DNA from: Escherichia phage EC106
DNA: 64,000 nucleotides
Sequence record: ON210138.1
Strand: one strand, 5' to 3'
The notes beneath the pieces are model-generated. The model made no database searches. It was not told where the DNA came from and saw nothing but the letters and a program-made list of their open reading frames with translations. This document shows positions 1 through 64,000 of this stretch, one piece after another; position 1 is the stretch's first letter; every line of letters starts with the position of its first letter. The position numbers and the translations under genes were made by a program.

Positions 1-47
1 GGGGAGTAAGAGGGGGAGAGGGGTTGGTCTGGCTCTCTATAAAAACC

Positions 48-232
48 TACCTGCACGATTCTAAAATGATTTTTCTTGCCCGACCTGAGCGGGGTCTGCA
101 CGTTTTGAAAATGAAAAAGCTCTTTGGAGATTATCTGCACAGTTTGAAAATGAATTTTCTCTTTGGAGTTCAAAATTCTCTCTACAGATTTCTCTACAGA
201 ACTCTACCTGCACAATTCTGAAATGAAAAAGC
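48..232. repeat. array of four direct repeats, core CTGCAC-N2-TTYTRAAATGA, in ORF-poor left end
   Basis: copies at 51-69, 96-114, 135-153, 208-226; two copies followed by TCTTTGGAG; CTCTACAG duplicated at 182-200; G-rich tract at 1-37. Confidence 0.55.
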
Positions 233-299
233 CATCCTTACCTGAAAAATTTACCAGATAAGAAAGGCTTAGGCTATTGTGAATATCCTACAGAGTTTC

Positions 300-1085
300 T
301 TAGTTCTTTGCGTCTAAGAAGGTTACTTCCGGTGAAGAGAAAATTTCCTCAACATCCTCATCAGTTCTTGCATAGATATATGTATCTGCATCACTGCCAA
401 ATGTTACTGCAATCCTGTGATTGCTCTTCGACAGGTGGGTAACTAGAGCGTTACTTAGAGACATCTTTTCAACCGGAGGGTTACTTTGATGTATCTTACC
501 TTTTCTTCGTCTGAAGAGGGTAACTGCGTTATCTGTGAACACAACTACACCTGCAAAGTGTTCTGGTTCACAGTAGTTCTTCCAACCTGAGAGTAACTTG
601 TGGTACATCTCTCCTTCATAGACATATAGATAAACATCTACACTCTTCATCACCTGATTGATGATAACTGTGACGGCTTGAGGGTCAAGTCCACCGATAC
701 CTGCACCAATCATAGGTAAACCAACTTTCTTCAACTGATTGACTTCACAGTATCTGTTAAGCTGTTTCAAAGATGACTCTAAAGCACTGTATCGGGCATC
801 TTTACCAGTCTTAAGCTGAGTGTAAAGGTTAGCTATACGGCCTTGTTTTAAACGTGCTACAGAGAAATTGCCTAGTAAATTTTCACATGGTTTGTGGCCT
901 ATACCACCTGCATACAGATAGACTTCTGTATCGGTCTCATATGCTTTTGGGTAAAGTTTAGAAATCTTGTCAGCAATACCTGCACCCATTAAGTTCATAC
1001 AGTTACAACCGTGACCAATAATATCAAACTTACCCTTATCAAATGCGGAGAAGATATCCCCATTGATGATTTTTACAATACCCAT
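300..1085 (-). CDS. macro-domain (ADP-ribose binding/processing) protein with uncharacterised C-terminal extension
   Basis: N-terminal INGDIF, DIIGHGCNC, MGAGIA and later GLPMIGAGIGG motifs match macro-domain glycine-rich loops; C-terminal ~100 aa unassigned. Confidence 0.6.
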   Translation of the reverse strand: MGIVKIINGDIFSAFDKGKFDIIGHGCNCMNLMGAGIADKISKLYPKAYETDTEVYLYAGGIGHKPCENLLGNFSVARLKQGRIANLYTQLKTGKDARYSALESSLKQLNRYCEVNQLKKVGLPMIGAGIGGLDPQAVTVIINQVMKSVDVYLYVYEGEMYHKLLSGWKNYCEPEHFAGVVVFTDNAVTLFRRRKGKIHQSNPPVEKMSLSNALVTHLSKSNHRIAVTFGSDADTYIYARTDEDVEEIFSSPEVTFLDAKN

Positions 1086-1322
1086 TTAGCATCTCTCCCA
1101 AGATTCTTTATCTTCTGAAGGTTTTACACGTTGTCCTTCGTGGTCTACCCAGATACATCCACAACCTTCACAGATTACTGGCATTGCATAGCCAGCTTTA
1201 AAGTCATCTTCAGTGATAAGACCTTTTAAGTCACCTGTATCACGTCCGAACATTTCGATAGCACAATCTTTGCAGAAGTCAGCCATGAATAATTGCCTCT
1301 TGGATGATGATGCCTTTACCAC
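1086..1322 (-). CDS. hypothetical Cys-rich small protein (putative zinc binding)
   Basis: ORF with CKDC and CEGCGC motifs, co-oriented in operon. Confidence 0.35.
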   Translation of the reverse strand: MVKASSSKRQLFMADFCKDCAIEMFGRDTGDLKGLITEDDFKAGYAMPVICEGCGCIWVDHEGQRVKPSEDKESWERC

Positions 1323-1512
1323 AACGGCTTTTAAAATCTTCTAATGGTTCAGAGAAGAAGTCACGGAAATGGTTACTGCACTCACGTTTTATCACCTTCT
1401 TGTAAGTTAACACATCTTCTTCTGCAAACGGGATGACTTCATGCCTCCCTTTGAATACTGCTGACCTTACAATCTTACGTGTCTTTTTATCTCTGGCTAG
1501 TATTACTTTCAT
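1279..1512 (-). CDS. hypothetical protein
   Basis: ORF in operon context only. Confidence 0.3.
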   Translation of the reverse strand: MKVILARDKKTRKIVRSAVFKGRHEVIPFAEEDVLTYKKVIKRECSNHFRDFFSEPLEDFKSRCGKGIIIQEAIIHG

Positions 1513-1813
1513 AGTTTACCTTCTCAGTTAGCTCATACAAGTCAACATGCTCAATACTATCAATGTTGATACCAATCTTTTTGAAGCGTTCTATAACTTC
1601 GTTGTCAGTCATCCATATCAGACACCAATGATTGTGGATGGATTCTTCAAGAAGGTCAACACAATCTTTAAAAGTTTTTGTATCACTTCTTGTTCCAACT
1701 ACTGCGATTGTTCCATATAGCCACTTACCATTGCCATAAGACACTTGTGCTACGCCAACTTCTTTATCTTTCTCGTAGTAAACGGCTACAAAGTCTCTTC
1801 CATTAATCTGCAT
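1487..1813 (-). CDS. hypothetical protein
   Basis: ORF in operon context only. Confidence 0.35.
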   Translation of the reverse strand: MQINGRDFVAVYYEKDKEVGVAQVSYGNGKWLYGTIAVVGTRSDTKTFKDCVDLLEESIHNHWCLIWMTDNEVIERFKKIGINIDSIEHVDLYELTEKVNYESNTSQR

Positions 1814-1815
1814 AG

Positions 1816-2085
1816 TTACTTCCTCGTTTTGAGAACTGCTAAGATTTCTTTAGAGTCTGGTAAGAACCATGTGTAGTGATTCTCTTTGATTTCTGGATGA
1901 GTGTCAACCTTTATTTTGCACTCTTTACCAACATGCTTAAGCTGTGCTGTGACACCTTGCATAAAGATATGACACATCACATTATCCATAATGGTTGGTA
2001 AGAAATCAATTCGCATATAAGTTTCTTTTGGTCGTGGCAACAGTAAGTAACCTTCTACATAGAAAGTATCTTGATTCTCTGTCAT
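1816..2085 (-). CDS. hypothetical protein
   Basis: ORF in operon context only. Confidence 0.35.
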   Translation of the reverse strand: MTENQDTFYVEGYLLLPRPKETYMRIDFLPTIMDNVMCHIFMQGVTAQLKHVGKECKIKVDTHPEIKENHYTWFLPDSKEILAVLKTRK

Positions 2086-2351
2086 TGCTGCTTATTCCCT
2101 AATAAAATCATGTCAATAAGGTTATTAGCTTTGATTGTGCACTGGTAAAAGCCGTCACGATAGAACTCAAGGGCTGCTGCTACATCACTGCCTGTATTGC
2201 CTTTGATGATGTACCGTGATTCTTCTTGAGTGTACTTATCACTCTCACTTACTTGGGAGTTTTTGAATGTACTGCTCACTTTGTTCGTTGAACACCCTGA
2301 CATAGTTATCAGTAACACAAACATTATAAAACTCTGGCTTAGTTTTTTCAT
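2082..2351 (-). CDS. putative o-spanin (Rz1-like outer-membrane lipoprotein)
   Basis: signal peptide plus lipobox-like LITMSGC; gene start embedded out of frame in the 3' end of the upstream TM-protein gene. Confidence 0.5.
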   Translation of the reverse strand: MKKLSQSFIMFVLLITMSGCSTNKVSSTFKNSQVSESDKYTQEESRYIIKGNTGSDVAAALEFYRDGFYQCTIKANNLIDMILLGNKQQ

Positions 2352-2592
2352 ATGTTAGTACCTCTTTTGTATGCTTATTCTTAGCAAGCACATCTTTCAA
2401 ATCATTTTTGTAATTGGTGCTCAGTGTGACTAATCCTTCCTGATAAGCATCTTTAGCAACACTTATGAGCTTTTGATTATTTAGCTCAGTTTCAGCAACT
2501 TGATAGTCTCTGTAAGAGTATCCTCCCCAGACACCTGCCCCAACTAAGAAAACAATTATGAAAGTGGCTTGACAGAACTCTTTAAATGTCAT
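2245..2592 (-). CDS. putative i-spanin (Rz-like)
   Basis: N-terminal transmembrane helix then soluble domain; overlaps downstream lipoprotein ORF in another frame. Confidence 0.5.
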   Translation of the reverse strand: MTFKEFCQATFIIVFLVGAGVWGGYSYRDYQVAETELNNQKLISVAKDAYQEGLVTLSTNYKNDLKDVLAKNKHTKEVLTYEKTKPEFYNVCVTDNYVRVFNEQSEQYIQKLPSK

Positions 2593-2611
2593 TTAACAAT
2601 CTCCTAAAATG

Positions 2612-2632
2612 AAAAAGGCTCCCGAAGGAGCC
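2612..2632 (-). terminator. rho-independent terminator (GGCUCC-UUCG-GGAGCC + U5)
   Basis: perfect 6-bp stem, UUCG tetraloop on minus strand, followed by U-run. Confidence 0.75.
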
Positions 2633-2638
2633 TGTATA

Positions 2639-3451
2639 TTACTCTTGACTGTAATAGTTGACAAGTGAAATTGCTTGATTCATCAACAGCTTATCAGCCT
2701 GTGCTCCGCGACCAGCTTGTAATGCTAGTTGGTATACCTCTGTAACATATTTGTTAGACATACCTTCACAGTAATCGTTATAATCCTCCCAAAAGGAGAA
2801 TGCAGCATCACCATATAGGCGTAATGTGATTAGCATTGCTGCACGGATACCAGAAGAGTACTTGCGTTTTGCGTTTACTACACCTTTAAGCTGTACTTCA
2901 AGAGAATCAATTTGTTCCAACTCATTCTTAAAATCATTAAGGTATTTAACTGTTTCAGTGTTAGATACCTGTTGCACACCATAGTATGCAGCAACATACT
3001 TAATGGCAGTAGCCCAAGATGCTTTCATCAATTCTGATTCTGGATTGAAAGAAATCATCTTCATATTCCCGTAATAAACCTCTGAAGGTTTCTCTCTTGC
3101 TAATTCAGAGTCAAAATGAGTATACAAATCTGTGACATCCAATATAGAGTTCACATGGTATATAACTGCAATCAGGTTATCTGGTCGTGTCAGGTTACCA
3201 ACCTTCCATGCCTCTCGACGTGAGTGTCCATCAATAATAAACAGTGAACTGCCAAACTTAGCTACATGGACTACTGTTTGGTCTGGTGACACATCACCAT
3301 TAAGGTGCTTACTCTTCAGACGTTTCAGTGTATTTCTCTGACGAGGATTTTCTTTGTAGCGTTTCTCGTTAAGGAAATCCTCAACACTGATAATCTTAGT
3401 GTGCATTTTAACAACTTTACCGTTCAGTGCTACATTGATGCTATTTGACAT
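2639..3451 (-). CDS. ParB/Srx-like domain protein (paralog of 6418-7257)
   Basis: IDGHSRREAW motif resembling the DGHxR core of ParB-like nuclease/CTPase folds; clear similarity to 6418-7257. Confidence 0.45.
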   Translation of the reverse strand: MSNSINVALNGKVVKMHTKIISVEDFLNEKRYKENPRQRNTLKRLKSKHLNGDVSPDQTVVHVAKFGSSLFIIDGHSRREAWKVGNLTRPDNLIAVIYHVNSILDVTDLYTHFDSELAREKPSEVYYGNMKMISFNPESELMKASWATAIKYVAAYYGVQQVSNTETVKYLNDFKNELEQIDSLEVQLKGVVNAKRKYSSGIRAAMLITLRLYGDAAFSFWEDYNDYCEGMSNKYVTEVYQLALQAGRGAQADKLLMNQAISLVNYYSQE

Positions 3452-3462
3452 AACTTTATACC

Positions 3463-4347
3463 TTAGTTGTGGATAATTACTTCGTTAATACCTTTGCTTC
3501 TCTGTGCATGTATTGTGTATGAATGATTAACCTCTGTCAAGTGAAAATTTTCAGGAATTAGGTTTATCCATCCGTCCCACTGAGAGTTTGACATTAACAC
3601 CTTAGAGCCTAACTCCCCCCAATCAGACATATCTTTGCACAATTTCACAGACATTGAAACGTCGAACTTTGCGCCATATTTCTGGTTGGTGTTTATATAT
3701 GGTGGGTCACAGTAAATGACCGTCCCTTCTCCATGCTTTATGTCAACCATATCATAAGAGTGACTGCTGAGGACAACCCTCTCATCAGTGATGAAGTTAT
3801 AGAACTCCTTTAGTGCTTCTTCAGTCTTTGTAAAGAAAACTTCTTCTTCCATCAAATAGCCGCAAGGGGTTGCATAGTGCCCTTTCATCTCTTTAGTTGT
3901 CTGCCATACACCACCAAAACTTAGTTTCTGAAGGAAAAACTGTCTGGCATAGTATCTGTAGTCATAGACACCAGATTCACCAAGCGTGAGAAGCTCGTCT
4001 CTTACACTGTAGTACATCTTATAACGTAATCGGTTATGGCGTTGCCCCTTCATAGTGTACTCTTCCTGCATAGGTAATGCTAAGTACCTTTTTGCCAAGT
4101 ACCGAAACCCTTCCATGAATTTGTCATAATCATCCCTGAAGGTTATGTAAAGCTCTATGATATGCTTGTTTATCTCATTAATAAATATTTTTGCTTCTGG
4201 GTACTTATTGTAAGCCCAGATAGCTACTGAGCCACCACCTGAAAACAGGTCATAGAAGTTTTTACAGTTGTCTGGAAAGACACCTAAACGCTCATATTCT
4301 TTCAGTATTCTTGTTTTACCGCCAAGATACTTAAACATTGGTTTCAT
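3463..4347 (-). CDS. dam: Dam-family N6-adenine DNA methyltransferase
   Basis: KYLGGK N-terminus, FSGGGSV (motif I) and CDPPY (motif IV). Confidence 0.85.
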   Translation of the reverse strand: MKPMFKYLGGKTRILKEYERLGVFPDNCKNFYDLFSGGGSVAIWAYNKYPEAKIFINEINKHIIELYITFRDDYDKFMEGFRYLAKRYLALPMQEEYTMKGQRHNRLRYKMYYSVRDELLTLGESGVYDYRYYARQFFLQKLSFGGVWQTTKEMKGHYATPCGYLMEEEVFFTKTEEALKEFYNFITDERVVLSSHSYDMVDIKHGEGTVIYCDPPYINTNQKYGAKFDVSMSVKLCKDMSDWGELGSKVLMSNSQWDGWINLIPENFHLTEVNHSYTIHAQRSKGINEVIIHN

Positions 4348-4364
4348 TAGTACTCCTTGAATTT

Positions 4365-4385
4365 AAAAAGGCTCCCGAAGGAGCC
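4365..4385 (-). terminator. rho-independent terminator, same hairpin sequence as 2612-2632
   Basis: GGCUCC-UUCG-GGAGCC + U5 on minus strand. Confidence 0.75.
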
Positions 4386-4397
4386 TGTATCTTAACC

Positions 4398-4862
4398 TTA
4401 ACCGAGGACTTTAGCAAGGAAATTTGCAGCCATCGAAGAAGCTTTTGCAGCAGCAGCTACCCCAGCTTTGGCAGTGCTATCCTTGATAGCAGATACCGTT
4501 GCAGCATCAGTAAAGAGATAAGTAGTTGTTTTAGAACCACTTGTAAAGGAAAGCATGAGAGCAGTTTCCAGATTGAAAGAGCGATACGGAGCACCTTCTT
4601 TAACGATACCTACAGCACCTAATTCTGAAGCCATCCCCATATCATAGATGGTCATCAGGTTTTCTTTGTGTGCAGTCGTTGAACCAGCACCTTTGACGTG
4701 TTTCTTAACATTCAAAAGGGCACGATACTCCCGAATGTTACCGTCTGCTTTTACATTGACAGCACGGAAGATTTTACCCTCAAAGTTGCTCTTGATAATG
4801 TTACGAACTACTTCAGATTTGTTTGCCGTAACGTCAAGTGCTACCGTAATGATATTGTTCAT
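4398..4862 (-). CDS. hypothetical protein
   Basis: ORF with Ala/Ser/Thr-rich C-terminus; no recognisable motif. Confidence 0.4.
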   Translation of the reverse strand: MNNIITVALDVTANKSEVVRNIIKSNFEGKIFRAVNVKADGNIREYRALLNVKKHVKGAGSTTAHKENLMTIYDMGMASELGAVGIVKEGAPYRSFNLETALMLSFTSGSKTTTYLFTDAATVSAIKDSTAKAGVAAAAKASSMAANFLAKVLG

Positions 4863-4872
4863 AAGTTTTCTC

Positions 4873-6093
4873 TCAATGTTTAACTAACATGGTTTTAATG
4901 TGTGGAAGGATTCTGTTCACCTTCTGCACATTCTTCTCTGTGTCTTCTATAAAACATACTATATTAAAGTAAGGCAGGATGCAAGACTGAATCATCCTCA
5001 CTTTCAAACTTTCTGCACTTATAGAGTTAGTCCCAAAACCACGCATAAAAAGCATGTAGTCATGCTCTGTGTTATGCCTTAAAAACATCTCAGTAGGTAT
5101 TCTCTGAGATTCACCTCTCGCTGTCAAGAGGCCAATGGCAGCATGATTAGCAATTGCATCAATGATATTGAAAACATACGTTGGTTTTGCTCTTACAGAG
5201 TCAAGAAGATTGGTATACTGTGAAAATGAACCGTCTGTCAATTCCGTTGAGCAATCTTCGTGATTAAAATTTGTAAGAACACCATCAATATCTGCTAAGA
5301 TGAGATTCCCTTTTTCTACAAGGTCTTTATTGACTATGACTAAGCTATCACGACTCACACCTATAGTTTGTCCAGTCTCTTTATCAACAATGTTCACAAT
5401 TGGTTCTGATGTGTGGAACTCTTCAAGTGAACATATAACTTCTCTTGCAGTGTCTTCAAAATCCCTGCACTGTTCTGGAGTCCATACACAGGAATCAAGA
5501 CCTAACTCATGAGGATGTAAGTCATAAGCATGACACAGGACTTCATCAGACTTTTTAATTTTTTCATGGTTTACCTTAGAAATGTTTGTTGCAAATTCAC
5601 ATTGAGCAATAACTTTCATGTTGTTATAGACATCTTGAGAATACTTCTTAGCTTTAGGGATTCTGTACGAATACCCAGCATTATATGATGCTAAAACTTT
5701 TTGTAAAGTCTTCTTTGACTTTGGCTGACCATGCACCTTTGTCCAAAACTCAAGCTCTTTGTGAGTTTCCTTCGCAGCATAATCAAAGTCTCTTAAGAGT
5801 TTCTTTTTAGCCACATTAGGGCTAATTTTGTTACGCTTTACAACAGTCTTCAAGTGATTCTGGAAAATACCATAATCGTGTGTCTTTTTATTCTCTACCT
5901 TCAGACCTAACTCTGACTCTTGTAAGGCTATAGCAGCTAGAGTGATACCCCAACCTTTACCCATGTTATTCTCACCATACTGGTAAGCTTTTAACATGTT
6001 TACTTTTTGGCTAATTGATAGCTCTGGGCAGTCAACTGCATAAGATAAGTGTGCTGTAAACATTAAGCACAAACCTAGAATCAATTTCTTCAT
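4873..6093 (-). CDS. secreted lytic transglycosylase (SLT) domain protein with C-terminal HAD-like phosphatase-type domain
   Basis: signal peptide; SLT motifs QESE, GIFQ, SYNAGYS; C-terminal DIDGVLT (HAD motif I) and IEDTEKN. Confidence 0.55.
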   Translation of the reverse strand: MKKLILGLCLMFTAHLSYAVDCPELSISQKVNMLKAYQYGENNMGKGWGITLAAIALQESELGLKVENKKTHDYGIFQNHLKTVVKRNKISPNVAKKKLLRDFDYAAKETHKELEFWTKVHGQPKSKKTLQKVLASYNAGYSYRIPKAKKYSQDVYNNMKVIAQCEFATNISKVNHEKIKKSDEVLCHAYDLHPHELGLDSCVWTPEQCRDFEDTAREVICSLEEFHTSEPIVNIVDKETGQTIGVSRDSLVIVNKDLVEKGNLILADIDGVLTNFNHEDCSTELTDGSFSQYTNLLDSVRAKPTYVFNIIDAIANHAAIGLLTARGESQRIPTEMFLRHNTEHDYMLFMRGFGTNSISAESLKVRMIQSCILPYFNIVCFIEDTEKNVQKVNRILPHIKTMLVKH

Positions 6094-6154
6094 TGGTTCT
6101 CCTGTTTAGTTTATCGTGACAACAATTATACAGTACTCTGCACAAAATACAAAT

Positions 6155-6180
6155 AAAAAAGGCCGCCGAAGCAGCCTTTT
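6155..6180 (-). terminator. rho-independent terminator, possibly bidirectional
   Basis: GGCUGC-UUCG-GCGGCC hairpin flanked by A-run and T-run. Confidence 0.6.
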
Positions 6181-6182
6181 AG

Positions 6183-6443
6183 TTACATTACGTAGAGGTT
6201 CCCAAAACCTGTAGGTTTCCCATTACGAAAGTTACGACGCTTAACAGGTAACTTAGTGATAGTTTTCGTCTTCTCTAAGTCTATAAAGGTCTGTGTAAAA
6301 TCCGACGGGAGATATTTTTTACCAAACTTTGCAGAGAGGTACTCTGCTACTTCGTATTGTGTAGCTGCCCCCAGATACTTGAGAGCAACCCTGACCATCA
6401 TCTTTTTAACTTGCATATCAGTCCTTATAAGCTCTAAATGCAA
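6183..6443 (-). CDS. hypothetical protein
   Basis: ORF in operon context only. Confidence 0.35.
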   Translation of the reverse strand: MHLELIRTDMQVKKMMVRVALKYLGAATQYEVAEYLSAKFGKKYLPSDFTQTFIDLEKTKTITKLPVKRRNFRNGKPTGFGNLYVM

Positions 6444-7257
6444 CGTCAGCTTGTGACATTACATAACCTTGAAACACACCACCATTCTGGTCATACTGGG
6501 TCTTCATGGCATCTAAGAAGCTGCTTACAGACTCATCATCATCACGGTAGTCCAACCAGAACTTTGTAGCCTTTTCAGGGTTTTCTTTGAAGCTCTTAAG
6601 CATTGCTGCCATAATTGGAGCAGAGTACTTTTTACGCAGTTCACACTTCTGCTTAACACCGTTTACAGTCTTCTCTTTGTACTTATCCATCTCATCCTTA
6701 TTAATGCCAAGTGCATCAATAAGTTTAAGCTCTTCTTGATAGAGTACAAATGCTTCATCAAGGCATCCACGGAGACCTAATAAGGCCCACACACCAGCAC
6801 CAGTAAATTTCTTGGTGAACGCTGTCTGTGGCTTATAACCAGAGCGTAGTATTGCAGTTGTAACTTGGTCACCATTTGTGGCTCGTGAGTCCAGTGAGTT
6901 TTCTTGGTCGTAGAGGAAATCTACTTCTTCCTGTGAATTAACGGCAAACAGTGTCACATAGACAAGTCCGTTCTTGGGAGCACCTAACTTACCATTCTTC
7001 CAGTTCTCTACGCGCGCATGAGAATCAATGTTGATAACTTCTCCATTGAATAGTACACCCGTAACACGGGAACGTAAATCCACCTCACGAAGTTCTTCAT
7101 TAAGGTAGGGTTTAGCAATTCGTCGTTCAATGCTACGGTTTGCTGAGTAAGGCTTTGCACAGTTAGCCCAATCCATGTACCCCATGAAGAAGGAAGCTAC
7201 ACCACAAACGAAATCAATCTTGCAAGGTGTTTTGCTCTGGAACTCTTTGAATTTCAT
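6418..7257 (-). CDS. ParB/Srx-like domain protein (paralog of 2639-3451)
   Basis: IDSHARVENW motif and shared KYSxxxxAAML...FW C-terminal block with 2639-3451. Confidence 0.45.
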   Translation of the reverse strand: MKFKEFQSKTPCKIDFVCGVASFFMGYMDWANCAKPYSANRSIERRIAKPYLNEELREVDLRSRVTGVLFNGEVINIDSHARVENWKNGKLGAPKNGLVYVTLFAVNSQEEVDFLYDQENSLDSRATNGDQVTTAILRSGYKPQTAFTKKFTGAGVWALLGLRGCLDEAFVLYQEELKLIDALGINKDEMDKYKEKTVNGVKQKCELRKKYSAPIMAAMLKSFKENPEKATKFWLDYRDDDESVSSFLDAMKTQYDQNGGVFQGYVMSQADVAFRAYKD

Positions 7258-7262
7258 AGTTG

Positions 7263-7281
7263 CTCTCTCTCTCTCTCTCTC
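7263..7281. repeat. (CT)9 dinucleotide microsatellite
   Basis: ctctctctctctctctctc in intergenic spacer between methyltransferase and ParB-like genes. Confidence 0.9.
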
Positions 7282-7324
7282 ATCTACTAGGTTTGTTTAC
7301 AGGTATACTATATAAATTCTTTTA

Positions 7325-8224
7325 TTAATGCAAGTGTTTTTCTAAAGTATTTATAATTTCTTGTGAGTTGATAGAGCCTGCATAACTCAGTGCAAAACCA
7401 TCTCTCAAATCATTAAACCATTCTTGTTTGATTGCTGAGTAAAGTCCTTCTATGTGTGGTTCGATAAACTGTTTCACTGACACCTTGTCTTTATCTGGTT
7501 CAAAAGCCTTCACAGTACCAGCCTTGCGACCATGCGTGATAATCGTGAACAAGTCTTTGCCATCTAGTTTACCTAAAACACCAACTGGCTGCTCTTTACC
7601 ATCAATCTTGTGACATGGTGGTCTGTATAGTGTGAATTTCTCACGCTTATAGACTCTTACACCATCAACTATCACAGGGGCAATCTTACAAATTTTATCT
7701 GCCCGTTTTTGTCTCTTCCAGATTTGGAAGTTACAGCGTAGTGATGACTCTTTTGCTGAGTAGGCAACTCCATCAATCCTTTCAAAATGAAGGTTAGGTA
7801 GCTCTACTTCATCAATGCAGGTGTACTCTCTGCTAAGTCTGCTAAGATTCTTCTTCCCAAAGTTAATAGGAACTAGGAAGCAAATGTAGTCTGGATTCAT
7901 TGTAGCAGCCTTGTTAAAGAACTTTGTAGACAGACTGTTTGCCTTACCAAATGGAGGGTTGGTAACAATCGCAAAAGGCTTATCTGGAATTTCTAAGTCA
8001 TCTTTCAGGAAGTCTCTTGTGCTAACATCTTCAGAGTCTGGTTCGATGTCGTATAGCACAACATCTTGACAAACCCTCTTAAAAGAGTCTTTCCATCTTC
8101 CGTCACCTGCACAGGGGTCTATAATGCACGAAATAGAGCCTTTAAAGACCTTTTGTAGCTTCTCTTCACACACTCTTATTACTTCGTCTGGTGTGTAGTA
8201 TTTATCAAGTTCTGCTTTAGCCAT
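7325..8224 (-). CDS. gamma-class DNA methyltransferase (N6-adenine or N4-cytosine)
   Basis: YYTP, IDPCAGDG (motif I) and NPPF (motif IV) in gamma-class order. Confidence 0.7.
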   Translation of the reverse strand: MAKAELDKYYTPDEVIRVCEEKLQKVFKGSISCIIDPCAGDGRWKDSFKRVCQDVVLYDIEPDSEDVSTRDFLKDDLEIPDKPFAIVTNPPFGKANSLSTKFFNKAATMNPDYICFLVPINFGKKNLSRLSREYTCIDEVELPNLHFERIDGVAYSAKESSLRCNFQIWKRQKRADKICKIAPVIVDGVRVYKREKFTLYRPPCHKIDGKEQPVGVLGKLDGKDLFTIITHGRKAGTVKAFEPDKDKVSVKQFIEPHIEGLYSAIKQEWFNDLRDGFALSYAGSINSQEIINTLEKHLH

Positions 8225-8238
8225 TCATCCTCCCATAT

Positions 8239-8260
8239 AAAAAAGGCTACCGAAGTAGCC
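8239..8260 (-). terminator. rho-independent terminator (GGCUAC-UUCG-GUAGCC + U6)
   Basis: hairpin plus U-run on minus strand. Confidence 0.7.
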
Positions 8261-8272
8261 TATTGTAACCTA

Positions 8273-9379
8273 TTAAACGTGTGCTGTCTTGGAGATTAAC
8301 TCACCGTGAGAACCAATCACTACACGATACCCACCAGAGCCAGAGTGAGTCTTGATAACTTTACGGTTGCTGTCAACAATCGCAAAAGACTCATAAGCTG
8401 ATACACGCATCTTCATATCGTTGTAATCAGTCGGGACAGATACAACATCTCGTGGGTGGACACGAACTTTCAGGATGGTATCACCTCCAAAACATGATAC
8501 GTACTCCCATGCACCAACATGTAAACCCTGAGAGCAAGTGCGGTTAGGGTCACTGTCAACCATCCAACGAGGCATCTCAACTAGGTTACCCAAATCATTA
8601 GGCACTTTGTGGGTGTGGCTGTCTACCAGAGAACCATCAGCTTTGCTTTGTACCTTTTTCCAGCCGATAATGTAACCTTCTTCATCAATTTCAACATCAA
8701 GGTGAGATATGAAGCCCCAAAGTTGTTCTACAGAACCTTTAGATGGGTTTTCCATCAGTTTTTCGAAGAACATTACAAGTCGTTCAAAACCTTTATCACC
8801 AGTCTTCATCATGTGAAGAATACGGTCAACCAGAGTAGAACGCATCTCAACAGCACCGTAGAATAACTTGTCACCTTTGATTGTGATAGCGCCCTGAGTG
8901 AAGTTTTCGATAGACTTACGAATGTTCATCAGTTCAAAGGCTTTTTTGAACTCACCTTTCACAACATGAACTACAATCTCTTGATAGTTCGGATGAGTAG
9001 ACTCAACAATTTCAGATTCTGAACCATAAGTCATAATTACAGAGTCACCAGTAATCATGTACTCAATCTTGTCATCTTTCTGCATAGCTTCGTGCAGTTT
9101 ATTTACTGGAGCTTTCTGTACAGACTCTTTAACAACCTTTTCAACTGGTTTGCCAGCTTTCTTTTTAAAGGTCTTAGCAACTTGCTTCAAAGTCTTCGTA
9201 GCTGGTGTAGAAGTCACCTTCTTATTTCCTTTTAAGGTTGCTTCATGACGCTCTACAGCACGACCAACTGAACGGGTTGAAGTATTAAATTTCTGTGCAA
9301 TAGCTGTTTTAGTCAGCTTGCCCTCTTTAACCAGTTTGTAAATTTCTGCGTCAATCTGTGATTTAGTTTTAGTAGTCAT
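8273..9379 (-). CDS. rIIB: rIIB-like protein
   Basis: blocks recalled from T4 rIIB: LFY..E.RS.LVDRIL, NPS, CSQGLHVG, KVRVHPRDVVSVPTDYND.KMR. Confidence 0.8.
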   Translation of the reverse strand: MTTKTKSQIDAEIYKLVKEGKLTKTAIAQKFNTSTRSVGRAVERHEATLKGNKKVTSTPATKTLKQVAKTFKKKAGKPVEKVVKESVQKAPVNKLHEAMQKDDKIEYMITGDSVIMTYGSESEIVESTHPNYQEIVVHVVKGEFKKAFELMNIRKSIENFTQGAITIKGDKLFYGAVEMRSTLVDRILHMMKTGDKGFERLVMFFEKLMENPSKGSVEQLWGFISHLDVEIDEEGYIIGWKKVQSKADGSLVDSHTHKVPNDLGNLVEMPRWMVDSDPNRTCSQGLHVGAWEYVSCFGGDTILKVRVHPRDVVSVPTDYNDMKMRVSAYESFAIVDSNRKVIKTHSGSGGYRVVIGSHGELISKTAHV

Positions 9380-9458
9380 CTTATTACTCTCTCTTGTTAG
9401 TTAATAAATCATTTTGTGAGGATATTCTAAGGGGCTTTGAAGCCCCTTGTCAAACACT

Positions 9459-11825
9459 TTAATCGTAAATTGTAGTCCCTTCTGGAACACACTTCACATC
9501 AAAGCCCAAGAACTTACTCACTTCGATGGGTGACACTTTATTCCAATCTAAATGAGAAAGCAAGAAGTTTTCTTGTTTTCTTTTTGAGAAGTAGTTTGTC
9601 ACCTTAATAAACATACGGTCACCAGCTTTCTTAATTTTCTTGTAAAGCTTTGTATCCTTATCAAGACACCTTTTCAAATCTTGCAACACACTAATAGTGT
9701 AAGTGTATGCAAATTGTGCAGCAACGTATTGGATTTTACCGAACATTGCCTCAACAGCATCTTCATTACCTTCTAGGAAGATAGTTTTGTTTGTGTCCCG
9801 TGAATAGCAATAACCATCAGAAATCTTCCTGTTATTGAACGTAAAGTTTCTGGTAATAATCCAACAGCTTGTAAGGTTAAGGACACCACGCATACAGATA
9901 CGTGTCATATACCTGTTATGATTAATCCAATGAACATCAGTTAAGCTGTCGTTCAAGAGCTTCTCATCTACTTCAATCCAGTCTTCTGGTATCTTTTTCC
10001 AATTTGCTTTTCGGAAAACATAGACTGTCTTCCCTATAACATTAGCAACTGACTTAGCTACATCTTCTGGAGATGAGCAAAAACATTCGCCATCAACTGT
10101 GTCACCAACTGCCTTGATGTAAAGCTGAGGTTCTTCAATTGTGTCTAAGTCTTCTGACACCTCTGTGTATGAGGCTACACCTTCTGCTGGAACAGCTTTC
10201 CAGAGTTTTACAACACCCCTTACAGCTTCTTTGTGCTGATAGTGATGTTCCTTATCAGACATTTTCACAATCTTTAACAAGCTTTTATCAAGTTTGTGTA
10301 GGTTGATTAAGTCATCTAGCTCTTTTTCAGTCGAGAATACAAACACAATACCATTATATCTGTGAAACAGACTTGACTCACTGGCGTAATCTCGACATGC
10401 ACCACGCAGAATCTGATTGCGGCCTACAGTCTTCTCAGTACCGTTTTTATTGCGACGGTCGTTTATAACAAACAAAAACTGTTCAATTTGACTTTTACGC
10501 ATTGCGCCAAAGATATTGAACATACTTGCCTCTTGAGTGTAGGAAAGTGATGTTGCACGAATCTTACTCTCTAAAGAGTTGAACTTGACATAAGCAACTG
10601 GATTGTATAGGTAGTCCACTTTAGGAATGTTGTTTCCTTTACTGTCAACCTTAATATTACCTTTGCCGTCACGTTCATAGATGACTGAGCCGTCTTCTGC
10701 GTAGATAATTCCACGACGAATGTTTAACAATTCTTCTTCCAGAGAATCAAGCTTAATGCCTCCCCACTCTAGCTTTGGACACACAACATTAAACATCTCT
10801 CGTGAGTTCAAACGTAACTCAGCATAAGCCTGTGCAGCATCCATGAGTGTAGGTTGGCTGTTAACTTTCTTGATAACATCCTTTGTAATGGCTTCAGTTA
10901 TCTTTTTAGTAGCCTCAATGATAACATTTTTTGTCGTGTCATTCATCTGCAATGCTTCACGAGAAGCTGCAATAGCCACTGAACCAATAGGCATGTAGAT
11001 GTTTACAAGGTCTATGCTCCTACGGAAAAACTCTGGCAAGACTTTGAAGAAATCATCACCAAGTAATGCTTCCATGTTCACTGGGTAGGCAATATTACCC
11101 ATCACCACATTAAACTCTGTCCTGTTACCACTAGAACGCCAGCTTTGCTTATGAATCATGGCATCATAAACACCTTCTTCACGGGCAATGACATTCATAT
11201 CTGCTAACACATCGTCATACTCGATATTACTTTCTGGTTTTACAGCAAAGTATGAGTATACATTACCAGCCTCTTCAAAGAACTTTGAAATACGGTGGTC
11301 AGCAACTGCCACACGTACAGCTAAACCATTAGGTTCTTTTGTTGGGTTAGTGGTCAGCTTAGTTACTTGAGGGATACCATTCTCAAGATAAACAGAGTAC
11401 TTATTAACAACACCATCAACATAGCTAGACACTGTGAATGACTGAGCAATTGCAAATGGGGATTTTGAGCCGATACCCATTGCACCAATGTAATCATTAG
11501 AGTCATTCTTCGTAGAAGCCCCGTAGTTTAGGTACAAACTCATAACTTTATCATGAGTCAATCCAGTTCCAAAATCACGGACTTCAAAGTAAGGCTCAAA
11601 TCGAGTAGGTAAATGTACATGGAACGGGATGTTCTCTTTTCCAGCTTCTTTCTGAGCATCTACTGCATTACATGACAGTTCACGAATCACTGCCCTTTCT
11701 TTAAATGTGTATACACCAGAACTCAGAAGGCTGAACATTTCAGGTGTCATTGTAATCTGTGCTTGAGATGTCTCCAAAGAAGTTGAACTCTTAATCACTT
11801 CTGCGTGGTCATTTACCATGCGCAT
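9459..11825 (-). CDS. rIIA: rIIA-like protein (N-terminal GHKL-type ATPase fold)
   Basis: AVIRELSCNAVDA, RDFGTGL, NDYIGAMGIGSKSPF match the T4 rIIA N-terminal region; 788 aa. Confidence 0.85.
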   Translation of the reverse strand: MRMVNDHAEVIKSSTSLETSQAQITMTPEMFSLLSSGVYTFKERAVIRELSCNAVDAQKEAGKENIPFHVHLPTRFEPYFEVRDFGTGLTHDKVMSLYLNYGASTKNDSNDYIGAMGIGSKSPFAIAQSFTVSSYVDGVVNKYSVYLENGIPQVTKLTTNPTKEPNGLAVRVAVADHRISKFFEEAGNVYSYFAVKPESNIEYDDVLADMNVIAREEGVYDAMIHKQSWRSSGNRTEFNVVMGNIAYPVNMEALLGDDFFKVLPEFFRRSIDLVNIYMPIGSVAIAASREALQMNDTTKNVIIEATKKITEAITKDVIKKVNSQPTLMDAAQAYAELRLNSREMFNVVCPKLEWGGIKLDSLEEELLNIRRGIIYAEDGSVIYERDGKGNIKVDSKGNNIPKVDYLYNPVAYVKFNSLESKIRATSLSYTQEASMFNIFGAMRKSQIEQFLFVINDRRNKNGTEKTVGRNQILRGACRDYASESSLFHRYNGIVFVFSTEKELDDLINLHKLDKSLLKIVKMSDKEHHYQHKEAVRGVVKLWKAVPAEGVASYTEVSEDLDTIEEPQLYIKAVGDTVDGECFCSSPEDVAKSVANVIGKTVYVFRKANWKKIPEDWIEVDEKLLNDSLTDVHWINHNRYMTRICMRGVLNLTSCWIITRNFTFNNRKISDGYCYSRDTNKTIFLEGNEDAVEAMFGKIQYVAAQFAYTYTISVLQDLKRCLDKDTKLYKKIKKAGDRMFIKVTNYFSKRKQENFLLSHLDWNKVSPIEVSKFLGFDVKCVPEGTTIYD

Positions 11826-11853
11826 AATACTTTCCTCTTAGTTTACTGTTAAA

Positions 11854-12030
11854 TTACTTATTAAACATTTTACCAGAACCACCACACATAGGGCAACAAC
11901 CTGCTCCTGTATACCCTTCCCCATTGCAGTAATCACACTTCTTGTGCTCTGCATAGTACTTGCAAAGAAGGTAAACAAAGACTGCTACACTACCAAGTGA
12001 CAGTAAAATTTCTATCCAATACGCTTGCAT
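11854..12030 (-). CDS. small membrane-anchored zinc-ribbon protein (58 aa, below ORF-track cutoff)
   Basis: hand translation MQAYWIEILLSLGSVAVFVYLL...CDYCNGEGYTGAGCCPMCGGSG. Confidence 0.3.
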   Translation of the reverse strand: MQAYWIEILLSLGSVAVFVYLLCKYYAEHKKCDYCNGEGYTGAGCCPMCGGSGKMFNK

Positions 12031-12347
12031 GACTCACCTCTCATATTCTTGTAAAGGATAAAGCTTCTGTCATGGACGATACTTGTAGACACTGCAAAGT
12101 TACTTTCAAGCATCTGTTTGTTTGGATTGTAGAAGCTTTCTTTAAACTCGTCAAGTGCAAATTGGTGATGTTGCGGAAGACCTTTTACACAGACCTTTAT
12201 TGTGATTGCTGCTGCGACCTTGCCAGTCAGTTCTTCTTTAGCTGCTACCAAGATTTTGTTAAGGAACTTATGACCATCTTCAGGCTTCTTGATGTTCTCC
12301 CAACGTTCTTCTAAGACAATGTTGATGTTCATCTCTTTGATTTTCAT
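12012..12347 (-). CDS. hypothetical protein
   Basis: ORF in operon context only. Confidence 0.35.
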   Translation of the reverse strand: MKIKEMNINIVLEERWENIKKPEDGHKFLNKILVAAKEELTGKVAAAITIKVCVKGLPQHHQFALDEFKESFYNPNKQMLESNFAVSTSIVHDRSFILYKNMRGESCKRIG

Positions 12348-12364
12348 AGTTTTCTCCAGAAATT

Positions 12365-12385
12365 AAAAAGGCTCCCGTAGGAGCC
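12365..12385 (-). terminator. rho-independent terminator downstream of the NAMPT-like gene
   Basis: GGCUCC-UACG-GGAGCC + U5 on minus strand. Confidence 0.7.
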
Positions 12386-12400
12386 TCTTATCATATACTT

Positions 12401-14182
12401 TTAAAGCTGCTTGTCAATATTATTTCGAATATCACCAAGAGTTGTGTAGCCGAACTGCTCAGAGTCGCTAAAGACTAAACGTAAAGCACAAGCTGGATGT
12501 TCAAGTGCATCTGCAAAGCTCTGGAACCCATAGCCATCTACAGCTTTCAGATTCTCACCATCCCACATGGGTGCTACACCACCAAAAGCAGACTTCTTAA
12601 CACCACTATCTGTTTTAGGGTCTTTTGCAAGCATAATCTCTTTACCACCAATGCTTGCAAGAGTTGCTTTGACAGCAAATGCAAAGGTGTCACGAGTAAT
12701 GTACTGGTAAGTGTAAGAACCTACACCAAACACTACGTTAGAGCTTGCAAAACCCATTTCATACAAACGCTTCAGGATTTCGTTTGCACGTTCCAACGTG
12801 ATAGAGTCACCATAGATAAGTCCGATATGCTCATCCAGTACCTTAAAACCTTTAGAGTTGATAGTTCCCCCAAAGATGTTGTACAATGTCTTAATAGCTC
12901 CATCAATCTCAGCTACAGGACGTGTTACAACGTTTGCAGAACCAACCATATAAGCATTTTTCAACATCACTGTATCAGCAACTTCGAAGTCTTCTCTGTC
13001 AACAACCATCTCGTAGCCTTCTGACAGTAGCCATCCAGCAATACCATAGTTGATGTCTTCAAGCTTCATGTTTAGAACAGAGTTCAGCATTGTATCACTA
13101 GCTTCCAGCTTGCTAAGATGTTCGTAATAAGCCTTTTTAGCACACTCTAAGTGGATTGCTTTATAACCTGTGACAATATATACAGGGTCTCCAGAGTCAG
13201 GGCGAATTACCAGTTTGCCATCACGTTCCATAATTTCTTTACGGAGTGCTGGTAAGATTTCTGACACAGTTCTCCAGAAGTTATAAGTATCTGAAACAAC
13301 ACTTGCAATACCAGTTGGATAAGTTTCTGTTAAGAAACGACGGAAGGTTTGTAACTCACCTTTAAAGCGTCTTTCTTCTTCAATCAACTCATTACCACCT
13401 TCCCAAGCAATGTTTGCACACATTACAGAGTGCTCAGTGGCTGGTACAGAGCTACCAATATCAGAGATTGGGTAGGACTGTCCATAGATTCGTTTAGCTG
13501 TATATACAGCAGGGAAGCTATCAGTCCCTTTAAAGCTGGTTAAGTGGCCTACAGCGTTAAATGCGTCATCAGTAAAGCCGGACATACCACGCATAGCAAA
13601 GTCATGGCACTGATAAGGTAAATGCAAGTCGTTGTCACAAGTAAGGTCAGCCCACTTCTTACAGATACGTTTGTAGTGCAATGCAATAGTTGCAATGGTA
13701 CAAGCCTTCCAAATCTCAGCAGAGAAAGCATCTTCCAGATACCCCGCTACCCAATGGAAACCTGAAACAGTGTTCTGGAAGACAATCATTGGTACACGCA
13801 TAGGGACAACTGTGCCTTCTTCTACAGCGTATACTTCAACTGGTAGATAACCTAAGTCATGAAGTGCTTCCCAATGCTCTCGACCAATAGCACCTTTACC
13901 CAGAACACCGTTCATGACTTCTAAGATTTCGTCAATTGCTTCTTTTTTATCACGTTCAAAGAAGGTGGCATTCCAATGGTCTATCAAGTAATCTTTAACG
14001 AAACGTTGAATACCAAAAGCTACTACACCATCAATTGCTAAAGGGCTGTTAAACCATTTATCGCTACGTGGTGTCAGGTTCAGCATAAGGTACTGTGTGG
14101 CATCTGGATACTGATATATATGTGATGCCTTGTAAGCATCTGCGTTTAAACCTGCTGGTACTGCATAAAGTGATTTAGTCAT
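12401..14182 (-). CDS. nicotinamide phosphoribosyltransferase (NAMPT/NadV) family protein; candidate NARP1 Namat
   Basis: 593-aa protein read as NAMPT-like by overall resemblance; immediately downstream of the PRPP-synthetase-like gene. Confidence 0.75.
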   Translation of the reverse strand: MTKSLYAVPAGLNADAYKASHIYQYPDATQYLMLNLTPRSDKWFNSPLAIDGVVAFGIQRFVKDYLIDHWNATFFERDKKEAIDEILEVMNGVLGKGAIGREHWEALHDLGYLPVEVYAVEEGTVVPMRVPMIVFQNTVSGFHWVAGYLEDAFSAEIWKACTIATIALHYKRICKKWADLTCDNDLHLPYQCHDFAMRGMSGFTDDAFNAVGHLTSFKGTDSFPAVYTAKRIYGQSYPISDIGSSVPATEHSVMCANIAWEGGNELIEEERRFKGELQTFRRFLTETYPTGIASVVSDTYNFWRTVSEILPALRKEIMERDGKLVIRPDSGDPVYIVTGYKAIHLECAKKAYYEHLSKLEASDTMLNSVLNMKLEDINYGIAGWLLSEGYEMVVDREDFEVADTVMLKNAYMVGSANVVTRPVAEIDGAIKTLYNIFGGTINSKGFKVLDEHIGLIYGDSITLERANEILKRLYEMGFASSNVVFGVGSYTYQYITRDTFAFAVKATLASIGGKEIMLAKDPKTDSGVKKSAFGGVAPMWDGENLKAVDGYGFQSFADALEHPACALRLVFSDSEQFGYTTLGDIRNNIDKQL

Positions 14183-14227
14183 CTTTTAATCTCTCTCAAA
14201 ATGGGGCTTTCAAGCCCCTATAAACTT

Positions 14228-15127
14228 TCAATCAAGGTTTGCTACAGTAACTTGACTATAATGTGTTAAGCTACGGTCTTTAGCTTCCCCTAAAGAGTTT
14301 GTAGTGTAAATGTGGTCAATACCATTGTCAAGAAGGTTTTCAACACCTTTAGAGAAGACACCATGTGTTACATAGAGTTCCACACGTTTTGCACCTGCTT
14401 TACGAAGATGTTTAGCTGCTTCTATGAATGTTCGACCACCATCACAGATATCGTCGAGAATCATAACAGTTTTATCTGTCAAATCAACATCATCAAGGAT
14501 TCGCATACCAGTAATTTCACCAGTCTTAAGGTTACGCACTTTAGACATTGTGATATATGGTTTATCCACCTCTTTAGCAGTCTCTGCAATCTTCTTAGAA
14601 GCACCTGCATCTGGGGCTACTAAGTAATCAACCAGAGGGTCATTCGCATAGTGAACTGCGACTTCCTTTTGAGGAATGCTTTGGAAGCAGTTAAATAGGT
14701 TGTCTGGTACATAACTGTGAGGGTCAACTGCACAGACTGCACCAAACCCCATTGCATTAACCTGTTTAGCAAAAACCTTCAAAGCTGCTGCATCACCTTT
14801 AAACATGTGACGGTCATATCGTGCATTCGGTAAGTAGTAAAAAATGACAGTCTTTAAGGCATATTCATGAGGAACTAAATCATCAATTGCTTCTTTAGCA
14901 AGTGCCACAGCAAACAGTGTGTCTTTGTCATAACCCTTTACAATCATAACCACATTGTTAATAGATGATGCTGCATAAGCAGTGAAATCAACAAGCTCTT
15001 GTGAAAAGTGTCCACCAATCTCACCAGAAGGGAACTGGATGATGTTAAGCTCTTCTTCATGAGACCCTTTTGTCGGTGAATGAATTATAACACGGATAGA
15101 TGTTTTCATAGTTTTACTCTCAATCAA
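14228..15127 (-). CDS. ribose-phosphate pyrophosphokinase (PRPP synthetase) family protein; candidate NARP1 Adps
   Basis: VAPDAGA and ILDDICDGGRT phosphoribosyl-binding motifs, YVTHGVFS. Confidence 0.8.
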   Translation of the reverse strand: MIESKTMKTSIRVIIHSPTKGSHEEELNIIQFPSGEIGGHFSQELVDFTAYAASSINNVVMIVKGYDKDTLFAVALAKEAIDDLVPHEYALKTVIFYYLPNARYDRHMFKGDAAALKVFAKQVNAMGFGAVCAVDPHSYVPDNLFNCFQSIPQKEVAVHYANDPLVDYLVAPDAGASKKIAETAKEVDKPYITMSKVRNLKTGEITGMRILDDVDLTDKTVMILDDICDGGRTFIEAAKHLRKAGAKRVELYVTHGVFSKGVENLLDNGIDHIYTTNSLGEAKDRSLTHYSQVTVANLD

Positions 15128-15398
15128 AAGTTACGAATGTCACAGCCATAGCTGTTTTGCATTTTTGTGGATTCACAATGTGATAGATTACTGAACAGTT
15201 GCCTGTGCTATCTGGTACTGGTTTTGTCCAAGTGTGTTCAACATTTGGTTCACCTAGTTCTTTGTAGAATCCGTTTGTGTGATGGTCAATCATCTCAAGA
15301 GCTAATGGGTCTGGTATATGGCCACGAATCATATACATCTCACAACCATTTCCAGCATCACTTATTAGGTCTTTTATTTCCCAATCTGCTTTAGCCAT
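15120..15398 (-). CDS. hypothetical protein
   Basis: ORF in operon context only. Confidence 0.35.
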   Translation of the reverse strand: MAKADWEIKDLISDAGNGCEMYMIRGHIPDPLALEMIDHHTNGFYKELGEPNVEHTWTKPVPDSTGNCSVIYHIVNPQKCKTAMAVTFVTFD

Positions 15399-15906
15399 TG
15401 TAAGTTGCCCTATAAACTGTCTCGAACTTCAACAGGAGAGATATTGCCAAATCTGTATAGTTGTTGTCAAGCACATCTGGCATATTATTTTTGATATATT
15501 TCTCTTGCTCTTCATAGGTCATCTTAGAGGTGCTTAAAAGACTATCTCCTTGCTTCTGATTATCAAGTTTAGTCTGGATAAACCAGTTTGCACAGTGATG
15601 CTCACCACCCTTTGTAACAGGTTTGTGGTGGCCTAATGTGAAGGATTGACTACCTGTGTATCTGCAAAGTTTATTGAGTACTGTAATGGTGTTCTTCACA
15701 ACAAAACATTCATACAGGTTGTCTATGGTGTAGTATGGGTAATATCGGAATAATGCTCTTTCACGAGTACTCTCACGATTCCAGAGAATCATGTGATTGG
15801 AGTTGGAAGGGTCATATTGGTGGGAGTCAATGAACTCTTGACGTTCCTCAAAGCTGAGTCTTAGAACTGACATTGCAGCCGAACGTTTCAGGTTTGACAG
15901 GTACAT
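15391..15906 (-). CDS. hypothetical protein
   Basis: ORF in operon context only. Confidence 0.4.
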   Translation of the reverse strand: MYLSNLKRSAAMSVLRLSFEERQEFIDSHQYDPSNSNHMILWNRESTRERALFRYYPYYTIDNLYECFVVKNTITVLNKLCRYTGSQSFTLGHHKPVTKGGEHHCANWFIQTKLDNQKQGDSLLSTSKMTYEEQEKYIKNNMPDVLDNNYTDLAISLLLKFETVYRATYNG

Positions 15907-15960
15907 AGTATCTCCATAAAAATAAAAAGGGAACCTTTACAGTCCCCTTATAGTATCTGT

Positions 15961-16281
15961 TTACTGAGCTACTTTCAAGATGCTTGTGAATGAGATTTCA
16001 CTCTCATCCATAAACTCTTTTGCTTCTCCAGTAACTTTCACAAAGTTATCTAGGCAGATAATCTTCTTATCTTTCTTACTGTAGGTTAGCTTAACCTTTT
16101 CAATATCTTTCTTAGAGCTTTTCTCTTCATTGAAGAGTTTTACAGCCTCTTTGAATGGTAGATATGAGCCGTCATTATCACTAATGAATCCTGTACCACA
16201 ATAGTAGTAGTTATACTCTTTAGCCATAAACTGGCACAGTACGAAAATCTGTAATTTACGAGTGTTATAAACTTTGCTCAT
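15961..16281 (-). CDS. hypothetical protein
   Basis: ORF in operon context only. Confidence 0.35.
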   Translation of the reverse strand: MSKVYNTRKLQIFVLCQFMAKEYNYYYCGTGFISDNDGSYLPFKEAVKLFNEEKSSKKDIEKVKLTYSKKDKKIICLDNFVKVTGEAKEFMDESEISFTSILKVAQ

Positions 16282-16283
16282 GA

Positions 16284-16550
16284 TTATTTAGCCTTCTTGT
16301 TACGTTTACGGTTACTAGCTTTTTTAGCTGCACGTTTAATTGCTGCTGCACCAGTTGGTCGATGTGCTTGTTTTTTACCACCTTTACCACGTCCAACGTG
16401 GATGTAAGGCTGCTGTTCAATTTGGCTTGCAAGAACCTGTGCAATTGCTGAAGCATCTACACCAACCTGCTTCCCAGTCATAGCAATGATTGCTGCTGCT
16501 TTTGCCAGTGCCTTCAAAAAGCCAGCTTTCATATTACCTAAAATTCCCAT
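16284..16550 (-). CDS. small basic protein with Lys/Arg-rich tail (possible nucleic-acid binding)
   Basis: GRGKGGKK and KRAAKKASNRKRNKKAK C-terminus. Confidence 0.35.
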   Translation of the reverse strand: MGILGNMKAGFLKALAKAAAIIAMTGKQVGVDASAIAQVLASQIEQQPYIHVGRGKGGKKQAHRPTGAAAIKRAAKKASNRKRNKKAK

Positions 16551-16565
16551 TTTTAGTCTCTCTCA

Positions 16566-16922
16566 TTAAAGTTTAATACAGAACTTATGAAGTTCTTCTT
16601 CAGTGATACCGATTGGAGTTATACCTTCTCTGATGTTTTGAATCCTGTAGAAGTCTCCAAACTTATCTGACTCGTTTATGACAAAGGTAACGTTCTTCAC
16701 CATCGTTGCAAGAGCACATAATGAACGTTCACCAAATTTTTCTATTGTGTAAATCATCCAAGCATCTAACTTATTGATGTCGTAAATCCACTTGCCAGAA
16801 TAATCATTCTGCTCGCCATTGACAATCACCTTGCCATCCATACTCTTTTCTCCAGAGGTTTTGGTTATCAGAACCACGATATGGTTTAACTGTTGGTTTA
16901 GAAGAATCATACTTACCATCAA
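16566..16922 (-). CDS. hypothetical protein (true start probably at an internal Met)
   Basis: ORF overlaps the 3' end of nrdG; internal MDGK start would shorten overlap. Confidence 0.3.
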   Translation of the reverse strand: MMVSMILLNQQLNHIVVLITKTSGEKSMDGKVIVNGEQNDYSGKWIYDINKLDAWMIYTIEKFGERSLCALATMVKNVTFVINESDKFGDFYRIQNIREGITPIGITEEELHKFCIKL

Positions 16923-17289
16923 TCACCACGTCAACATATTTCATCACATCTAGGTGAATTTTTTCATGTAACTGAAAACCTGTCCAGAGCCAGATAGATT
17001 TTTCTGGGTAAATAGTTTTAATACGTTTACATATATTGGTAACCTCTTGAATATTTCTATCATCCAGAGGTTCTCCACCAAGTATTGACAAACCACTGAC
17101 AGCATTATCACCCATTAGTTGGATGATTCCATAGAGGTTTGCATAAGTAAACTCTTTACCAGCATTAAACTTCCAAGACTCCCTGTTAAAGCAGCCTTCA
17201 CAGTGATGCTTACAACCAGCTACGAAGAGGCTTACACGAACCCCTTCACCATTAGCTGTATCGAATGGTCTAATCTCCATGTAATTCAT
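16804..17289 (-). CDS. nrdG: anaerobic ribonucleotide reductase activating protein
   Basis: radical-SAM CKHHCEGC cluster; C-terminus DGKY...RGSDNQNLW as in T4 NrdG. Confidence 0.85.
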   Translation of the reverse strand: MNYMEIRPFDTANGEGVRVSLFVAGCKHHCEGCFNRESWKFNAGKEFTYANLYGIIQLMGDNAVSGLSILGGEPLDDRNIQEVTNICKRIKTIYPEKSIWLWTGFQLHEKIHLDVMKYVDVVIDGKYDSSKPTVKPYRGSDNQNLWRKEYGWQGDCQWRAE

Positions 17290-17353
17290 CTAGTTACCTC
17301 ACCAATAAAAAGGTGATGTAAGCCTATCAAGACCCACATCACCTTGTCAAGTT

Positions 17354-18220
17354 TTACATAGAAACCCTATCCTTAATTTCTGCCATCTTAGCGTCATTCA
17401 TTCGAGACTGACCTTTAATTTTTGTGAATGACAAGTACCCGCACACCCTGTTAATCACAGAGATATCGTGTGAATGGCAAACCTCACACTCTTCAACATC
17501 AGCCTTTGGTCTGTTACCACAATGTTCACAGATTGCTAAGTCAAAGTTAAGTCCCTGATAAAAACCTTTCAACATGCCTCTTGTAATGCAACTTTTAAGT
17601 GCTGGTAAGTTTTCTGGGTTAGCTACCCTTACATACTGGATTCTGCCACCTCTACAGATATGGAAGAATGGCTCTTCTAAGTCCTGCTTCTCAAATGGTG
17701 AGATGTCTGCTGCAACATTCATATGGAAACTGTTTGTAAAGTATTCCTTGTCAGAAACACCTTTGATAACACCAAACATTTCTCTGAACTGTTTTAGCTG
17801 AGTTCCACAAAGTGATTCTGCTGGAGTACCATAGACGGCATATAAGAAGCCATCTTCATTTTTAAACTCTTCAGTTTTCATGTTGATGTATGCCAGAACA
17901 TTGTATGCAAAACTACAGCTTCCAACTTCATGAAGTCGTTTACCTTCAGCAAGAACAGATAGCTCATCAAGCGCAGTAACACCAAAAGAAGCTGTGAAGG
18001 ACTTCACAATATCCCAACCAACCTTGTCAGTAGGCTTCTTAGTTCCTTTGTACAGACCACCTTGTGTAAACGCAAGAGGGTTAGAACTTGCTGGCATATT
18101 AGCAATCATTTCGTAACGTTTCTTGTGGAAGCTGCGAATCATCTCTAGGTACTTATCAAGTTCTTTCCAGAAATCTAAACCATTCTCTTTAGAATACTGG
18201 TAAATCATTGGTAAGTTCAA
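17354..18220 (-). CDS. nrdD: anaerobic ribonucleotide reductase, C-terminal exon
   Basis: glycyl-radical motif RVCGYLS and zinc ribbon CEHCG...CEVCH; frame stays open upstream of the annotated start to about 18322. Confidence 0.8.
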   Translation of the reverse strand: MNLPMIYQYSKENGLDFWKELDKYLEMIRSFHKKRYEMIANMPASSNPLAFTQGGLYKGTKKPTDKVGWDIVKSFTASFGVTALDELSVLAEGKRLHEVGSCSFAYNVLAYINMKTEEFKNEDGFLYAVYGTPAESLCGTQLKQFREMFGVIKGVSDKEYFTNSFHMNVAADISPFEKQDLEEPFFHICRGGRIQYVRVANPENLPALKSCITRGMLKGFYQGLNFDLAICEHCGNRPKADVEECEVCHSHDISVINRVCGYLSFTKIKGQSRMNDAKMAEIKDRVSM

Positions 18221-19041
18221 AGATACAGCACCAATGTTTGCACGACCTACATAAAACTCTTCACCATATTCGTTATAGTATGGTGATAAAAATGCTCTAC
18301 ACTTGTTGTTCAGGTAAGTTCGCTAAGCTTACCCCGCTTTATTCAAGCTGCTTACTGTCGCCAGTAAGTCCAGACTATATCTTCTACTTATTTCTAAGTA
18401 GCGTACCATTTCGAGTCGCTTGACCCTACACCGCTACATTCATCACGGTTAGTCGTTCGGCATTTAGATGTACTCAAACTTATATTCGAAGTTATTATGC
18501 TCTTTTACACCCTTCAATATTGAAGAGATGGTCTTGCGATTGTGTCCAAGTGTATTGGATAACTCTCGTATTGACTTAGCAACAATAACTTCCTTTGTCA
18601 CTTTGTGTGTGGCTTTCACGGCATATGAACGCTTGTGGAACTTGTAGCACCCGTTCTCAATAACCCTCTTTAGCATTCTCAGAATGAGTACCCCATTCTA
18701 AGTTAGATACGTGGTTATTTAGTTTGTTATCGTCCTTATGTTTTACAATTGGAAGATTGTTCGGGTTAGGTACATATTTCTCAGCAACTAACCTGTGGAC
18801 ATACATGTCACGATTCTTCTTACCGTAAAACCTCACTTTCATATACCCAGTGTTGGATTTCCACTGCGTAAGCTCTACACCATTTTCCCTAAAAACTTTT
18901 CCATCTTCAGTGACGTGATAGTTTGGCATGTAAGACTCCTATGTTGTATAGTTTCTTACATCGTACATCATTTAGCACAGGATTGTCTACATCTGTAGAG
19001 TTTCCCTGTTTAGGCACGTTTTAGATGAGCTATAGAGCTTG
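18221..19041 (-). mobile_element. putative group I intron interrupting nrdD, carrying an HNH homing-endonuclease gene (boundaries approximate)
   Basis: nrdD split into two co-linear ORFs; intervening HNH ORF plus structured non-coding flanks. Confidence 0.6.
18464..18929 (-). CDS. HNH homing endonuclease, apparently frameshifted (two overlapping ORFs)
   Basis: HKDDNKLNNHVSNLEWGTHSENAK HNH motif in 18657-18929; C-terminal segment in 18464-18676. Confidence 0.6.
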
Positions 19042-20241
19042 TTAACCCATCGGTGAAATTACCTTGCCAGAACGCTCAAAAGCTTCTGCTACAGCACCAT
19101 GACCAGATACACTTAAGAAATCTGGATACATTGCTTTAGAGCAACACTCTATAGCTTTACTGTACAGGTGGCCTTGACAGATATTCTCATTATGTCTCTT
19201 CTGGTCATAAATATAAACCAGTTTAGGGAATACAACAGGTTTCTTGCTCTTACCTTGTCCATTCATACGAACATCTAGGAGAGTACTTGCAATCATGTAT
19301 TGTAGTCGGTTATCTTCATTGGACATATCTGAGTCAAGTAACCCGAATGTCAAAGTTGTGAATGCAAAATCACCACGGCTGCAAGGTACAGTATTTAGTT
19401 TCATCTCTAGTGACTGGAAGCCTTGAGTTAATTCAATCTGTAGCTGCTCCATGACATAATTGTGGTAATGTTCTTTAGGAATACCATAAGATGCTGCTTT
19501 CTCAGCATGATAGCGTAGAGACTTCTTAGCATACGGTACAAGTACCTTATCAATCTCTGCTAAAGTAAAGCCACCAAATTGCTGTGCAGTTGCTGAAAGA
19601 ACTACGTCACCAATAACCTGTAAGGCTGACAGTACAGACTTTGGTTCACAATATTCAATGCCAGACATTTCAAAGCCACCTTTCAGCACTTTACCAATGT
19701 CAAACAGGCAACAGTTGATACCACCAAAAATTAGGTCTCTTAAATCATGGATATAGATAAACCCTTTTTCAATGGCTTCAAGTTCCTCTGGTGTTAAGTG
19801 GTACTGTTTAAAGATTTCTTTAGTCAGATAACCACGAATAATTGAGCCTTTTGTAGAAATTAAACTGCTGTCAAAATTAGCGTTTTCTCGGTCGCCTAAG
19901 AATAGTGTATCTTTGGTCTTCTGGTAGAGTTCATCCCAATTTTGAGCAACTTCTTTACGGTAATTTCTATATGTTGAGTAAGACTCATAAATCTCGTGAT
20001 TGACTTCTGCCAAAGCACCCTCAACAATACTGTGAATATCATTTACCGAAATTAGCAAATTATTCTGCTTAGTGGACTTTACCAGAATCCTCATAAATGC
20101 TGACTCAAGAGCTTGAGTAACATCTGGTGGAAGCTCTTTATAACCAACTCTGTTAGCTGACTTTGTGACTGCTGCTAAAACTTTTTTGATATCAGGTTCT
20201 TCAAGTGAGCCATTCTTTTTAATAATCTGTACTTTGTTCAT
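19042..20241 (-). CDS. nrdD: anaerobic ribonucleotide reductase, N-terminal exon
   Basis: 399-aa ORF co-linear with the C-terminal exon; ORF probably reads into intron before its stop. Confidence 0.75.
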   Translation of the reverse strand: MNKVQIIKKNGSLEEPDIKKVLAAVTKSANRVGYKELPPDVTQALESAFMRILVKSTKQNNLLISVNDIHSIVEGALAEVNHEIYESYSTYRNYRKEVAQNWDELYQKTKDTLFLGDRENANFDSSLISTKGSIIRGYLTKEIFKQYHLTPEELEAIEKGFIYIHDLRDLIFGGINCCLFDIGKVLKGGFEMSGIEYCEPKSVLSALQVIGDVVLSATAQQFGGFTLAEIDKVLVPYAKKSLRYHAEKAASYGIPKEHYHNYVMEQLQIELTQGFQSLEMKLNTVPCSRGDFAFTTLTFGLLDSDMSNEDNRLQYMIASTLLDVRMNGQGKSKKPVVFPKLVYIYDQKRHNENICQGHLYSKAIECCSKAMYPDFLSVSGHGAVAEAFERSGKVISPMG

Positions 20242-20260
20242 TATTGCCCCTTTACATGCT

Positions 20261-20281
20261 AAAAAGGTCTCCGAAGAGACC
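20261..20281 (-). terminator. rho-independent terminator (GGUCUC-UUCG-GAGACC + U5)
   Basis: hairpin plus U-run on minus strand. Confidence 0.7.
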
Positions 20282-20289
20282 CTTTCATT

Positions 20290-20496
20290 TTAAATCTTTT
20301 TAGAAAACTTCGCAAAGAGTTCTCTTAGTTTTTCAGTGATACCTAACTGTATCTCTAATATTTCGAAGATAACCCATAGTAACATGGCTACAAACAATGA
20401 ACCTTGTTCAAAGTCAGTAAATAGGTTAACAATAAGCATACCAATCACAATATCTGGTGCAGCAACAACCAAACCTTCCCAAAGGCGTTTAAGCAT
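20290..20496 (-). CDS. small hydrophobic membrane protein
   Basis: 68 aa with two predicted hydrophobic helices. Confidence 0.4.
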   Translation of the reverse strand: MLKRLWEGLVVAAPDIVIGMLIVNLFTDFEQGSLFVAMLLWVIFEILEIQLGITEKLRELFAKFSKKI

Positions 20497-20731
20497 TATT
20501 CACCTCTGCCATAAAATTCTGTAGCGTCCCAACAGGTTTTAGGTTTTGTCCATCAGTTTTCATGATGAATGGCATCTGACGAACTGGCATCTGTGCAATA
20601 TCCATTAGTTCTGATAGCTCATAATCCTGCCCTAACATCCTCACAACATGGTCAATACCACGAGCTTTTGCAAAATTCTTTGCAGTCTCACACTGAGGGC
20701 ATCCAGTTTTGGAGTAAATTACATAAGTCAT
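20489..20731 (-). CDS. glutaredoxin/NrdH-like redoxin
   Basis: CPQC active-site motif, 80 aa, immediately upstream of nrdB. Confidence 0.7.
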   Translation of the reverse strand: MTYVIYSKTGCPQCETAKNFAKARGIDHVVRMLGQDYELSELMDIAQMPVRQMPFIMKTDGQNLKPVGTLQNFMAEVNNA

Positions 20732-21864
20732 TAAGGAACCTCTAAAAATCCACTATTCAAATCATCTACAACAGTATTCAATAAATACGCACCGTTCTGT
20801 TGCTCCTGATTAGCATTCTGCTCTTTATCAATTTCCATCTTCTTAATCATGTACTTCAAAGGTGGTTCTTTAGGAGCTACAAAATCTCTGGGAATGCCAA
20901 ACATATCATACAGTGGGGCAGCATTATAGTAAACCCACTCATGAAGCAGCTTTGTATTTAAGCCAACTACAGCACGTCCTTCGGAGAAGATATAATACGA
21001 CCATTTCTCTTCACTTTCAACTACTTCATCTAAGATTACTTTAATCTCTGGAAGAATTTGTTGAAAAGCTTTCTGCCACTCATCATCTCTTAAAGTTTCT
21101 TTTAAAACTTCAATATCAATTTTAGTGTGAAGGGTTTCATCAAGCATAATTTTCTGGACAGCTTGAGCAATACCCTGAAATTTATCTTGAGCATCAAGTG
21201 CAAAAGTACATGCAAAGGATGCCATAAAAGATATACCTTCAAGTGCAGTCACTGCAAACAACCCTTTTAGAATCACTTTATGGAAGTGTAAAGGGTCTTT
21301 GTCCAGAAGTGAGTCCCGCACATAACTCAGACGATAGTTTATACCTTCATCCAGTAATTCTTCAAGAACACGATTCACAGTTTTTAATCGGTCTTGCACA
21401 GCAACATTCTGGTTAATCTCATCTAAGATTGTTTCAGGGTTTTTAATACATTGCCTTACAATCTCTGAGTAAGTCAAAGCATGAAGGTTCTCAATCTCAG
21501 ACTGCTTCATAATTGCAGTTGCATAGATGTCATCAGAGATAAAGGGTGCAAAGGCAAATGCCAAACTCTTAGCAACTTGAGTATCTGCTTCCCATTGCCA
21601 CTTGAGAATCTCAAGCATTACACCTGACATAGATGCTGGAACACTCTCAAAATCAAGACGTGATTGTTCAAAAGGGAACTCATCTTCTGACCAATCTTGT
21701 GCTTTTTGTTGCTTATATAGTTCAAAGATTTTTGGGTAGTGTTTATTAAGTGAGTCAAAAGTTTTTCTCTCACCACCTAAAAAGATTGGGTGCTGGTTAA
21801 TCATAATGTGATTTCTCCTTTCTTTATCATTTCTAAGGCTTGTTTTCTGTCTAAAACTTCCCAA
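20731..21864 (-). CDS. nrdB: ribonucleotide reductase small subunit
   Basis: 377-aa protein adjacent to nrdA; called from size, position and overall resemblance. Confidence 0.8.
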   Translation of the reverse strand: MGSFRQKTSLRNDKERRNHIMINQHPIFLGGERKTFDSLNKHYPKIFELYKQQKAQDWSEDEFPFEQSRLDFESVPASMSGVMLEILKWQWEADTQVAKSLAFAFAPFISDDIYATAIMKQSEIENLHALTYSEIVRQCIKNPETILDEINQNVAVQDRLKTVNRVLEELLDEGINYRLSYVRDSLLDKDPLHFHKVILKGLFAVTALEGISFMASFACTFALDAQDKFQGIAQAVQKIMLDETLHTKIDIEVLKETLRDDEWQKAFQQILPEIKVILDEVVESEEKWSYYIFSEGRAVVGLNTKLLHEWVYYNAAPLYDMFGIPRDFVAPKEPPLKYMIKKMEIDKEQNANQEQQNGAYLLNTVVDDLNSGFLEVP

Positions 21865-22142
21865 TTTTCTTTGTTAAACATCTCATAAGGTCTTGCGTAG
21901 ATTTTACAATCTGCTGTAGAGATGTAAGAGATACCAGCAACCCATGAGTCATCATTTTGTTTTATCATCATGTCTGTGCTACTCACATAGTACATCGTTT
22001 TCCGAGGCTTGTGGAGCAAGTATATAGGTCGCTTATGCTTTTCTATTAAATCTTTCATGGTCTCTCCAAAGTTATTTTTAGAGGGTCTTTTACGACCCTC
22101 ATAGTTGTTAAAACTAAACACCACAACCCTCGCAATAAGCAT
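21801..22142 (-). CDS. hypothetical protein (start uncertain)
   Basis: ORF between nrdA and nrdB overlapping both ends. Confidence 0.3.
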   Translation of the reverse strand: MLIARVVVFSFNNYEGRKRPSKNNFGETMKDLIEKHKRPIYLLHKPRKTMYYVSSTDMMIKQNDDSWVAGISYISTADCKIYARPYEMFNKENWEVLDRKQALEMIKKGEITL

Positions 22143-24348
22143 CTTGCAGTGCGGATTTACCTACACCAATGCGGCTGTTAAGGTAGTACATGGTTTTCAT
22201 ACCTACCGAGTTGGCATAAATCATGTACTTCAAAGCTTGAGCCAATGATACCTTCTTAGACTTTGCATAGTCAACATAGAAGTCTGAAGAGATAGCTTGA
22301 CCAGTGAACTTTTGAACAATTGCATAACAGTCAATCATATCAAAGGTGTCGATATCCCAAGCAATTTCATAGACATACTTCAACTCTTCATAATCTGGAA
22401 CAATAAACAGCACGTTACCAGTTGCAGACTTTTTAGTTAAAATAAAGTCACGAATTGGGTACAAGCCATTTGTCGTATTAGTTGCTAGTGAAGAACTCTC
22501 ATTAGGCATGTAAGCTTCTAATACAGAGTTTCGGATGCCACCGTTTTCTTTGATACGTTGTGCTAAGTCATCCCAATCATATCTTAGTTTTGCATCATGC
22601 TTCTCATCAATCTTCTTGTTAGCTGTCTTTGGAGGAACCCAGCCTTCAGGATACTTAGTGAACTTCATGTACTCTGGAACGCCACGCTCTTTAGCAAGTC
22701 TCAGAGAGGCTTCATGCAGATAGTAAGAGTGCATCTCTGCAAGTTCATGAAGTTTCGTTTTACCTGCTCGTGAAGAGTAGTTCACGTAGTTCTTCGCAAG
22801 GTAATGAGCAACATTTGTAAGGCCAATCCCAACAGAACGACGCTTCTGAACATGGTTACGCATCGACGGATACGGATAATCCATAAGGTCAATAACGGAG
22901 TCAACCATTGCAAGAGCATAATAAGCAACGTCAGCGTATTCATCTTCTGAAATTCTCCCTGCAACCAAACTAGCTAGGAAGCAAAGAGCCACCTCACCAT
23001 CCTCTTTCACAGCATCATCTCTGTAAAGGTCTGTCTCTTTCTCAAAACCATACACTGGCAATACAATTTCCATACAAAGATTTGACATCTTCAATGGTTC
23101 TTTAAATGGTGTATGTGTGTTTGCATTGTTAGTGAAGAATGGATACACACGACCTGTAGCATAACGCTGTTGAATAAACAGCTTAGCAATTTCACGAGCC
23201 TTGACTCGTCTGTGCTTAACTCCTGAATGTACTGCGTGACCAACCGCCATAGCAAACTCATCAGCAGATGCTGTGTAGAACATGTCATAGAGTTTTGGTG
23301 CATCTTTGTAAGAGAATAGCAACCAATCTGTATCATACTGAACACACTGCCAGAAATAATCGTTTGTGCCGAATGAGTAGTCCATCTCGTTAATACGTTT
23401 AGAAGGAACCGTTGTAGGGTGCTTCAAACGCAGTAAATCTTCAATCTGCGGGTCTAGAGCAGTATAGAAGTTATTAGCTGAACCACCACGACTCTTCTGT
23501 TTGTTTGCCTCTACAGATGAACGTACAAGCTTGTAATAAGGTAGCTTACCCATGTGCTCAATAGTATTTTGACGGATACCATCACCAATAGTGCGAGTCT
23601 CCATCAGCATACCAATACCAGCCTGCTTTGTAGTCATATCATAAGCAACCTTTGCAGCAATACCGAGTGATTCAGCAGTATCATTTGCCTTAATCAAACA
23701 GCATGACGCATAGCCTGATTTAGTTGCTCTTAAACCGTTTAAATAAGGCGTAGGAGCGTTAATCTTCAGGTCAGATAGGTAAGTGTACAGCTTGATAACA
23801 TCTTGCAGTCTACGGTGCTTTGGTTGCTTCTCAAAGGCTTTCATAGCCATACCCATAAACATAAATTGTGGTGACTCAAAAAGTCTTCCAGTTTTAATAT
23901 CACGGATACCATACTTGTCTCTGAACTGTTTCAATACTGCATAACCGTAAGAGATATCTTTTGAGTGTACGATGTAACCTTGCAGATATTCAAGCTCTTC
24001 CTGTGAATAATCCATCTTCTCCCAAAGTCCTGCTCTCTCCATATTTTTAACGAAGGTAATCAGCGTAGGAACCTTAGTAAAGCCTCCAAAGGCTTCTTTG
24101 TAGATAATACCCAAAAGCAGTCGTCCAGCCATATCTGAGTACTCTTGAGTTTGTTTATCAACACAAACATCAATCATGGCTTGGTGCATCTCTTTTGTAG
24201 TGCAACCCTCATAGACACGTTTCATAGCTTCCATAGTGACTTCTGACCAGATAATTCCACGTTTATCTGCCCATGATGCCCACTTATTCAGTCTTTCTGG
24301 GTCAAAGCTTACTACTGTACCGTTTGATTTTTTAATTGTCTTAATCAT
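22114..24348 (-). CDS. nrdA: ribonucleotide reductase large subunit
   Basis: 744 aa; NLCMEIVLP active-site region. Confidence 0.9.
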   Translation of the reverse strand: MIKTIKKSNGTVVSFDPERLNKWASWADKRGIIWSEVTMEAMKRVYEGCTTKEMHQAMIDVCVDKQTQEYSDMAGRLLLGIIYKEAFGGFTKVPTLITFVKNMERAGLWEKMDYSQEELEYLQGYIVHSKDISYGYAVLKQFRDKYGIRDIKTGRLFESPQFMFMGMAMKAFEKQPKHRRLQDVIKLYTYLSDLKINAPTPYLNGLRATKSGYASCCLIKANDTAESLGIAAKVAYDMTTKQAGIGMLMETRTIGDGIRQNTIEHMGKLPYYKLVRSSVEANKQKSRGGSANNFYTALDPQIEDLLRLKHPTTVPSKRINEMDYSFGTNDYFWQCVQYDTDWLLFSYKDAPKLYDMFYTASADEFAMAVGHAVHSGVKHRRVKAREIAKLFIQQRYATGRVYPFFTNNANTHTPFKEPLKMSNLCMEIVLPVYGFEKETDLYRDDAVKEDGEVALCFLASLVAGRISEDEYADVAYYALAMVDSVIDLMDYPYPSMRNHVQKRRSVGIGLTNVAHYLAKNYVNYSSRAGKTKLHELAEMHSYYLHEASLRLAKERGVPEYMKFTKYPEGWVPPKTANKKIDEKHDAKLRYDWDDLAQRIKENGGIRNSVLEAYMPNESSSLATNTTNGLYPIRDFILTKKSATGNVLFIVPDYEELKYVYEIAWDIDTFDMIDCYAIVQKFTGQAISSDFYVDYAKSKKVSLAQALKYMIYANSVGMKTMYYLNSRIGVGKSALQDAYCEGCGV

Positions 24349-24366
24349 TTTTGAGTCCTACAGATG

Positions 24367-24388
24367 AAAAGAGCCTCCGAAGAGGCTC
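24367..24388 (-). terminator. rho-independent terminator (GAGCCUC-UUCG-GAGGCUC + U4)
   Basis: 7-bp stem, UUCG loop, U-run on minus strand. Confidence 0.7.
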
Positions 24389-24394
24389 CCTAGT

Positions 24395-24733
24395 TTAAAT
24401 CTTGAAAATTTGCTCATTCTGCCACATATCGTAAAACTTATCACTCACTTTTGTGACTGAAGAAGTGTGCATACAATTCAGGGAGAACCATGATGGTGTA
24501 TTATCATACATAAGTGTTTCAAGTTTTTGTGTAACGTTCACATCCATGTCTGCAACAACGTAATTACCTCGCATCTTGCAAACAATTCTTCCAAACAAGA
24601 TTGCACTTCTGCCTCTTCGGTCATCACAGTACATAACTGTGTCTCCGTGCTTAACATCTTGTCCGATACTATCAACACCTAATTTAGCACCTGAGATAAT
24701 GTCATCATAAGATAGCTCTTTTGCTTTAGACAC
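24395..24733 (-). CDS. hypothetical protein
   Basis: ORF in operon context only. Confidence 0.35.
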   Translation of the reverse strand: MSKAKELSYDDIISGAKLGVDSIGQDVKHGDTVMYCDDRRGRSAILFGRIVCKMRGNYVVADMDVNVTQKLETLMYDNTPSWFSLNCMHTSSVTKVSDKFYDMWQNEQIFKI

Positions 24734-25058
24734 GGTATTTCTCCAAGTTTCTTTTTAGATACAACCAACCATCGTCAGTCCTTTCTACACCCATAAAGAG
24801 TGGAGCCATCACAACTTTCCCAAAAGTATTTCTGTGTTGGCAGATTTCAAAGGAATACTCTTTCTCAATGTCAATCCCGTATTTGTACAGAACTGCTTTT
24901 AAAACTTGTTCATTGTCCAGAAGTGTATCTGGAGTCTCACCATATTTTTCTAGTAACGGGTCATTCATGAACACCGTCATAGAAATATTGTAGTTTGAGA
25001 AGTGGCTCTTCTGAGCCACACCCTCTTTATTAATGTTCTGTGAATCCATTATAACCAA
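24726..25058 (-). CDS. hypothetical protein
   Basis: ORF in operon context only. Confidence 0.35.
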   Translation of the reverse strand: MVIMDSQNINKEGVAQKSHFSNYNISMTVFMNDPLLEKYGETPDTLLDNEQVLKAVLYKYGIDIEKEYSFEICQHRNTFGKVVMAPLFMGVERTDDGWLYLKRNLEKYRV

Positions 25059-25785
25059 CCCCTTTTAACCAGCACTTCAGGTTATTGACATCATAATTCA
25101 GTTTCGGGTATGAGGTTACATGGAACTGCTCACCATCATAATAGACAATATCTGCAATCCATAGTCCATTCTCTTTACAGAAGTCTTTATCTGCTTTAGA
25201 AGTAATTGGATTAACTTCTACAAAACCATCTACACCCAAATCCTTTAAGCTACCTACAATACCTTTGCAGATAACGCATGTCTCAGATACTACCACAAAA
25301 AGTTCTTGGCTTTCAAGTTCTACAATGTATTCACCAAGCTGTACTTTAGGGAGATTCGATTGCTTCATAATCTTCCCATCTGCTGCACGAACAATCGCAT
25401 ACCACTCTTTACCATCAACTACTGACATTCTGATAATACACTCTTGACCAGTACGCTTTTCAATGTCTGCAAGACGTTTTAAAGCTTCTTCATAGTCATC
25501 TGTGTACTTCAGGTCATTATTATGGCAAACAGCTTTCATAGCACCATTGTGGTCATGTTGTGACAGGTAAATCAAACCGTCAAGAACATATTGCAAATCT
25601 GCCTGAGCATCTAGTGTCTCAATGGGGTCTTTCTCTTCAATTGCTTTTACAAGCTCTTTTGCTTCTTCAAGCATACACAGAGATTGAGATTTTAAAGATT
25701 CCCAATACTCATTACTGTAAGGTTGCTTTTGAGTGTTTCCACAACGAAGGTTCCAGTTTTTTACTGATTCTCTTGAGTTAAACAT
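25030..25785 (-). CDS. hypothetical protein with possible N-terminal MazG-like NTP pyrophosphohydrolase domain
   Basis: LEEAKELVKAIEEKDPIETLDAQADLQYVLDGL resembles MazG EExxE...E..D helix pair. Confidence 0.4.
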   Translation of the reverse strand: MFNSRESVKNWNLRCGNTQKQPYSNEYWESLKSQSLCMLEEAKELVKAIEEKDPIETLDAQADLQYVLDGLIYLSQHDHNGAMKAVCHNNDLKYTDDYEEALKRLADIEKRTGQECIIRMSVVDGKEWYAIVRAADGKIMKQSNLPKVQLGEYIVELESQELFVVVSETCVICKGIVGSLKDLGVDGFVEVNPITSKADKDFCKENGLWIADIVYYDGEQFHVTSYPKLNYDVNNLKCWLKGVGYNGFTEH

Positions 25786-26009
25786 TCGGACTCCTTAAAA
25801 TATCTGTTAACTTTTAGCTCTCGTGTTTCAATATATTCTAGATGCTCACGTAGCTCTTGGCGTTTAAGCATTAGGTGCTGCATTTGTGATTCAACAGCTT
25901 CAACTTCTTTAATTATTGATTCTCTAGCATTTGCAAGAATGCGCTCAAGTTCTTCAATCTTACTGTCAACTTTTGCTACATGACTCACAGCTTTGCTTTT
26001 GTTAAACAT
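25761..26009 (-). CDS. hypothetical coiled-coil protein
   Basis: 82 aa, heptad-like charged sequence. Confidence 0.3.
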   Translation of the reverse strand: MFNKSKAVSHVAKVDSKIEELERILANARESIIKEVEAVESQMQHLMLKRQELREHLEYIETRELKVNRYFKESECLTQENQ

Positions 26010-26030
26010 TTTATTCTCTCTCAGTAGTTA

Positions 26031-26528
26031 TCAAGCACAATTTGCTTTCATGACCTTATGGATTCTTTTTTCAGCATCTTCATAAGTTTCTTTAGTAATA
26101 AACTTAATTGCTGCAATATTGGCATTGTAGAAGAGTCTGAGCTTCGAGTCAATCCTTTTTGTCATTACATCGAACTTGTGTTGAAGGTTTGCTTCACCAT
26201 AAACTAGACCACCTTTTGTGTAGTAGGTCTGAATAATGTAAAAGTCAAAAAATTCTTTTCCAAAGCTCTCAATATCTTTTTTAATATACTCAGAAGAAGT
26301 CTCATAAGTCATCCAATCACTTTCCTTAGTGACTACCTTCTTCCGAGTCTTACCAGCAACTTTTCGTTTGGTCACACTATTAAGTTGTTTTTTACCCAAA
26401 TAGTACTGTCCAGTCTTTTTGCAGTACACTAGGTAGACAAAACCAAAGTGCTTTGCTGGGTCAACTTCCCCACATAAAGATACCCAATGGCCATAGGTGG
26501 GACAATTGCCAAATCCTTTAATCTTCAT
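26031..26528 (-). CDS. putative GIY-YIG-like nuclease
   Basis: GFVYLVY...YYLGKK spacing resembles the GIY-(x10)-YIG motif; weak. Confidence 0.3.
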   Translation of the reverse strand: MKIKGFGNCPTYGHWVSLCGEVDPAKHFGFVYLVYCKKTGQYYLGKKQLNSVTKRKVAGKTRKKVVTKESDWMTYETSSEYIKKDIESFGKEFFDFYIIQTYYTKGGLVYGEANLQHKFDVMTKRIDSKLRLFYNANIAAIKFITKETYEDAEKRIHKVMKANCA

Positions 26529-27558
26529 TCATACAAGGCTCCCAATTATATTTCTTAAAAGTGAAATCGTCTTTCTTATTTCTTTCCTGATAAGCTAAGA
26601 AAAAGTGTTGCTGCATTAACTCTAAAGGTGTTCTGGTAATTGTTTGTCCATCCCACGAGACATAAGTGTATGACTCTTTCTTAGCGTAAAGCTCATAAAT
26701 TGCATCAAGACACTCTTTGTAAGTGGTTTTACCTTCAAGGGCTTTCATTATAGTAGCCTTACCAACACCCTTTAAACCAAAATAATTATCCGCATTATCA
26801 CCAGCCACAGCTTGGTAACAAAGGAATTTAAAACCTACCCCAACTGTCTTCTTAGCTTTTGGTGTCGATTTTATTGGGCAATCCCAAATTTCACCAACGT
26901 TGTTATCAGCAATGAAAATCAAAGGTGACTTTTCATAGGTCATATCAATACAGTAAGTCCCTTCAGCTTGGCGAAGGTCTTTATCAATACTCATTAAGGC
27001 AGCCTTTTTTCCCATCTTTTCAGCTTTAGCAATAACGATAGAGTCAGCTTCAAATCCATCAAGAATCAATTTGAACTCTGGTCTTGACAGAAGATACTCA
27101 CGACAAGCAACTAAGTGTGTTGGTGTGACAGCATCTTTACGGTTACCTTGATATTGGTGCTCAAGACCTTTAATGTCTTTATGTTTATGCACACCTTTCT
27201 CTGTTAAATAACCTACCCAAGTTCTCTCTTTACCAACAACCTTAAGCCATTCCTGAAGCACCTGTTGAGTAGCCATGATAGCTTCTTTTTCACTCTTAGC
27301 TTCTTTCCAAGTCTGTCTTTCCCATTCATCTTCATCAAATGTCAGGCCAAGTTCTTCCACAAGGATTCTCTGGTCTGCTAACCATCTTGCAGCATCTTTT
27401 GCATTATCAAATGGTTCAGATTCTTCTGCTGTGAGTTTATTGACGTATTTATATTTTGCTTTCTCAACTACACAAGCACCTTTATAGGCAATGCTGTCAG
27501 AGTCAATAAAAACATGTGTAACTGAATCGGGAAGTTTTGTTAATGTGTACTTCTCCAT
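26518..27558 (-). CDS. 5'-3' exonuclease (T7 gp6-like, FEN family)
   Basis: YQGNRK, LDGFEADSIV, SIDKD and AGDNADNYFGLKGVG blocks parallel T7 gene 6 exonuclease. Confidence 0.75.
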   Translation of the reverse strand: MEKYTLTKLPDSVTHVFIDSDSIAYKGACVVEKAKYKYVNKLTAEESEPFDNAKDAARWLADQRILVEELGLTFDEDEWERQTWKEAKSEKEAIMATQQVLQEWLKVVGKERTWVGYLTEKGVHKHKDIKGLEHQYQGNRKDAVTPTHLVACREYLLSRPEFKLILDGFEADSIVIAKAEKMGKKAALMSIDKDLRQAEGTYCIDMTYEKSPLIFIADNNVGEIWDCPIKSTPKAKKTVGVGFKFLCYQAVAGDNADNYFGLKGVGKATIMKALEGKTTYKECLDAIYELYAKKESYTYVSWDGQTITRTPLELMQQHFFLAYQERNKKDDFTFKKYNWEPCMNED

Positions 27559-27573
27559 TATGGCTCTCCATAT

Positions 27574-27601
27574 GAAAAAGCCCCATACTAAGTACAGGGC
27601 T
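27574..27601 (-). terminator. rho-independent terminator between SSB-like gene and exonuclease
   Basis: imperfect hairpin AGCCC..GGGCU flanked by A5 and T3. Confidence 0.5.
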
Positions 27602-27620
27602 TTAAAGTAACTTTTAGAGA

Positions 27621-28487
27621 TTAGTCTTCTGTATCGAAGTCTTCATCTTCTTCGTCATCTGGGTCTGGCAAATCTTCATCATCACCGTCATCAGAATCAT
27701 CAGAATCATTCGAAGGTTTGTGGTCTGTTGCGTCTTCTTCAGTGATTTCACCGTTATCTTCAACACCATCAAGACCAAGCATAGCCAGTTCATCTTCATC
27801 CAGTTCAGGTTCACCATTAGCACCGTTACCACCAGTGTAAGGTACAAGAGTATCAATGATAAACTGTTCCTGAATAGGTTTTGTCAGAACATTGTTCTCA
27901 AAAGTGTAGAAGTGAGTAGAAAGAATCACACTACCAAAAGAACCGTTACCAACTGCGATATCTGGATGAATTACATCATAGTCCTTATCATCTTCATGTT
28001 TATCAGATGCTTGAGCTTTGATTTTCTTCATCGGTTGTTTAACAGCTACACGCTTACCATTTACTTCTTCAATAAGCATAACAGGGAATGACTGTTTAGC
28101 TGTCCATACAGCACCATCTTTATAAGCTGCTGCACGACTTACTTTCAAGATGTAGTAAGTGTCTGCTTCAAAAGGTGGCTTACAACCAAACTTCTCTTCG
28201 AAGTCGTCTGCATCAACTGATTCAGTAGTGACTTTATCCCAGCCTTCTGGATTTTTCTTAGATTTAGTAAACTCTTTAAACAGTTTGTTACCGTCTTCTG
28301 CCAGAATTGATACGCTGTAGTTACAGTCTTTGCCTGGGAATTTCTTATCAATGGATTTACCTTTTCCCGGACGTGGTGAAGTGTTCAGGTAATAAAACCA
28401 GACATCTTTCAGCAGGTAACGCAGAGTTTGACGTTCAGTACCGTTGTACTTCTCTACCGGAGCTTTCATTTTAACAACTTTAGACAT
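27621..28487 (-). CDS. putative ssDNA-binding protein with long acidic C-terminal tail (T7 gp2.5-like architecture)
   Basis: position between exonuclease and primase-helicase; C-terminus DSDDSDDGDDEDLPDPDDEEDEDFDTED. Confidence 0.45.
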   Translation of the reverse strand: MSKVVKMKAPVEKYNGTERQTLRYLLKDVWFYYLNTSPRPGKGKSIDKKFPGKDCNYSVSILAEDGNKLFKEFTKSKKNPEGWDKVTTESVDADDFEEKFGCKPPFEADTYYILKVSRAAAYKDGAVWTAKQSFPVMLIEEVNGKRVAVKQPMKKIKAQASDKHEDDKDYDVIHPDIAVGNGSFGSVILSTHFYTFENNVLTKPIQEQFIIDTLVPYTGGNGANGEPELDEDELAMLGLDGVEDNGEITEEDATDHKPSNDSDDSDDGDDEDLPDPDDEEDEDFDTED

Positions 28488-28559
28488 TATTTAAACCTCT
28501 ATCTCAATTTATGAAGAGTACCAATTCTAGTTTATTGATACCCTATTGTCAAATACTAA

Positions 28560-28709
28560 TTACTGGAAGTTGTGCTTATCTTTAGAAGCTGCTTTACGTG
28601 CAGTTTTTCCAGTTCTTACACGTTTTTCTTCATAGTATTTTGCTGGTTTTCCAGCAGTGGCTTTTAAGGAATCCCCAAAAACTTTTTCAAATGCTTTAGA
28701 GTGTTTCAT
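28560..28709 (-). CDS. small Lys-rich protein (49 aa, below ORF-track cutoff)
   Basis: hand translation MKHSKAFEKVFGDSLKATAGKPAKYYEEKRVRTGKTARKAASKDKHNFQ. Confidence 0.3.
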   Translation of the reverse strand: MKHSKAFEKVFGDSLKATAGKPAKYYEEKRVRTGKTARKAASKDKHNFQ

Positions 28710-28961
28710 GATATTCTCCGATATACTTGATATTCAAACACATTTTCTTTCATTATAAACAGCCAACTAATGTTATACTGAGGCAGCGAAATGATGACTG
28801 TAATCATGCTTTGGTGGAAATCTTCTTTTATCTCAACTCCACCATTGCATTTCATGAGGAGCATTCTATAGAACCTATCAATCTTTGTCAAACACTCTTC
28901 CTGAAATTTATTTAAACTTTTTTCTTCAAAGAAGGGTGTGAACCCCTCTCTTTTATAGCTA

Positions 28962-30953
28962 TCACTCAGTTTCGAATGGGCAGTCATCTGCATCCTCACT
29001 TAATACAGGTGGAATCGTTGAGCTTTGACGCTGCTCTTCAGTATAGACTTCACCAGTCTCACGGTCAAACACTTCATCCTCATAATGTGGCAAAGAGTCA
29101 TCATAATGGTCTTCAGCTTCACCAATACCAAACTGTTGGCGAATATTTTCTGCTGCGCCATCAATGTCAACTCCACAACCAGATGCTTTGATGAGGCGTC
29201 CTGTATCTGGATTGTACCAAGTATGACCAGCAATACCCGTTGACTTACCGTGACGACGACACTTAGTTAACTTGATTTTTGTCAAGTTTTTCTTAACAGG
29301 GTCTGGGTCAACCTTGTTACGCATTAACAGAATGTTGTTCATAGAAATCTGGAAATACGCACCAGAACCTTTAATATCCTCTTCAGAGATATCTCCACCT
29401 TCGGAGTTAGCCTTCTGACCACCTGCACTTTTACGAACGTGACAGACGTTTACCTGTGCATACTGGTAGCGTTTACAACGACGCAATAGCTCAGACAAAA
29501 CTTCCTCTTCATCCGTATCTGAACGTGACAGAGCCAACGTAATAGGGTCAAGAATAATAATCTTACAGTCTAAACTGTTAACAAGATAGTCAACAAATTC
29601 CAGCAGGTTATCTTGGTCAATTGCACCTTGATGGTCAACGATGTGGATACGACGACCTTTAGACAGTTCTGCATGTGCTTCCTTCAATTCATCCCAATCA
29701 CGTTCGTCATAAGGAATCTCAGAAATCTGCTTGCTCAGGTGGATTGCACAGAGCATCTCCATCAACTCTTCATATGTATCTTCGACAGGAATTACACCAA
29801 TATTATAATCAGTTTCTTTCCAAGCAGTGTAAATCATTTCACGGGTATATGCTGATTTACCTACTGAAGATGGTGCTGCCAGAGTTGTAATCTCACCTAA
29901 ACCATAACCACCATAAGTCAGTCTGTTCAAATCTCCGAAAGATTCTGGGAAAGGAATCAATGGAATCTGACCACGATTCTTCATTGCCTCAAAACCATCT
30001 GCGAAGTTCTTGATACCAGCAGGACAGTAACGAGGTGCATTGTAGATACGCTGCTTAAATCCTTCCAGAACTGTATCTTTCTCTTTATAGAACTTTGTCC
30101 ACCACTCGTTAAGGTCTTTTACACCCTCTGGATACTGGAATAAACGAACCTTCTCGATAGGGAGAATGCCAGCAGCCTCTTTAGTGGCTTTAGCACCTGC
30201 TTCATCGTTATCAAAGCACAAGTAAATCTCATCAAATGATGTAATGTACTGATAGTTATCCTTGATAGACTTGATGTTTGCACCTAATGGAACAGATACG
30301 TGACAGTAATTTTTACGACGAGACTTGTCTTTAATCGCAAGAGAAGTCATATAGATTGCTGTCGCACATTCCATCTCACCTTCCCAGATGAATAGACGGT
30401 TACCACCTTCTGGAGCAATCCATGAACCGAACATCGCCAGTTCACCTTTAATGTCTCCAACACCACCTGAGAAGTCTTTTAGCTTACCTCGTAGGTGTTC
30501 TTTTGGATGGTCTTCTGGGTAACGGTGACGAACACGGTAGCCAACATGTTCTAGCTTGCCATCTTCATTGCGTTTGTAAGTTGGGTAGAAATGTGCGTCA
30601 ATTTCACCGTCACTGTCAATGTCAACCTTAATACCCAAACGCTCAAGAACTTTTGCAGGAATCTTCCTGTCCTTTAAGTCCATTGCTTCAAGGTTTTCTT
30701 TTACATCACCTAAATCCATTCCACGGAAAGTACGGTTTTTATTATCTGAACCAGTAGAATAAGTGCTCACGATTTGTCCTTTATCAAAATCCCACTCTGG
30801 GAAACCTTTGTTACAGCTAAAGCAAGTCATCGAATAAGAATCATCGTCATGGTGGTAGATTGAACCAGCATCTGATGAACCACAACGTGGACATGCACAA
30901 TGACCAATAAACTGACCAGCCTCTTTCAATTTACGACCTTTAGACATTAACAC
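28962..30953 (-). CDS. bifunctional DNA primase-helicase (T7 gp4-like)
   Basis: N-terminal zinc ribbon CPRCG...CFSCNKG, central primase region, DnaB-type Walker A APSSVGKSAYT. Confidence 0.85.
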   Translation of the reverse strand: MLMSKGRKLKEAGQFIGHCACPRCGSSDAGSIYHHDDDSYSMTCFSCNKGFPEWDFDKGQIVSTYSTGSDNKNRTFRGMDLGDVKENLEAMDLKDRKIPAKVLERLGIKVDIDSDGEIDAHFYPTYKRNEDGKLEHVGYRVRHRYPEDHPKEHLRGKLKDFSGGVGDIKGELAMFGSWIAPEGGNRLFIWEGEMECATAIYMTSLAIKDKSRRKNYCHVSVPLGANIKSIKDNYQYITSFDEIYLCFDNDEAGAKATKEAAGILPIEKVRLFQYPEGVKDLNEWWTKFYKEKDTVLEGFKQRIYNAPRYCPAGIKNFADGFEAMKNRGQIPLIPFPESFGDLNRLTYGGYGLGEITTLAAPSSVGKSAYTREMIYTAWKETDYNIGVIPVEDTYEELMEMLCAIHLSKQISEIPYDERDWDELKEAHAELSKGRRIHIVDHQGAIDQDNLLEFVDYLVNSLDCKIIILDPITLALSRSDTDEEEVLSELLRRCKRYQYAQVNVCHVRKSAGGQKANSEGGDISEEDIKGSGAYFQISMNNILLMRNKVDPDPVKKNLTKIKLTKCRRHGKSTGIAGHTWYNPDTGRLIKASGCGVDIDGAAENIRQQFGIGEAEDHYDDSLPHYEDEVFDRETGEVYTEEQRQSSTIPPVLSEDADDCPFETE

Positions 30954-31140
30954 CTCTTCGTTGTAGTTCTGCCTTCAATCCATTTTCAATCTTATCCAGT
31001 TCATGAATTTCATCTGCAATCTCTTTCCTTCGTGATTCAACTCTCTTAAGACGTTCAATCATTACCTCATTGGAAAGAGATGAGAGTTCCACTAAACGGT
31101 GGTCAATAACTTTAAAATTGTCTTTTACTCTCATCTTCAT
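30940..31140 (-). CDS. hypothetical coiled-coil protein
   Basis: 66 aa charged helical sequence. Confidence 0.3.
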   Translation of the reverse strand: MKMRVKDNFKVIDHRLVELSSLSNEVMIERLKRVESRRKEIADEIHELDKIENGLKAELQRRGVNV

Positions 31141-31148
31141 TCTCTCTT

Positions 31149-31892
31149 TTAAATCTTCAGGATAGCTCTTAGCTTACTTTCAAGGTCTGCAAGAGTACCA
31201 TTATTATGAATAATGTCACGCTCATATTTTGTAGAAATTCCATTCTCTGAAACATGTGATGAAACTTTGCCCACATTGTCTCTTTTTACTTCAATGGTTT
31301 GGTGTGCAAATCTACTCAGCCACTCAGCTTCAGAGTCAAATCTTAAATCACTGATTAAAACAACACCTTCTTGATTTCTAAGTGAGCAAACGTCAAAGAA
31401 ATTTACCATTCGTTTTTCGAGGTCTTTAGCCCAGAACTTGTCACCCATAACTTTACGGATAACTTCAGTGCCCCAAATCTGTTGAATTTGTCTTGATGAG
31501 AATTTATACTTATTGCTAAATCCCAGACGTGTTAATAGAGTCGGTTTAGCAACCTTCTTAAGCTCCATAATTAATCGTCCGGTTAGTTCTGAAATAAGCT
31601 TGAAATCCATATGGTAACGTTCGCCTTTGAAGGTAAACTCCATAGCTTCTGTAACTTTGAACATCAGTTCAGGATATGATAAGTCAAAAACCTGTGGAGT
31701 CTCTTTAGTTTCACCATACAGGTCATTCCAAGTTAGGTCAAATATCTTTGATGCAGATAGCTTAAGGTTGTCTGCATAAGCCATTACTGCAACATTGTAG
31801 CCGTACTCATCCTCTAAGATGTTCTTCACAATAGAACATGATGTGTCTTTTCCAGAACGTGCCTTTCCAGTAAATGCAATAATATTACTCAT
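31149..31892 (-). CDS. deoxynucleoside monophosphate kinase (T4 gp1-like)
   Basis: P-loop GKARSGKDT and C-terminal NGTLADLESKLRAIL parallel T4 dNMP kinase. Confidence 0.75.
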   Translation of the reverse strand: MSNIIAFTGKARSGKDTSCSIVKNILEDEYGYNVAVMAYADNLKLSASKIFDLTWNDLYGETKETPQVFDLSYPELMFKVTEAMEFTFKGERYHMDFKLISELTGRLIMELKKVAKPTLLTRLGFSNKYKFSSRQIQQIWGTEVIRKVMGDKFWAKDLEKRMVNFFDVCSLRNQEGVVLISDLRFDSEAEWLSRFAHQTIEVKRDNVGKVSSHVSENGISTKYERDIIHNNGTLADLESKLRAILKI

Positions 31893-31953
31893 TTTATCTC
31901 CCTTAATTACTAAAAAGCCCCCAACTAAGGAGGCTTGTAAGATTTATAAAGAC

Positions 31954-32754
31954 TTAGTGCAGTTGGTCAGCATACTCTTTTTCAGCCATAGCTGAGATTT
32001 GCTTCACAAAATCATCACCGAAGTTAATGCGTAGTTTCTCTTCAATGATTGAAGCACCAATGTTCACCAAAACATCATTGATTGCTTGCATACTGACGCC
32101 ACCAGTCATCTCTTCAATGAACTCAATACTCACACCCATCATCTGTGAAAGTTGGATTAGTGCAACAATATTCATCATCGTAGAGATAGCTGGAATCATC
32201 AGTGCAACTTTCACCTGAAGAGGTTCTATATCAGCTACAGAGTCATTTTCAACAGCTTCTTCCAAAGACTCTTTAGTTTGCTGGATAATCTCCTTGATTC
32301 GTGGGTTTAGTTCTTCTACGCCCCAATCAAGTTTTTCATATCGTGAAAGTTTCTCTTCCATACGCTTCTCAAGAGCAGCCATAACAGCACTTGTTGATGA
32401 GATAAGCGTATCAATAATGAAATCAGTGTCCTTAGTCAGCAACAGTTCCTTATCTTCATCTGACATTCTGATATAGTCATTCTTTTGCATTTCATAAAAA
32501 ATGAACTCAGCAAGTGCATCAACACCAACCGCAATAGATGCCAGAGCAAGTGTTTTGTCGCAAAGCATCATGTTGACCTGTTCTGCAAAAGCACCGTTAT
32601 CAGACTTGTCTTCAGGCAAGTTATAGCTTGCAGGCATAAACTGTTCTGTGTAGTTATTACCACGAAGAATCATAGCCATGCTTTCTACGGCATTGATTAA
32701 AAATGCTTCGTCAACACCTTTCTCTTCAAGCATCTTTTCTACATCGTTATTCAT
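31954..32754 (-). CDS. hypothetical acidic early protein
   Basis: 266 aa, strongly Asp/Glu-rich; second gene of leftward early operon. Confidence 0.4.
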   Translation of the reverse strand: MNNDVEKMLEEKGVDEAFLINAVESMAMILRGNNYTEQFMPASYNLPEDKSDNGAFAEQVNMMLCDKTLALASIAVGVDALAEFIFYEMQKNDYIRMSDEDKELLLTKDTDFIIDTLISSTSAVMAALEKRMEEKLSRYEKLDWGVEELNPRIKEIIQQTKESLEEAVENDSVADIEPLQVKVALMIPAISTMMNIVALIQLSQMMGVSIEFIEEMTGGVSMQAINDVLVNIGASIIEEKLRINFGDDFVKQISAMAEKEYADQLH

Positions 32755-32755
32755 A

Positions 32756-33178
32756 TTATTTCTCTCTCAGTTGGTTAAGTTTCTTTCTAGAACATTTTAA
32801 GTTTTCGGATGAAGAAAAGTCAAGTGTCTTTTCAGAACGTGGATAGTAGTGCCTATCCCAAGAAGTTTCAACATCGTTAATCAGTGACGCTAGATTACAC
32901 AGGTCTGTACCACTTTGCAACCTCTTTTTAAGAGAATCTAGTAAAGCAACTGTGTCTTTAGCTTTACGTCTCGCTGTAGCAACATCTTTCATATGCTCAA
33001 ATACAGAGCATTTTAAGTCATCTTCATAGTTTTCAGACAACTCTATTTCATGTTGTATATCAACCATTCTCCTGTGATGGTGAGCATATTCCCGTTGAGC
33101 AGCAATGTCAAGTTCTTCCAACTTCTGCAAAGCTCTAACAAAGTCAGCTATGTCTGGGTGAACAAACATTTTCTGCAT
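32756..33178 (-). CDS. hypothetical early protein
   Basis: first gene leftward of the divergent control region. Confidence 0.4.
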   Translation of the reverse strand: MQKMFVHPDIADFVRALQKLEELDIAAQREYAHHHRRMVDIQHEIELSENYEDDLKCSVFEHMKDVATARRKAKDTVALLDSLKKRLQSGTDLCNLASLINDVETSWDRHYYPRSEKTLDFSSSENLKCSRKKLNQLREK

Positions 33179-33435
33179 GTAAGCCTCTTTTAAGTAACTA
33201 TTAAGTTTTAATCTTTTATCTTAACGTATTCTATACGTTATACTTTAAAGCTTTTTAAAAGCTATTAAATAATCTTTTAAGAGTTTTAAAGTATCTGTAT
33301 AGTTAAACTGTTAAGTAACCTTTTAAGTAAAAACCCACTTCGCAAAGATTAACACCTTGTCAAGTACATTGTCAACTTGCTTTTTATAATTTTTTGCAGT
33401 AATGTATGAGGTTAATGATTTTAGAGGGAGTAAAA
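33179..33435. promoter_or_regulatory. AT-rich divergent control region with repeated CTTTTAAG motifs, palindromes and TATAAT element
   Basis: CTTTTAAG at 33187, 33274, 33321; palindrome AACGTATTCTATACGTT 33223-33239; TTGTCA x2 and TATAAT at 33385-33390; SD AGGGAG at 33424-33429. Confidence 0.5.
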
Positions 33436-35619
33436 ATGGAAAACGTAGATTTTAAAAACTTACATTTGGTTGGTGATACAGAAACTGATGGTTTACTCCT
33501 TGAGTTCACTAAAGTGCACGTAATGGCCTTTGCAGACTATAAATCTGACGATGAAGAGCCACCTGTATGGGTCTTTACAGATGAGCCTATCCTCGGTCAC
33601 AAGTACACCAAGTACATTAAGGGTGGTTTACGTGAAGGTGTTGAGTTTGCGTTAAAGGCAAAACGACTTTGCATCCATAACGGTCTTGGTTATGACTGGT
33701 GGGTTTTTAATCACATTGCACCTGATTTATGGAACTTTGATAATCCAAAGTGTAAGCCGTGGAGTAATTTCTTTCAGGATTCTCTTATCCAGTCTCGTGT
33801 TCAGTGGATGGATAGACCAACTCCAAAGGGTTATAAAGGTGCTCATGGCTTGGCTGCATGGGGTGCTCGTGTTGGTGTTCGTAAGCCAGAGATTGAGCAT
33901 TGGGGTGTGTGGAATGCAGAAATCTTCACTCGTGTTGTAGAAGATATTCGTATTAACGCCAAAACTAAACGGGCACTTGATAACGAGTATCTCAAGCTTA
34001 AGAAGTGTGGTATAGACACTTATGAAACCTACATGCGAGCTAAAGAAACATCTTTCTGGATGAGTCAACAGGCTATCAATGGTTGGAAAGCTGATAAAGA
34101 ACTTATGGAGTTCCATGTAAAGGAACTTGACAAGTTGACTAATGAGCTTGCTTCAGAGGTTGAACCACATCTACCTCCAACTATTAAGACCAAAGGTAAA
34201 GTCACTGGAGAAGAGTTTGCGAAAGCTTGGAATGAGTATGTTGAAACATTTGGTCATGCAGATGGACTGAAGAGAATTACCAAGTACCCTAAGACAAAGT
34301 ATCGTCAGCAGGTACGTAATGGTGAGATGCAGACATACGAAATCAAACCATTTGGTAAGCCAACTACAAAGATTTTTAACATTGGAAAGAGAAATTGCTA
34401 TACACCAACTAACTCCGTAACTGGTGAAGAGTACAAGGAAGGCTTTGTAGCAATGAAGGATGCTCGTGCAATTTGCAATGAGTTGAACGCAAAGATTGGT
34501 AAGAAATGCAAAGACTGGAAGCCAGTAAAAACAGTCAAAACTGTGAAGTACTATAACAGCCACGTTGTTAACCACTTTGAACTTGAGTCAAGTCGCTACA
34601 CAGGTTTGATTGATGCACCATATACACCAATTGAGTTTGAAGTTTCTCGTATGACTCAGGTAGCAGTTGTTAAAGATTACTTGAAATCAGTTGGTTGGAT
34701 TCCAGATGACTGGAATTACAAGAAAGACTCAGATGGTCGCCCTGTCAAAGTTTGTCGTTTCAAAGACAATAAAAAGATGATTACAAAGCATCCTAAGTGG
34801 CAGGAAATGGTTGAGCGGTGTGGTTTGAGCTATGTTGAGCATGAAGGTGTACAGTACATTGAGCATAACTGGTCTGTGAAGAAGTACACAGATTTGCTTG
34901 AGCCTTGTTTAATCCGTACTTCACCAAAACTTACTGAATCATCTTACGATACGATTGAAGGTGAACTTGGACAGAAGATTGCGAAGTACTATACTTTGAT
35001 GCACCGACGCAGAACTATTGAGAACTCAAAGGACGACGAAAAAGGCTGGTTGAACCAGATTCGTCCAGATGGTCGCCTTAGTGCTGGTGCAATGGTGTTT
35101 GGTACTTCAACTGGACGTATGACGCAATATGGTATTGTAAACGTACCGTCTGGTGCTGCTGTCTATGGAGCACCTATGAGGGAGGTGTGGATTTGTGAGG
35201 AAGGGACTAACGTTGTCTCTGTTGATATGAACTCAGCCCAGCTAGTTCTTCTTTGTAACTTTATGGGTGATAAAGAGTCCACTAAAGCGGTAACACAAGG
35301 TAAAGAAGAGGTTGAGTTCATTCGTCAAGAAGATGGACGCTATTACTGCAAACACTTTGATGAGTACCTCAACCCAGAGATTGATAAGTACCTTCGCTAT
35401 GACTCTGAGAATGACCTGTACGTTGTCTATTCAGGGACTGATGCACATACACTGAACAGTATCTACTTTAGCTTGAACGATGAGCAGGATATCTTGACTT
35501 GTCGAGCTACTCAGGATGAGAATCTTCTTCATGAGATTAGCAAAGGTCGTAAGAAAGCTAAGAATGGTATCTATGCGTCAGTGGCGCATGTAAAACGTTG
35601 TGAATTGCTGGAAGCCTAA
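33436..35619 (+). CDS. family A DNA polymerase, N-terminal part (exon 1); ORF-track start 33406, likely start 33436 after SD
   Basis: 3'-5' exonuclease motif HLVGDTETDG, motif A VDMNSAQLVLL, motif B RKKAKNGIY near the end. Confidence 0.85.
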   Translation: MENVDFKNLHLVGDTETDGLLLEFTKVHVMAFADYKSDDEEPPVWVFTDEPILGHKYTKYIKGGLREGVEFALKAKRLCIHNGLGYDWWVFNHIAPDLWNFDNPKCKPWSNFFQDSLIQSRVQWMDRPTPKGYKGAHGLAAWGARVGVRKPEIEHWGVWNAEIFTRVVEDIRINAKTKRALDNEYLKLKKCGIDTYETYMRAKETSFWMSQQAINGWKADKELMEFHVKELDKLTNELASEVEPHLPPTIKTKGKVTGEEFAKAWNEYVETFGHADGLKRITKYPKTKYRQQVRNGEMQTYEIKPFGKPTTKIFNIGKRNCYTPTNSVTGEEYKEGFVAMKDARAICNELNAKIGKKCKDWKPVKTVKTVKYYNSHVVNHFELESSRYTGLIDAPYTPIEFEVSRMTQVAVVKDYLKSVGWIPDDWNYKKDSDGRPVKVCRFKDNKKMITKHPKWQEMVERCGLSYVEHEGVQYIEHNWSVKKYTDLLEPCLIRTSPKLTESSYDTIEGELGQKIAKYYTLMHRRRTIENSKDDEKGWLNQIRPDGRLSAGAMVFGTSTGRMTQYGIVNVPSGAAVYGAPMREVWICEEGTNVVSVDMNSAQLVLLCNFMGDKESTKAVTQGKEEVEFIRQEDGRYYCKHFDEYLNPEIDKYLRYDSENDLYVVYSGTDAHTLNSIYFSLNDEQDILTCRATQDENLLHEISKGRKKAKNGIYASVAHVKRCELLEA

Positions 35620-35891
35620 GTCTGTAAAGATATGGTAATCAGCAGCGAAGTCTCTGTTAGGACTCCTAAAGCAAATAACATAACTATAGAGATTCCTAAC
35701 AGAGAAACGTTCAGAGACTATCGAAAAGCATACTTAATGTATGAACTGAGTAGAGTAGGGTGGTAAGCTAATGACCATTCCCAAGTGCAACGGTAGTATT
35801 ACTACTACGTGATATAGTCCGACACTCCGTAGAAATGCGGAGAAGTTCATAAGAGAACTGGTACACCTTGCGAGTGTATTGACCAGATGTA
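35575..35891 (+). other. putative ORF-less group I intron (or split-gene junction) in DNA polymerase gene; boundaries approximate
   Basis: polymerase motif B ends exon 1 and GAGDEK continuation starts 35892; about 270-310 nt of structured non-coding sequence between. Confidence 0.5.
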
Positions 35892-36446
35892 TTGTTCGGT
35901 GCAGGTGATGAGAAGTTTGCTAAGACGATTAAAGCTGCAACTACTCAGGAAGGTGCGCTGACTAAACAGACTTACTTTATACGTTTGCCTAAAATTAAGA
36001 AGCTGTTAGATGACTTGGAAGCTGACTACAAAGCAACTAAAAAGGCACTTGAAGAGGTGTTTGGTAAGACTGCTGCAATCTCTAAAGGGGGTTTTGTAAA
36101 GGTTGCTGGAGCTTGGTTGTGGTGTAAATCTCCACATAAGTTATTGAATTATTTGCTCATGGGTTCGGAAAGTCAGATTCAGAACGAGGCAATTAACCTT
36201 GCTTGCCGTCGTATGATTGACGAAGGTTTGATGAAGTTGAACGGTCGTAAACCAGCCATAGGTGCTCGTTTATTGTGCTCCTATCACGACGAGACAAGTT
36301 GGGAATGTCCAGAAAGTATGACGGCAGAGGTGAAGGCTGTCACTGATTGGTATTACGGACAAGCCTCTAAGAACTTAGGGCTAAAGAGTGAAACACTGGT
36401 AACTGGTACTGGTAAGGTTGGTAAAAGCTGGTATGAGGTACATTGA
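35892..36446 (+). CDS. family A DNA polymerase, C-terminal part (exon 2)
   Basis: LFGAGDEKFAKTI continues motif B; motif C SYHDE; C-terminal ...YEVH. Confidence 0.85.
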   Translation: MFGAGDEKFAKTIKAATTQEGALTKQTYFIRLPKIKKLLDDLEADYKATKKALEEVFGKTAAISKGGFVKVAGAWLWCKSPHKLLNYLLMGSESQIQNEAINLACRRMIDEGLMKLNGRKPAIGARLLCSYHDETSWECPESMTAEVKAVTDWYYGQASKNLGLKSETLVTGTGKVGKSWYEVH

Positions 36447-36958
36447 TGCGAGATTGTGGATTCACACATGAACAGTTAAAGTCTTGGTTAAACTATGACC
36501 CCGAAACAGGGGTCTTAACGTGGATTGGCAGACCTCCACATAGTAGTAGGGTGGTTATTGGGAGCCAAGCCGGAGCAATCAAGCGCACAAGGTCTGGTGT
36601 GTATATGCACACACAGATTTTAGGATACAGGACAGGCAATCACCGAATTGCTTGGTTCTGGATGACAGGTAAGTGGCCTGATAAACACATTGACCATAAA
36701 GATGGAGATGGTTTGAATAACGCTTGGGACAATCTAAGAGAGGCCACAAAAGAGCAGAACATGTCCAATAGGAGACAACCTAGAACATCAAAAAACTTAA
36801 AAGGTACAAGTAGAAGCAAGTCTGGTAAGTGGATAGCCCAGATTAACCATAATGGCAAGACTATACATATAGGGACATACACAACAGAAGAAGAAGCCCA
36901 TAAAGCTTACTGTGAAGCTGCTATTAAACTCCACGGAGAGTTTGCAAAACTAAGTTGA
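36443..36958 (+). CDS. HNH homing endonuclease with AP2-type DNA-binding domain
   Basis: HIDHKDGDGLNNAWDNL HNH motif; C-terminal GKWIAQI...YTTEEEAHKAY AP2-like; start overlaps polymerase stop. Confidence 0.75.
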   Translation: MMRDCGFTHEQLKSWLNYDPETGVLTWIGRPPHSSRVVIGSQAGAIKRTRSGVYMHTQILGYRTGNHRIAWFWMTGKWPDKHIDHKDGDGLNNAWDNLREATKEQNMSNRRQPRTSKNLKGTSRSKSGKWIAQINHNGKTIHIGTYTTEEEAHKAYCEAAIKLHGEFAKLS

Positions 36959-37009
36959 CAAGGTGCTCAGGGAAGAGTACCTTATACTATATCTTGTATA
37001 GGAGGGCTT

Positions 37010-37219
37010 ATGAGCCACCGTGGAAGAACCCATGCAGCGATGATGAAAGGTGCTTCAAAGGAAACTATCAAGAACCGTAAGCAGAAGTTGTTTGAGAGAA
37101 TGAACAGGCTAATTGACAATTCATCTCTTTCAGGTTCTGAGAAGGTTTTCTTGAAAGGTAATCTGAAAAGCATTGCACAAGAACTTATTGACATTGAGTA
37201 TTGGAGACATCAAAAATGA
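37010..37219 (+). CDS. hypothetical protein
   Basis: co-oriented small ORF. Confidence 0.35.
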   Translation: MSHRGRTHAAMMKGASKETIKNRKQKLFERMNRLIDNSSLSGSEKVFLKGNLKSIAQELIDIEYWRHQK

Positions 37220-37428
37220 CACTTGCAGACGTTATTCAGCAACTTCACGACAATTGCTATACTCCAGAGTTGATTCAGGAGATGTCCATTGTAGTGATGC
37301 CTAGTAAGTTCGTAAGAGCTTTTAATGGTGACTCTTTAAGGGCTGCACATATCCTTATTGTTGACGGCAAGATTGCAAGAGACCGTACAGGAGTCCTTAA
37401 GGGCGAACGTATTAATATTGACCTCTGA
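37201..37428 (+). CDS. hypothetical protein
   Basis: co-oriented small ORF. Confidence 0.35.
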   Translation: METSKMTLADVIQQLHDNCYTPELIQEMSIVVMPSKFVRAFNGDSLRAAHILIVDGKIARDRTGVLKGERINIDL

Positions 37429-37444
37429 GTATTGGTATACCAAA

Positions 37445-37600
37445 ATGAAACGCAAAGTAAAATTATTCAGTTTGTATGGAAGAGTCGGTAAAGGTTTTGA
37501 TTGGCAACTGCTACGTTCAGATGTTAAAAGCAACGAGTTAGCACAGCTTATTATAAACTATCGACGAACGTACAGAGAGGTAGAGCATCGTGAACAGTAA
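37445..37600 (+). CDS. hypothetical small protein (internal start of ORF 37358-37600)
   Basis: ATG at 37445 avoids overlap with upstream gene. Confidence 0.25.
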   Translation: MKRKVKLFSLYGRVGKGFDWQLLRSDVKSNELAQLIINYRRTYREVEHREQ

Positions 37601-37844
37601 AATTGAAAAGTCTGATGAAGTTATCAGAAGCAAAGATAAAGCTACAGCATTAGTAGCTGAAGCTTGGAGCAGGGGCTTGGACTACGAATGGTATCTTAGT
37701 ATATGCCAAGGGCTATCAGTTTCCCCTGTACAAAAAGAGATTTTTGATAAACTCTACGCAGTTTGTCAAGAGGGATACAATGAAGCCATGCTTCAAAACT
37801 GCATGAGTTTAATCAACCCAAAAGCATCTGATTTATTCTTTTGA
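37590..37844 (+). CDS. hypothetical protein
   Basis: co-oriented small ORF. Confidence 0.35.
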   Translation: MNSKIEKSDEVIRSKDKATALVAEAWSRGLDYEWYLSICQGLSVSPVQKEIFDKLYAVCQEGYNEAMLQNCMSLINPKASDLFF

Positions 37845-37853
37845 GGAAACACT

Positions 37854-38060
37854 ATGCAAGTTTTAGTAAACTATATCTACCGTTACGATGTTATTCATTC
37901 TACTACAACGGTATCTCAACGTAATCCAATTGTACCAAGAGAAGGTGAGTGGGTTCGTATTGAAGGTTGGACTTACACTGTAGAGAACATCATTCACAAG
38001 TTTGATGTGGCTGGTGATGTTCAGGTTATTGCTGTAGAAATTGGTGGTAAGAGAAAATGA
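37854..38060 (+). CDS. hypothetical protein
   Basis: co-oriented small ORF. Confidence 0.35.
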   Translation: MQVLVNYIYRYDVIHSTTTVSQRNPIVPREGEWVRIEGWTYTVENIIHKFDVAGDVQVIAVEIGGKRK

Positions 38061-38242
38061 AAACAGAACCTGTAAGAACTGAAGACGGAAACATTGAGAC
38101 GTTCATAATCACAGTAGCTGGTGGTGAGTTCTCTTGCAAATGTGGGTGTAATTGCTTTCATAAACCTGACAACACAAAATTAGGTTTATATGAATGTAAT
38201 AGCTGCGGTGCAAGATTCTTAGATAAGAGCAAGGAGATGTGA
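38057..38242 (+). CDS. small zinc-ribbon protein
   Basis: CKCGCNC...CNSCG motifs. Confidence 0.35.
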   Translation: MKTEPVRTEDGNIETFIITVAGGEFSCKCGCNCFHKPDNTKLGLYECNSCGARFLDKSKEM

Positions 38243-39342
38243 TGACAATTCTGTACAAACAAAATAAAGACGGTTCCTTCAACATCTGGTCATGCGGTGC
38301 TATAGGTAACAAAGTTATTACAACCTATGGTAAAGAAAACGGAAAGATGATGTTTGAAGAGTATACAGCAGAACCTAAAAACATCGGTAAAAAGAATGAG
38401 CGTAATGCTGAACAGCAAGCTCTCTTTGAAGTTGCTGCTAAGTATAAAAAGCAAGTTGACCGCAAAGGTTATGCTTACACAAAAGAGTCTGCACAGAATA
38501 CTGAGAAGGTAGGTGTACAGCTTGCTCATGATGCTGCAAAGGTTAGTCATGCAAAGTATCTGAAATTTCCTGCTGATGCTCAACCGAAACTGGATGGTGT
38601 TCGTTGTAGAATTTCAAGAGATGATGATTCAGTTAGTTTCACAGCCTATTCTCGTGAGAATACTGTTTACAACGTTCCAACAGAACTAATCCCAGATTTG
38701 CTTTTGTTGCTTAAATTACATCCACAAGTTGAAGACTTTGATGGAGAGATTTATGCTCATGGTTGGGACTTAGAAGATATTGTATCTATGATTAAGAATG
38801 CTGACAATCCAGACCGTCACCTTCTTAAGTTCTACTGGTATGATATCTGCGACAATTCAAAAACTTGGCCTGAGCGTCGTGAAGTTATTGATAACTCACC
38901 CATTGTTGAGCTTGGTGATACCTGTAGAGTGGTTCCTGTACAGACTATCCGTGTAAATTCTTGGGAAGAGTTTGATGAAGCCCATGATAAGTGGGTTGAA
39001 GCTAAGTTTGAAGGTGCAATGTACCGTTCAATCTCTGAAGACTCCTTCTACGAGTGTTGTCACCGTTCATACTTCTTGATTAAGCACAAGAAGATGCACA
39101 CTGAAGAGTTTAAAGTGACTGGTGTAAAGACCGATAAGCGTGGTCATGGTAAGTTCGTTGTAGAGACTCTTCCTAACGTCTTTGTAGATGTCTCATGGAA
39201 GACTACACACGAGAAGAAACAGTATCTTGCTGAACATCCTGAAGAGTTTATCGGGAAGCCTTTAACGGTTCAGTTCCAGAAGATGACTCGTAAGGGTTCT
39301 TTACAGTTCCCTGTTGGGCTAGTTATTAGGGATTACGAATAA
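38239..39342 (+). CDS. ATP-dependent DNA ligase
   Basis: adenylation motif I PKLDGVRCRI; 367 aa. Confidence 0.85.
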   Translation: MMTILYKQNKDGSFNIWSCGAIGNKVITTYGKENGKMMFEEYTAEPKNIGKKNERNAEQQALFEVAAKYKKQVDRKGYAYTKESAQNTEKVGVQLAHDAAKVSHAKYLKFPADAQPKLDGVRCRISRDDDSVSFTAYSRENTVYNVPTELIPDLLLLLKLHPQVEDFDGEIYAHGWDLEDIVSMIKNADNPDRHLLKFYWYDICDNSKTWPERREVIDNSPIVELGDTCRVVPVQTIRVNSWEEFDEAHDKWVEAKFEGAMYRSISEDSFYECCHRSYFLIKHKKMHTEEFKVTGVKTDKRGHGKFVVETLPNVFVDVSWKTTHEKKQYLAEHPEEFIGKPLTVQFQKMTRKGSLQFPVGLVIRDYE

Positions 39343-39349
39343 AAAGTTG

Positions 39350-39378
39350 TTGACATAGAAAATTTGGTGAGTATGCTG
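39350..39378 (+). promoter_or_regulatory. putative sigma70-like promoter (TTGACA-16-TATGCT)
   Basis: perfect -35 at 39350-39355; followed by nested palindrome GGTGAGTA...TACTCACC 39366-39405. Confidence 0.4.
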
Positions 39379-39551
39379 AGCAGCATAAACCAACGGGTAC
39401 TCACCAGCATCACTTAAGAGTCTTCTAAGAGGGTTTTAAGTAATGTATTACACGGTAAGGTGATGTGAAGTCTGGTCTGGCATGGTGTAGTCTGGTATGG
39501 AAGGGTGGCAGTAGCCTTATAAAAAATCTGCCAAATAAGCTATAAAATCTG

Positions 39552-39580
39552 TTGACAAGTCAGGTGTTATAGCTTATTTT
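39552..39580 (+). promoter_or_regulatory. putative sigma70-like promoter (TTGACA-17-TATTTT) flanked by 9-bp inverted repeat
   Basis: -35 at 39552-39557; inverted repeat AAGCTATAA / TTATAGCTT brackets the -35. Confidence 0.4.
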
Positions 39581-39624
39581 TATACTCAATGTAATACAAA
39601 ATTTAATATAACTTTGAGGTCATT

Positions 39625-40008
39625 ATGAAAAAGATTTTATTAGCTGCTGCAATGGTTATGGCAATGAATTTACCAGTCAATGCAACAGAACTTCCAAATG
39701 TGGACTTATCAGGTGTTCCAGAAGACACTTGCCAGATTGTAAAAGGTGTTGCTCTAGCTAAAGGTGAGCTACTTAAACCAATCTCTGAAGAATCTTTAAC
39801 AGAGATGACTGATAAGGTAACTGACTATCAATATCGTGTTCTTGCAGAGTATTTCCTGCAATCTGCAAACATTAAAGAGAAACACCATGATGATATTGAT
39901 GTACAGGCGATGCTCAACCACCGTATCCAGTTTAAAGAAGATTTGATGCAAAAAGCTATGTATGGTGTTGAGTATTTCTTAGAAAACAGAAGCTGCACAG
40001 GTATTTGA
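39625..40008 (+). CDS. secreted/periplasmic hypothetical protein
   Basis: N-terminal signal peptide MKKILLAAAMVMAMNLPVNA. Confidence 0.45.
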   Translation: MKKILLAAAMVMAMNLPVNATELPNVDLSGVPEDTCQIVKGVALAKGELLKPISEESLTEMTDKVTDYQYRVLAEYFLQSANIKEKHHDDIDVQAMLNHRIQFKEDLMQKAMYGVEYFLENRSCTGI

Positions 40009-40009
40009 T

Positions 40010-40222
40010 ATGGCTCTTAAAAAGTTACATCCCAGAAGCGGTTATGGTAAGATAATTGATGATACAGACGGCTTTACAGTCTTTACAGTTATCTGTCAAG
40101 ATGATTCACAGATTGAAAAGGCTCTTGATGATTATCTTAATGATGAACGTGAAAAGGTTAGGGCTACAAACATAGATTCATTGATTGACACTTCACGCAA
40201 ACGGAAGAAGAAAGATGAATGA
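40010..40222 (+). CDS. hypothetical protein
   Basis: co-oriented small ORF. Confidence 0.35.
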   Translation: MALKKLHPRSGYGKIIDDTDGFTVFTVICQDDSQIEKALDDYLNDEREKVRATNIDSLIDTSRKRKKKDE

Positions 40223-40514
40223 GGTTTTTGACCCTTATGCCCCACAAGATGATTGGGAGGCTGATAGAGAGGCTGAAATGGAGAGTTATATTTGTCCAAT
40301 GGATGTAGACGAAATGAGAGACTTCGTTGCACATCGTTTTAAGAGAGAGATTAAATCCAGAGGTCTTTCTCAAGAGCAAGTCGCTAAAATTTGTGGTATC
40401 TCTCAAGCTCGTGTATCCAACATAATCCACCTCACTGGGAATGTCTCTCTTGAGTATATGTTGGAAGTATGTGAAAAATTTGGTGTTAATTTTAATTTAA
40501 GGTTGGCAGACTAA
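40185..40514 (+). CDS. helix-turn-helix DNA-binding protein (XRE-like)
   Basis: LSQEQVAKICGISQARVSNI HTH. Confidence 0.45.
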   Translation: MTLHANGRRKMNEVFDPYAPQDDWEADREAEMESYICPMDVDEMRDFVAHRFKREIKSRGLSQEQVAKICGISQARVSNIIHLTGNVSLEYMLEVCEKFGVNFNLRLAD

Positions 40515-40515
40515 T

Positions 40516-40875
40516 ATGAAACGTGAAAACATTATCCACTCTGAAAATTTCGCATTAGGCTTTTATGGTGTACCTACTCACCTTGAAAAGTATTATGGTG
40601 TAAAGATTCTTTCCAATCTCATTATGGCTTACAAAGATGGTAAGATTAAGCATACTGAGAAGAAACGTGTCATGGGCTACATGGCTGTAGGTTCAGCAAT
40701 CTCAAACATCAAGCTGGAAACCACTAGTAGCCAGATTGTGAAAGACCACTTCATCAAAGAGCTTTACCAGAATCTTGATGGTGTAGATGTTCAGGCTGTT
40801 TGGTTGGATGTTGATGGTCACAACTACACAAGTTTTGTTTTCAAAAACGATGACATTAAGTGTCTGTTCCCATAA
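40516..40875 (+). CDS. hypothetical protein
   Basis: co-oriented ORF. Confidence 0.35.
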   Translation: MKRENIIHSENFALGFYGVPTHLEKYYGVKILSNLIMAYKDGKIKHTEKKRVMGYMAVGSAISNIKLETTSSQIVKDHFIKELYQNLDGVDVQAVWLDVDGHNYTSFVFKNDDIKCLFP

Positions 40876-40888
40876 TAGGTGATTAACT

Positions 40889-41404
40889 ATGATTGATGTC
40901 TACTTACAAGATGCTCATGCAGATTTCCTTAAAGAGATGCTTAAAAAGTTTATGGCTTCGCAGTATGAGAATGAAGCATCTTTTAAAATAGTTACATGTG
41001 GCGATGAAGCTGGTTTTGTTGAGATTGAGCATGAAGGTACTGGAAAGACTGTTTGTAAGCTACCTGATAGTATGTTCTCTAGCACATTCTTAACAAAGAC
41101 TAGTATAAATGTTAAGCTTGTGCCTCAGATTGAAACATACTCTGGTACAGATTATCCTAAAGGTTTTAAGTCACTGATGAAGTACTTCTTAGATGACTTT
41201 GTGAGTAATCTTCTGAGGGAGGTAAAAGAAAGTCGTACAGTGTTGACTGTAGAGAACATGGGAGGGACTATCAGGGTTACTTCTGACTATTTTGTTATGA
41301 GCCTCTTCGACTTCGTTCCTAAGAACTTTGATGGTATTCTGGATGAAGAAGATGACTGTGTAGACTTTATATTGGTTCTTGAGCCAGTTTTTGAGGTTAA
41401 GTAA
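40889..41404 (+). CDS. hypothetical protein
   Basis: co-oriented ORF. Confidence 0.4.
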   Translation: MIDVYLQDAHADFLKEMLKKFMASQYENEASFKIVTCGDEAGFVEIEHEGTGKTVCKLPDSMFSSTFLTKTSINVKLVPQIETYSGTDYPKGFKSLMKYFLDDFVSNLLREVKESRTVLTVENMGGTIRVTSDYFVMSLFDFVPKNFDGILDEEDDCVDFILVLEPVFEVK

Positions 41405-41665
41405 ATGAAAATTGAACACTGTTATGAGTCTGATGGAACACCTATCCGATGCCCACATTGTGGGTGTACAGACTTACAAGGTGAGGTAAGTGAAATAGTC
41501 AACGGTCATATCGCTGAAGAGAGTACAAGGTGTACAGGATGTAATGAAATCATTGCTTTCTGGGCTTATGGTTCATACCAACCCACACCACACTTAATCT
41601 ACCATAGCAATAAAGCTGTGAAGAATGTTATCAACTGGTTTATTAAGAAAGGATTTACAAAATGA
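41405..41665 (+). CDS. zinc-finger hypothetical protein
   Basis: CPHCGC...CTGCN motifs. Confidence 0.4.
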   Translation: MKIEHCYESDGTPIRCPHCGCTDLQGEVSEIVNGHIAEESTRCTGCNEIIAFWAYGSYQPTPHLIYHSNKAVKNVINWFIKKGFTK

Positions 41666-42207
41666 TTAAATTAATCTTCGCAAGTGGTGAAAATGGGGAG
41701 TTTGGTACTCCAACTGGTATGCCGTGGCCTCGACATAAACATGATATGCAAGAGTTTAAGAGACTTACTAAAGGTAACTTAGTAGTCATGGGTAATGAAA
41801 CTTTTAAGACTCTGGGTAGTAAACCATTACCAGAACGTACAAACCTCATCTTAACAAATTCTGTACCATACTTAGGCATAGACTTTGACAAAGACGATGT
41901 AATGTATGCTAAAGCTAGTAAAGAGTCTTTTGGAGCATTTTTGAAGTATCTTGATAGCTCTATTGATGAAGATGTCTTTGTAATTGGTGGTGCAGGTGTT
42001 CTTGTCAATGCTTTGCCGTATGCTGGTGTAGTTTTCCATACAGTTTTCCATAAAGTTACTGAAGAGGCCACTGTGTATTTACCTTTTGAAAACTTCTTTG
42101 AGAAGCTGTATGATAACCGTGTATTTACAAAGGTACAGTCAAAACCATCAGAGGATGGTAAAGCAACCTTTGAAATTTATGTTCCACAAGTAAAAGGACA
42201 CTTTTGA
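41662..42207 (+). CDS. folA: dihydrofolate reductase
   Basis: MIKLIFASGENGEFGTPTGMPWP N-terminus; upstream of thymidylate synthase. Confidence 0.8.
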   Translation: MIKLIFASGENGEFGTPTGMPWPRHKHDMQEFKRLTKGNLVVMGNETFKTLGSKPLPERTNLILTNSVPYLGIDFDKDDVMYAKASKESFGAFLKYLDSSIDEDVFVIGGAGVLVNALPYAGVVFHTVFHKVTEEATVYLPFENFFEKLYDNRVFTKVQSKPSEDGKATFEIYVPQVKGHF

Positions 42208-42208
42208 T

Positions 42209-43108
42209 ATGTCACAAGCAGATACAAGTTACAAAAATATCCTGAACCATGTTTTATCCGTTGGTGAACTGCGTACTACACGAACTGGAGATGTTATCTC
42301 TGCATTTGCTCCACCACAGTTTCGTTTTGATATGAGAACTGGTTTCCCACTCTTAACATCTAAACAGGTGTTTACACGGCAAGTTATTGGGGAAGCTCTA
42401 TGGTTCCTGAATGGTGAGAATAAACTTGGCGAACTCCGTTACCGTACTTGGGGTGAAAATGATGGGGAACGCTGGACTATCTGGTCAGATGATTTTAAAC
42501 GCTGGTTAAGCTCTAACTATTCTTCTGAACAAGACTGGTTAGAAGATGCAGGTGGGAGAATCTACGGAGTTCAGTGGAGAAACTTTGAAGGTCATAATGG
42601 TTGTGTTGTAGACCAGTTAGAGGCCTTAGTAACGAAGATGAAGGGTGATATTACAGACCGCTACATGCTTGTTAATGCTTGGAATGCAGCAGATATTGCA
42701 GCTAACTCGATGGCTTTAGCACCTTGCCATGTACTGTTTCAGATTTATATCACTAATGAGGGTGAAGTTGACTTGCAATGGTATCAGCGTTCTGTAGACA
42801 CCTTTTTAGGACTTCCATTTAACATTGCGTCTTACGGCTTCATCTTAGAAGTTCTTTGTAAGATGACTGGATACACTCCACGGTACTTGATAGGTGTCTT
42901 TGGAGATACTCAGATTTATCAGAACCATATGAAACAGGTTTATGAACTGATGAACAATGAAGAGTTCCATGCACCTACTTTTGAGATTGGTGTGCAGCTT
43001 AACACTCTAAGTGACCTTAAACATCTTACTGCAAGTGATTTTATTGGTGGCATTAACAACTACCAACATGCAGGGAAGATTGAAGCACCTTTATCAGTAG
43101 GCAAGTAA
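42209..43108 (+). CDS. thyA: thymidylate synthase
   Basis: active-site LAPCHVLFQ and conserved length. Confidence 0.9.
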   Translation: MSQADTSYKNILNHVLSVGELRTTRTGDVISAFAPPQFRFDMRTGFPLLTSKQVFTRQVIGEALWFLNGENKLGELRYRTWGENDGERWTIWSDDFKRWLSSNYSSEQDWLEDAGGRIYGVQWRNFEGHNGCVVDQLEALVTKMKGDITDRYMLVNAWNAADIAANSMALAPCHVLFQIYITNEGEVDLQWYQRSVDTFLGLPFNIASYGFILEVLCKMTGYTPRYLIGVFGDTQIYQNHMKQVYELMNNEEFHAPTFEIGVQLNTLSDLKHLTASDFIGGINNYQHAGKIEAPLSVGK

Positions 43109-43111
43109 AAC

Positions 43112-43144
43112 AAAAAAAAAAAAAGGCTCCCGTAAAAAGGAGCC
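43112..43144 (-). terminator. rho-independent terminator at convergence point (minus strand strong, plus strand weak)
   Basis: A13 run then GGCTCC-N8-GGAGCC hairpin. Confidence 0.65.
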
Positions 43145-43151
43145 TTAAACT

Positions 43152-43523
43152 TTATTTTTCAGTATTCTTTGTGTTCTTTTCAGTAATAGCTTGGAGGGCT
43201 GATACTGATTGAGCCAGATTGTTCACACTGTCAGAGAATTTATCAAGAGTTTTGGTAAGTTTTGCATTCTCACCCTTAACATTCTCTAACTGGACTTTCT
43301 GGTTCTCCATCCCTAACTGAAGCATTCTCATGTCAGACTGTAAGTCACGAATAGCTGAATAGTTACTTTTGGAATAATTATCTAGCTGCTGTAACTTTGT
43401 TGTGACAGACACTTCTTGCTTACCACTTGAAACTTGTATCGTGGTATACATCCCAATAACACTAAAAATACCAACAACAATTGCACCAATATTGTTTTTA
43501 AAAGCTTCCTCTAGCCACTTCAT
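43152..43523 (-). CDS. membrane-anchored coiled-coil protein (possible lysis or fibre-associated)
   Basis: N-terminal TM helix then heptad-rich soluble domain. Confidence 0.4.
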   Translation of the reverse strand: MKWLEEAFKNNIGAIVVGIFSVIGMYTTIQVSSGKQEVSVTTKLQQLDNYSKSNYSAIRDLQSDMRMLQLGMENQKVQLENVKGENAKLTKTLDKFSDSVNNLAQSVSALQAITEKNTKNTEK

Positions 43524-43717
43524 TTATTCTCCCCCTTAAAAGCTTTTTCTAAGTTATCTACGAACTCATCATCAATAGGTGTGTCTGTCTTACCCGCAAG
43601 GTATCTTGCAAGCTTAAAGAACACTTTCTCAATCATGTATTCACTTAGAAGGGATAAAATGAGTTTCCAGAAGAAGCTACCTAGATTTTTTAGAAGAATT
43701 GCTAGGATTGTAGGCAT
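43520..43717 (-). CDS. small membrane protein
   Basis: 65 aa, hydrophobic N-terminus. Confidence 0.35.
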   Translation of the reverse strand: MPTILAILLKNLGSFFWKLILSLLSEYMIEKVFFKLARYLAGKTDTPIDDEFVDNLEKAFKGENK

Positions 43718-43796
43718 TTAATCACCTCATCAGCCAAGATGGTGAGAATACCCATAAATAATATTAACACCATCTTAACAATCAGTCAATAAGGGA

Positions 43797-46154
43797 TTAA
43801 GCAGTTCTTACCCAAGCCATTAACTTGTAGAACTGGTTAGTAACACTAAATGCTGAACCAGAACCTGTACCACCAGTGTCACCACTAACCGTATGACTGT
43901 GAGCACCAATACCTACAGAGTGGGAATGGTCGCCAGCACCGCTAGTCCAAAAAGAGAAAGAATGACTGTGGTTCCCTGACGCATAAGTTTCATGACCACC
44001 AGACCTATATGCTACTGCATATGATGATGTTCTATTACCACCTACACCAGTACCGTTCCACGCCTCAATGTAGTGGGTGTGCTCACCATTTGTGCTAGTA
44101 GAACCACTACCATAGTGAGAATGACCACCAGTACTGTTAGTTCCCTTCGTACCATAATCAAAAGATGAAGTGGTAGCAGAGAAACTATGAGTGTGTGAAG
44201 GTAAATTACCAACAGCTAACGCCACAGAATCTGAACCACCAGTTGTAGCAACATCTGAACCATTTGCTGCTGCAATTCTAATAGTTCTGCCAACACCATT
44301 GTTCAGGTACGTCCAAGTTAGACCAGGAAGTGCTGTATTAGGGTCAACATTACTGTTAAACCACGTTACAATACCTACTGGATAGATTTTGTTAAGGTCT
44401 GTAGAGTCACTAATTGCCTGTGCAATCTTCTGGTCAGTTTCAGCTTTAGTATATGCGCCGATATCTGAAGGGGTTGGTTTAAAATCAGTTGTATAAAACT
44501 GTGCTTCTCCAGCGTATTCACCCTTGTCATCATAGGCATAGGTGAATGCTGCTAAGCCCAATGAGCCGTACAAAAAAGAGATGCCCCTTGAATGTGCAGC
44601 AGTCTTACTAGAGTGCGCAACATGAATTGCTAAATCTCTTAAGCCGTCAGTAACACCATTATTTCTGACAAAACCTGAGTACCCAATATTAAATGCTGAA
44701 TGGTCTTCAAGGTTATTTACAGTTACAGTCATTAAGGATTGGTCTAATAGCTTAGTCTTAACAAAATATCTATTATCTAAGTTAGCCCAATCTTGTGGTT
44801 GAACCTGCCCATTAATATACAGGTTCTTATTCATACTAACCAATGTTGGCTCTAGGGAAATTTGAGTGCCTGAAAAGCTGTTGCTCAAGGTTACCACGTT
44901 AGAATTAGCAGTTCCTACGCCCAGCCACCACCTAGATACATTCGCAGTATCAACACCACGGATATATTGTGGCTGTCCCTGTGTTAAGCTCCTTAATACC
45001 AAACCCTCGTTGTCAGACACAATAGTTTGCACATTTGTGAAAGTATTAGATACATTAAGTTTAGCAAGATTACTCAAAGTAGCTGCCGGAATGTATCTAG
45101 AGTCAATGTTAGTCCAATCAGAAGGTTGAACTTGACCAGTGATTCTTACATTCTTATTAAATGCTACGCCAGACGAGTTTAAGATAATAGAGGTATTGCC
45201 CTTGTAATCGTAAAATGTGATATCAGAGCTTGTATCACCTTTACCAATAAACCATAAATTATTGTACTCGCTATCTTTTGCTAGGATGAATAACTCCTCA
45301 CCTACATCTTTATTCTGTAACATGATAGCAGCTTTATTAACTTTTACGGAAATAGGTTTACCGAATGTATTTTCACCGCTAAAAGCATTATTAGCAGCTA
45401 ACTGTGCAAATCTCTGATTAGCTGCTGTCTGAGTAAAATATCTAGCATCTAAGTTAGAGAAGTCAGACGGCTGAACTTGACCAGTGATTGATAAAGACCT
45501 ATTAAAAGAAGCAACCGTGCCTAGAGTGAGGATGGAACCTTGTTTACTCTCGATTTGAACATCAAGATTACCCCTAATCAGGTTCCCAATAGCCCAAGTT
45601 TTTTCATTACTTGCGTCCCTACCTACAATAGCAGAGTATGCGCTATCCCCACTCACAGGAGATTTTAATGTTAACTGTTCCCCATTTGCGATGATAGTCT
45701 GTTTAGAATTGAATGAGTTTGTAACAGCAAGCCTTGCATACCTTGCATCATTCTCTTCATTAGCTCTCATCCCAAGTTCATTAGGGCTTGGTTTATTCAG
45801 AGTATGATAAACAGTTGCCGACCTTGAAGCATCTGCAATAGTTAGTTTAAGGCCATTTGCGTTGATTTTAAAAGTCTTTAAAACATCCCCAATAGTAATC
45901 TCAGAAGAGCCTGTTGGGTCAAAGACTGCCTTACCACCATAAAGTAACTTAACAATTCCTAAGTCACCCGTCATAGTGCTGCCAGCAATCTGAACAAATC
46001 TTTCTAGTTTAAAAGATGCTAAGAAGTCTTGATAGGTCATTCGACGGTCTTCATCACCCAGCATTTCAGGTCTCTTTTTAACTCTGACATGAAGAAGGTC
46101 ATCTGAACGGATTGTATCGATTGAGTTTAATTCACTCAACTTGTAATCTGCCAT
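43797..46154 (-). CDS. tail fibre protein with His-x-His repeat tip
   Basis: 785 aa; three [13 protein letters not shown] repeats; C-terminal HTHS/HSHS repeats ending ...WVRTA. Confidence 0.75.
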
Positions 46155-46170
46155 TATAAATTTTCCTCTA

Positions 46171-46190
46171 AAAAGGGGCTATAAAGCCCC
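46171..46190 (-). terminator. rho-independent terminator between the two tail fibre genes
   Basis: GGGGCU-AUAA-AGCCCC hairpin with U-run on minus strand. Confidence 0.6.
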
Positions 46191-46200
46191 TGTAAAGAAA

Positions 46201-47373
46201 TTAAGCTGTTCTCTGCCATACATACAGTACGAAGGATGGCTGCTCAATATTAACCGCCTGACCTCCACCAACACTATTCGTATTGCCACTATGTGTATGC
46301 TCAGAAGAAGAAATTGCCACAGTTCCACTATGTGTATGTGAACCAATACCAACTGTGTGGATGTGAGCACCAATACCAACTACGTGGCTGTGGTTACCAG
46401 ATGCACCAGATGTAACGCTAAAACTGTGTGAGTGTGCACCATCACTAGATGTCCTTGATGTTCTCCATGCACCACCACCATCAGAGTCAGCTACAGCATT
46501 ACCAGTACCATCATTTTCTCTAGGGTACACATCATGGTTGTGAGTGCCATCTGTACTTGTGTTACCTGATACGTTGTGTGTATGGTTACCAGTTGTATTA
46601 GTCTCTTTTGTTCCATAGTCGAAAGAGTTGGTAGCCTTAGTTCCATAGTCAAAAGCTGAAATTGACACAGTTGCATTATGAGTGTGACCACCACCACTAA
46701 GAGACACAGAGTGAGAGTGTTGAGGCATGTTATTAACTGACAAAGTGACAGTTGAAGAACCAAATACAGAACCTGCTGGTCTTGTGTCAGAGTCATAACC
46801 AACCAATGCTCTACCTTTTGAAACTAACTCCCAAGTACCTCCACAAATTAAATATGTAGAAGGGTTTGCAGAGTTCATGGAAAGATGGATAGTACCTACT
46901 GGATAGGAAGCCTGAACAGCCTTGTACAAGTTATTTACTGCTCTTGCTGTAGCGTACTTATCTGCATCTTCGTTATAAAGGTTAGATGCTGTCCAGTTCT
47001 GAACATTACTCAACCCTACCTGTGCCTTAGTTGTATTGTGTGGGTTACTCTTGTCTTTGATATGTTGTTGGACAAGATTATTAACCTCTTCTGAAGACAT
47101 AATCTGTAGATTTGCTCTTGCCTCAGCTACATTGACAATATCTGATAAGTTATTTGCAGCGACTAACTGAAGAGCGTTAATAACATTATCTAAACCAATT
47201 TGTGTTTTAGTAACACCATGAGGGTTATTTCTTAGGCTTGAGTGTGGAGCAAGTAATTGCTCAAGAGTACATCTCTTATCTTCAATACCCTGCTTAAGAT
47301 GGAAGATATCACTAAGGTCAATTGGTAAGGCTGCTTGAGGCAAGGCACTAATTTGAATTTCACCTACTGCCAT
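46201..47373 (-). CDS. tail fibre protein paralog with His-x-His repeat tip
   Basis: 390 aa; HSHS, GGHTHN, GNHTHN, AHSHS, GSHTHS repeats; C-terminus ...WQRTA similar to 43797-46154. Confidence 0.75.
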   Translation of the reverse strand: MAVGEIQISALPQAALPIDLSDIFHLKQGIEDKRCTLEQLLAPHSSLRNNPHGVTKTQIGLDNVINALQLVAANNLSDIVNVAEARANLQIMSSEEVNNLVQQHIKDKSNPHNTTKAQVGLSNVQNWTASNLYNEDADKYATARAVNNLYKAVQASYPVGTIHLSMNSANPSTYLICGGTWELVSKGRALVGYDSDTRPAGSVFGSSTVTLSVNNMPQHSHSVSLSGGGHTHNATVSISAFDYGTKATNSFDYGTKETNTTGNHTHNVSGNTSTDGTHNHDVYPRENDGTGNAVADSDGGGAWRTSRTSSDGAHSHSFSVTSGASGNHSHVVGIGAHIHTVGIGSHTHSGTVAISSSEHTHSGNTNSVGGGQAVNIEQPSFVLYVWQRTA

Positions 47374-47375
47374 TA

Positions 47376-55409
<8,034 letters not shown>

Positions 55410-55410
<1 letters not shown>

Positions 55411-55649
55411 TACATTTTTCCTGCTCTTCTAAGTTCGTTGTAAGCAATTTCCTCTTTATACGACCTCTGAATCTCAAGAAATTGTCTCAATGATAATAAA
55501 TCAGAGAATGTCATAGCAAAGAGTTGGTCAAGTGTTTCTTTACACCCTTCCATACCATAAATAGCAAGCACAAATTTCATCTCGTCTGCTTCTTCATAGG
55601 TTGCCTCTACAGCAGCATCAGTTAGTGGTGTCTGTAGAGTGTTACCCAT
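55410..55649 (-). CDS. tail assembly chaperone, -1 frame extension (putative frameshift product C-terminus)
   Basis: in -1 frame relative to 55652-56050; -1 frame open from slippery site at 55688-55694 into this ORF. Confidence 0.5.
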
Positions 55650-55651
55650 GT

Positions 55652-56050
55652 TTACTGAGAAGTTAGGCTTTTGAAAATGCTTGCTTCGAAAAAACTTCCG
55701 AAGTTTGCCTCCAGCGCAAACGCTAAGTAATCAATGAACTCACCATAGTTTGCTTGGAAGTACGTATCAATATTAAGCGGGAAGTCATCAACAGTTGCCC
55801 CTTGAAATAATAAGGTAGCCATCTCTTCAAGGTTAATTTCTTCAATTCTGTCAAAACAAGCTTCAACAAGTTCTTTAAATGGAACCATTGGAGCTTCTTT
55901 CTTACCCTTGTCAGTCAGACTTGATAGCATCTGTGCAAAAGTTGGAACAACAATTTTACCCAACTTCATAGACATCTTAATACCATCTCTTGCCCCAAGC
56001 AGAATGATATTCACCTTCTTACCATTAATTACTCTAGATTCTGTTTTCAT
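55652..56050 (-). CDS. tail assembly chaperone
   Basis: between tube and tape measure; slippery heptamer U UUU UUC about 40 nt before stop. Confidence 0.55.
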   Translation of the reverse strand: MKTESRVINGKKVNIILLGARDGIKMSMKLGKIVVPTFAQMLSSLTDKGKKEAPMVPFKELVEACFDRIEEINLEEMATLLFQGATVDDFPLNIDTYFQANYGEFIDYLAFALEANFGSFFEASIFKSLTSQ

Positions 56051-56080
56051 TGTGATTCCTTAATACTTTTAAAAGAAACA

Positions 56081-56110
56081 AAAAAGGGGAAGACCTTTTA
56101 AAGTCTCCCC
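56081..56110 (-). terminator. rho-independent terminator after sheath-tube genes
   Basis: GGGGAGAC...GUCUUCCCC hairpin with U-run on minus strand. Confidence 0.65.
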
Positions 56111-56123
56111 CTTATAGGATTTA

Positions 56124-56570
56124 TTAAACACTTGACGCTGGAATCGTAGAAGTGTAGTCTAGCTTCTCACAACCAAAAATCCAAGTTTTAGAGTTCTGGT
56201 CACGACCAAGTTCAATCTGTGGTAGTTCCTGCAACCAAGCATTAATACCAGTTGCCAGAACAGAGCCTGATGGGTCGTAGATTACGAAGTTAGAAGAGAT
56301 ATCTTCTTCAAGTTCCATATTGTCTTGTTTAGCTTGAATTGCAGAAAGCATCTGGTTAGAGAGAGAAGTCTGCATTAACTCAATCTCAATAGTACCTGTC
56401 TTGTCTGCATTTCTTGTCAGAGCAACTTGACCACCCGCACCTACAACTGGTGTCACAAGTGGTGATGTTCTCTGTAGACGTAAGAATGAGTCTGGGGCAA
56501 AGCCTTCAATGGCAATACCATTCCAGCTACACACAACGTCTTTAGGGGAATATTGCTGATACATAGCCAT
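56124..56570 (-). CDS. tail tube protein
   Basis: 148 aa directly downstream of sheath candidate. Confidence 0.55.
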   Translation of the reverse strand: MAMYQQYSPKDVVCSWNGIAIEGFAPDSFLRLQRTSPLVTPVVGAGGQVALTRNADKTGTIEIELMQTSLSNQMLSAIQAKQDNMELEEDISSNFVIYDPSGSVLATGINAWLQELPQIELGRDQNSKTWIFGCEKLDYTSTIPASSV

Positions 56571-56585
56571 TCCAATTTACCTCTA

Positions 56586-57938
56586 TTATTCGTAAGCCAC
56601 TGTACCTTTCAAGTCAACATCCAAGATAGCCCCTGCTAAGATACCTGAGAAGGTAACGTCTTTCAGGATACGCGCTTTCTTGTCTGCTAAAGCAACTTGA
56701 GAGGCTTTAGGAACATTAACTGTGTAAGATGACAGGAAGTTTCTGTTGACTGCTCTTTGCAGAGAGGTTTCAATGACTTGACGAATACGGGTAATACCAG
56801 TATCATCATAAGTAATCTTACCACCCTTCTGGTTAATTAGCAAGTCTCTCAGAGAAGTTTTCAGGTCTGATTCTAACCAGTCAACACCACGGATGATATC
56901 AATCCATTCCCCACCAGAAGTAATCCCTCTACGAACCACTGGAACACCACCATCGAGGTCAATAAAGTTACAGTGACGTGCATCTAAAGCTGACTTCTGA
57001 ATACTTGTCAGAGGTCTCTTATTAGTTGGCTGTAGAGAAGCAGCTACACCAGTTAGCTGAGCATTACCCCAAGCAATCGAGCCTGCATCATATGGAGCAC
57101 CATAAGCAATGTATGCCATTTCTGGATAGTCTTCTGCTGCCGTGTGATGCCACAAGCAAACTGTGCGAGTATACATACCCTTAGCAAGCTGTGCTGGAAC
57201 ATCATTTGCACTGGCTAATTCTGTGCCTTGTAGGGCTGTTACATTAGAGTTAGCTGTAAAGAAAATCTTCTTACGGGCTTGAATCTCAGAAGCCATTGCT
57301 AAGACAAACTGTTGAGTTCTATCTTCTGCTGCAATGAAATACCAGTCAGTAGAATAGGCTTCAATAGCTGCCAGAGCAGTTGATGCTGTATCGGCAGTTG
57401 TACTTGCAATATATACAGTCTTTGCTGTGGTTGTTACTTTCACAAAGTCATTATCACCAGCTTTGGTAATAATCATTGTGGCAGAGCCATTGCTACCAGT
57501 CACATTCACAGAAACCTTATCTTTGATTGTTGGGTCAGCTTCAATCTGTGTTTTAAACTGTTGCAAAACTTTCTCAGCAGTGTCTGATTTCAGTGCTGTG
57601 TACTGGTATGGTTGAGAAATTCCACCACCAACAGCAACAGTAATTGAGTAGTCTGTACTTTCGGTAACGGCATCAGGAATTGATACAGTGTACTGCATAG
57701 CACGTCTACCAATATAAAGCTGAGTTACTTTAGGAGTCTGACTCCAAAGTTGTTTAGCAGCCTTATATGCAGCAGACCTCTCATCGAAATCTTCAGCAAC
57801 TTCAGTTAAGGAAGTGTAGCCACGGACTCTTTCTTCAAAGTTGTCTGTTGAAGCTAAGAATAGTGGCAAGCCAAAACCTTCTCTTGTAGTTCCTGCGGTG
57901 TTCAATGTAATATCTACATTAACAATTGGATTCCACAT
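56586..57938 (-). CDS. tail sheath protein
   Basis: 450 aa; position between head-tail joining genes and tube. Confidence 0.55.
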   Translation of the reverse strand: MWNPIVNVDITLNTAGTTREGFGLPLFLASTDNFEERVRGYTSLTEVAEDFDERSAAYKAAKQLWSQTPKVTQLYIGRRAMQYTVSIPDAVTESTDYSITVAVGGGISQPYQYTALKSDTAEKVLQQFKTQIEADPTIKDKVSVNVTGSNGSATMIITKAGDNDFVKVTTTAKTVYIASTTADTASTALAAIEAYSTDWYFIAAEDRTQQFVLAMASEIQARKKIFFTANSNVTALQGTELASANDVPAQLAKGMYTRTVCLWHHTAAEDYPEMAYIAYGAPYDAGSIAWGNAQLTGVAASLQPTNKRPLTSIQKSALDARHCNFIDLDGGVPVVRRGITSGGEWIDIIRGVDWLESDLKTSLRDLLINQKGGKITYDDTGITRIRQVIETSLQRAVNRNFLSSYTVNVPKASQVALADKKARILKDVTFSGILAGAILDVDLKGTVAYE

Positions 57939-58538
57939 TTATTTTACCCCTTTGGAGTCTACATCTAGATGGATAGTATATTCTGGTGGCTCTTGTCCTT
58001 CTTCATAAACCAACTCACCATCAACAATGACACGCTCGATAATACTTCCACGTTCATCTTTCAGGACTGAGTTTTTTACAAGAGTTACAACAAGAGGTGC
58101 AGAATTTTCGAAATCTGTATTGAGATAAGTGTAATCATTTGGGATTGCTCCAGTGTCTAGCACTGTAGCCCCTGTTTCTTCAAGGATTAAATCTCTGACT
58201 GAACTCATCTCTAATCGTTGTTTAAGCTCAAGCATAATACTGTGAGCACCTTTACCATTTACCGTAATTAATACAGGAATCTGAAAAGCAATTCTGTAGC
58301 AAACTACATCACCCTCAACAAACTTATCAAGAACCCAACCATAAGGTGTTGCAGCATCTTGACAATATACGGTAATAAATGGCTGGTCAGGTTTTAAACC
58401 TTTGTCATTTGAGTTATCAGAAGGGTAAGCTCTAATTACATTTGGTCTATTATTCTTATCACGAGCTAGTCTGTGACCAATAACATCCACTAAGGTTCTA
58501 ACTAGACCTTTTTCAAGTTCTGCTGTTTCTAACTGCAT
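57939..58538 (-). CDS. head-tail joining/tail completion protein
   Basis: position. Confidence 0.35.
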   Translation of the reverse strand: MQLETAELEKGLVRTLVDVIGHRLARDKNNRPNVIRAYPSDNSNDKGLKPDQPFITVYCQDAATPYGWVLDKFVEGDVVCYRIAFQIPVLITVNGKGAHSIMLELKQRLEMSSVRDLILEETGATVLDTGAIPNDYTYLNTDFENSAPLVVTLVKNSVLKDERGSIIERVIVDGELVYEEGQEPPEYTIHLDVDSKGVK

Positions 58539-58914
58539 TCATTTTATCCCTTCTAATAATGATATATTCATAATGGGACGTATGGGCTAATTGCTGTGAC
58601 CAATCCATAGTCATAAATACTTCATACTCATGACCATCAATCATAACAATGTCAGACTCATTCCACTCTACATCATCTGAAGTTCTAAGCTTATATGTGG
58701 TATACAGGATTCTTGTATCGGTAAGACTAATACCTTCCGGTAAAGCAATCTGTGTACCATTCTTTACAGAACCTTTGATATATGGCTGAATATTACCTTT
58801 ACAGTTAACCTCTACAATATCTTGTGAAGCTACCCAATCACCATCATCATTATAATAACCGTCTTCAGAGACTTTACGCTTTACTACAAAGCTGTGTCTG
58901 TTTAAGAGTCTCAT
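58513..58914 (-). CDS. head-tail joining protein
   Basis: position. Confidence 0.35.
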   Translation of the reverse strand: MRLLNRHSFVVKRKVSEDGYYNDDGDWVASQDIVEVNCKGNIQPYIKGSVKNGTQIALPEGISLTDTRILYTTYKLRTSDDVEWNESDIVMIDGHEYEVFMTMDWSQQLAHTSHYEYIIIRRDKMNAVRNSRT

Positions 58915-59393
58915 TTCTTAATACCCTTCTTAGTAGAAATTTTATAAGCAAGGTTATCCCTTAAGTCACCTGTCTCAACAAGAGGTGCGTTAAAGCCTTT
59001 TTTCTTGACTGTGGAAGGTGCGTTAGGAGGGAGGATAGCAGAATTACCAAAACCCTTTTTAATTGCCTTCTGAGCATTCTTTGCAAATGCTTCTAAGGTA
59101 TTTGAGGGGTCTGTATTGAGACTGCTAAGTTGCTTATATAGATTCTTCTTAGTCTGCTCTAACAAGGTCTGTTTGTTTAGCATCATAGTGATTTCAAACA
59201 ACCTACGATATACTTTACCAGAAGCTGAAGGAACCCCAATAACTTCTTGTAAATACATTAAAGCAGGATAAGAAAAACCAGAGCTATGTTGACCTTGTTC
59301 TTGAAAATACCCAACTTGAGCATTAGCCGTTTGCAAGTTCTTCATAGCCCCGACTAATTTTGCTCTAGCGGGGTGAATAACCCTTTTAACCAT
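58911..59393 (-). CDS. head-tail connector protein
   Basis: position. Confidence 0.35.
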   Translation of the reverse strand: MVKRVIHPARAKLVGAMKNLQTANAQVGYFQEQGQHSSGFSYPALMYLQEVIGVPSASGKVYRRLFEITMMLNKQTLLEQTKKNLYKQLSSLNTDPSNTLEAFAKNAQKAIKKGFGNSAILPPNAPSTVKKKGFNAPLVETGDLRDNLAYKISTKKGIKK

Positions 59394-59842
59394 TATTCAT
59401 CTCGCTCGATAATAAATACGCCATTAACACGGTTGCAGTAATCTCTGCCTTCGTATCTGGCAGCATCACCATATTCTGTGTATTTCTTGACAGAGCAAGG
59501 ATTCTGACGACGCATATCAATATCACACTGATTAATACCACCTGCATAAGGTAGTCCTGAAACAGAGCTTTTAACAAGGTCGTCATAAACAGCTTTCAGA
59601 GATTTGAATCTGGAAGAGTTACGTAAATAAACACCACCAACCTTCTCATCTCCCATCTTGGCTACTTGAAAGAGTAAATATTTAAGAGCTTTGATGGCTG
59701 CTTTCTTTTCATCCTTTCCAGATTCTAGATAGAACCACTCTAGCACAGACTGCTCAATAAGAATTTCATCATTATTGGTGTCTGTGCAGAGGATTCTTAC
59801 TCTATCAAGAGGGTTATTGGCTGGGTCGCCTGTATAACACAT
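59393..59842 (-). CDS. head completion protein
   Basis: position immediately after capsid gene. Confidence 0.35.
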   Translation of the reverse strand: MCYTGDPANNPLDRVRILCTDTNNDEILIEQSVLEWFYLESGKDEKKAAIKALKYLLFQVAKMGDEKVGGVYLRNSSRFKSLKAVYDDLVKSSVSGLPYAGGINQCDIDMRRQNPCSVKKYTEYGDAARYEGRDYCNRVNGVFIIERDE

Positions 59843-59863
59843 TCATAACCCTCCTTAAGAATA

Positions 59864-60967
59864 TTAGCCTCTAGCGTCAGCGCGAACATCTACCAGCAAC
59901 TGAGGACGAGTGCAGTATGGCAGCATGTAAGAGTGAGCTTCGAAGTCAATACCTTCGTCACGGTCTTTTTCGTATTCAAATACGTACAGTTCCTGACCAA
60001 GTGTATTTGCATAACCCATCTTAGGACATGGGCCATATGCAACTTCGAAGATGTTGTTAGCTTCACCTAGCATAGATACGTCAGGGAAAGCATGACCAAC
60101 ACCAACAGTGTCTGCTACGCTGTCAATGCTCACCAGAGTATGAACCTTACCACGCTTGTCTTTGAACTTACCGTTGTACTGGACAAACTTAACACCACCG
60201 TAGTAGAAAGTATTCATGTGAGCCTGAACACCGTCAGAACCACCAGTTCTCAGAGAACCAGTAATCTGTTGCCAAGCCAGCGGAGTCTGCTGTGCAAGAT
60301 AAGCGTCACGAATCTTAGGATGCTTAACCAGTTTGCTGAAGAATACACGGTCAACAACTACGTGAATTTCTTCGCCGTTGATTACAGTGCCAGTCTTAGC
60401 TTCATCTTCCATGTGCATACGTAGTTCTTCGATAGAAGCATCGATGTCAGCATTAGGGTTGGCAAGGTCGAAGTAAACAGTCTTCTTCTCAACGTCGAAC
60501 TGCTTGTACAGGTCAGCGTACAGAGTACCACGAGCATCAACAACTTTACCCTTCAGAGCTTGCATAAACAGGAACTCACGAGTAATATCGAACTTGGTAC
60601 GAATCTTCATCAGCTTCTTAGCACGTACTACAGCTTCAGTAGTCAGTTCGTTTGCAGTGCCTGGCTGACGTACACCCTGAATCTCATCAGGAGTAATGCT
60701 TTCAACTTCTTTGAAGTACATCATTGGGAAGCTGATTTGACGAACACGCTCAGGTGCGCTAGTCTCTGCTTTACGGCTATCACGGTCTACCGCATCAAGC
60801 AAGCTAACATCCCAATCAGTCAAGTCCATAAGGAAAGTGGTTTGGGTGATTGGTGCTGAACGGAACAGACCTAAGTTGGAAATATACCCATAAGTATTTG
60901 GGATAGACTGGACTTCACCAGTCAGGTCAGCAAGGAAAAATCTGCTTTTTTCAGAATTAGTCAACAT
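59864..60967 (-). CDS. major capsid protein
   Basis: 367 aa following protease and decoration protein in lambda-like order. Confidence 0.65.
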   Translation of the reverse strand: MLTNSEKSRFFLADLTGEVQSIPNTYGYISNLGLFRSAPITQTTFLMDLTDWDVSLLDAVDRDSRKAETSAPERVRQISFPMMYFKEVESITPDEIQGVRQPGTANELTTEAVVRAKKLMKIRTKFDITREFLFMQALKGKVVDARGTLYADLYKQFDVEKKTVYFDLANPNADIDASIEELRMHMEDEAKTGTVINGEEIHVVVDRVFFSKLVKHPKIRDAYLAQQTPLAWQQITGSLRTGGSDGVQAHMNTFYYGGVKFVQYNGKFKDKRGKVHTLVSIDSVADTVGVGHAFPDVSMLGEANNIFEVAYGPCPKMGYANTLGQELYVFEYEKDRDEGIDFEAHSYMLPYCTRPQLLVDVRADARG

Positions 60968-61000
60968 TGTAAAATTCTCCAGAATGTCTTATTATTGTTA

Positions 61001-61378
61001 TTACAGGCCAGTTGGTACGAAATCAATACCTTTAGCAGCCAGAGCTTTCTTGACTTCAGCAGCATTAACGCTTGATTCAAGAGTCAGCAGGTCTTTTAGT
61101 TCTGCATCACGGTAAATACCAACAACTTTCAACTGACCATGATAAGACAGTTGCAGGTCTGCATAAAAGTTAACGATACATACTGAATCAGCCTGAGCTT
61201 CTTGCCCTGCTGTAACCTTAGTACCGTCTGCTTTCAGAACTTCACCTACACGATATTCTGTAGATGCCTGTGGAGTGTACTCTTTACGAGAGTGGCCTGT
61301 TGGGGTAACCTGTTCCCAAAGAATGATATCATTCAGAGGTTCTCTTTTACCTAGCTTAGTAAAACCTTGATATGCCAT
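61001..61378 (-). CDS. head decoration protein (putative)
   Basis: 125 aa between protease and capsid genes. Confidence 0.45.
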   Translation of the reverse strand: MAYQGFTKLGKREPLNDIILWEQVTPTGHSRKEYTPQASTEYRVGEVLKADGTKVTAGQEAQADSVCIVNFYADLQLSYHGQLKVVGIYRDAELKDLLTLESSVNAAEVKKALAAKGIDFVPTGL

Positions 61379-61389
61379 TATTGTGTTCC

Positions 61390-62736
61390 TTATTTGATAA
61401 GAGATTTTAGAGCATTCTGGAGAGCCAGTTTGCGTTGTTCAGCGGTGTCTTCGGAAGCATTCTTAGCTGGTTCTTTTTCTTCTTCAACCAAGTCAGCTTC
61501 GCCGTCATTACCCATTTCTTCCATAGCATTAGAATGTTCAAGAACAGCACCAGCAGTTTCTTTCAGCTTGGTAATTTCTGATTCTTTTTCTTCCATTGCA
61601 GAAGCATGGGACGCGATAGTTTCATTAAGTTTCTGGTTAGCACCTTCCATAGCATTCATAAACAGAACACTCAGAGGGTTATCAAGACCAGCACCTAAAA
61701 TAGTCGTTGCAGCTTCTTTTGCATCAAACCCAAAAGCTTCAGCAGAAGCAGAAATCTTATTAGTCAAATCTGACAAAGCAGCTTCCTGTTCTTTAGCTTT
61801 CATTTGAGCAACCTGAAGACGCAAAGCTTCTAGTTCTTGCTTTTCTTGTTCAGTCATTTCTTCACCTGAATTGTTAACGTTTAAACTTACAGGAGCCTCT
61901 TCAGAACCTTGTAAGTAATTTAAGAAATCATCTTGAGACATGATTGAGTTAATTAAACCAAGTTCAAGAGCTTCCTGAGCAGAATAAACATTCGCCTCAG
62001 TATTCTTTACAGCTTCTTCAGAGAGATTACGAGATTCGGCTACAAAACCTGTAAAGGTTGCGTAGGTATCATTAATTCTCTTTTGAAGTCTTTCTTTGCT
62101 TTCTTCTGAAAGTGCTTGGAATGGTGAACCCATACCTTTAAACTCACCAGCTTTGATGACGTTAATTGTTACGCCATTCTTTTCAAACGCCTTAGTTAAT
62201 TCCTGATGAACCATAATTACACCAATAGAACCAACATCTGCATCTGGTGATGCAATAATTTCTTCAGCAGAAGATGCAAGAGCGTATGCAGCGGAACAAG
62301 CGAACTCATCTACATAGGCAATAATTTTCTTTTGGCCTCTTGAAGCCATAATGTGACGTGCTAATTCAAAGCAACCTGAAGCTTCACCACCACCAGAATC
62401 AATATGCAGAACGATAGTCTTGATTGACTCATCTGCTAAAGCTTCGTCAAAGCCTCTACGTAAACCTTCATAAGAGCTTAAACCACCTGTACACATTGCA
62501 TCAATGAATGTCATACGATGAGTTAAACCACCCATAATAGGAATAATAGCAATGTCATCTCTTACTTTTAAAAGACTTCTTGCGTCACCTTTGGGTTTAT
62601 CAAAGTTTACTGCTGCTTGGACATCACCCAGCAATCTGTTATTCACATAAGTTGCTGCTGAGTGAGCTAATGATTCAGTGGCTAGTAAAGGTTGGTTGAA
62701 TAATCTATCAGCAAGTCTGAAGATATTCGAACTCAT
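61390..62736 (-). CDS. prohead protease (S49/ClpP-like) fused to scaffold-like coiled-coil C-terminus
   Basis: N-terminal peptidase-like region, C-terminal EQEKQELEALRLQVAQMKAKEQEAALSD coiled coil. Confidence 0.6.
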   Translation of the reverse strand: MSSNIFRLADRLFNQPLLATESLAHSAATYVNNRLLGDVQAAVNFDKPKGDARSLLKVRDDIAIIPIMGGLTHRMTFIDAMCTGGLSSYEGLRRGFDEALADESIKTIVLHIDSGGGEASGCFELARHIMASRGQKKIIAYVDEFACSAAYALASSAEEIIASPDADVGSIGVIMVHQELTKAFEKNGVTINVIKAGEFKGMGSPFQALSEESKERLQKRINDTYATFTGFVAESRNLSEEAVKNTEANVYSAQEALELGLINSIMSQDDFLNYLQGSEEAPVSLNVNNSGEEMTEQEKQELEALRLQVAQMKAKEQEAALSDLTNKISASAEAFGFDAKEAATTILGAGLDNPLSVLFMNAMEGANQKLNETIASHASAMEEKESEITKLKETAGAVLEHSNAMEEMGNDGEADLVEEEKEPAKNASEDTAEQRKLALQNALKSLIK

Positions 62737-62747
62737 TTTTACTCACC

Positions 62748-63080
62748 CTATTTGTTTAAATCTACAGAGACTGAAGAGATAACATAGATACCTTCTTCAG
62801 CAAAGAATTGAGGTTTACTAAGAGCACCAGTTGCCACGCATTTATCGTTAGCATCCCACAAGCTATAGTGTGAGACCGTTGCAGAAGCTGGGACAGTAAT
62901 GTTAACTGTGTCTTCTGAGGCAATTAAGCCATTATCCGGTTCAGAAAAATAAATAGCCACTGGCTGAGTAACCTTATTTGCTGTAGGGTCTGCCGTTGGG
63001 TCTACATTGTGTAAAATAATAGTCTTTGGGGTTAGCGTGGCGAGGATTTTATTCTTACCATCAATAGTTAATGTTCCCAT
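62748..63080 (-). CDS. hypothetical head protein
   Basis: position. Confidence 0.3.
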   Translation of the reverse strand: MGTLTIDGKNKILATLTPKTIILHNVDPTADPTANKVTQPVAIYFSEPDNGLIASEDTVNITVPASATVSHYSLWDANDKCVATGALSKPQFFAEEGIYVISSVSVDLNK

Positions 63081-63580
63081 TAATTAAACCTTACTTTTTG
63101 TTTAAGGACTGTTGAATGGTTACCAGATTCATCTACCACATTTACAATCATATCATATACTTTGCCTTTGACAAGTACTTTGTAATCATTTTGTGAAAAA
63201 ATGTATTCAAGTCTGTTTGTTTCTTTATCAACTGTCATTGGAGATTGAAATGCAGTGTCGAGGGTAATGAAAGCGGCTTCAATGCTATTAACATTGATAC
63301 GTTTATTCTCGCAGTTATATAACTTTACACCCAAAAGGCATGAACTGTCAAATGGAATTTTAACAATTTCACTACAATTTCCTGAAATAAACGGTTTTCC
63401 ACTCATTGGTGCATCAAGTAACCTACAAATAGTGAAAACGTCAGAGGTTCCACCGTCACTTACATAACCTGAAAGGCTGACCCTTGAGCCAGCCTCTACA
63501 GATAATTTGTCAGTAATGATAAGAACACCTCTATACGAATGCACTCGTGTAGCATTTGAAATAGAGATAACTTCAGCCAT
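63080..63580 (-). CDS. hypothetical head protein
   Basis: position. Confidence 0.3.
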   Translation of the reverse strand: MAEVISISNATRVHSYRGVLIITDKLSVEAGSRVSLSGYVSDGGTSDVFTICRLLDAPMSGKPFISGNCSEIVKIPFDSSCLLGVKLYNCENKRINVNSIEAAFITLDTAFQSPMTVDKETNRLEYIFSQNDYKVLVKGKVYDMIVNVVDESGNHSTVLKQKVRFN

Positions 63581-63963
63581 TATTTATTTGCCTTATTTGC
63601 TGTGCTTGGGTCTTTCGCTGAAGGTGTCTTTGCAGTACCTTCTCCAGCGGTCTTATAACCATCTCCTGAACGGCTTTGGCTATTTGGAGAAAGCTTTTCA
63701 GATACTGGCTGAGACTCATCAGCAGGAGGAAGACCAATATGCTCTCTAAGCTTGTTAGATAGCTCTTTGTCAACTTCCAAAGCACCTACTGCAACAGTCT
63801 TCTGGATATAAGAACCAATTGCTTCAAGGTCTGGAGTTTCGATATCATTATAAGTGATTTGTACATGTTCTTCATCGTCCCACATATTAAGAGCATAAGT
63901 CTGTGCAACTAAATCACGGTTAATTACGTTCTTGATTTGCTTCAGCAGAATATCTACTGACAT
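63580..63963 (-). CDS. hypothetical head-module protein (possibly C-terminal part of portal, may continue beyond window)
   Basis: ORF near window edge upstream of protease. Confidence 0.3.
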   Translation of the reverse strand: MSVDILLKQIKNVINRDLVAQTYALNMWDDEEHVQITYNDIETPDLEAIGSYIQKTVAVGALEVDKELSNKLREHIGLPPADESQPVSEKLSPNSQSRSGDGYKTAGEGTAKTPSAKDPSTANKANK

Positions 63964-64000
63964 TGCTAGTAAGCTTGTCTTAGAATCTGCAAGAGAGAAT

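Follow-up and report, generated by a model that had tools for sequence, protein, structure and literature searches.

Two adjacent tail fibre genes of Escherichia phage EC106, both with dense His-x-His (HxH) repeats towards the C-terminus of their products, raise the question of which part of each fibre meets the host cell and what the stem-loop between the genes does. The locus was examined within a window of 64,000 nucleotides (sequence record ON210138.1). In the window comparison, the source phage is a Felixounavirus with approximately 95% DNA identity to phage VpaE1. We computed gene structure, homology, residue conservation, a variability map, DNA-level exchanges and hairpin conservation, and we infer trimer state, metal occupancy, receptors and hairpin function. 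With high confidence, the region can be read as encoding the two receptor-binding fibres of a Felixounavirus, each with a T4 gp37-type tip and with specificity located in the heads.

Both fibre ORFs are present on the minus strand exactly as the preliminary description gave them. They and the neighbouring genes were assigned as follows:

46201-47373, minus strand: short tail fibre (STF) gene, 390 aa (ORF list; PHROG 2097 'tail fiber protein', E 2.4e-136)
43797-46154, minus strand: long tail fibre (LTF) gene, 785 aa (ORF list; PHROG 4277, 1226 bits)
47376-47678, minus strand: LTF-platform protein, 100 aa (PDB 9NDY chain S 'LTF platform protein (gp025)', E 1e-64)
47678-48535, minus strand: baseplate wedge protein 1, 285 aa (PDB 9NDY 'Wedge protein 1 (gp024)', E 8.5e-184)
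48538-50007, minus strand: baseplate wedge protein 2, 489 aa, Baseplate_J (Pfam PF04865; length and gene order as in Bas63 wedge protein 2)

The order of genes is thus wedge protein 2, wedge protein 1, LTF platform, STF, hairpin, LTF and two ORFs for small membrane proteins; it was also found in AYO145A, FO1a and VpaE1. Orthologues of STF are VpaE1 gp74 (97% identity), Bas63 gp26 and Sf14 gp52, and those of LTF are VpaE1 gp75 (81% identity), Bas63 gp27 and Sf14 gp53. The pair is orthologous to VpaE1 gp74/gp75 and Bas63 gp26/gp27 and syntenic with them, following wedge protein 2, wedge protein 1 and the LTF platform in the same way, which settles the annotation of the two genes as the Felixounavirus short and long tail fibres. 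The STF family is distributed throughout the Ounavirinae. No NCBIfam family matched either STF or LTF.

The two proteins were divided into the following parts, all encoded on the minus strand:

46969-47373, minus strand: STF N-terminal part, aa 1-135, putative baseplate-binding region with two repeats (conservation; roles from Bas63 cryo-EM)
46204-46968, minus strand: STF receptor-binding tip, aa 136-390, made up of a collar, a needle and a head (matches 2XGF, the tip of T4 gp37)
45765-46154, minus strand: LTF N-terminal part, aa 1-130, putative baseplate-binding region (conservation 0.94-0.96; role from Bas63)
44466-45764, minus strand: LTF rod, aa 131-563, in which ...GQVQPxDxxNxDxRY... occurs three times
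45429-45491, 45084-45146 and 44757-44819, minus strand: LTF rod repeats, starting at aa 225, 340 and 449
43800-44465, minus strand: LTF receptor-binding tip, aa 564-785, likewise made up of a collar, a needle and a head (matches 2XGF)

The N-terminal part of STF is its best conserved region (0.93-0.98 among 21 unique relatives) and contains the helix/turn repeat NPHxxTKxQxGLxNV at aa 50 and 110. The three internal repeats reported earlier for the longer fibre were found again; Pfam PF20744 (gp37_trimer; 178.1 bits, cut-off 21.7) matches LTF in the same three stretches. Further Pfam matches of LTF were to Phage_fiber and gp37_C, with 38.3 bits for PF03335. The rod includes blocks of low conservation among relatives (0.30-0.68), and aa 287-346 showed a weak match to the T7 gp17 fibre (4A0T/4A0U).

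The C-terminal regions are paralogous, as had been proposed from their W(V/Q)RTA ends: STF 136-390 aligns to LTF 564-785 with 34% identity (BLAST, E 4e-36), and the proteins end in ...YVWQRTA and ...MAWVRTA, respectively. A BLAST comparison of the N-terminal parts gave no significant match. They have in common a weak local 14-aa motif, one of its two forms being GIEDKRCTLEQLLA, a similarity equalled by 19 of 2000 shuffles; since the resemblance is limited to this motif, the claim that the N-terminal parts differ stands at the sequence level. By homology with the relatives, each fibre would be a homotrimer anchored to the baseplate through its N-terminus, STF on wedge protein 2 and LTF on the LTF-platform protein. 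In the cryo-EM structure of Bas63, domain 2 of wedge protein 2 is the STF attachment site and the LTF attaches to the LTF-platform trimer.

The HxH motifs of STF form an array within the tip:

46291-46719, minus strand: STF HxH array, nine motifs, aa 219-361 (motif scan; alignment to T4 gp37)

The nine motifs are located at aa 219, 230, 264, 278, 314, 328, 337, 346 and 359, and six were identified in LTF (aa 654, 678, 692, 729, 743 and 752; positions 43893-44195). The dense repeats described earlier, HSHS, HTHN, HTHS and AHSH, were all recovered, and 20,000 shuffles of each protein never reached these counts. Among 46 homologues, with identities as low as 41%, each STF motif is retained in 36-46, and so the array is not a chance or compositional feature. 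Nine is the modal number in the STF family (31/46).

Comparison with the crystallised tip of T4 gp37 (2XGF) revealed homologous collar, needle and head in both fibres. LTF matched it over aa 647-763 with E 3.9e-46, and STF over aa 146-360, against chain residues 18-226, with E 8.3e-26. The collar that precedes the needle in STF also corresponds to the T4 gp10 C-terminal domain/gp12-type collar: the match to Gp10_C (PF21939) reached 63.5 bits (cut-off 27), and PDB 2FKK/5IV5 were matched with E of about 4e-5. The LTF score for this family was 22.7 bits, below the Pfam cut-off. In T4, however, gp10 is a baseplate protein and not a receptor-binding fibre. The T4 tip binds seven Fe ions, each coordinated by HxH motifs (PMC6957217 and the Bas63 paper), at positions 883, 915, 929, 966, 980, 989 and 998. 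All seven motifs are represented in STF, with 14/14 ligand histidines conserved, and six in LTF (12/14). LTF thus differs from T4 gp37 in lacking the seventh site, where H998/H1000 are replaced by T760/G762, and STF in having two additional motifs (aa 230 and 359), which sit at the collar-proximal end of the array. The T4 structural residues G921, G964, G978 and F970 are also conserved in the alignment. The suggestion of T4-like metal-coordinating fibres is therefore supported by direct homology to 2XGF and by conservation of the aligned Fe-ligand histidines, rather than by analogy. In a trimer, every HxH motif would supply six histidines, two from each chain, which would coordinate a metal ion octahedrally on the axis of the needle (Fe2+ in T4), giving six predicted sites in LTF and nine in STF. 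These sites would serve as structural rivets required for folding and rigidity, not as receptor contacts. Trimerisation, metal content, receptors and virion incorporation are assigned to the EC106 fibres by homology.

The tip itself, which had been placed at the C-terminus, most probably lies elsewhere. After the gp10_C-like collar, the chain would run out along the six-stranded needle, form a small head and reverse. As it would double back, the C-terminus (...WxRTA) should lie near the collar. T4 gp37 aligns collinearly across the head, the hypervariable spot is in the middle of the array and the C-terminal end is conserved in both LTF and STF relative to their relatives. Cryo-EM of Bas63 shows both fibres on the baseplate with collar, needle, head and HxH motifs, and chain reversal at the head is seen in this phage as well. 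The shared scaffold of the earlier claim holds, while the C-terminus would not be the tip: the paralogues share the needle scaffold and not the predicted receptor-contacting head. An AlphaFold2 monomer model of full-length STF (46-sequence alignment) had a mean pLDDT of 59 and a pTM of 0.25, with values below 50 in the needle. A Foldseek search of this model against the PDB returned no match with E <= 0.001, the best weak ones being the T4 gp10 C-terminal domain. The model is uninformative with regard to the trimeric needle and metal geometry.

The segments between the ascending and descending strands are the candidates for receptor contact:

46435-46533, minus strand: STF head segment, aa 281-313, predicted receptor-contacting (between ascending and descending HxH strands)
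43971-44072, minus strand: LTF head segment, aa 695-728, T4-type (mapped on the mutagenesis in PMC6957217)

Sequence variability among relatives peaks exactly at these segments, with conservation minima of 0.45-0.53 at aa 271-330 of STF and 0.21 at aa 691-720 of LTF; the C-terminal ends are conserved. Specificity determinants are accordingly placed at these two segments and not at the C-termini. The head of LTF has identical equivalents of T4 W936, I933, N937, G938, G940, G942, G943, S947 and Y949. It retains the whole T4 LPS-glucose pocket plus W936, so truncated LPS outer core is its most likely target, as for T4 and VpaE1 on E. coli B. VpaE1, which has the same type of LTF head, uses the truncated LPS core of E. 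coli B. The OmpC patch differs from that of T4 by K945R and I951V, with Y953 kept. Among the 25 loci examined, the T4-type LTF head is restricted to the VpaE1/AYO145A subgroup. The head of STF has no sequence relationship to that of LTF or of T4, and the two heads of EC106 differ in both sequence and length. The STF head is presumably directed at another LPS or core epitope.

The LTF head lies within a segment that is close to T4 gene 37:

43884-44180, minus strand: T4-like cassette, LTF aa 659-757 (81% aa and 86% DNA identity to T4 gene 37)

The DNA identity of this cassette to T4 gene 37 extends across 287 nt, whereas identities to many congeneric felixounaviruses are only about 73-76%. In Felix O1/FO1a the same head occurs in STF and LTF (81.6% across 271 nt), as it does in another locus, L022 (91% across 200 nt). 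Head cassettes have thus been swapped across the genus, with T4 and, in Felix O1, between STF and LTF. The earlier proposal of tip swapping or dual specificity fits these data as well as the difference between the two EC106 heads. Conserved motifs of the kind that flank the heads are called 'His boxes'. Between the EC106 paralogues the motif reads VGIGAHxHTV, and a 33-nt match in this box is the sole DNA-level similarity of the two genes. Conserved His-box DNA beside the heads may provide the microhomology for cassette exchange. Adhesin domains in T-even and lambda fibres are shuffled by recombination at conserved motifs (Tetart et al. 1996/1998, as cited in PMC3157838); the C-terminal part of T4 gp37 and gp38 derive from lambda (PMC3157838). 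In Felixounavirus fibres, similarly, cassettes between boxes are exchanged among phages and between paralogues, but here the partners span Ounavirinae and Straboviridae, as well as two fibres of a single genome. For engineering and host-range work, the LTF head can be regarded, judging from its residues, as a probable T4-type LPS-glucose-binding cassette and the STF head as a different one, with the flanking His-box DNA as a natural seam for head swaps.

Three other readings of the fibres were weighed against this one. STF and LTF might together make up one composite fibre, one as its proximal and one as its distal half, like T4 gp34 and gp37, given their adjacent genes, their unequal lengths and an LTF rod that resembles the gp34/gp37 rod repeats (PF20744, three matches; Bas63 comparison). 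We rejected this model because neither protein depends on the other for anchor or tip: a conserved N-terminal anchor and a complete collar-needle-head tip are present in both, and cryo-EM of Bas63 and Sf14 shows separate fibre sets of 430 and 630 angstroms at different baseplate sites. It retains hardly any probability. Both fibres are also virion components in relatives, as found for VpaE1 by mass spectrometry and for Sf14 and Bas63 by cryo-EM, which speaks against the case, considered in the preliminary description, of only one being incorporated. It is very improbable, too, that the HxH arrays simply reflect composition or beta-strand structure and bind no metal. Metal geometry is indeed not visible in the monomer model of STF, but the histidines of LTF align one to one with the Fe-coordinating histidines of T4 gp37 inside an ungapped stretch of 99 aa (aa 659-757, 81% identity), the T4 exchanges H929A and H931A are lethal (PMC6957217), and the motifs are kept in distant homologues while the residues between them vary. 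Recognition of the same receptor by both fibres, with redundant avidity in place of dual specificity, deserves more weight, although we consider it unlikely in EC106. Practically the same head is found in both fibres of Felix O1/FO1a and of the loci L011, L016 and L022, so a single specificity is clearly viable in the genus, and felixounaviruses have generally been reported to depend on LPS only. Against it stand the unrelated heads of EC106, an STF head that keeps no residue of the T4 LPS or OmpC patches, and a DNA similarity between the fibre genes confined to those 33 nt.

The pair with distinct heads in EC106 resembles those of VpaE1, Bas63, Sf14 and Felix O1 (FO1a gp75/gp76) in gene order, domain plan and a gp37-like collar, needle and head with HxH motifs. 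The LTFs of Bas63 and EC106 both carry six such motifs, while STF has nine in EC106 as compared to the seven counted in the Bas63 paper. The head cassettes of EC106 are not those of Bas63 or Felix O1, and, unlike in Felix O1, its STF and LTF heads differ from one another. In comparison with T4, the tip is carried on a short, single-protein, baseplate-attached fibre, whereas the T4 fibre is kinked and built from four proteins. Publications on VpaE1 (2015), Sf14 (2025) and Bas63 (2025) already describe how the fibres are built, their homology to T4 and their HxH motifs. The arrangement is ordinary because it is described in these close relatives, and current understanding is unchanged by the analysis of the EC106 fibres.

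The intergenic stem-loop may be a leaky terminator, may mask the ribosome-binding site of LTF, or may do both:

46155-46200, minus strand: intergenic region, 46 nt, with GC hairpin (46190-46175), U5 tract (46174-46170) and lower stem

The hairpin, GGGGCT-TTAT-AGCCCC followed by TTTTT, lies between the STF stop and the LTF start. It has a GC stem of 6-7 bp, a 4-nt loop and a U5 tract, with a core free energy of -12.9 kcal/mol; in its 67-nt context, the MFE is -18.5 kcal/mol (z = -2.89). In 25 loci, the stem is invariant and the loop variable. The U tract comprises four residues in most relatives and is absent in L014 and L023, which keep the stem. From the hairpin to the LTF start, no promoter-like site was found, which means that LTF has to be expressed by read-through. 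The terminator reported earlier between the genes is thus present as hairpin and U5, but it would at best be weak, with its 4-5 U lost in distant relatives, and may mask the LTF Shine-Dalgarno. Most likely, the stem-loop is a weak terminator, a Shine-Dalgarno mask or both, tuning LTF output relative to STF.

A mainly translational role is possible, if doubtful: the lower stem would hide the LTF Shine-Dalgarno until ribosomes ending at the STF stop open it, which would couple LTF to STF translation; alternatively, the hairpin may simply stabilise the mRNA. In the MFE fold as well as in the centroid fold, the 8 nt directly past the STF stop, UUUCUUUA, pair with the LTF Shine-Dalgarno UAGAGGAA, and this two-tier fold was predicted for 16 of 16 distinct intergenic sequences and is retained, with both stems, in the consensus fold. 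The short U tract, its loss from retained stems and the need for read-through agree with such a device. However, pairing of U-rich with purine-rich segments arises easily by chance, compensatory change was seen at two pairs only, and a GC hairpin with U5 has the classical form of a terminator. The site is annotated as rho-independent terminator in AYO145A (WebGeSTer prediction). A simple consensus terminator scan did not list the hairpin, which was therefore assessed by direct folding; we suspect that an additional A-U pair at the base of the stem reduces the tail window to four U.

T4 requires gp38 to fold its gp37-type module. A tblastn search for a gp38 homologue in the window and in the whole VpaE1 genome gave no E better than 0.2, in which both differ from T4, and no fibre chaperone is annotated in the VpaE1 genome. 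With no gp38 homologue detectable, folding may differ from that in T4. A joint reading, in which the stem-loop is a dosage device (a leaky terminator plus an LTF ribosome-binding site hidden until STF is finished) coupled to an iron needle free of a gp38-type chaperone, seems decidedly unlikely. If true, the device would determine the ratio of LTF to STF, which might account for the sub-stoichiometric occupancy by LTF in Bas63, where cryo-EM revealed 0-6 LTFs per particle. A needle 81% identical to that of T4 would then fold independently of a chaperone or via an unrecognised helper, such as the two small membrane proteins encoded just downstream of LTF, which are conserved.

Two consecutive tail fibre genes occupy the minus strand of the examined region, with a hairpin in the spacer between them. 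The preliminary description had reported all three elements, and they were recovered as follows:

46201-47373, minus strand: short tail fibre gene (STF), 390 aa
46190-46170, minus strand: hairpin GGGGCT-TTAT-AGCCCC followed by U5, within the 46-nt spacer
43797-46154, minus strand: long tail fibre gene (LTF), 785 aa

Megablast assigned the region to Felixounavirus, with best matches in phages NBEco005, VpaE1, and IME338, where both genes are annotated as tail fibre proteins. VpaE1 shares ~95% identity with the whole window over 57 kb; the corresponding values for its fibres are 97% (STF; gp74) and 81% (LTF; gp75). Encoded upstream of the fibre genes are a Baseplate_J wedge protein (489 aa) and homologues of two chains of the Bas63 baseplate structure 9NDY, namely, wedge protein 1 (gp024; 285 aa, E 8.5e-184) and the LTF platform protein (gp025; 100 aa, E 1e-64). 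These neighbours identify STF as the orthologue of Bas63 gp26 and VpaE1 gp74, and LTF as that of Bas63 gp27 and VpaE1 gp75.

The fibre pair is real, and the earlier reading of it was essentially correct, but the arrangement had been published before. Two virion fibre proteins, both noted by the authors themselves as homologous to the C-terminus of T4 gp37, were reported for VpaE1 (2015), two fibre sets for Sf14 (2025), and STF and LTF on the baseplate, with collar, needle, head, and variable tips, for Bas63 (2025). The window adds allele-level detail: an STF needle with nine predicted sites, an LTF head of the T4 type whose LPS pocket is intact, and heads that differ between the two fibres.

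STF contains 24 histidines, 18 of which fall within nine HxH motifs (aa 219-361), while LTF has six such motifs (aa 654-754); the corresponding numbers in Bas63 are 7 and 6. Neither count was reached in any of 20,000 shuffles of each protein. The C-terminal regions are paralogous, as proposed (STF 136-390 versus LTF 564-785: 34% identity, E 4e-36), and end in ...YVWQRTA and ...MAWVRTA. The N-terminal parts do differ, and the only similarity detectable between them was a weak 14-aa motif (reached in 19 of 2000 shuffles). The three internal repeats of the longer fibre, ...GQVQPxDxxNxDxRY..., start at aa 225, 340, and 449 and coincide with three matches to the Pfam family PF20744, 'gp37 trimerization region' (178 bits). 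Also, STF carries the motif NPHxxTKxQxGLxNV twice (aa 50-67 and 110-127; window 47044-47224). It corresponds to the 'triple alpha helix and turn' motif named in the Bas63 paper. Since this stretch by itself hits numerous PHROG tail-fibre families that have no other relationship, it is a widely distributed fibre building block.

Both C-terminal regions are homologues of the T4 gp37 receptor-binding tip solved by crystallography (2XGF), with E values of 3.9e-46 for LTF and 8.3e-26 for STF, the latter match spanning collar, needle, and head. The needle of T4 gp37 (sequence from AF158101) has HxH at positions 883, 915, 929, 966, 980, 989, and 998, which fits the seven iron atoms described along it (PMC6957217; Bas63 paper). 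Residue mapping showed that all 14 T4 ligand histidines are kept in STF and 12 of the 14 in LTF, the sole loss being the 998/1000 site; G921, G964, G978, and F970, structurally critical in T4 gp37, are retained in both. The two additional STF motifs, at aa 230 and 359, lie at the collar-proximal end, one per strand. When 46 homologues of STF from throughout Ounavirinae, with identities down to 41%, were aligned, each of the nine motifs was present in 36-46 sequences, and nine was the modal count (31 of 46). Given this collinear homology with a solved structure, the HxH motifs are predicted to form axial metal sites with six histidines per trimer, in line with the T4-like metal coordination suggested earlier. 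The STF monomer model had a mean pLDDT of 59 (needle <50), and a fold search with it gave no significant match.

HxH numbers vary among LTFs of related loci. Seven motifs were found in that of Citrobacter phage Moogle (L023). The longer LTFs (812-849 aa) of phage wV8 and loci L010, L019, and L021 have only four, the usual head-proximal HxH being replaced by the non-histidine sequence GSFGYFRSD...FYTASGAF...; their tip architecture may differ.

One element of the preliminary description, the C-terminus as a shared fibre tip, was not borne out. In proteins with the gp37 fold, the polypeptide extends outward along the needle and, after folding into a small head domain, turns back to the collar; the Bas63 cryo-EM structure has this topology in both felixounavirus fibres. 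Accordingly, the conserved ...WxRTA end should lie near the collar, with the receptor-contacting head placed where the ascending HxH strands give way to the descending ones. The variability map of 21 non-redundant relatives agrees with this placement. Conservation is 0.93-0.98 in the N-terminal half of STF and 0.45-0.53 in its head (aa 271-330); in LTF, it is 0.92-0.96 at aa 1-120 and 571-660, 0.21 in the head (aa 691-720), and 0.94-0.99 at the C-terminal end (aa 751-785). The paralogues therefore have the collar and needle scaffold in common, but not the surface that binds the receptor.

The LTF head is of the T4 type. LTF aa 659-757 align without gaps to T4 gp37 896-994 (81% identity), and window 43888-44174 shares 86% DNA identity with T4 gene 37 but only ~73-76% with the corresponding DNA of many other felixounaviruses. 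Among the patch residues defined by T4 mutagenesis (PMC6957217), those of the LPS+OmpC patch (G940, G942, G943, S947, and Y949) and of the LPS-specific patch (I933, N937, and G938), plus W936, are all identical in LTF; the OmpC patch reads K945R, I951V, and Y953Y. Among 25 loci, this head type occurs elsewhere only in VpaE1 and AYO145A, and VpaE1 infects E. coli B strains via truncated LPS core (VpaE1, 2015). Taken together, the patch residues and the VpaE1 head type suggest that the receptor of LTF is most likely LPS core of the B type bearing exposed glucose; use of OmpC is uncertain. The STF head (DVYPRENDGTGNAVADSDGGGAWRTSRTSSDG) shows no relationship to that of LTF or T4, and residue mapping found none of the T4 patch residues in it. 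Two unrelated heads fit the dual receptor specificity proposed earlier, although this fit falls short of proof.

Tip swapping, also proposed earlier, holds at the level of head cassettes, which are shuffled genus-wide and can sit in either fibre. Unlike EC106, Salmonella phage FO1a (Felix O1; STF 6891-8057, LTF 4501-6840) has nearly the same head (GGRYGGDSIGGKHRVQVSG.EQVSSVAGDHSH) in both fibres (271 nt at 81.6% DNA identity), and the gene pair of locus L022 is 91% identical over a 200-nt stretch. These values point to gene conversion between the paralogues. In the window, STF and LTF resemble each other at the DNA level only over 33 nt, which encode the His box VGIGAHxHTV. Both observations agree with the established view that fibre and adhesin genes recombine in or close to the motifs they conserve best (PMC3157838); the T4 gp37 tip itself is an imported, lambda-related module (PMC3157838). 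Practically equal cassettes were also seen in two further Felix O1-type Salmonella phages (L011 and L016). The LTF frame is broken in L018 and L020, both of them IMG/VR contigs (541 aa; 457 + 336 aa); possible causes are a frameshift, misassembly, or decay into a pseudogene.

The 46-nt spacer (46155-46200) is kept in all loci compared. Its GC stem never changes, unlike the 4-nt loop, which is free to vary (TTAT, ATCA, TGAT, GTAT, TGAA, ACAC, and others). The window spacer folds at -18.5 kcal/mol (z = -2.89) into a two-tier structure, in whose lower stem UUUCUUUA, the first nucleotides past the STF stop codon, pairs with the LTF Shine-Dalgarno sequence UAGAGGAA. The same fold was obtained for 16 of 16 distinct spacers, and the consensus fold retains both stems, with compensatory changes at two pairs only. 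A terminator between the genes, as claimed earlier, is favoured by the hairpin with its U5 and by the annotation of this site as a predicted terminator in AYO145A. However, the U tract is short (4-5 nt in most loci) and absent in L014 and L023, and a consensus terminator scan of the window did not report the hairpin. No promoter-like site was found between the hairpin and the LTF start. The hairpin may act as a weak, leaky terminator and/or as a Shine-Dalgarno mask coupling LTF to STF expression, which might bear on the sub-stoichiometric occupancy by LTF in Bas63. When the window spacer was compared with loci L001, L002, and L005, the LTF frame in VpaE1 and AYO145A proved open upstream through the hairpin, without in-frame stop, so naive ORF callers extend the protein from 784-787 to 807-810 aa.

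Unlike T4, neither the window nor the VpaE1 genome contains a detectable gp38-type chaperone gene, which agrees with the Sf14 authors' remark that their genome lacks a Mu-type fibre chaperone.

Two small ORFs of 65 and 123 aa lie directly 3' of LTF (43152-43717, minus strand), in the position of gp38 and t after gene 37 in T4. The former has an N-terminal hydrophobic segment; the latter has a hydrophobic segment followed by a coiled-coil-like stretch. ORFs of matching size (64-65 and 123-124 aa) come after LTF in the 17 related loci examined, and both belong to PHROGs of unknown function (402 and 4038). By gene order, the 123-aa ORF is probably Sf14 gp55, listed as 'holin or lysozyme' with 'Yes' in a column read as virion detection. 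A strong, bidirectional terminator-like hairpin (43123-43146; 9 bp, then T10 on the minus strand) separates the fibre operon from the gene for thymidylate synthase, which is convergent with it. In AYO145A, this hairpin has been annotated on either strand, and it far exceeds the STF/LTF hairpin in strength. The genes for thymidylate synthase (42209-43108) and dihydrofolate reductase (41662-42207) belong to a plus-strand block (~33000-43100) amid otherwise minus-strand coding, matched by GC and AT skews that reverse at ~34-42 kb.
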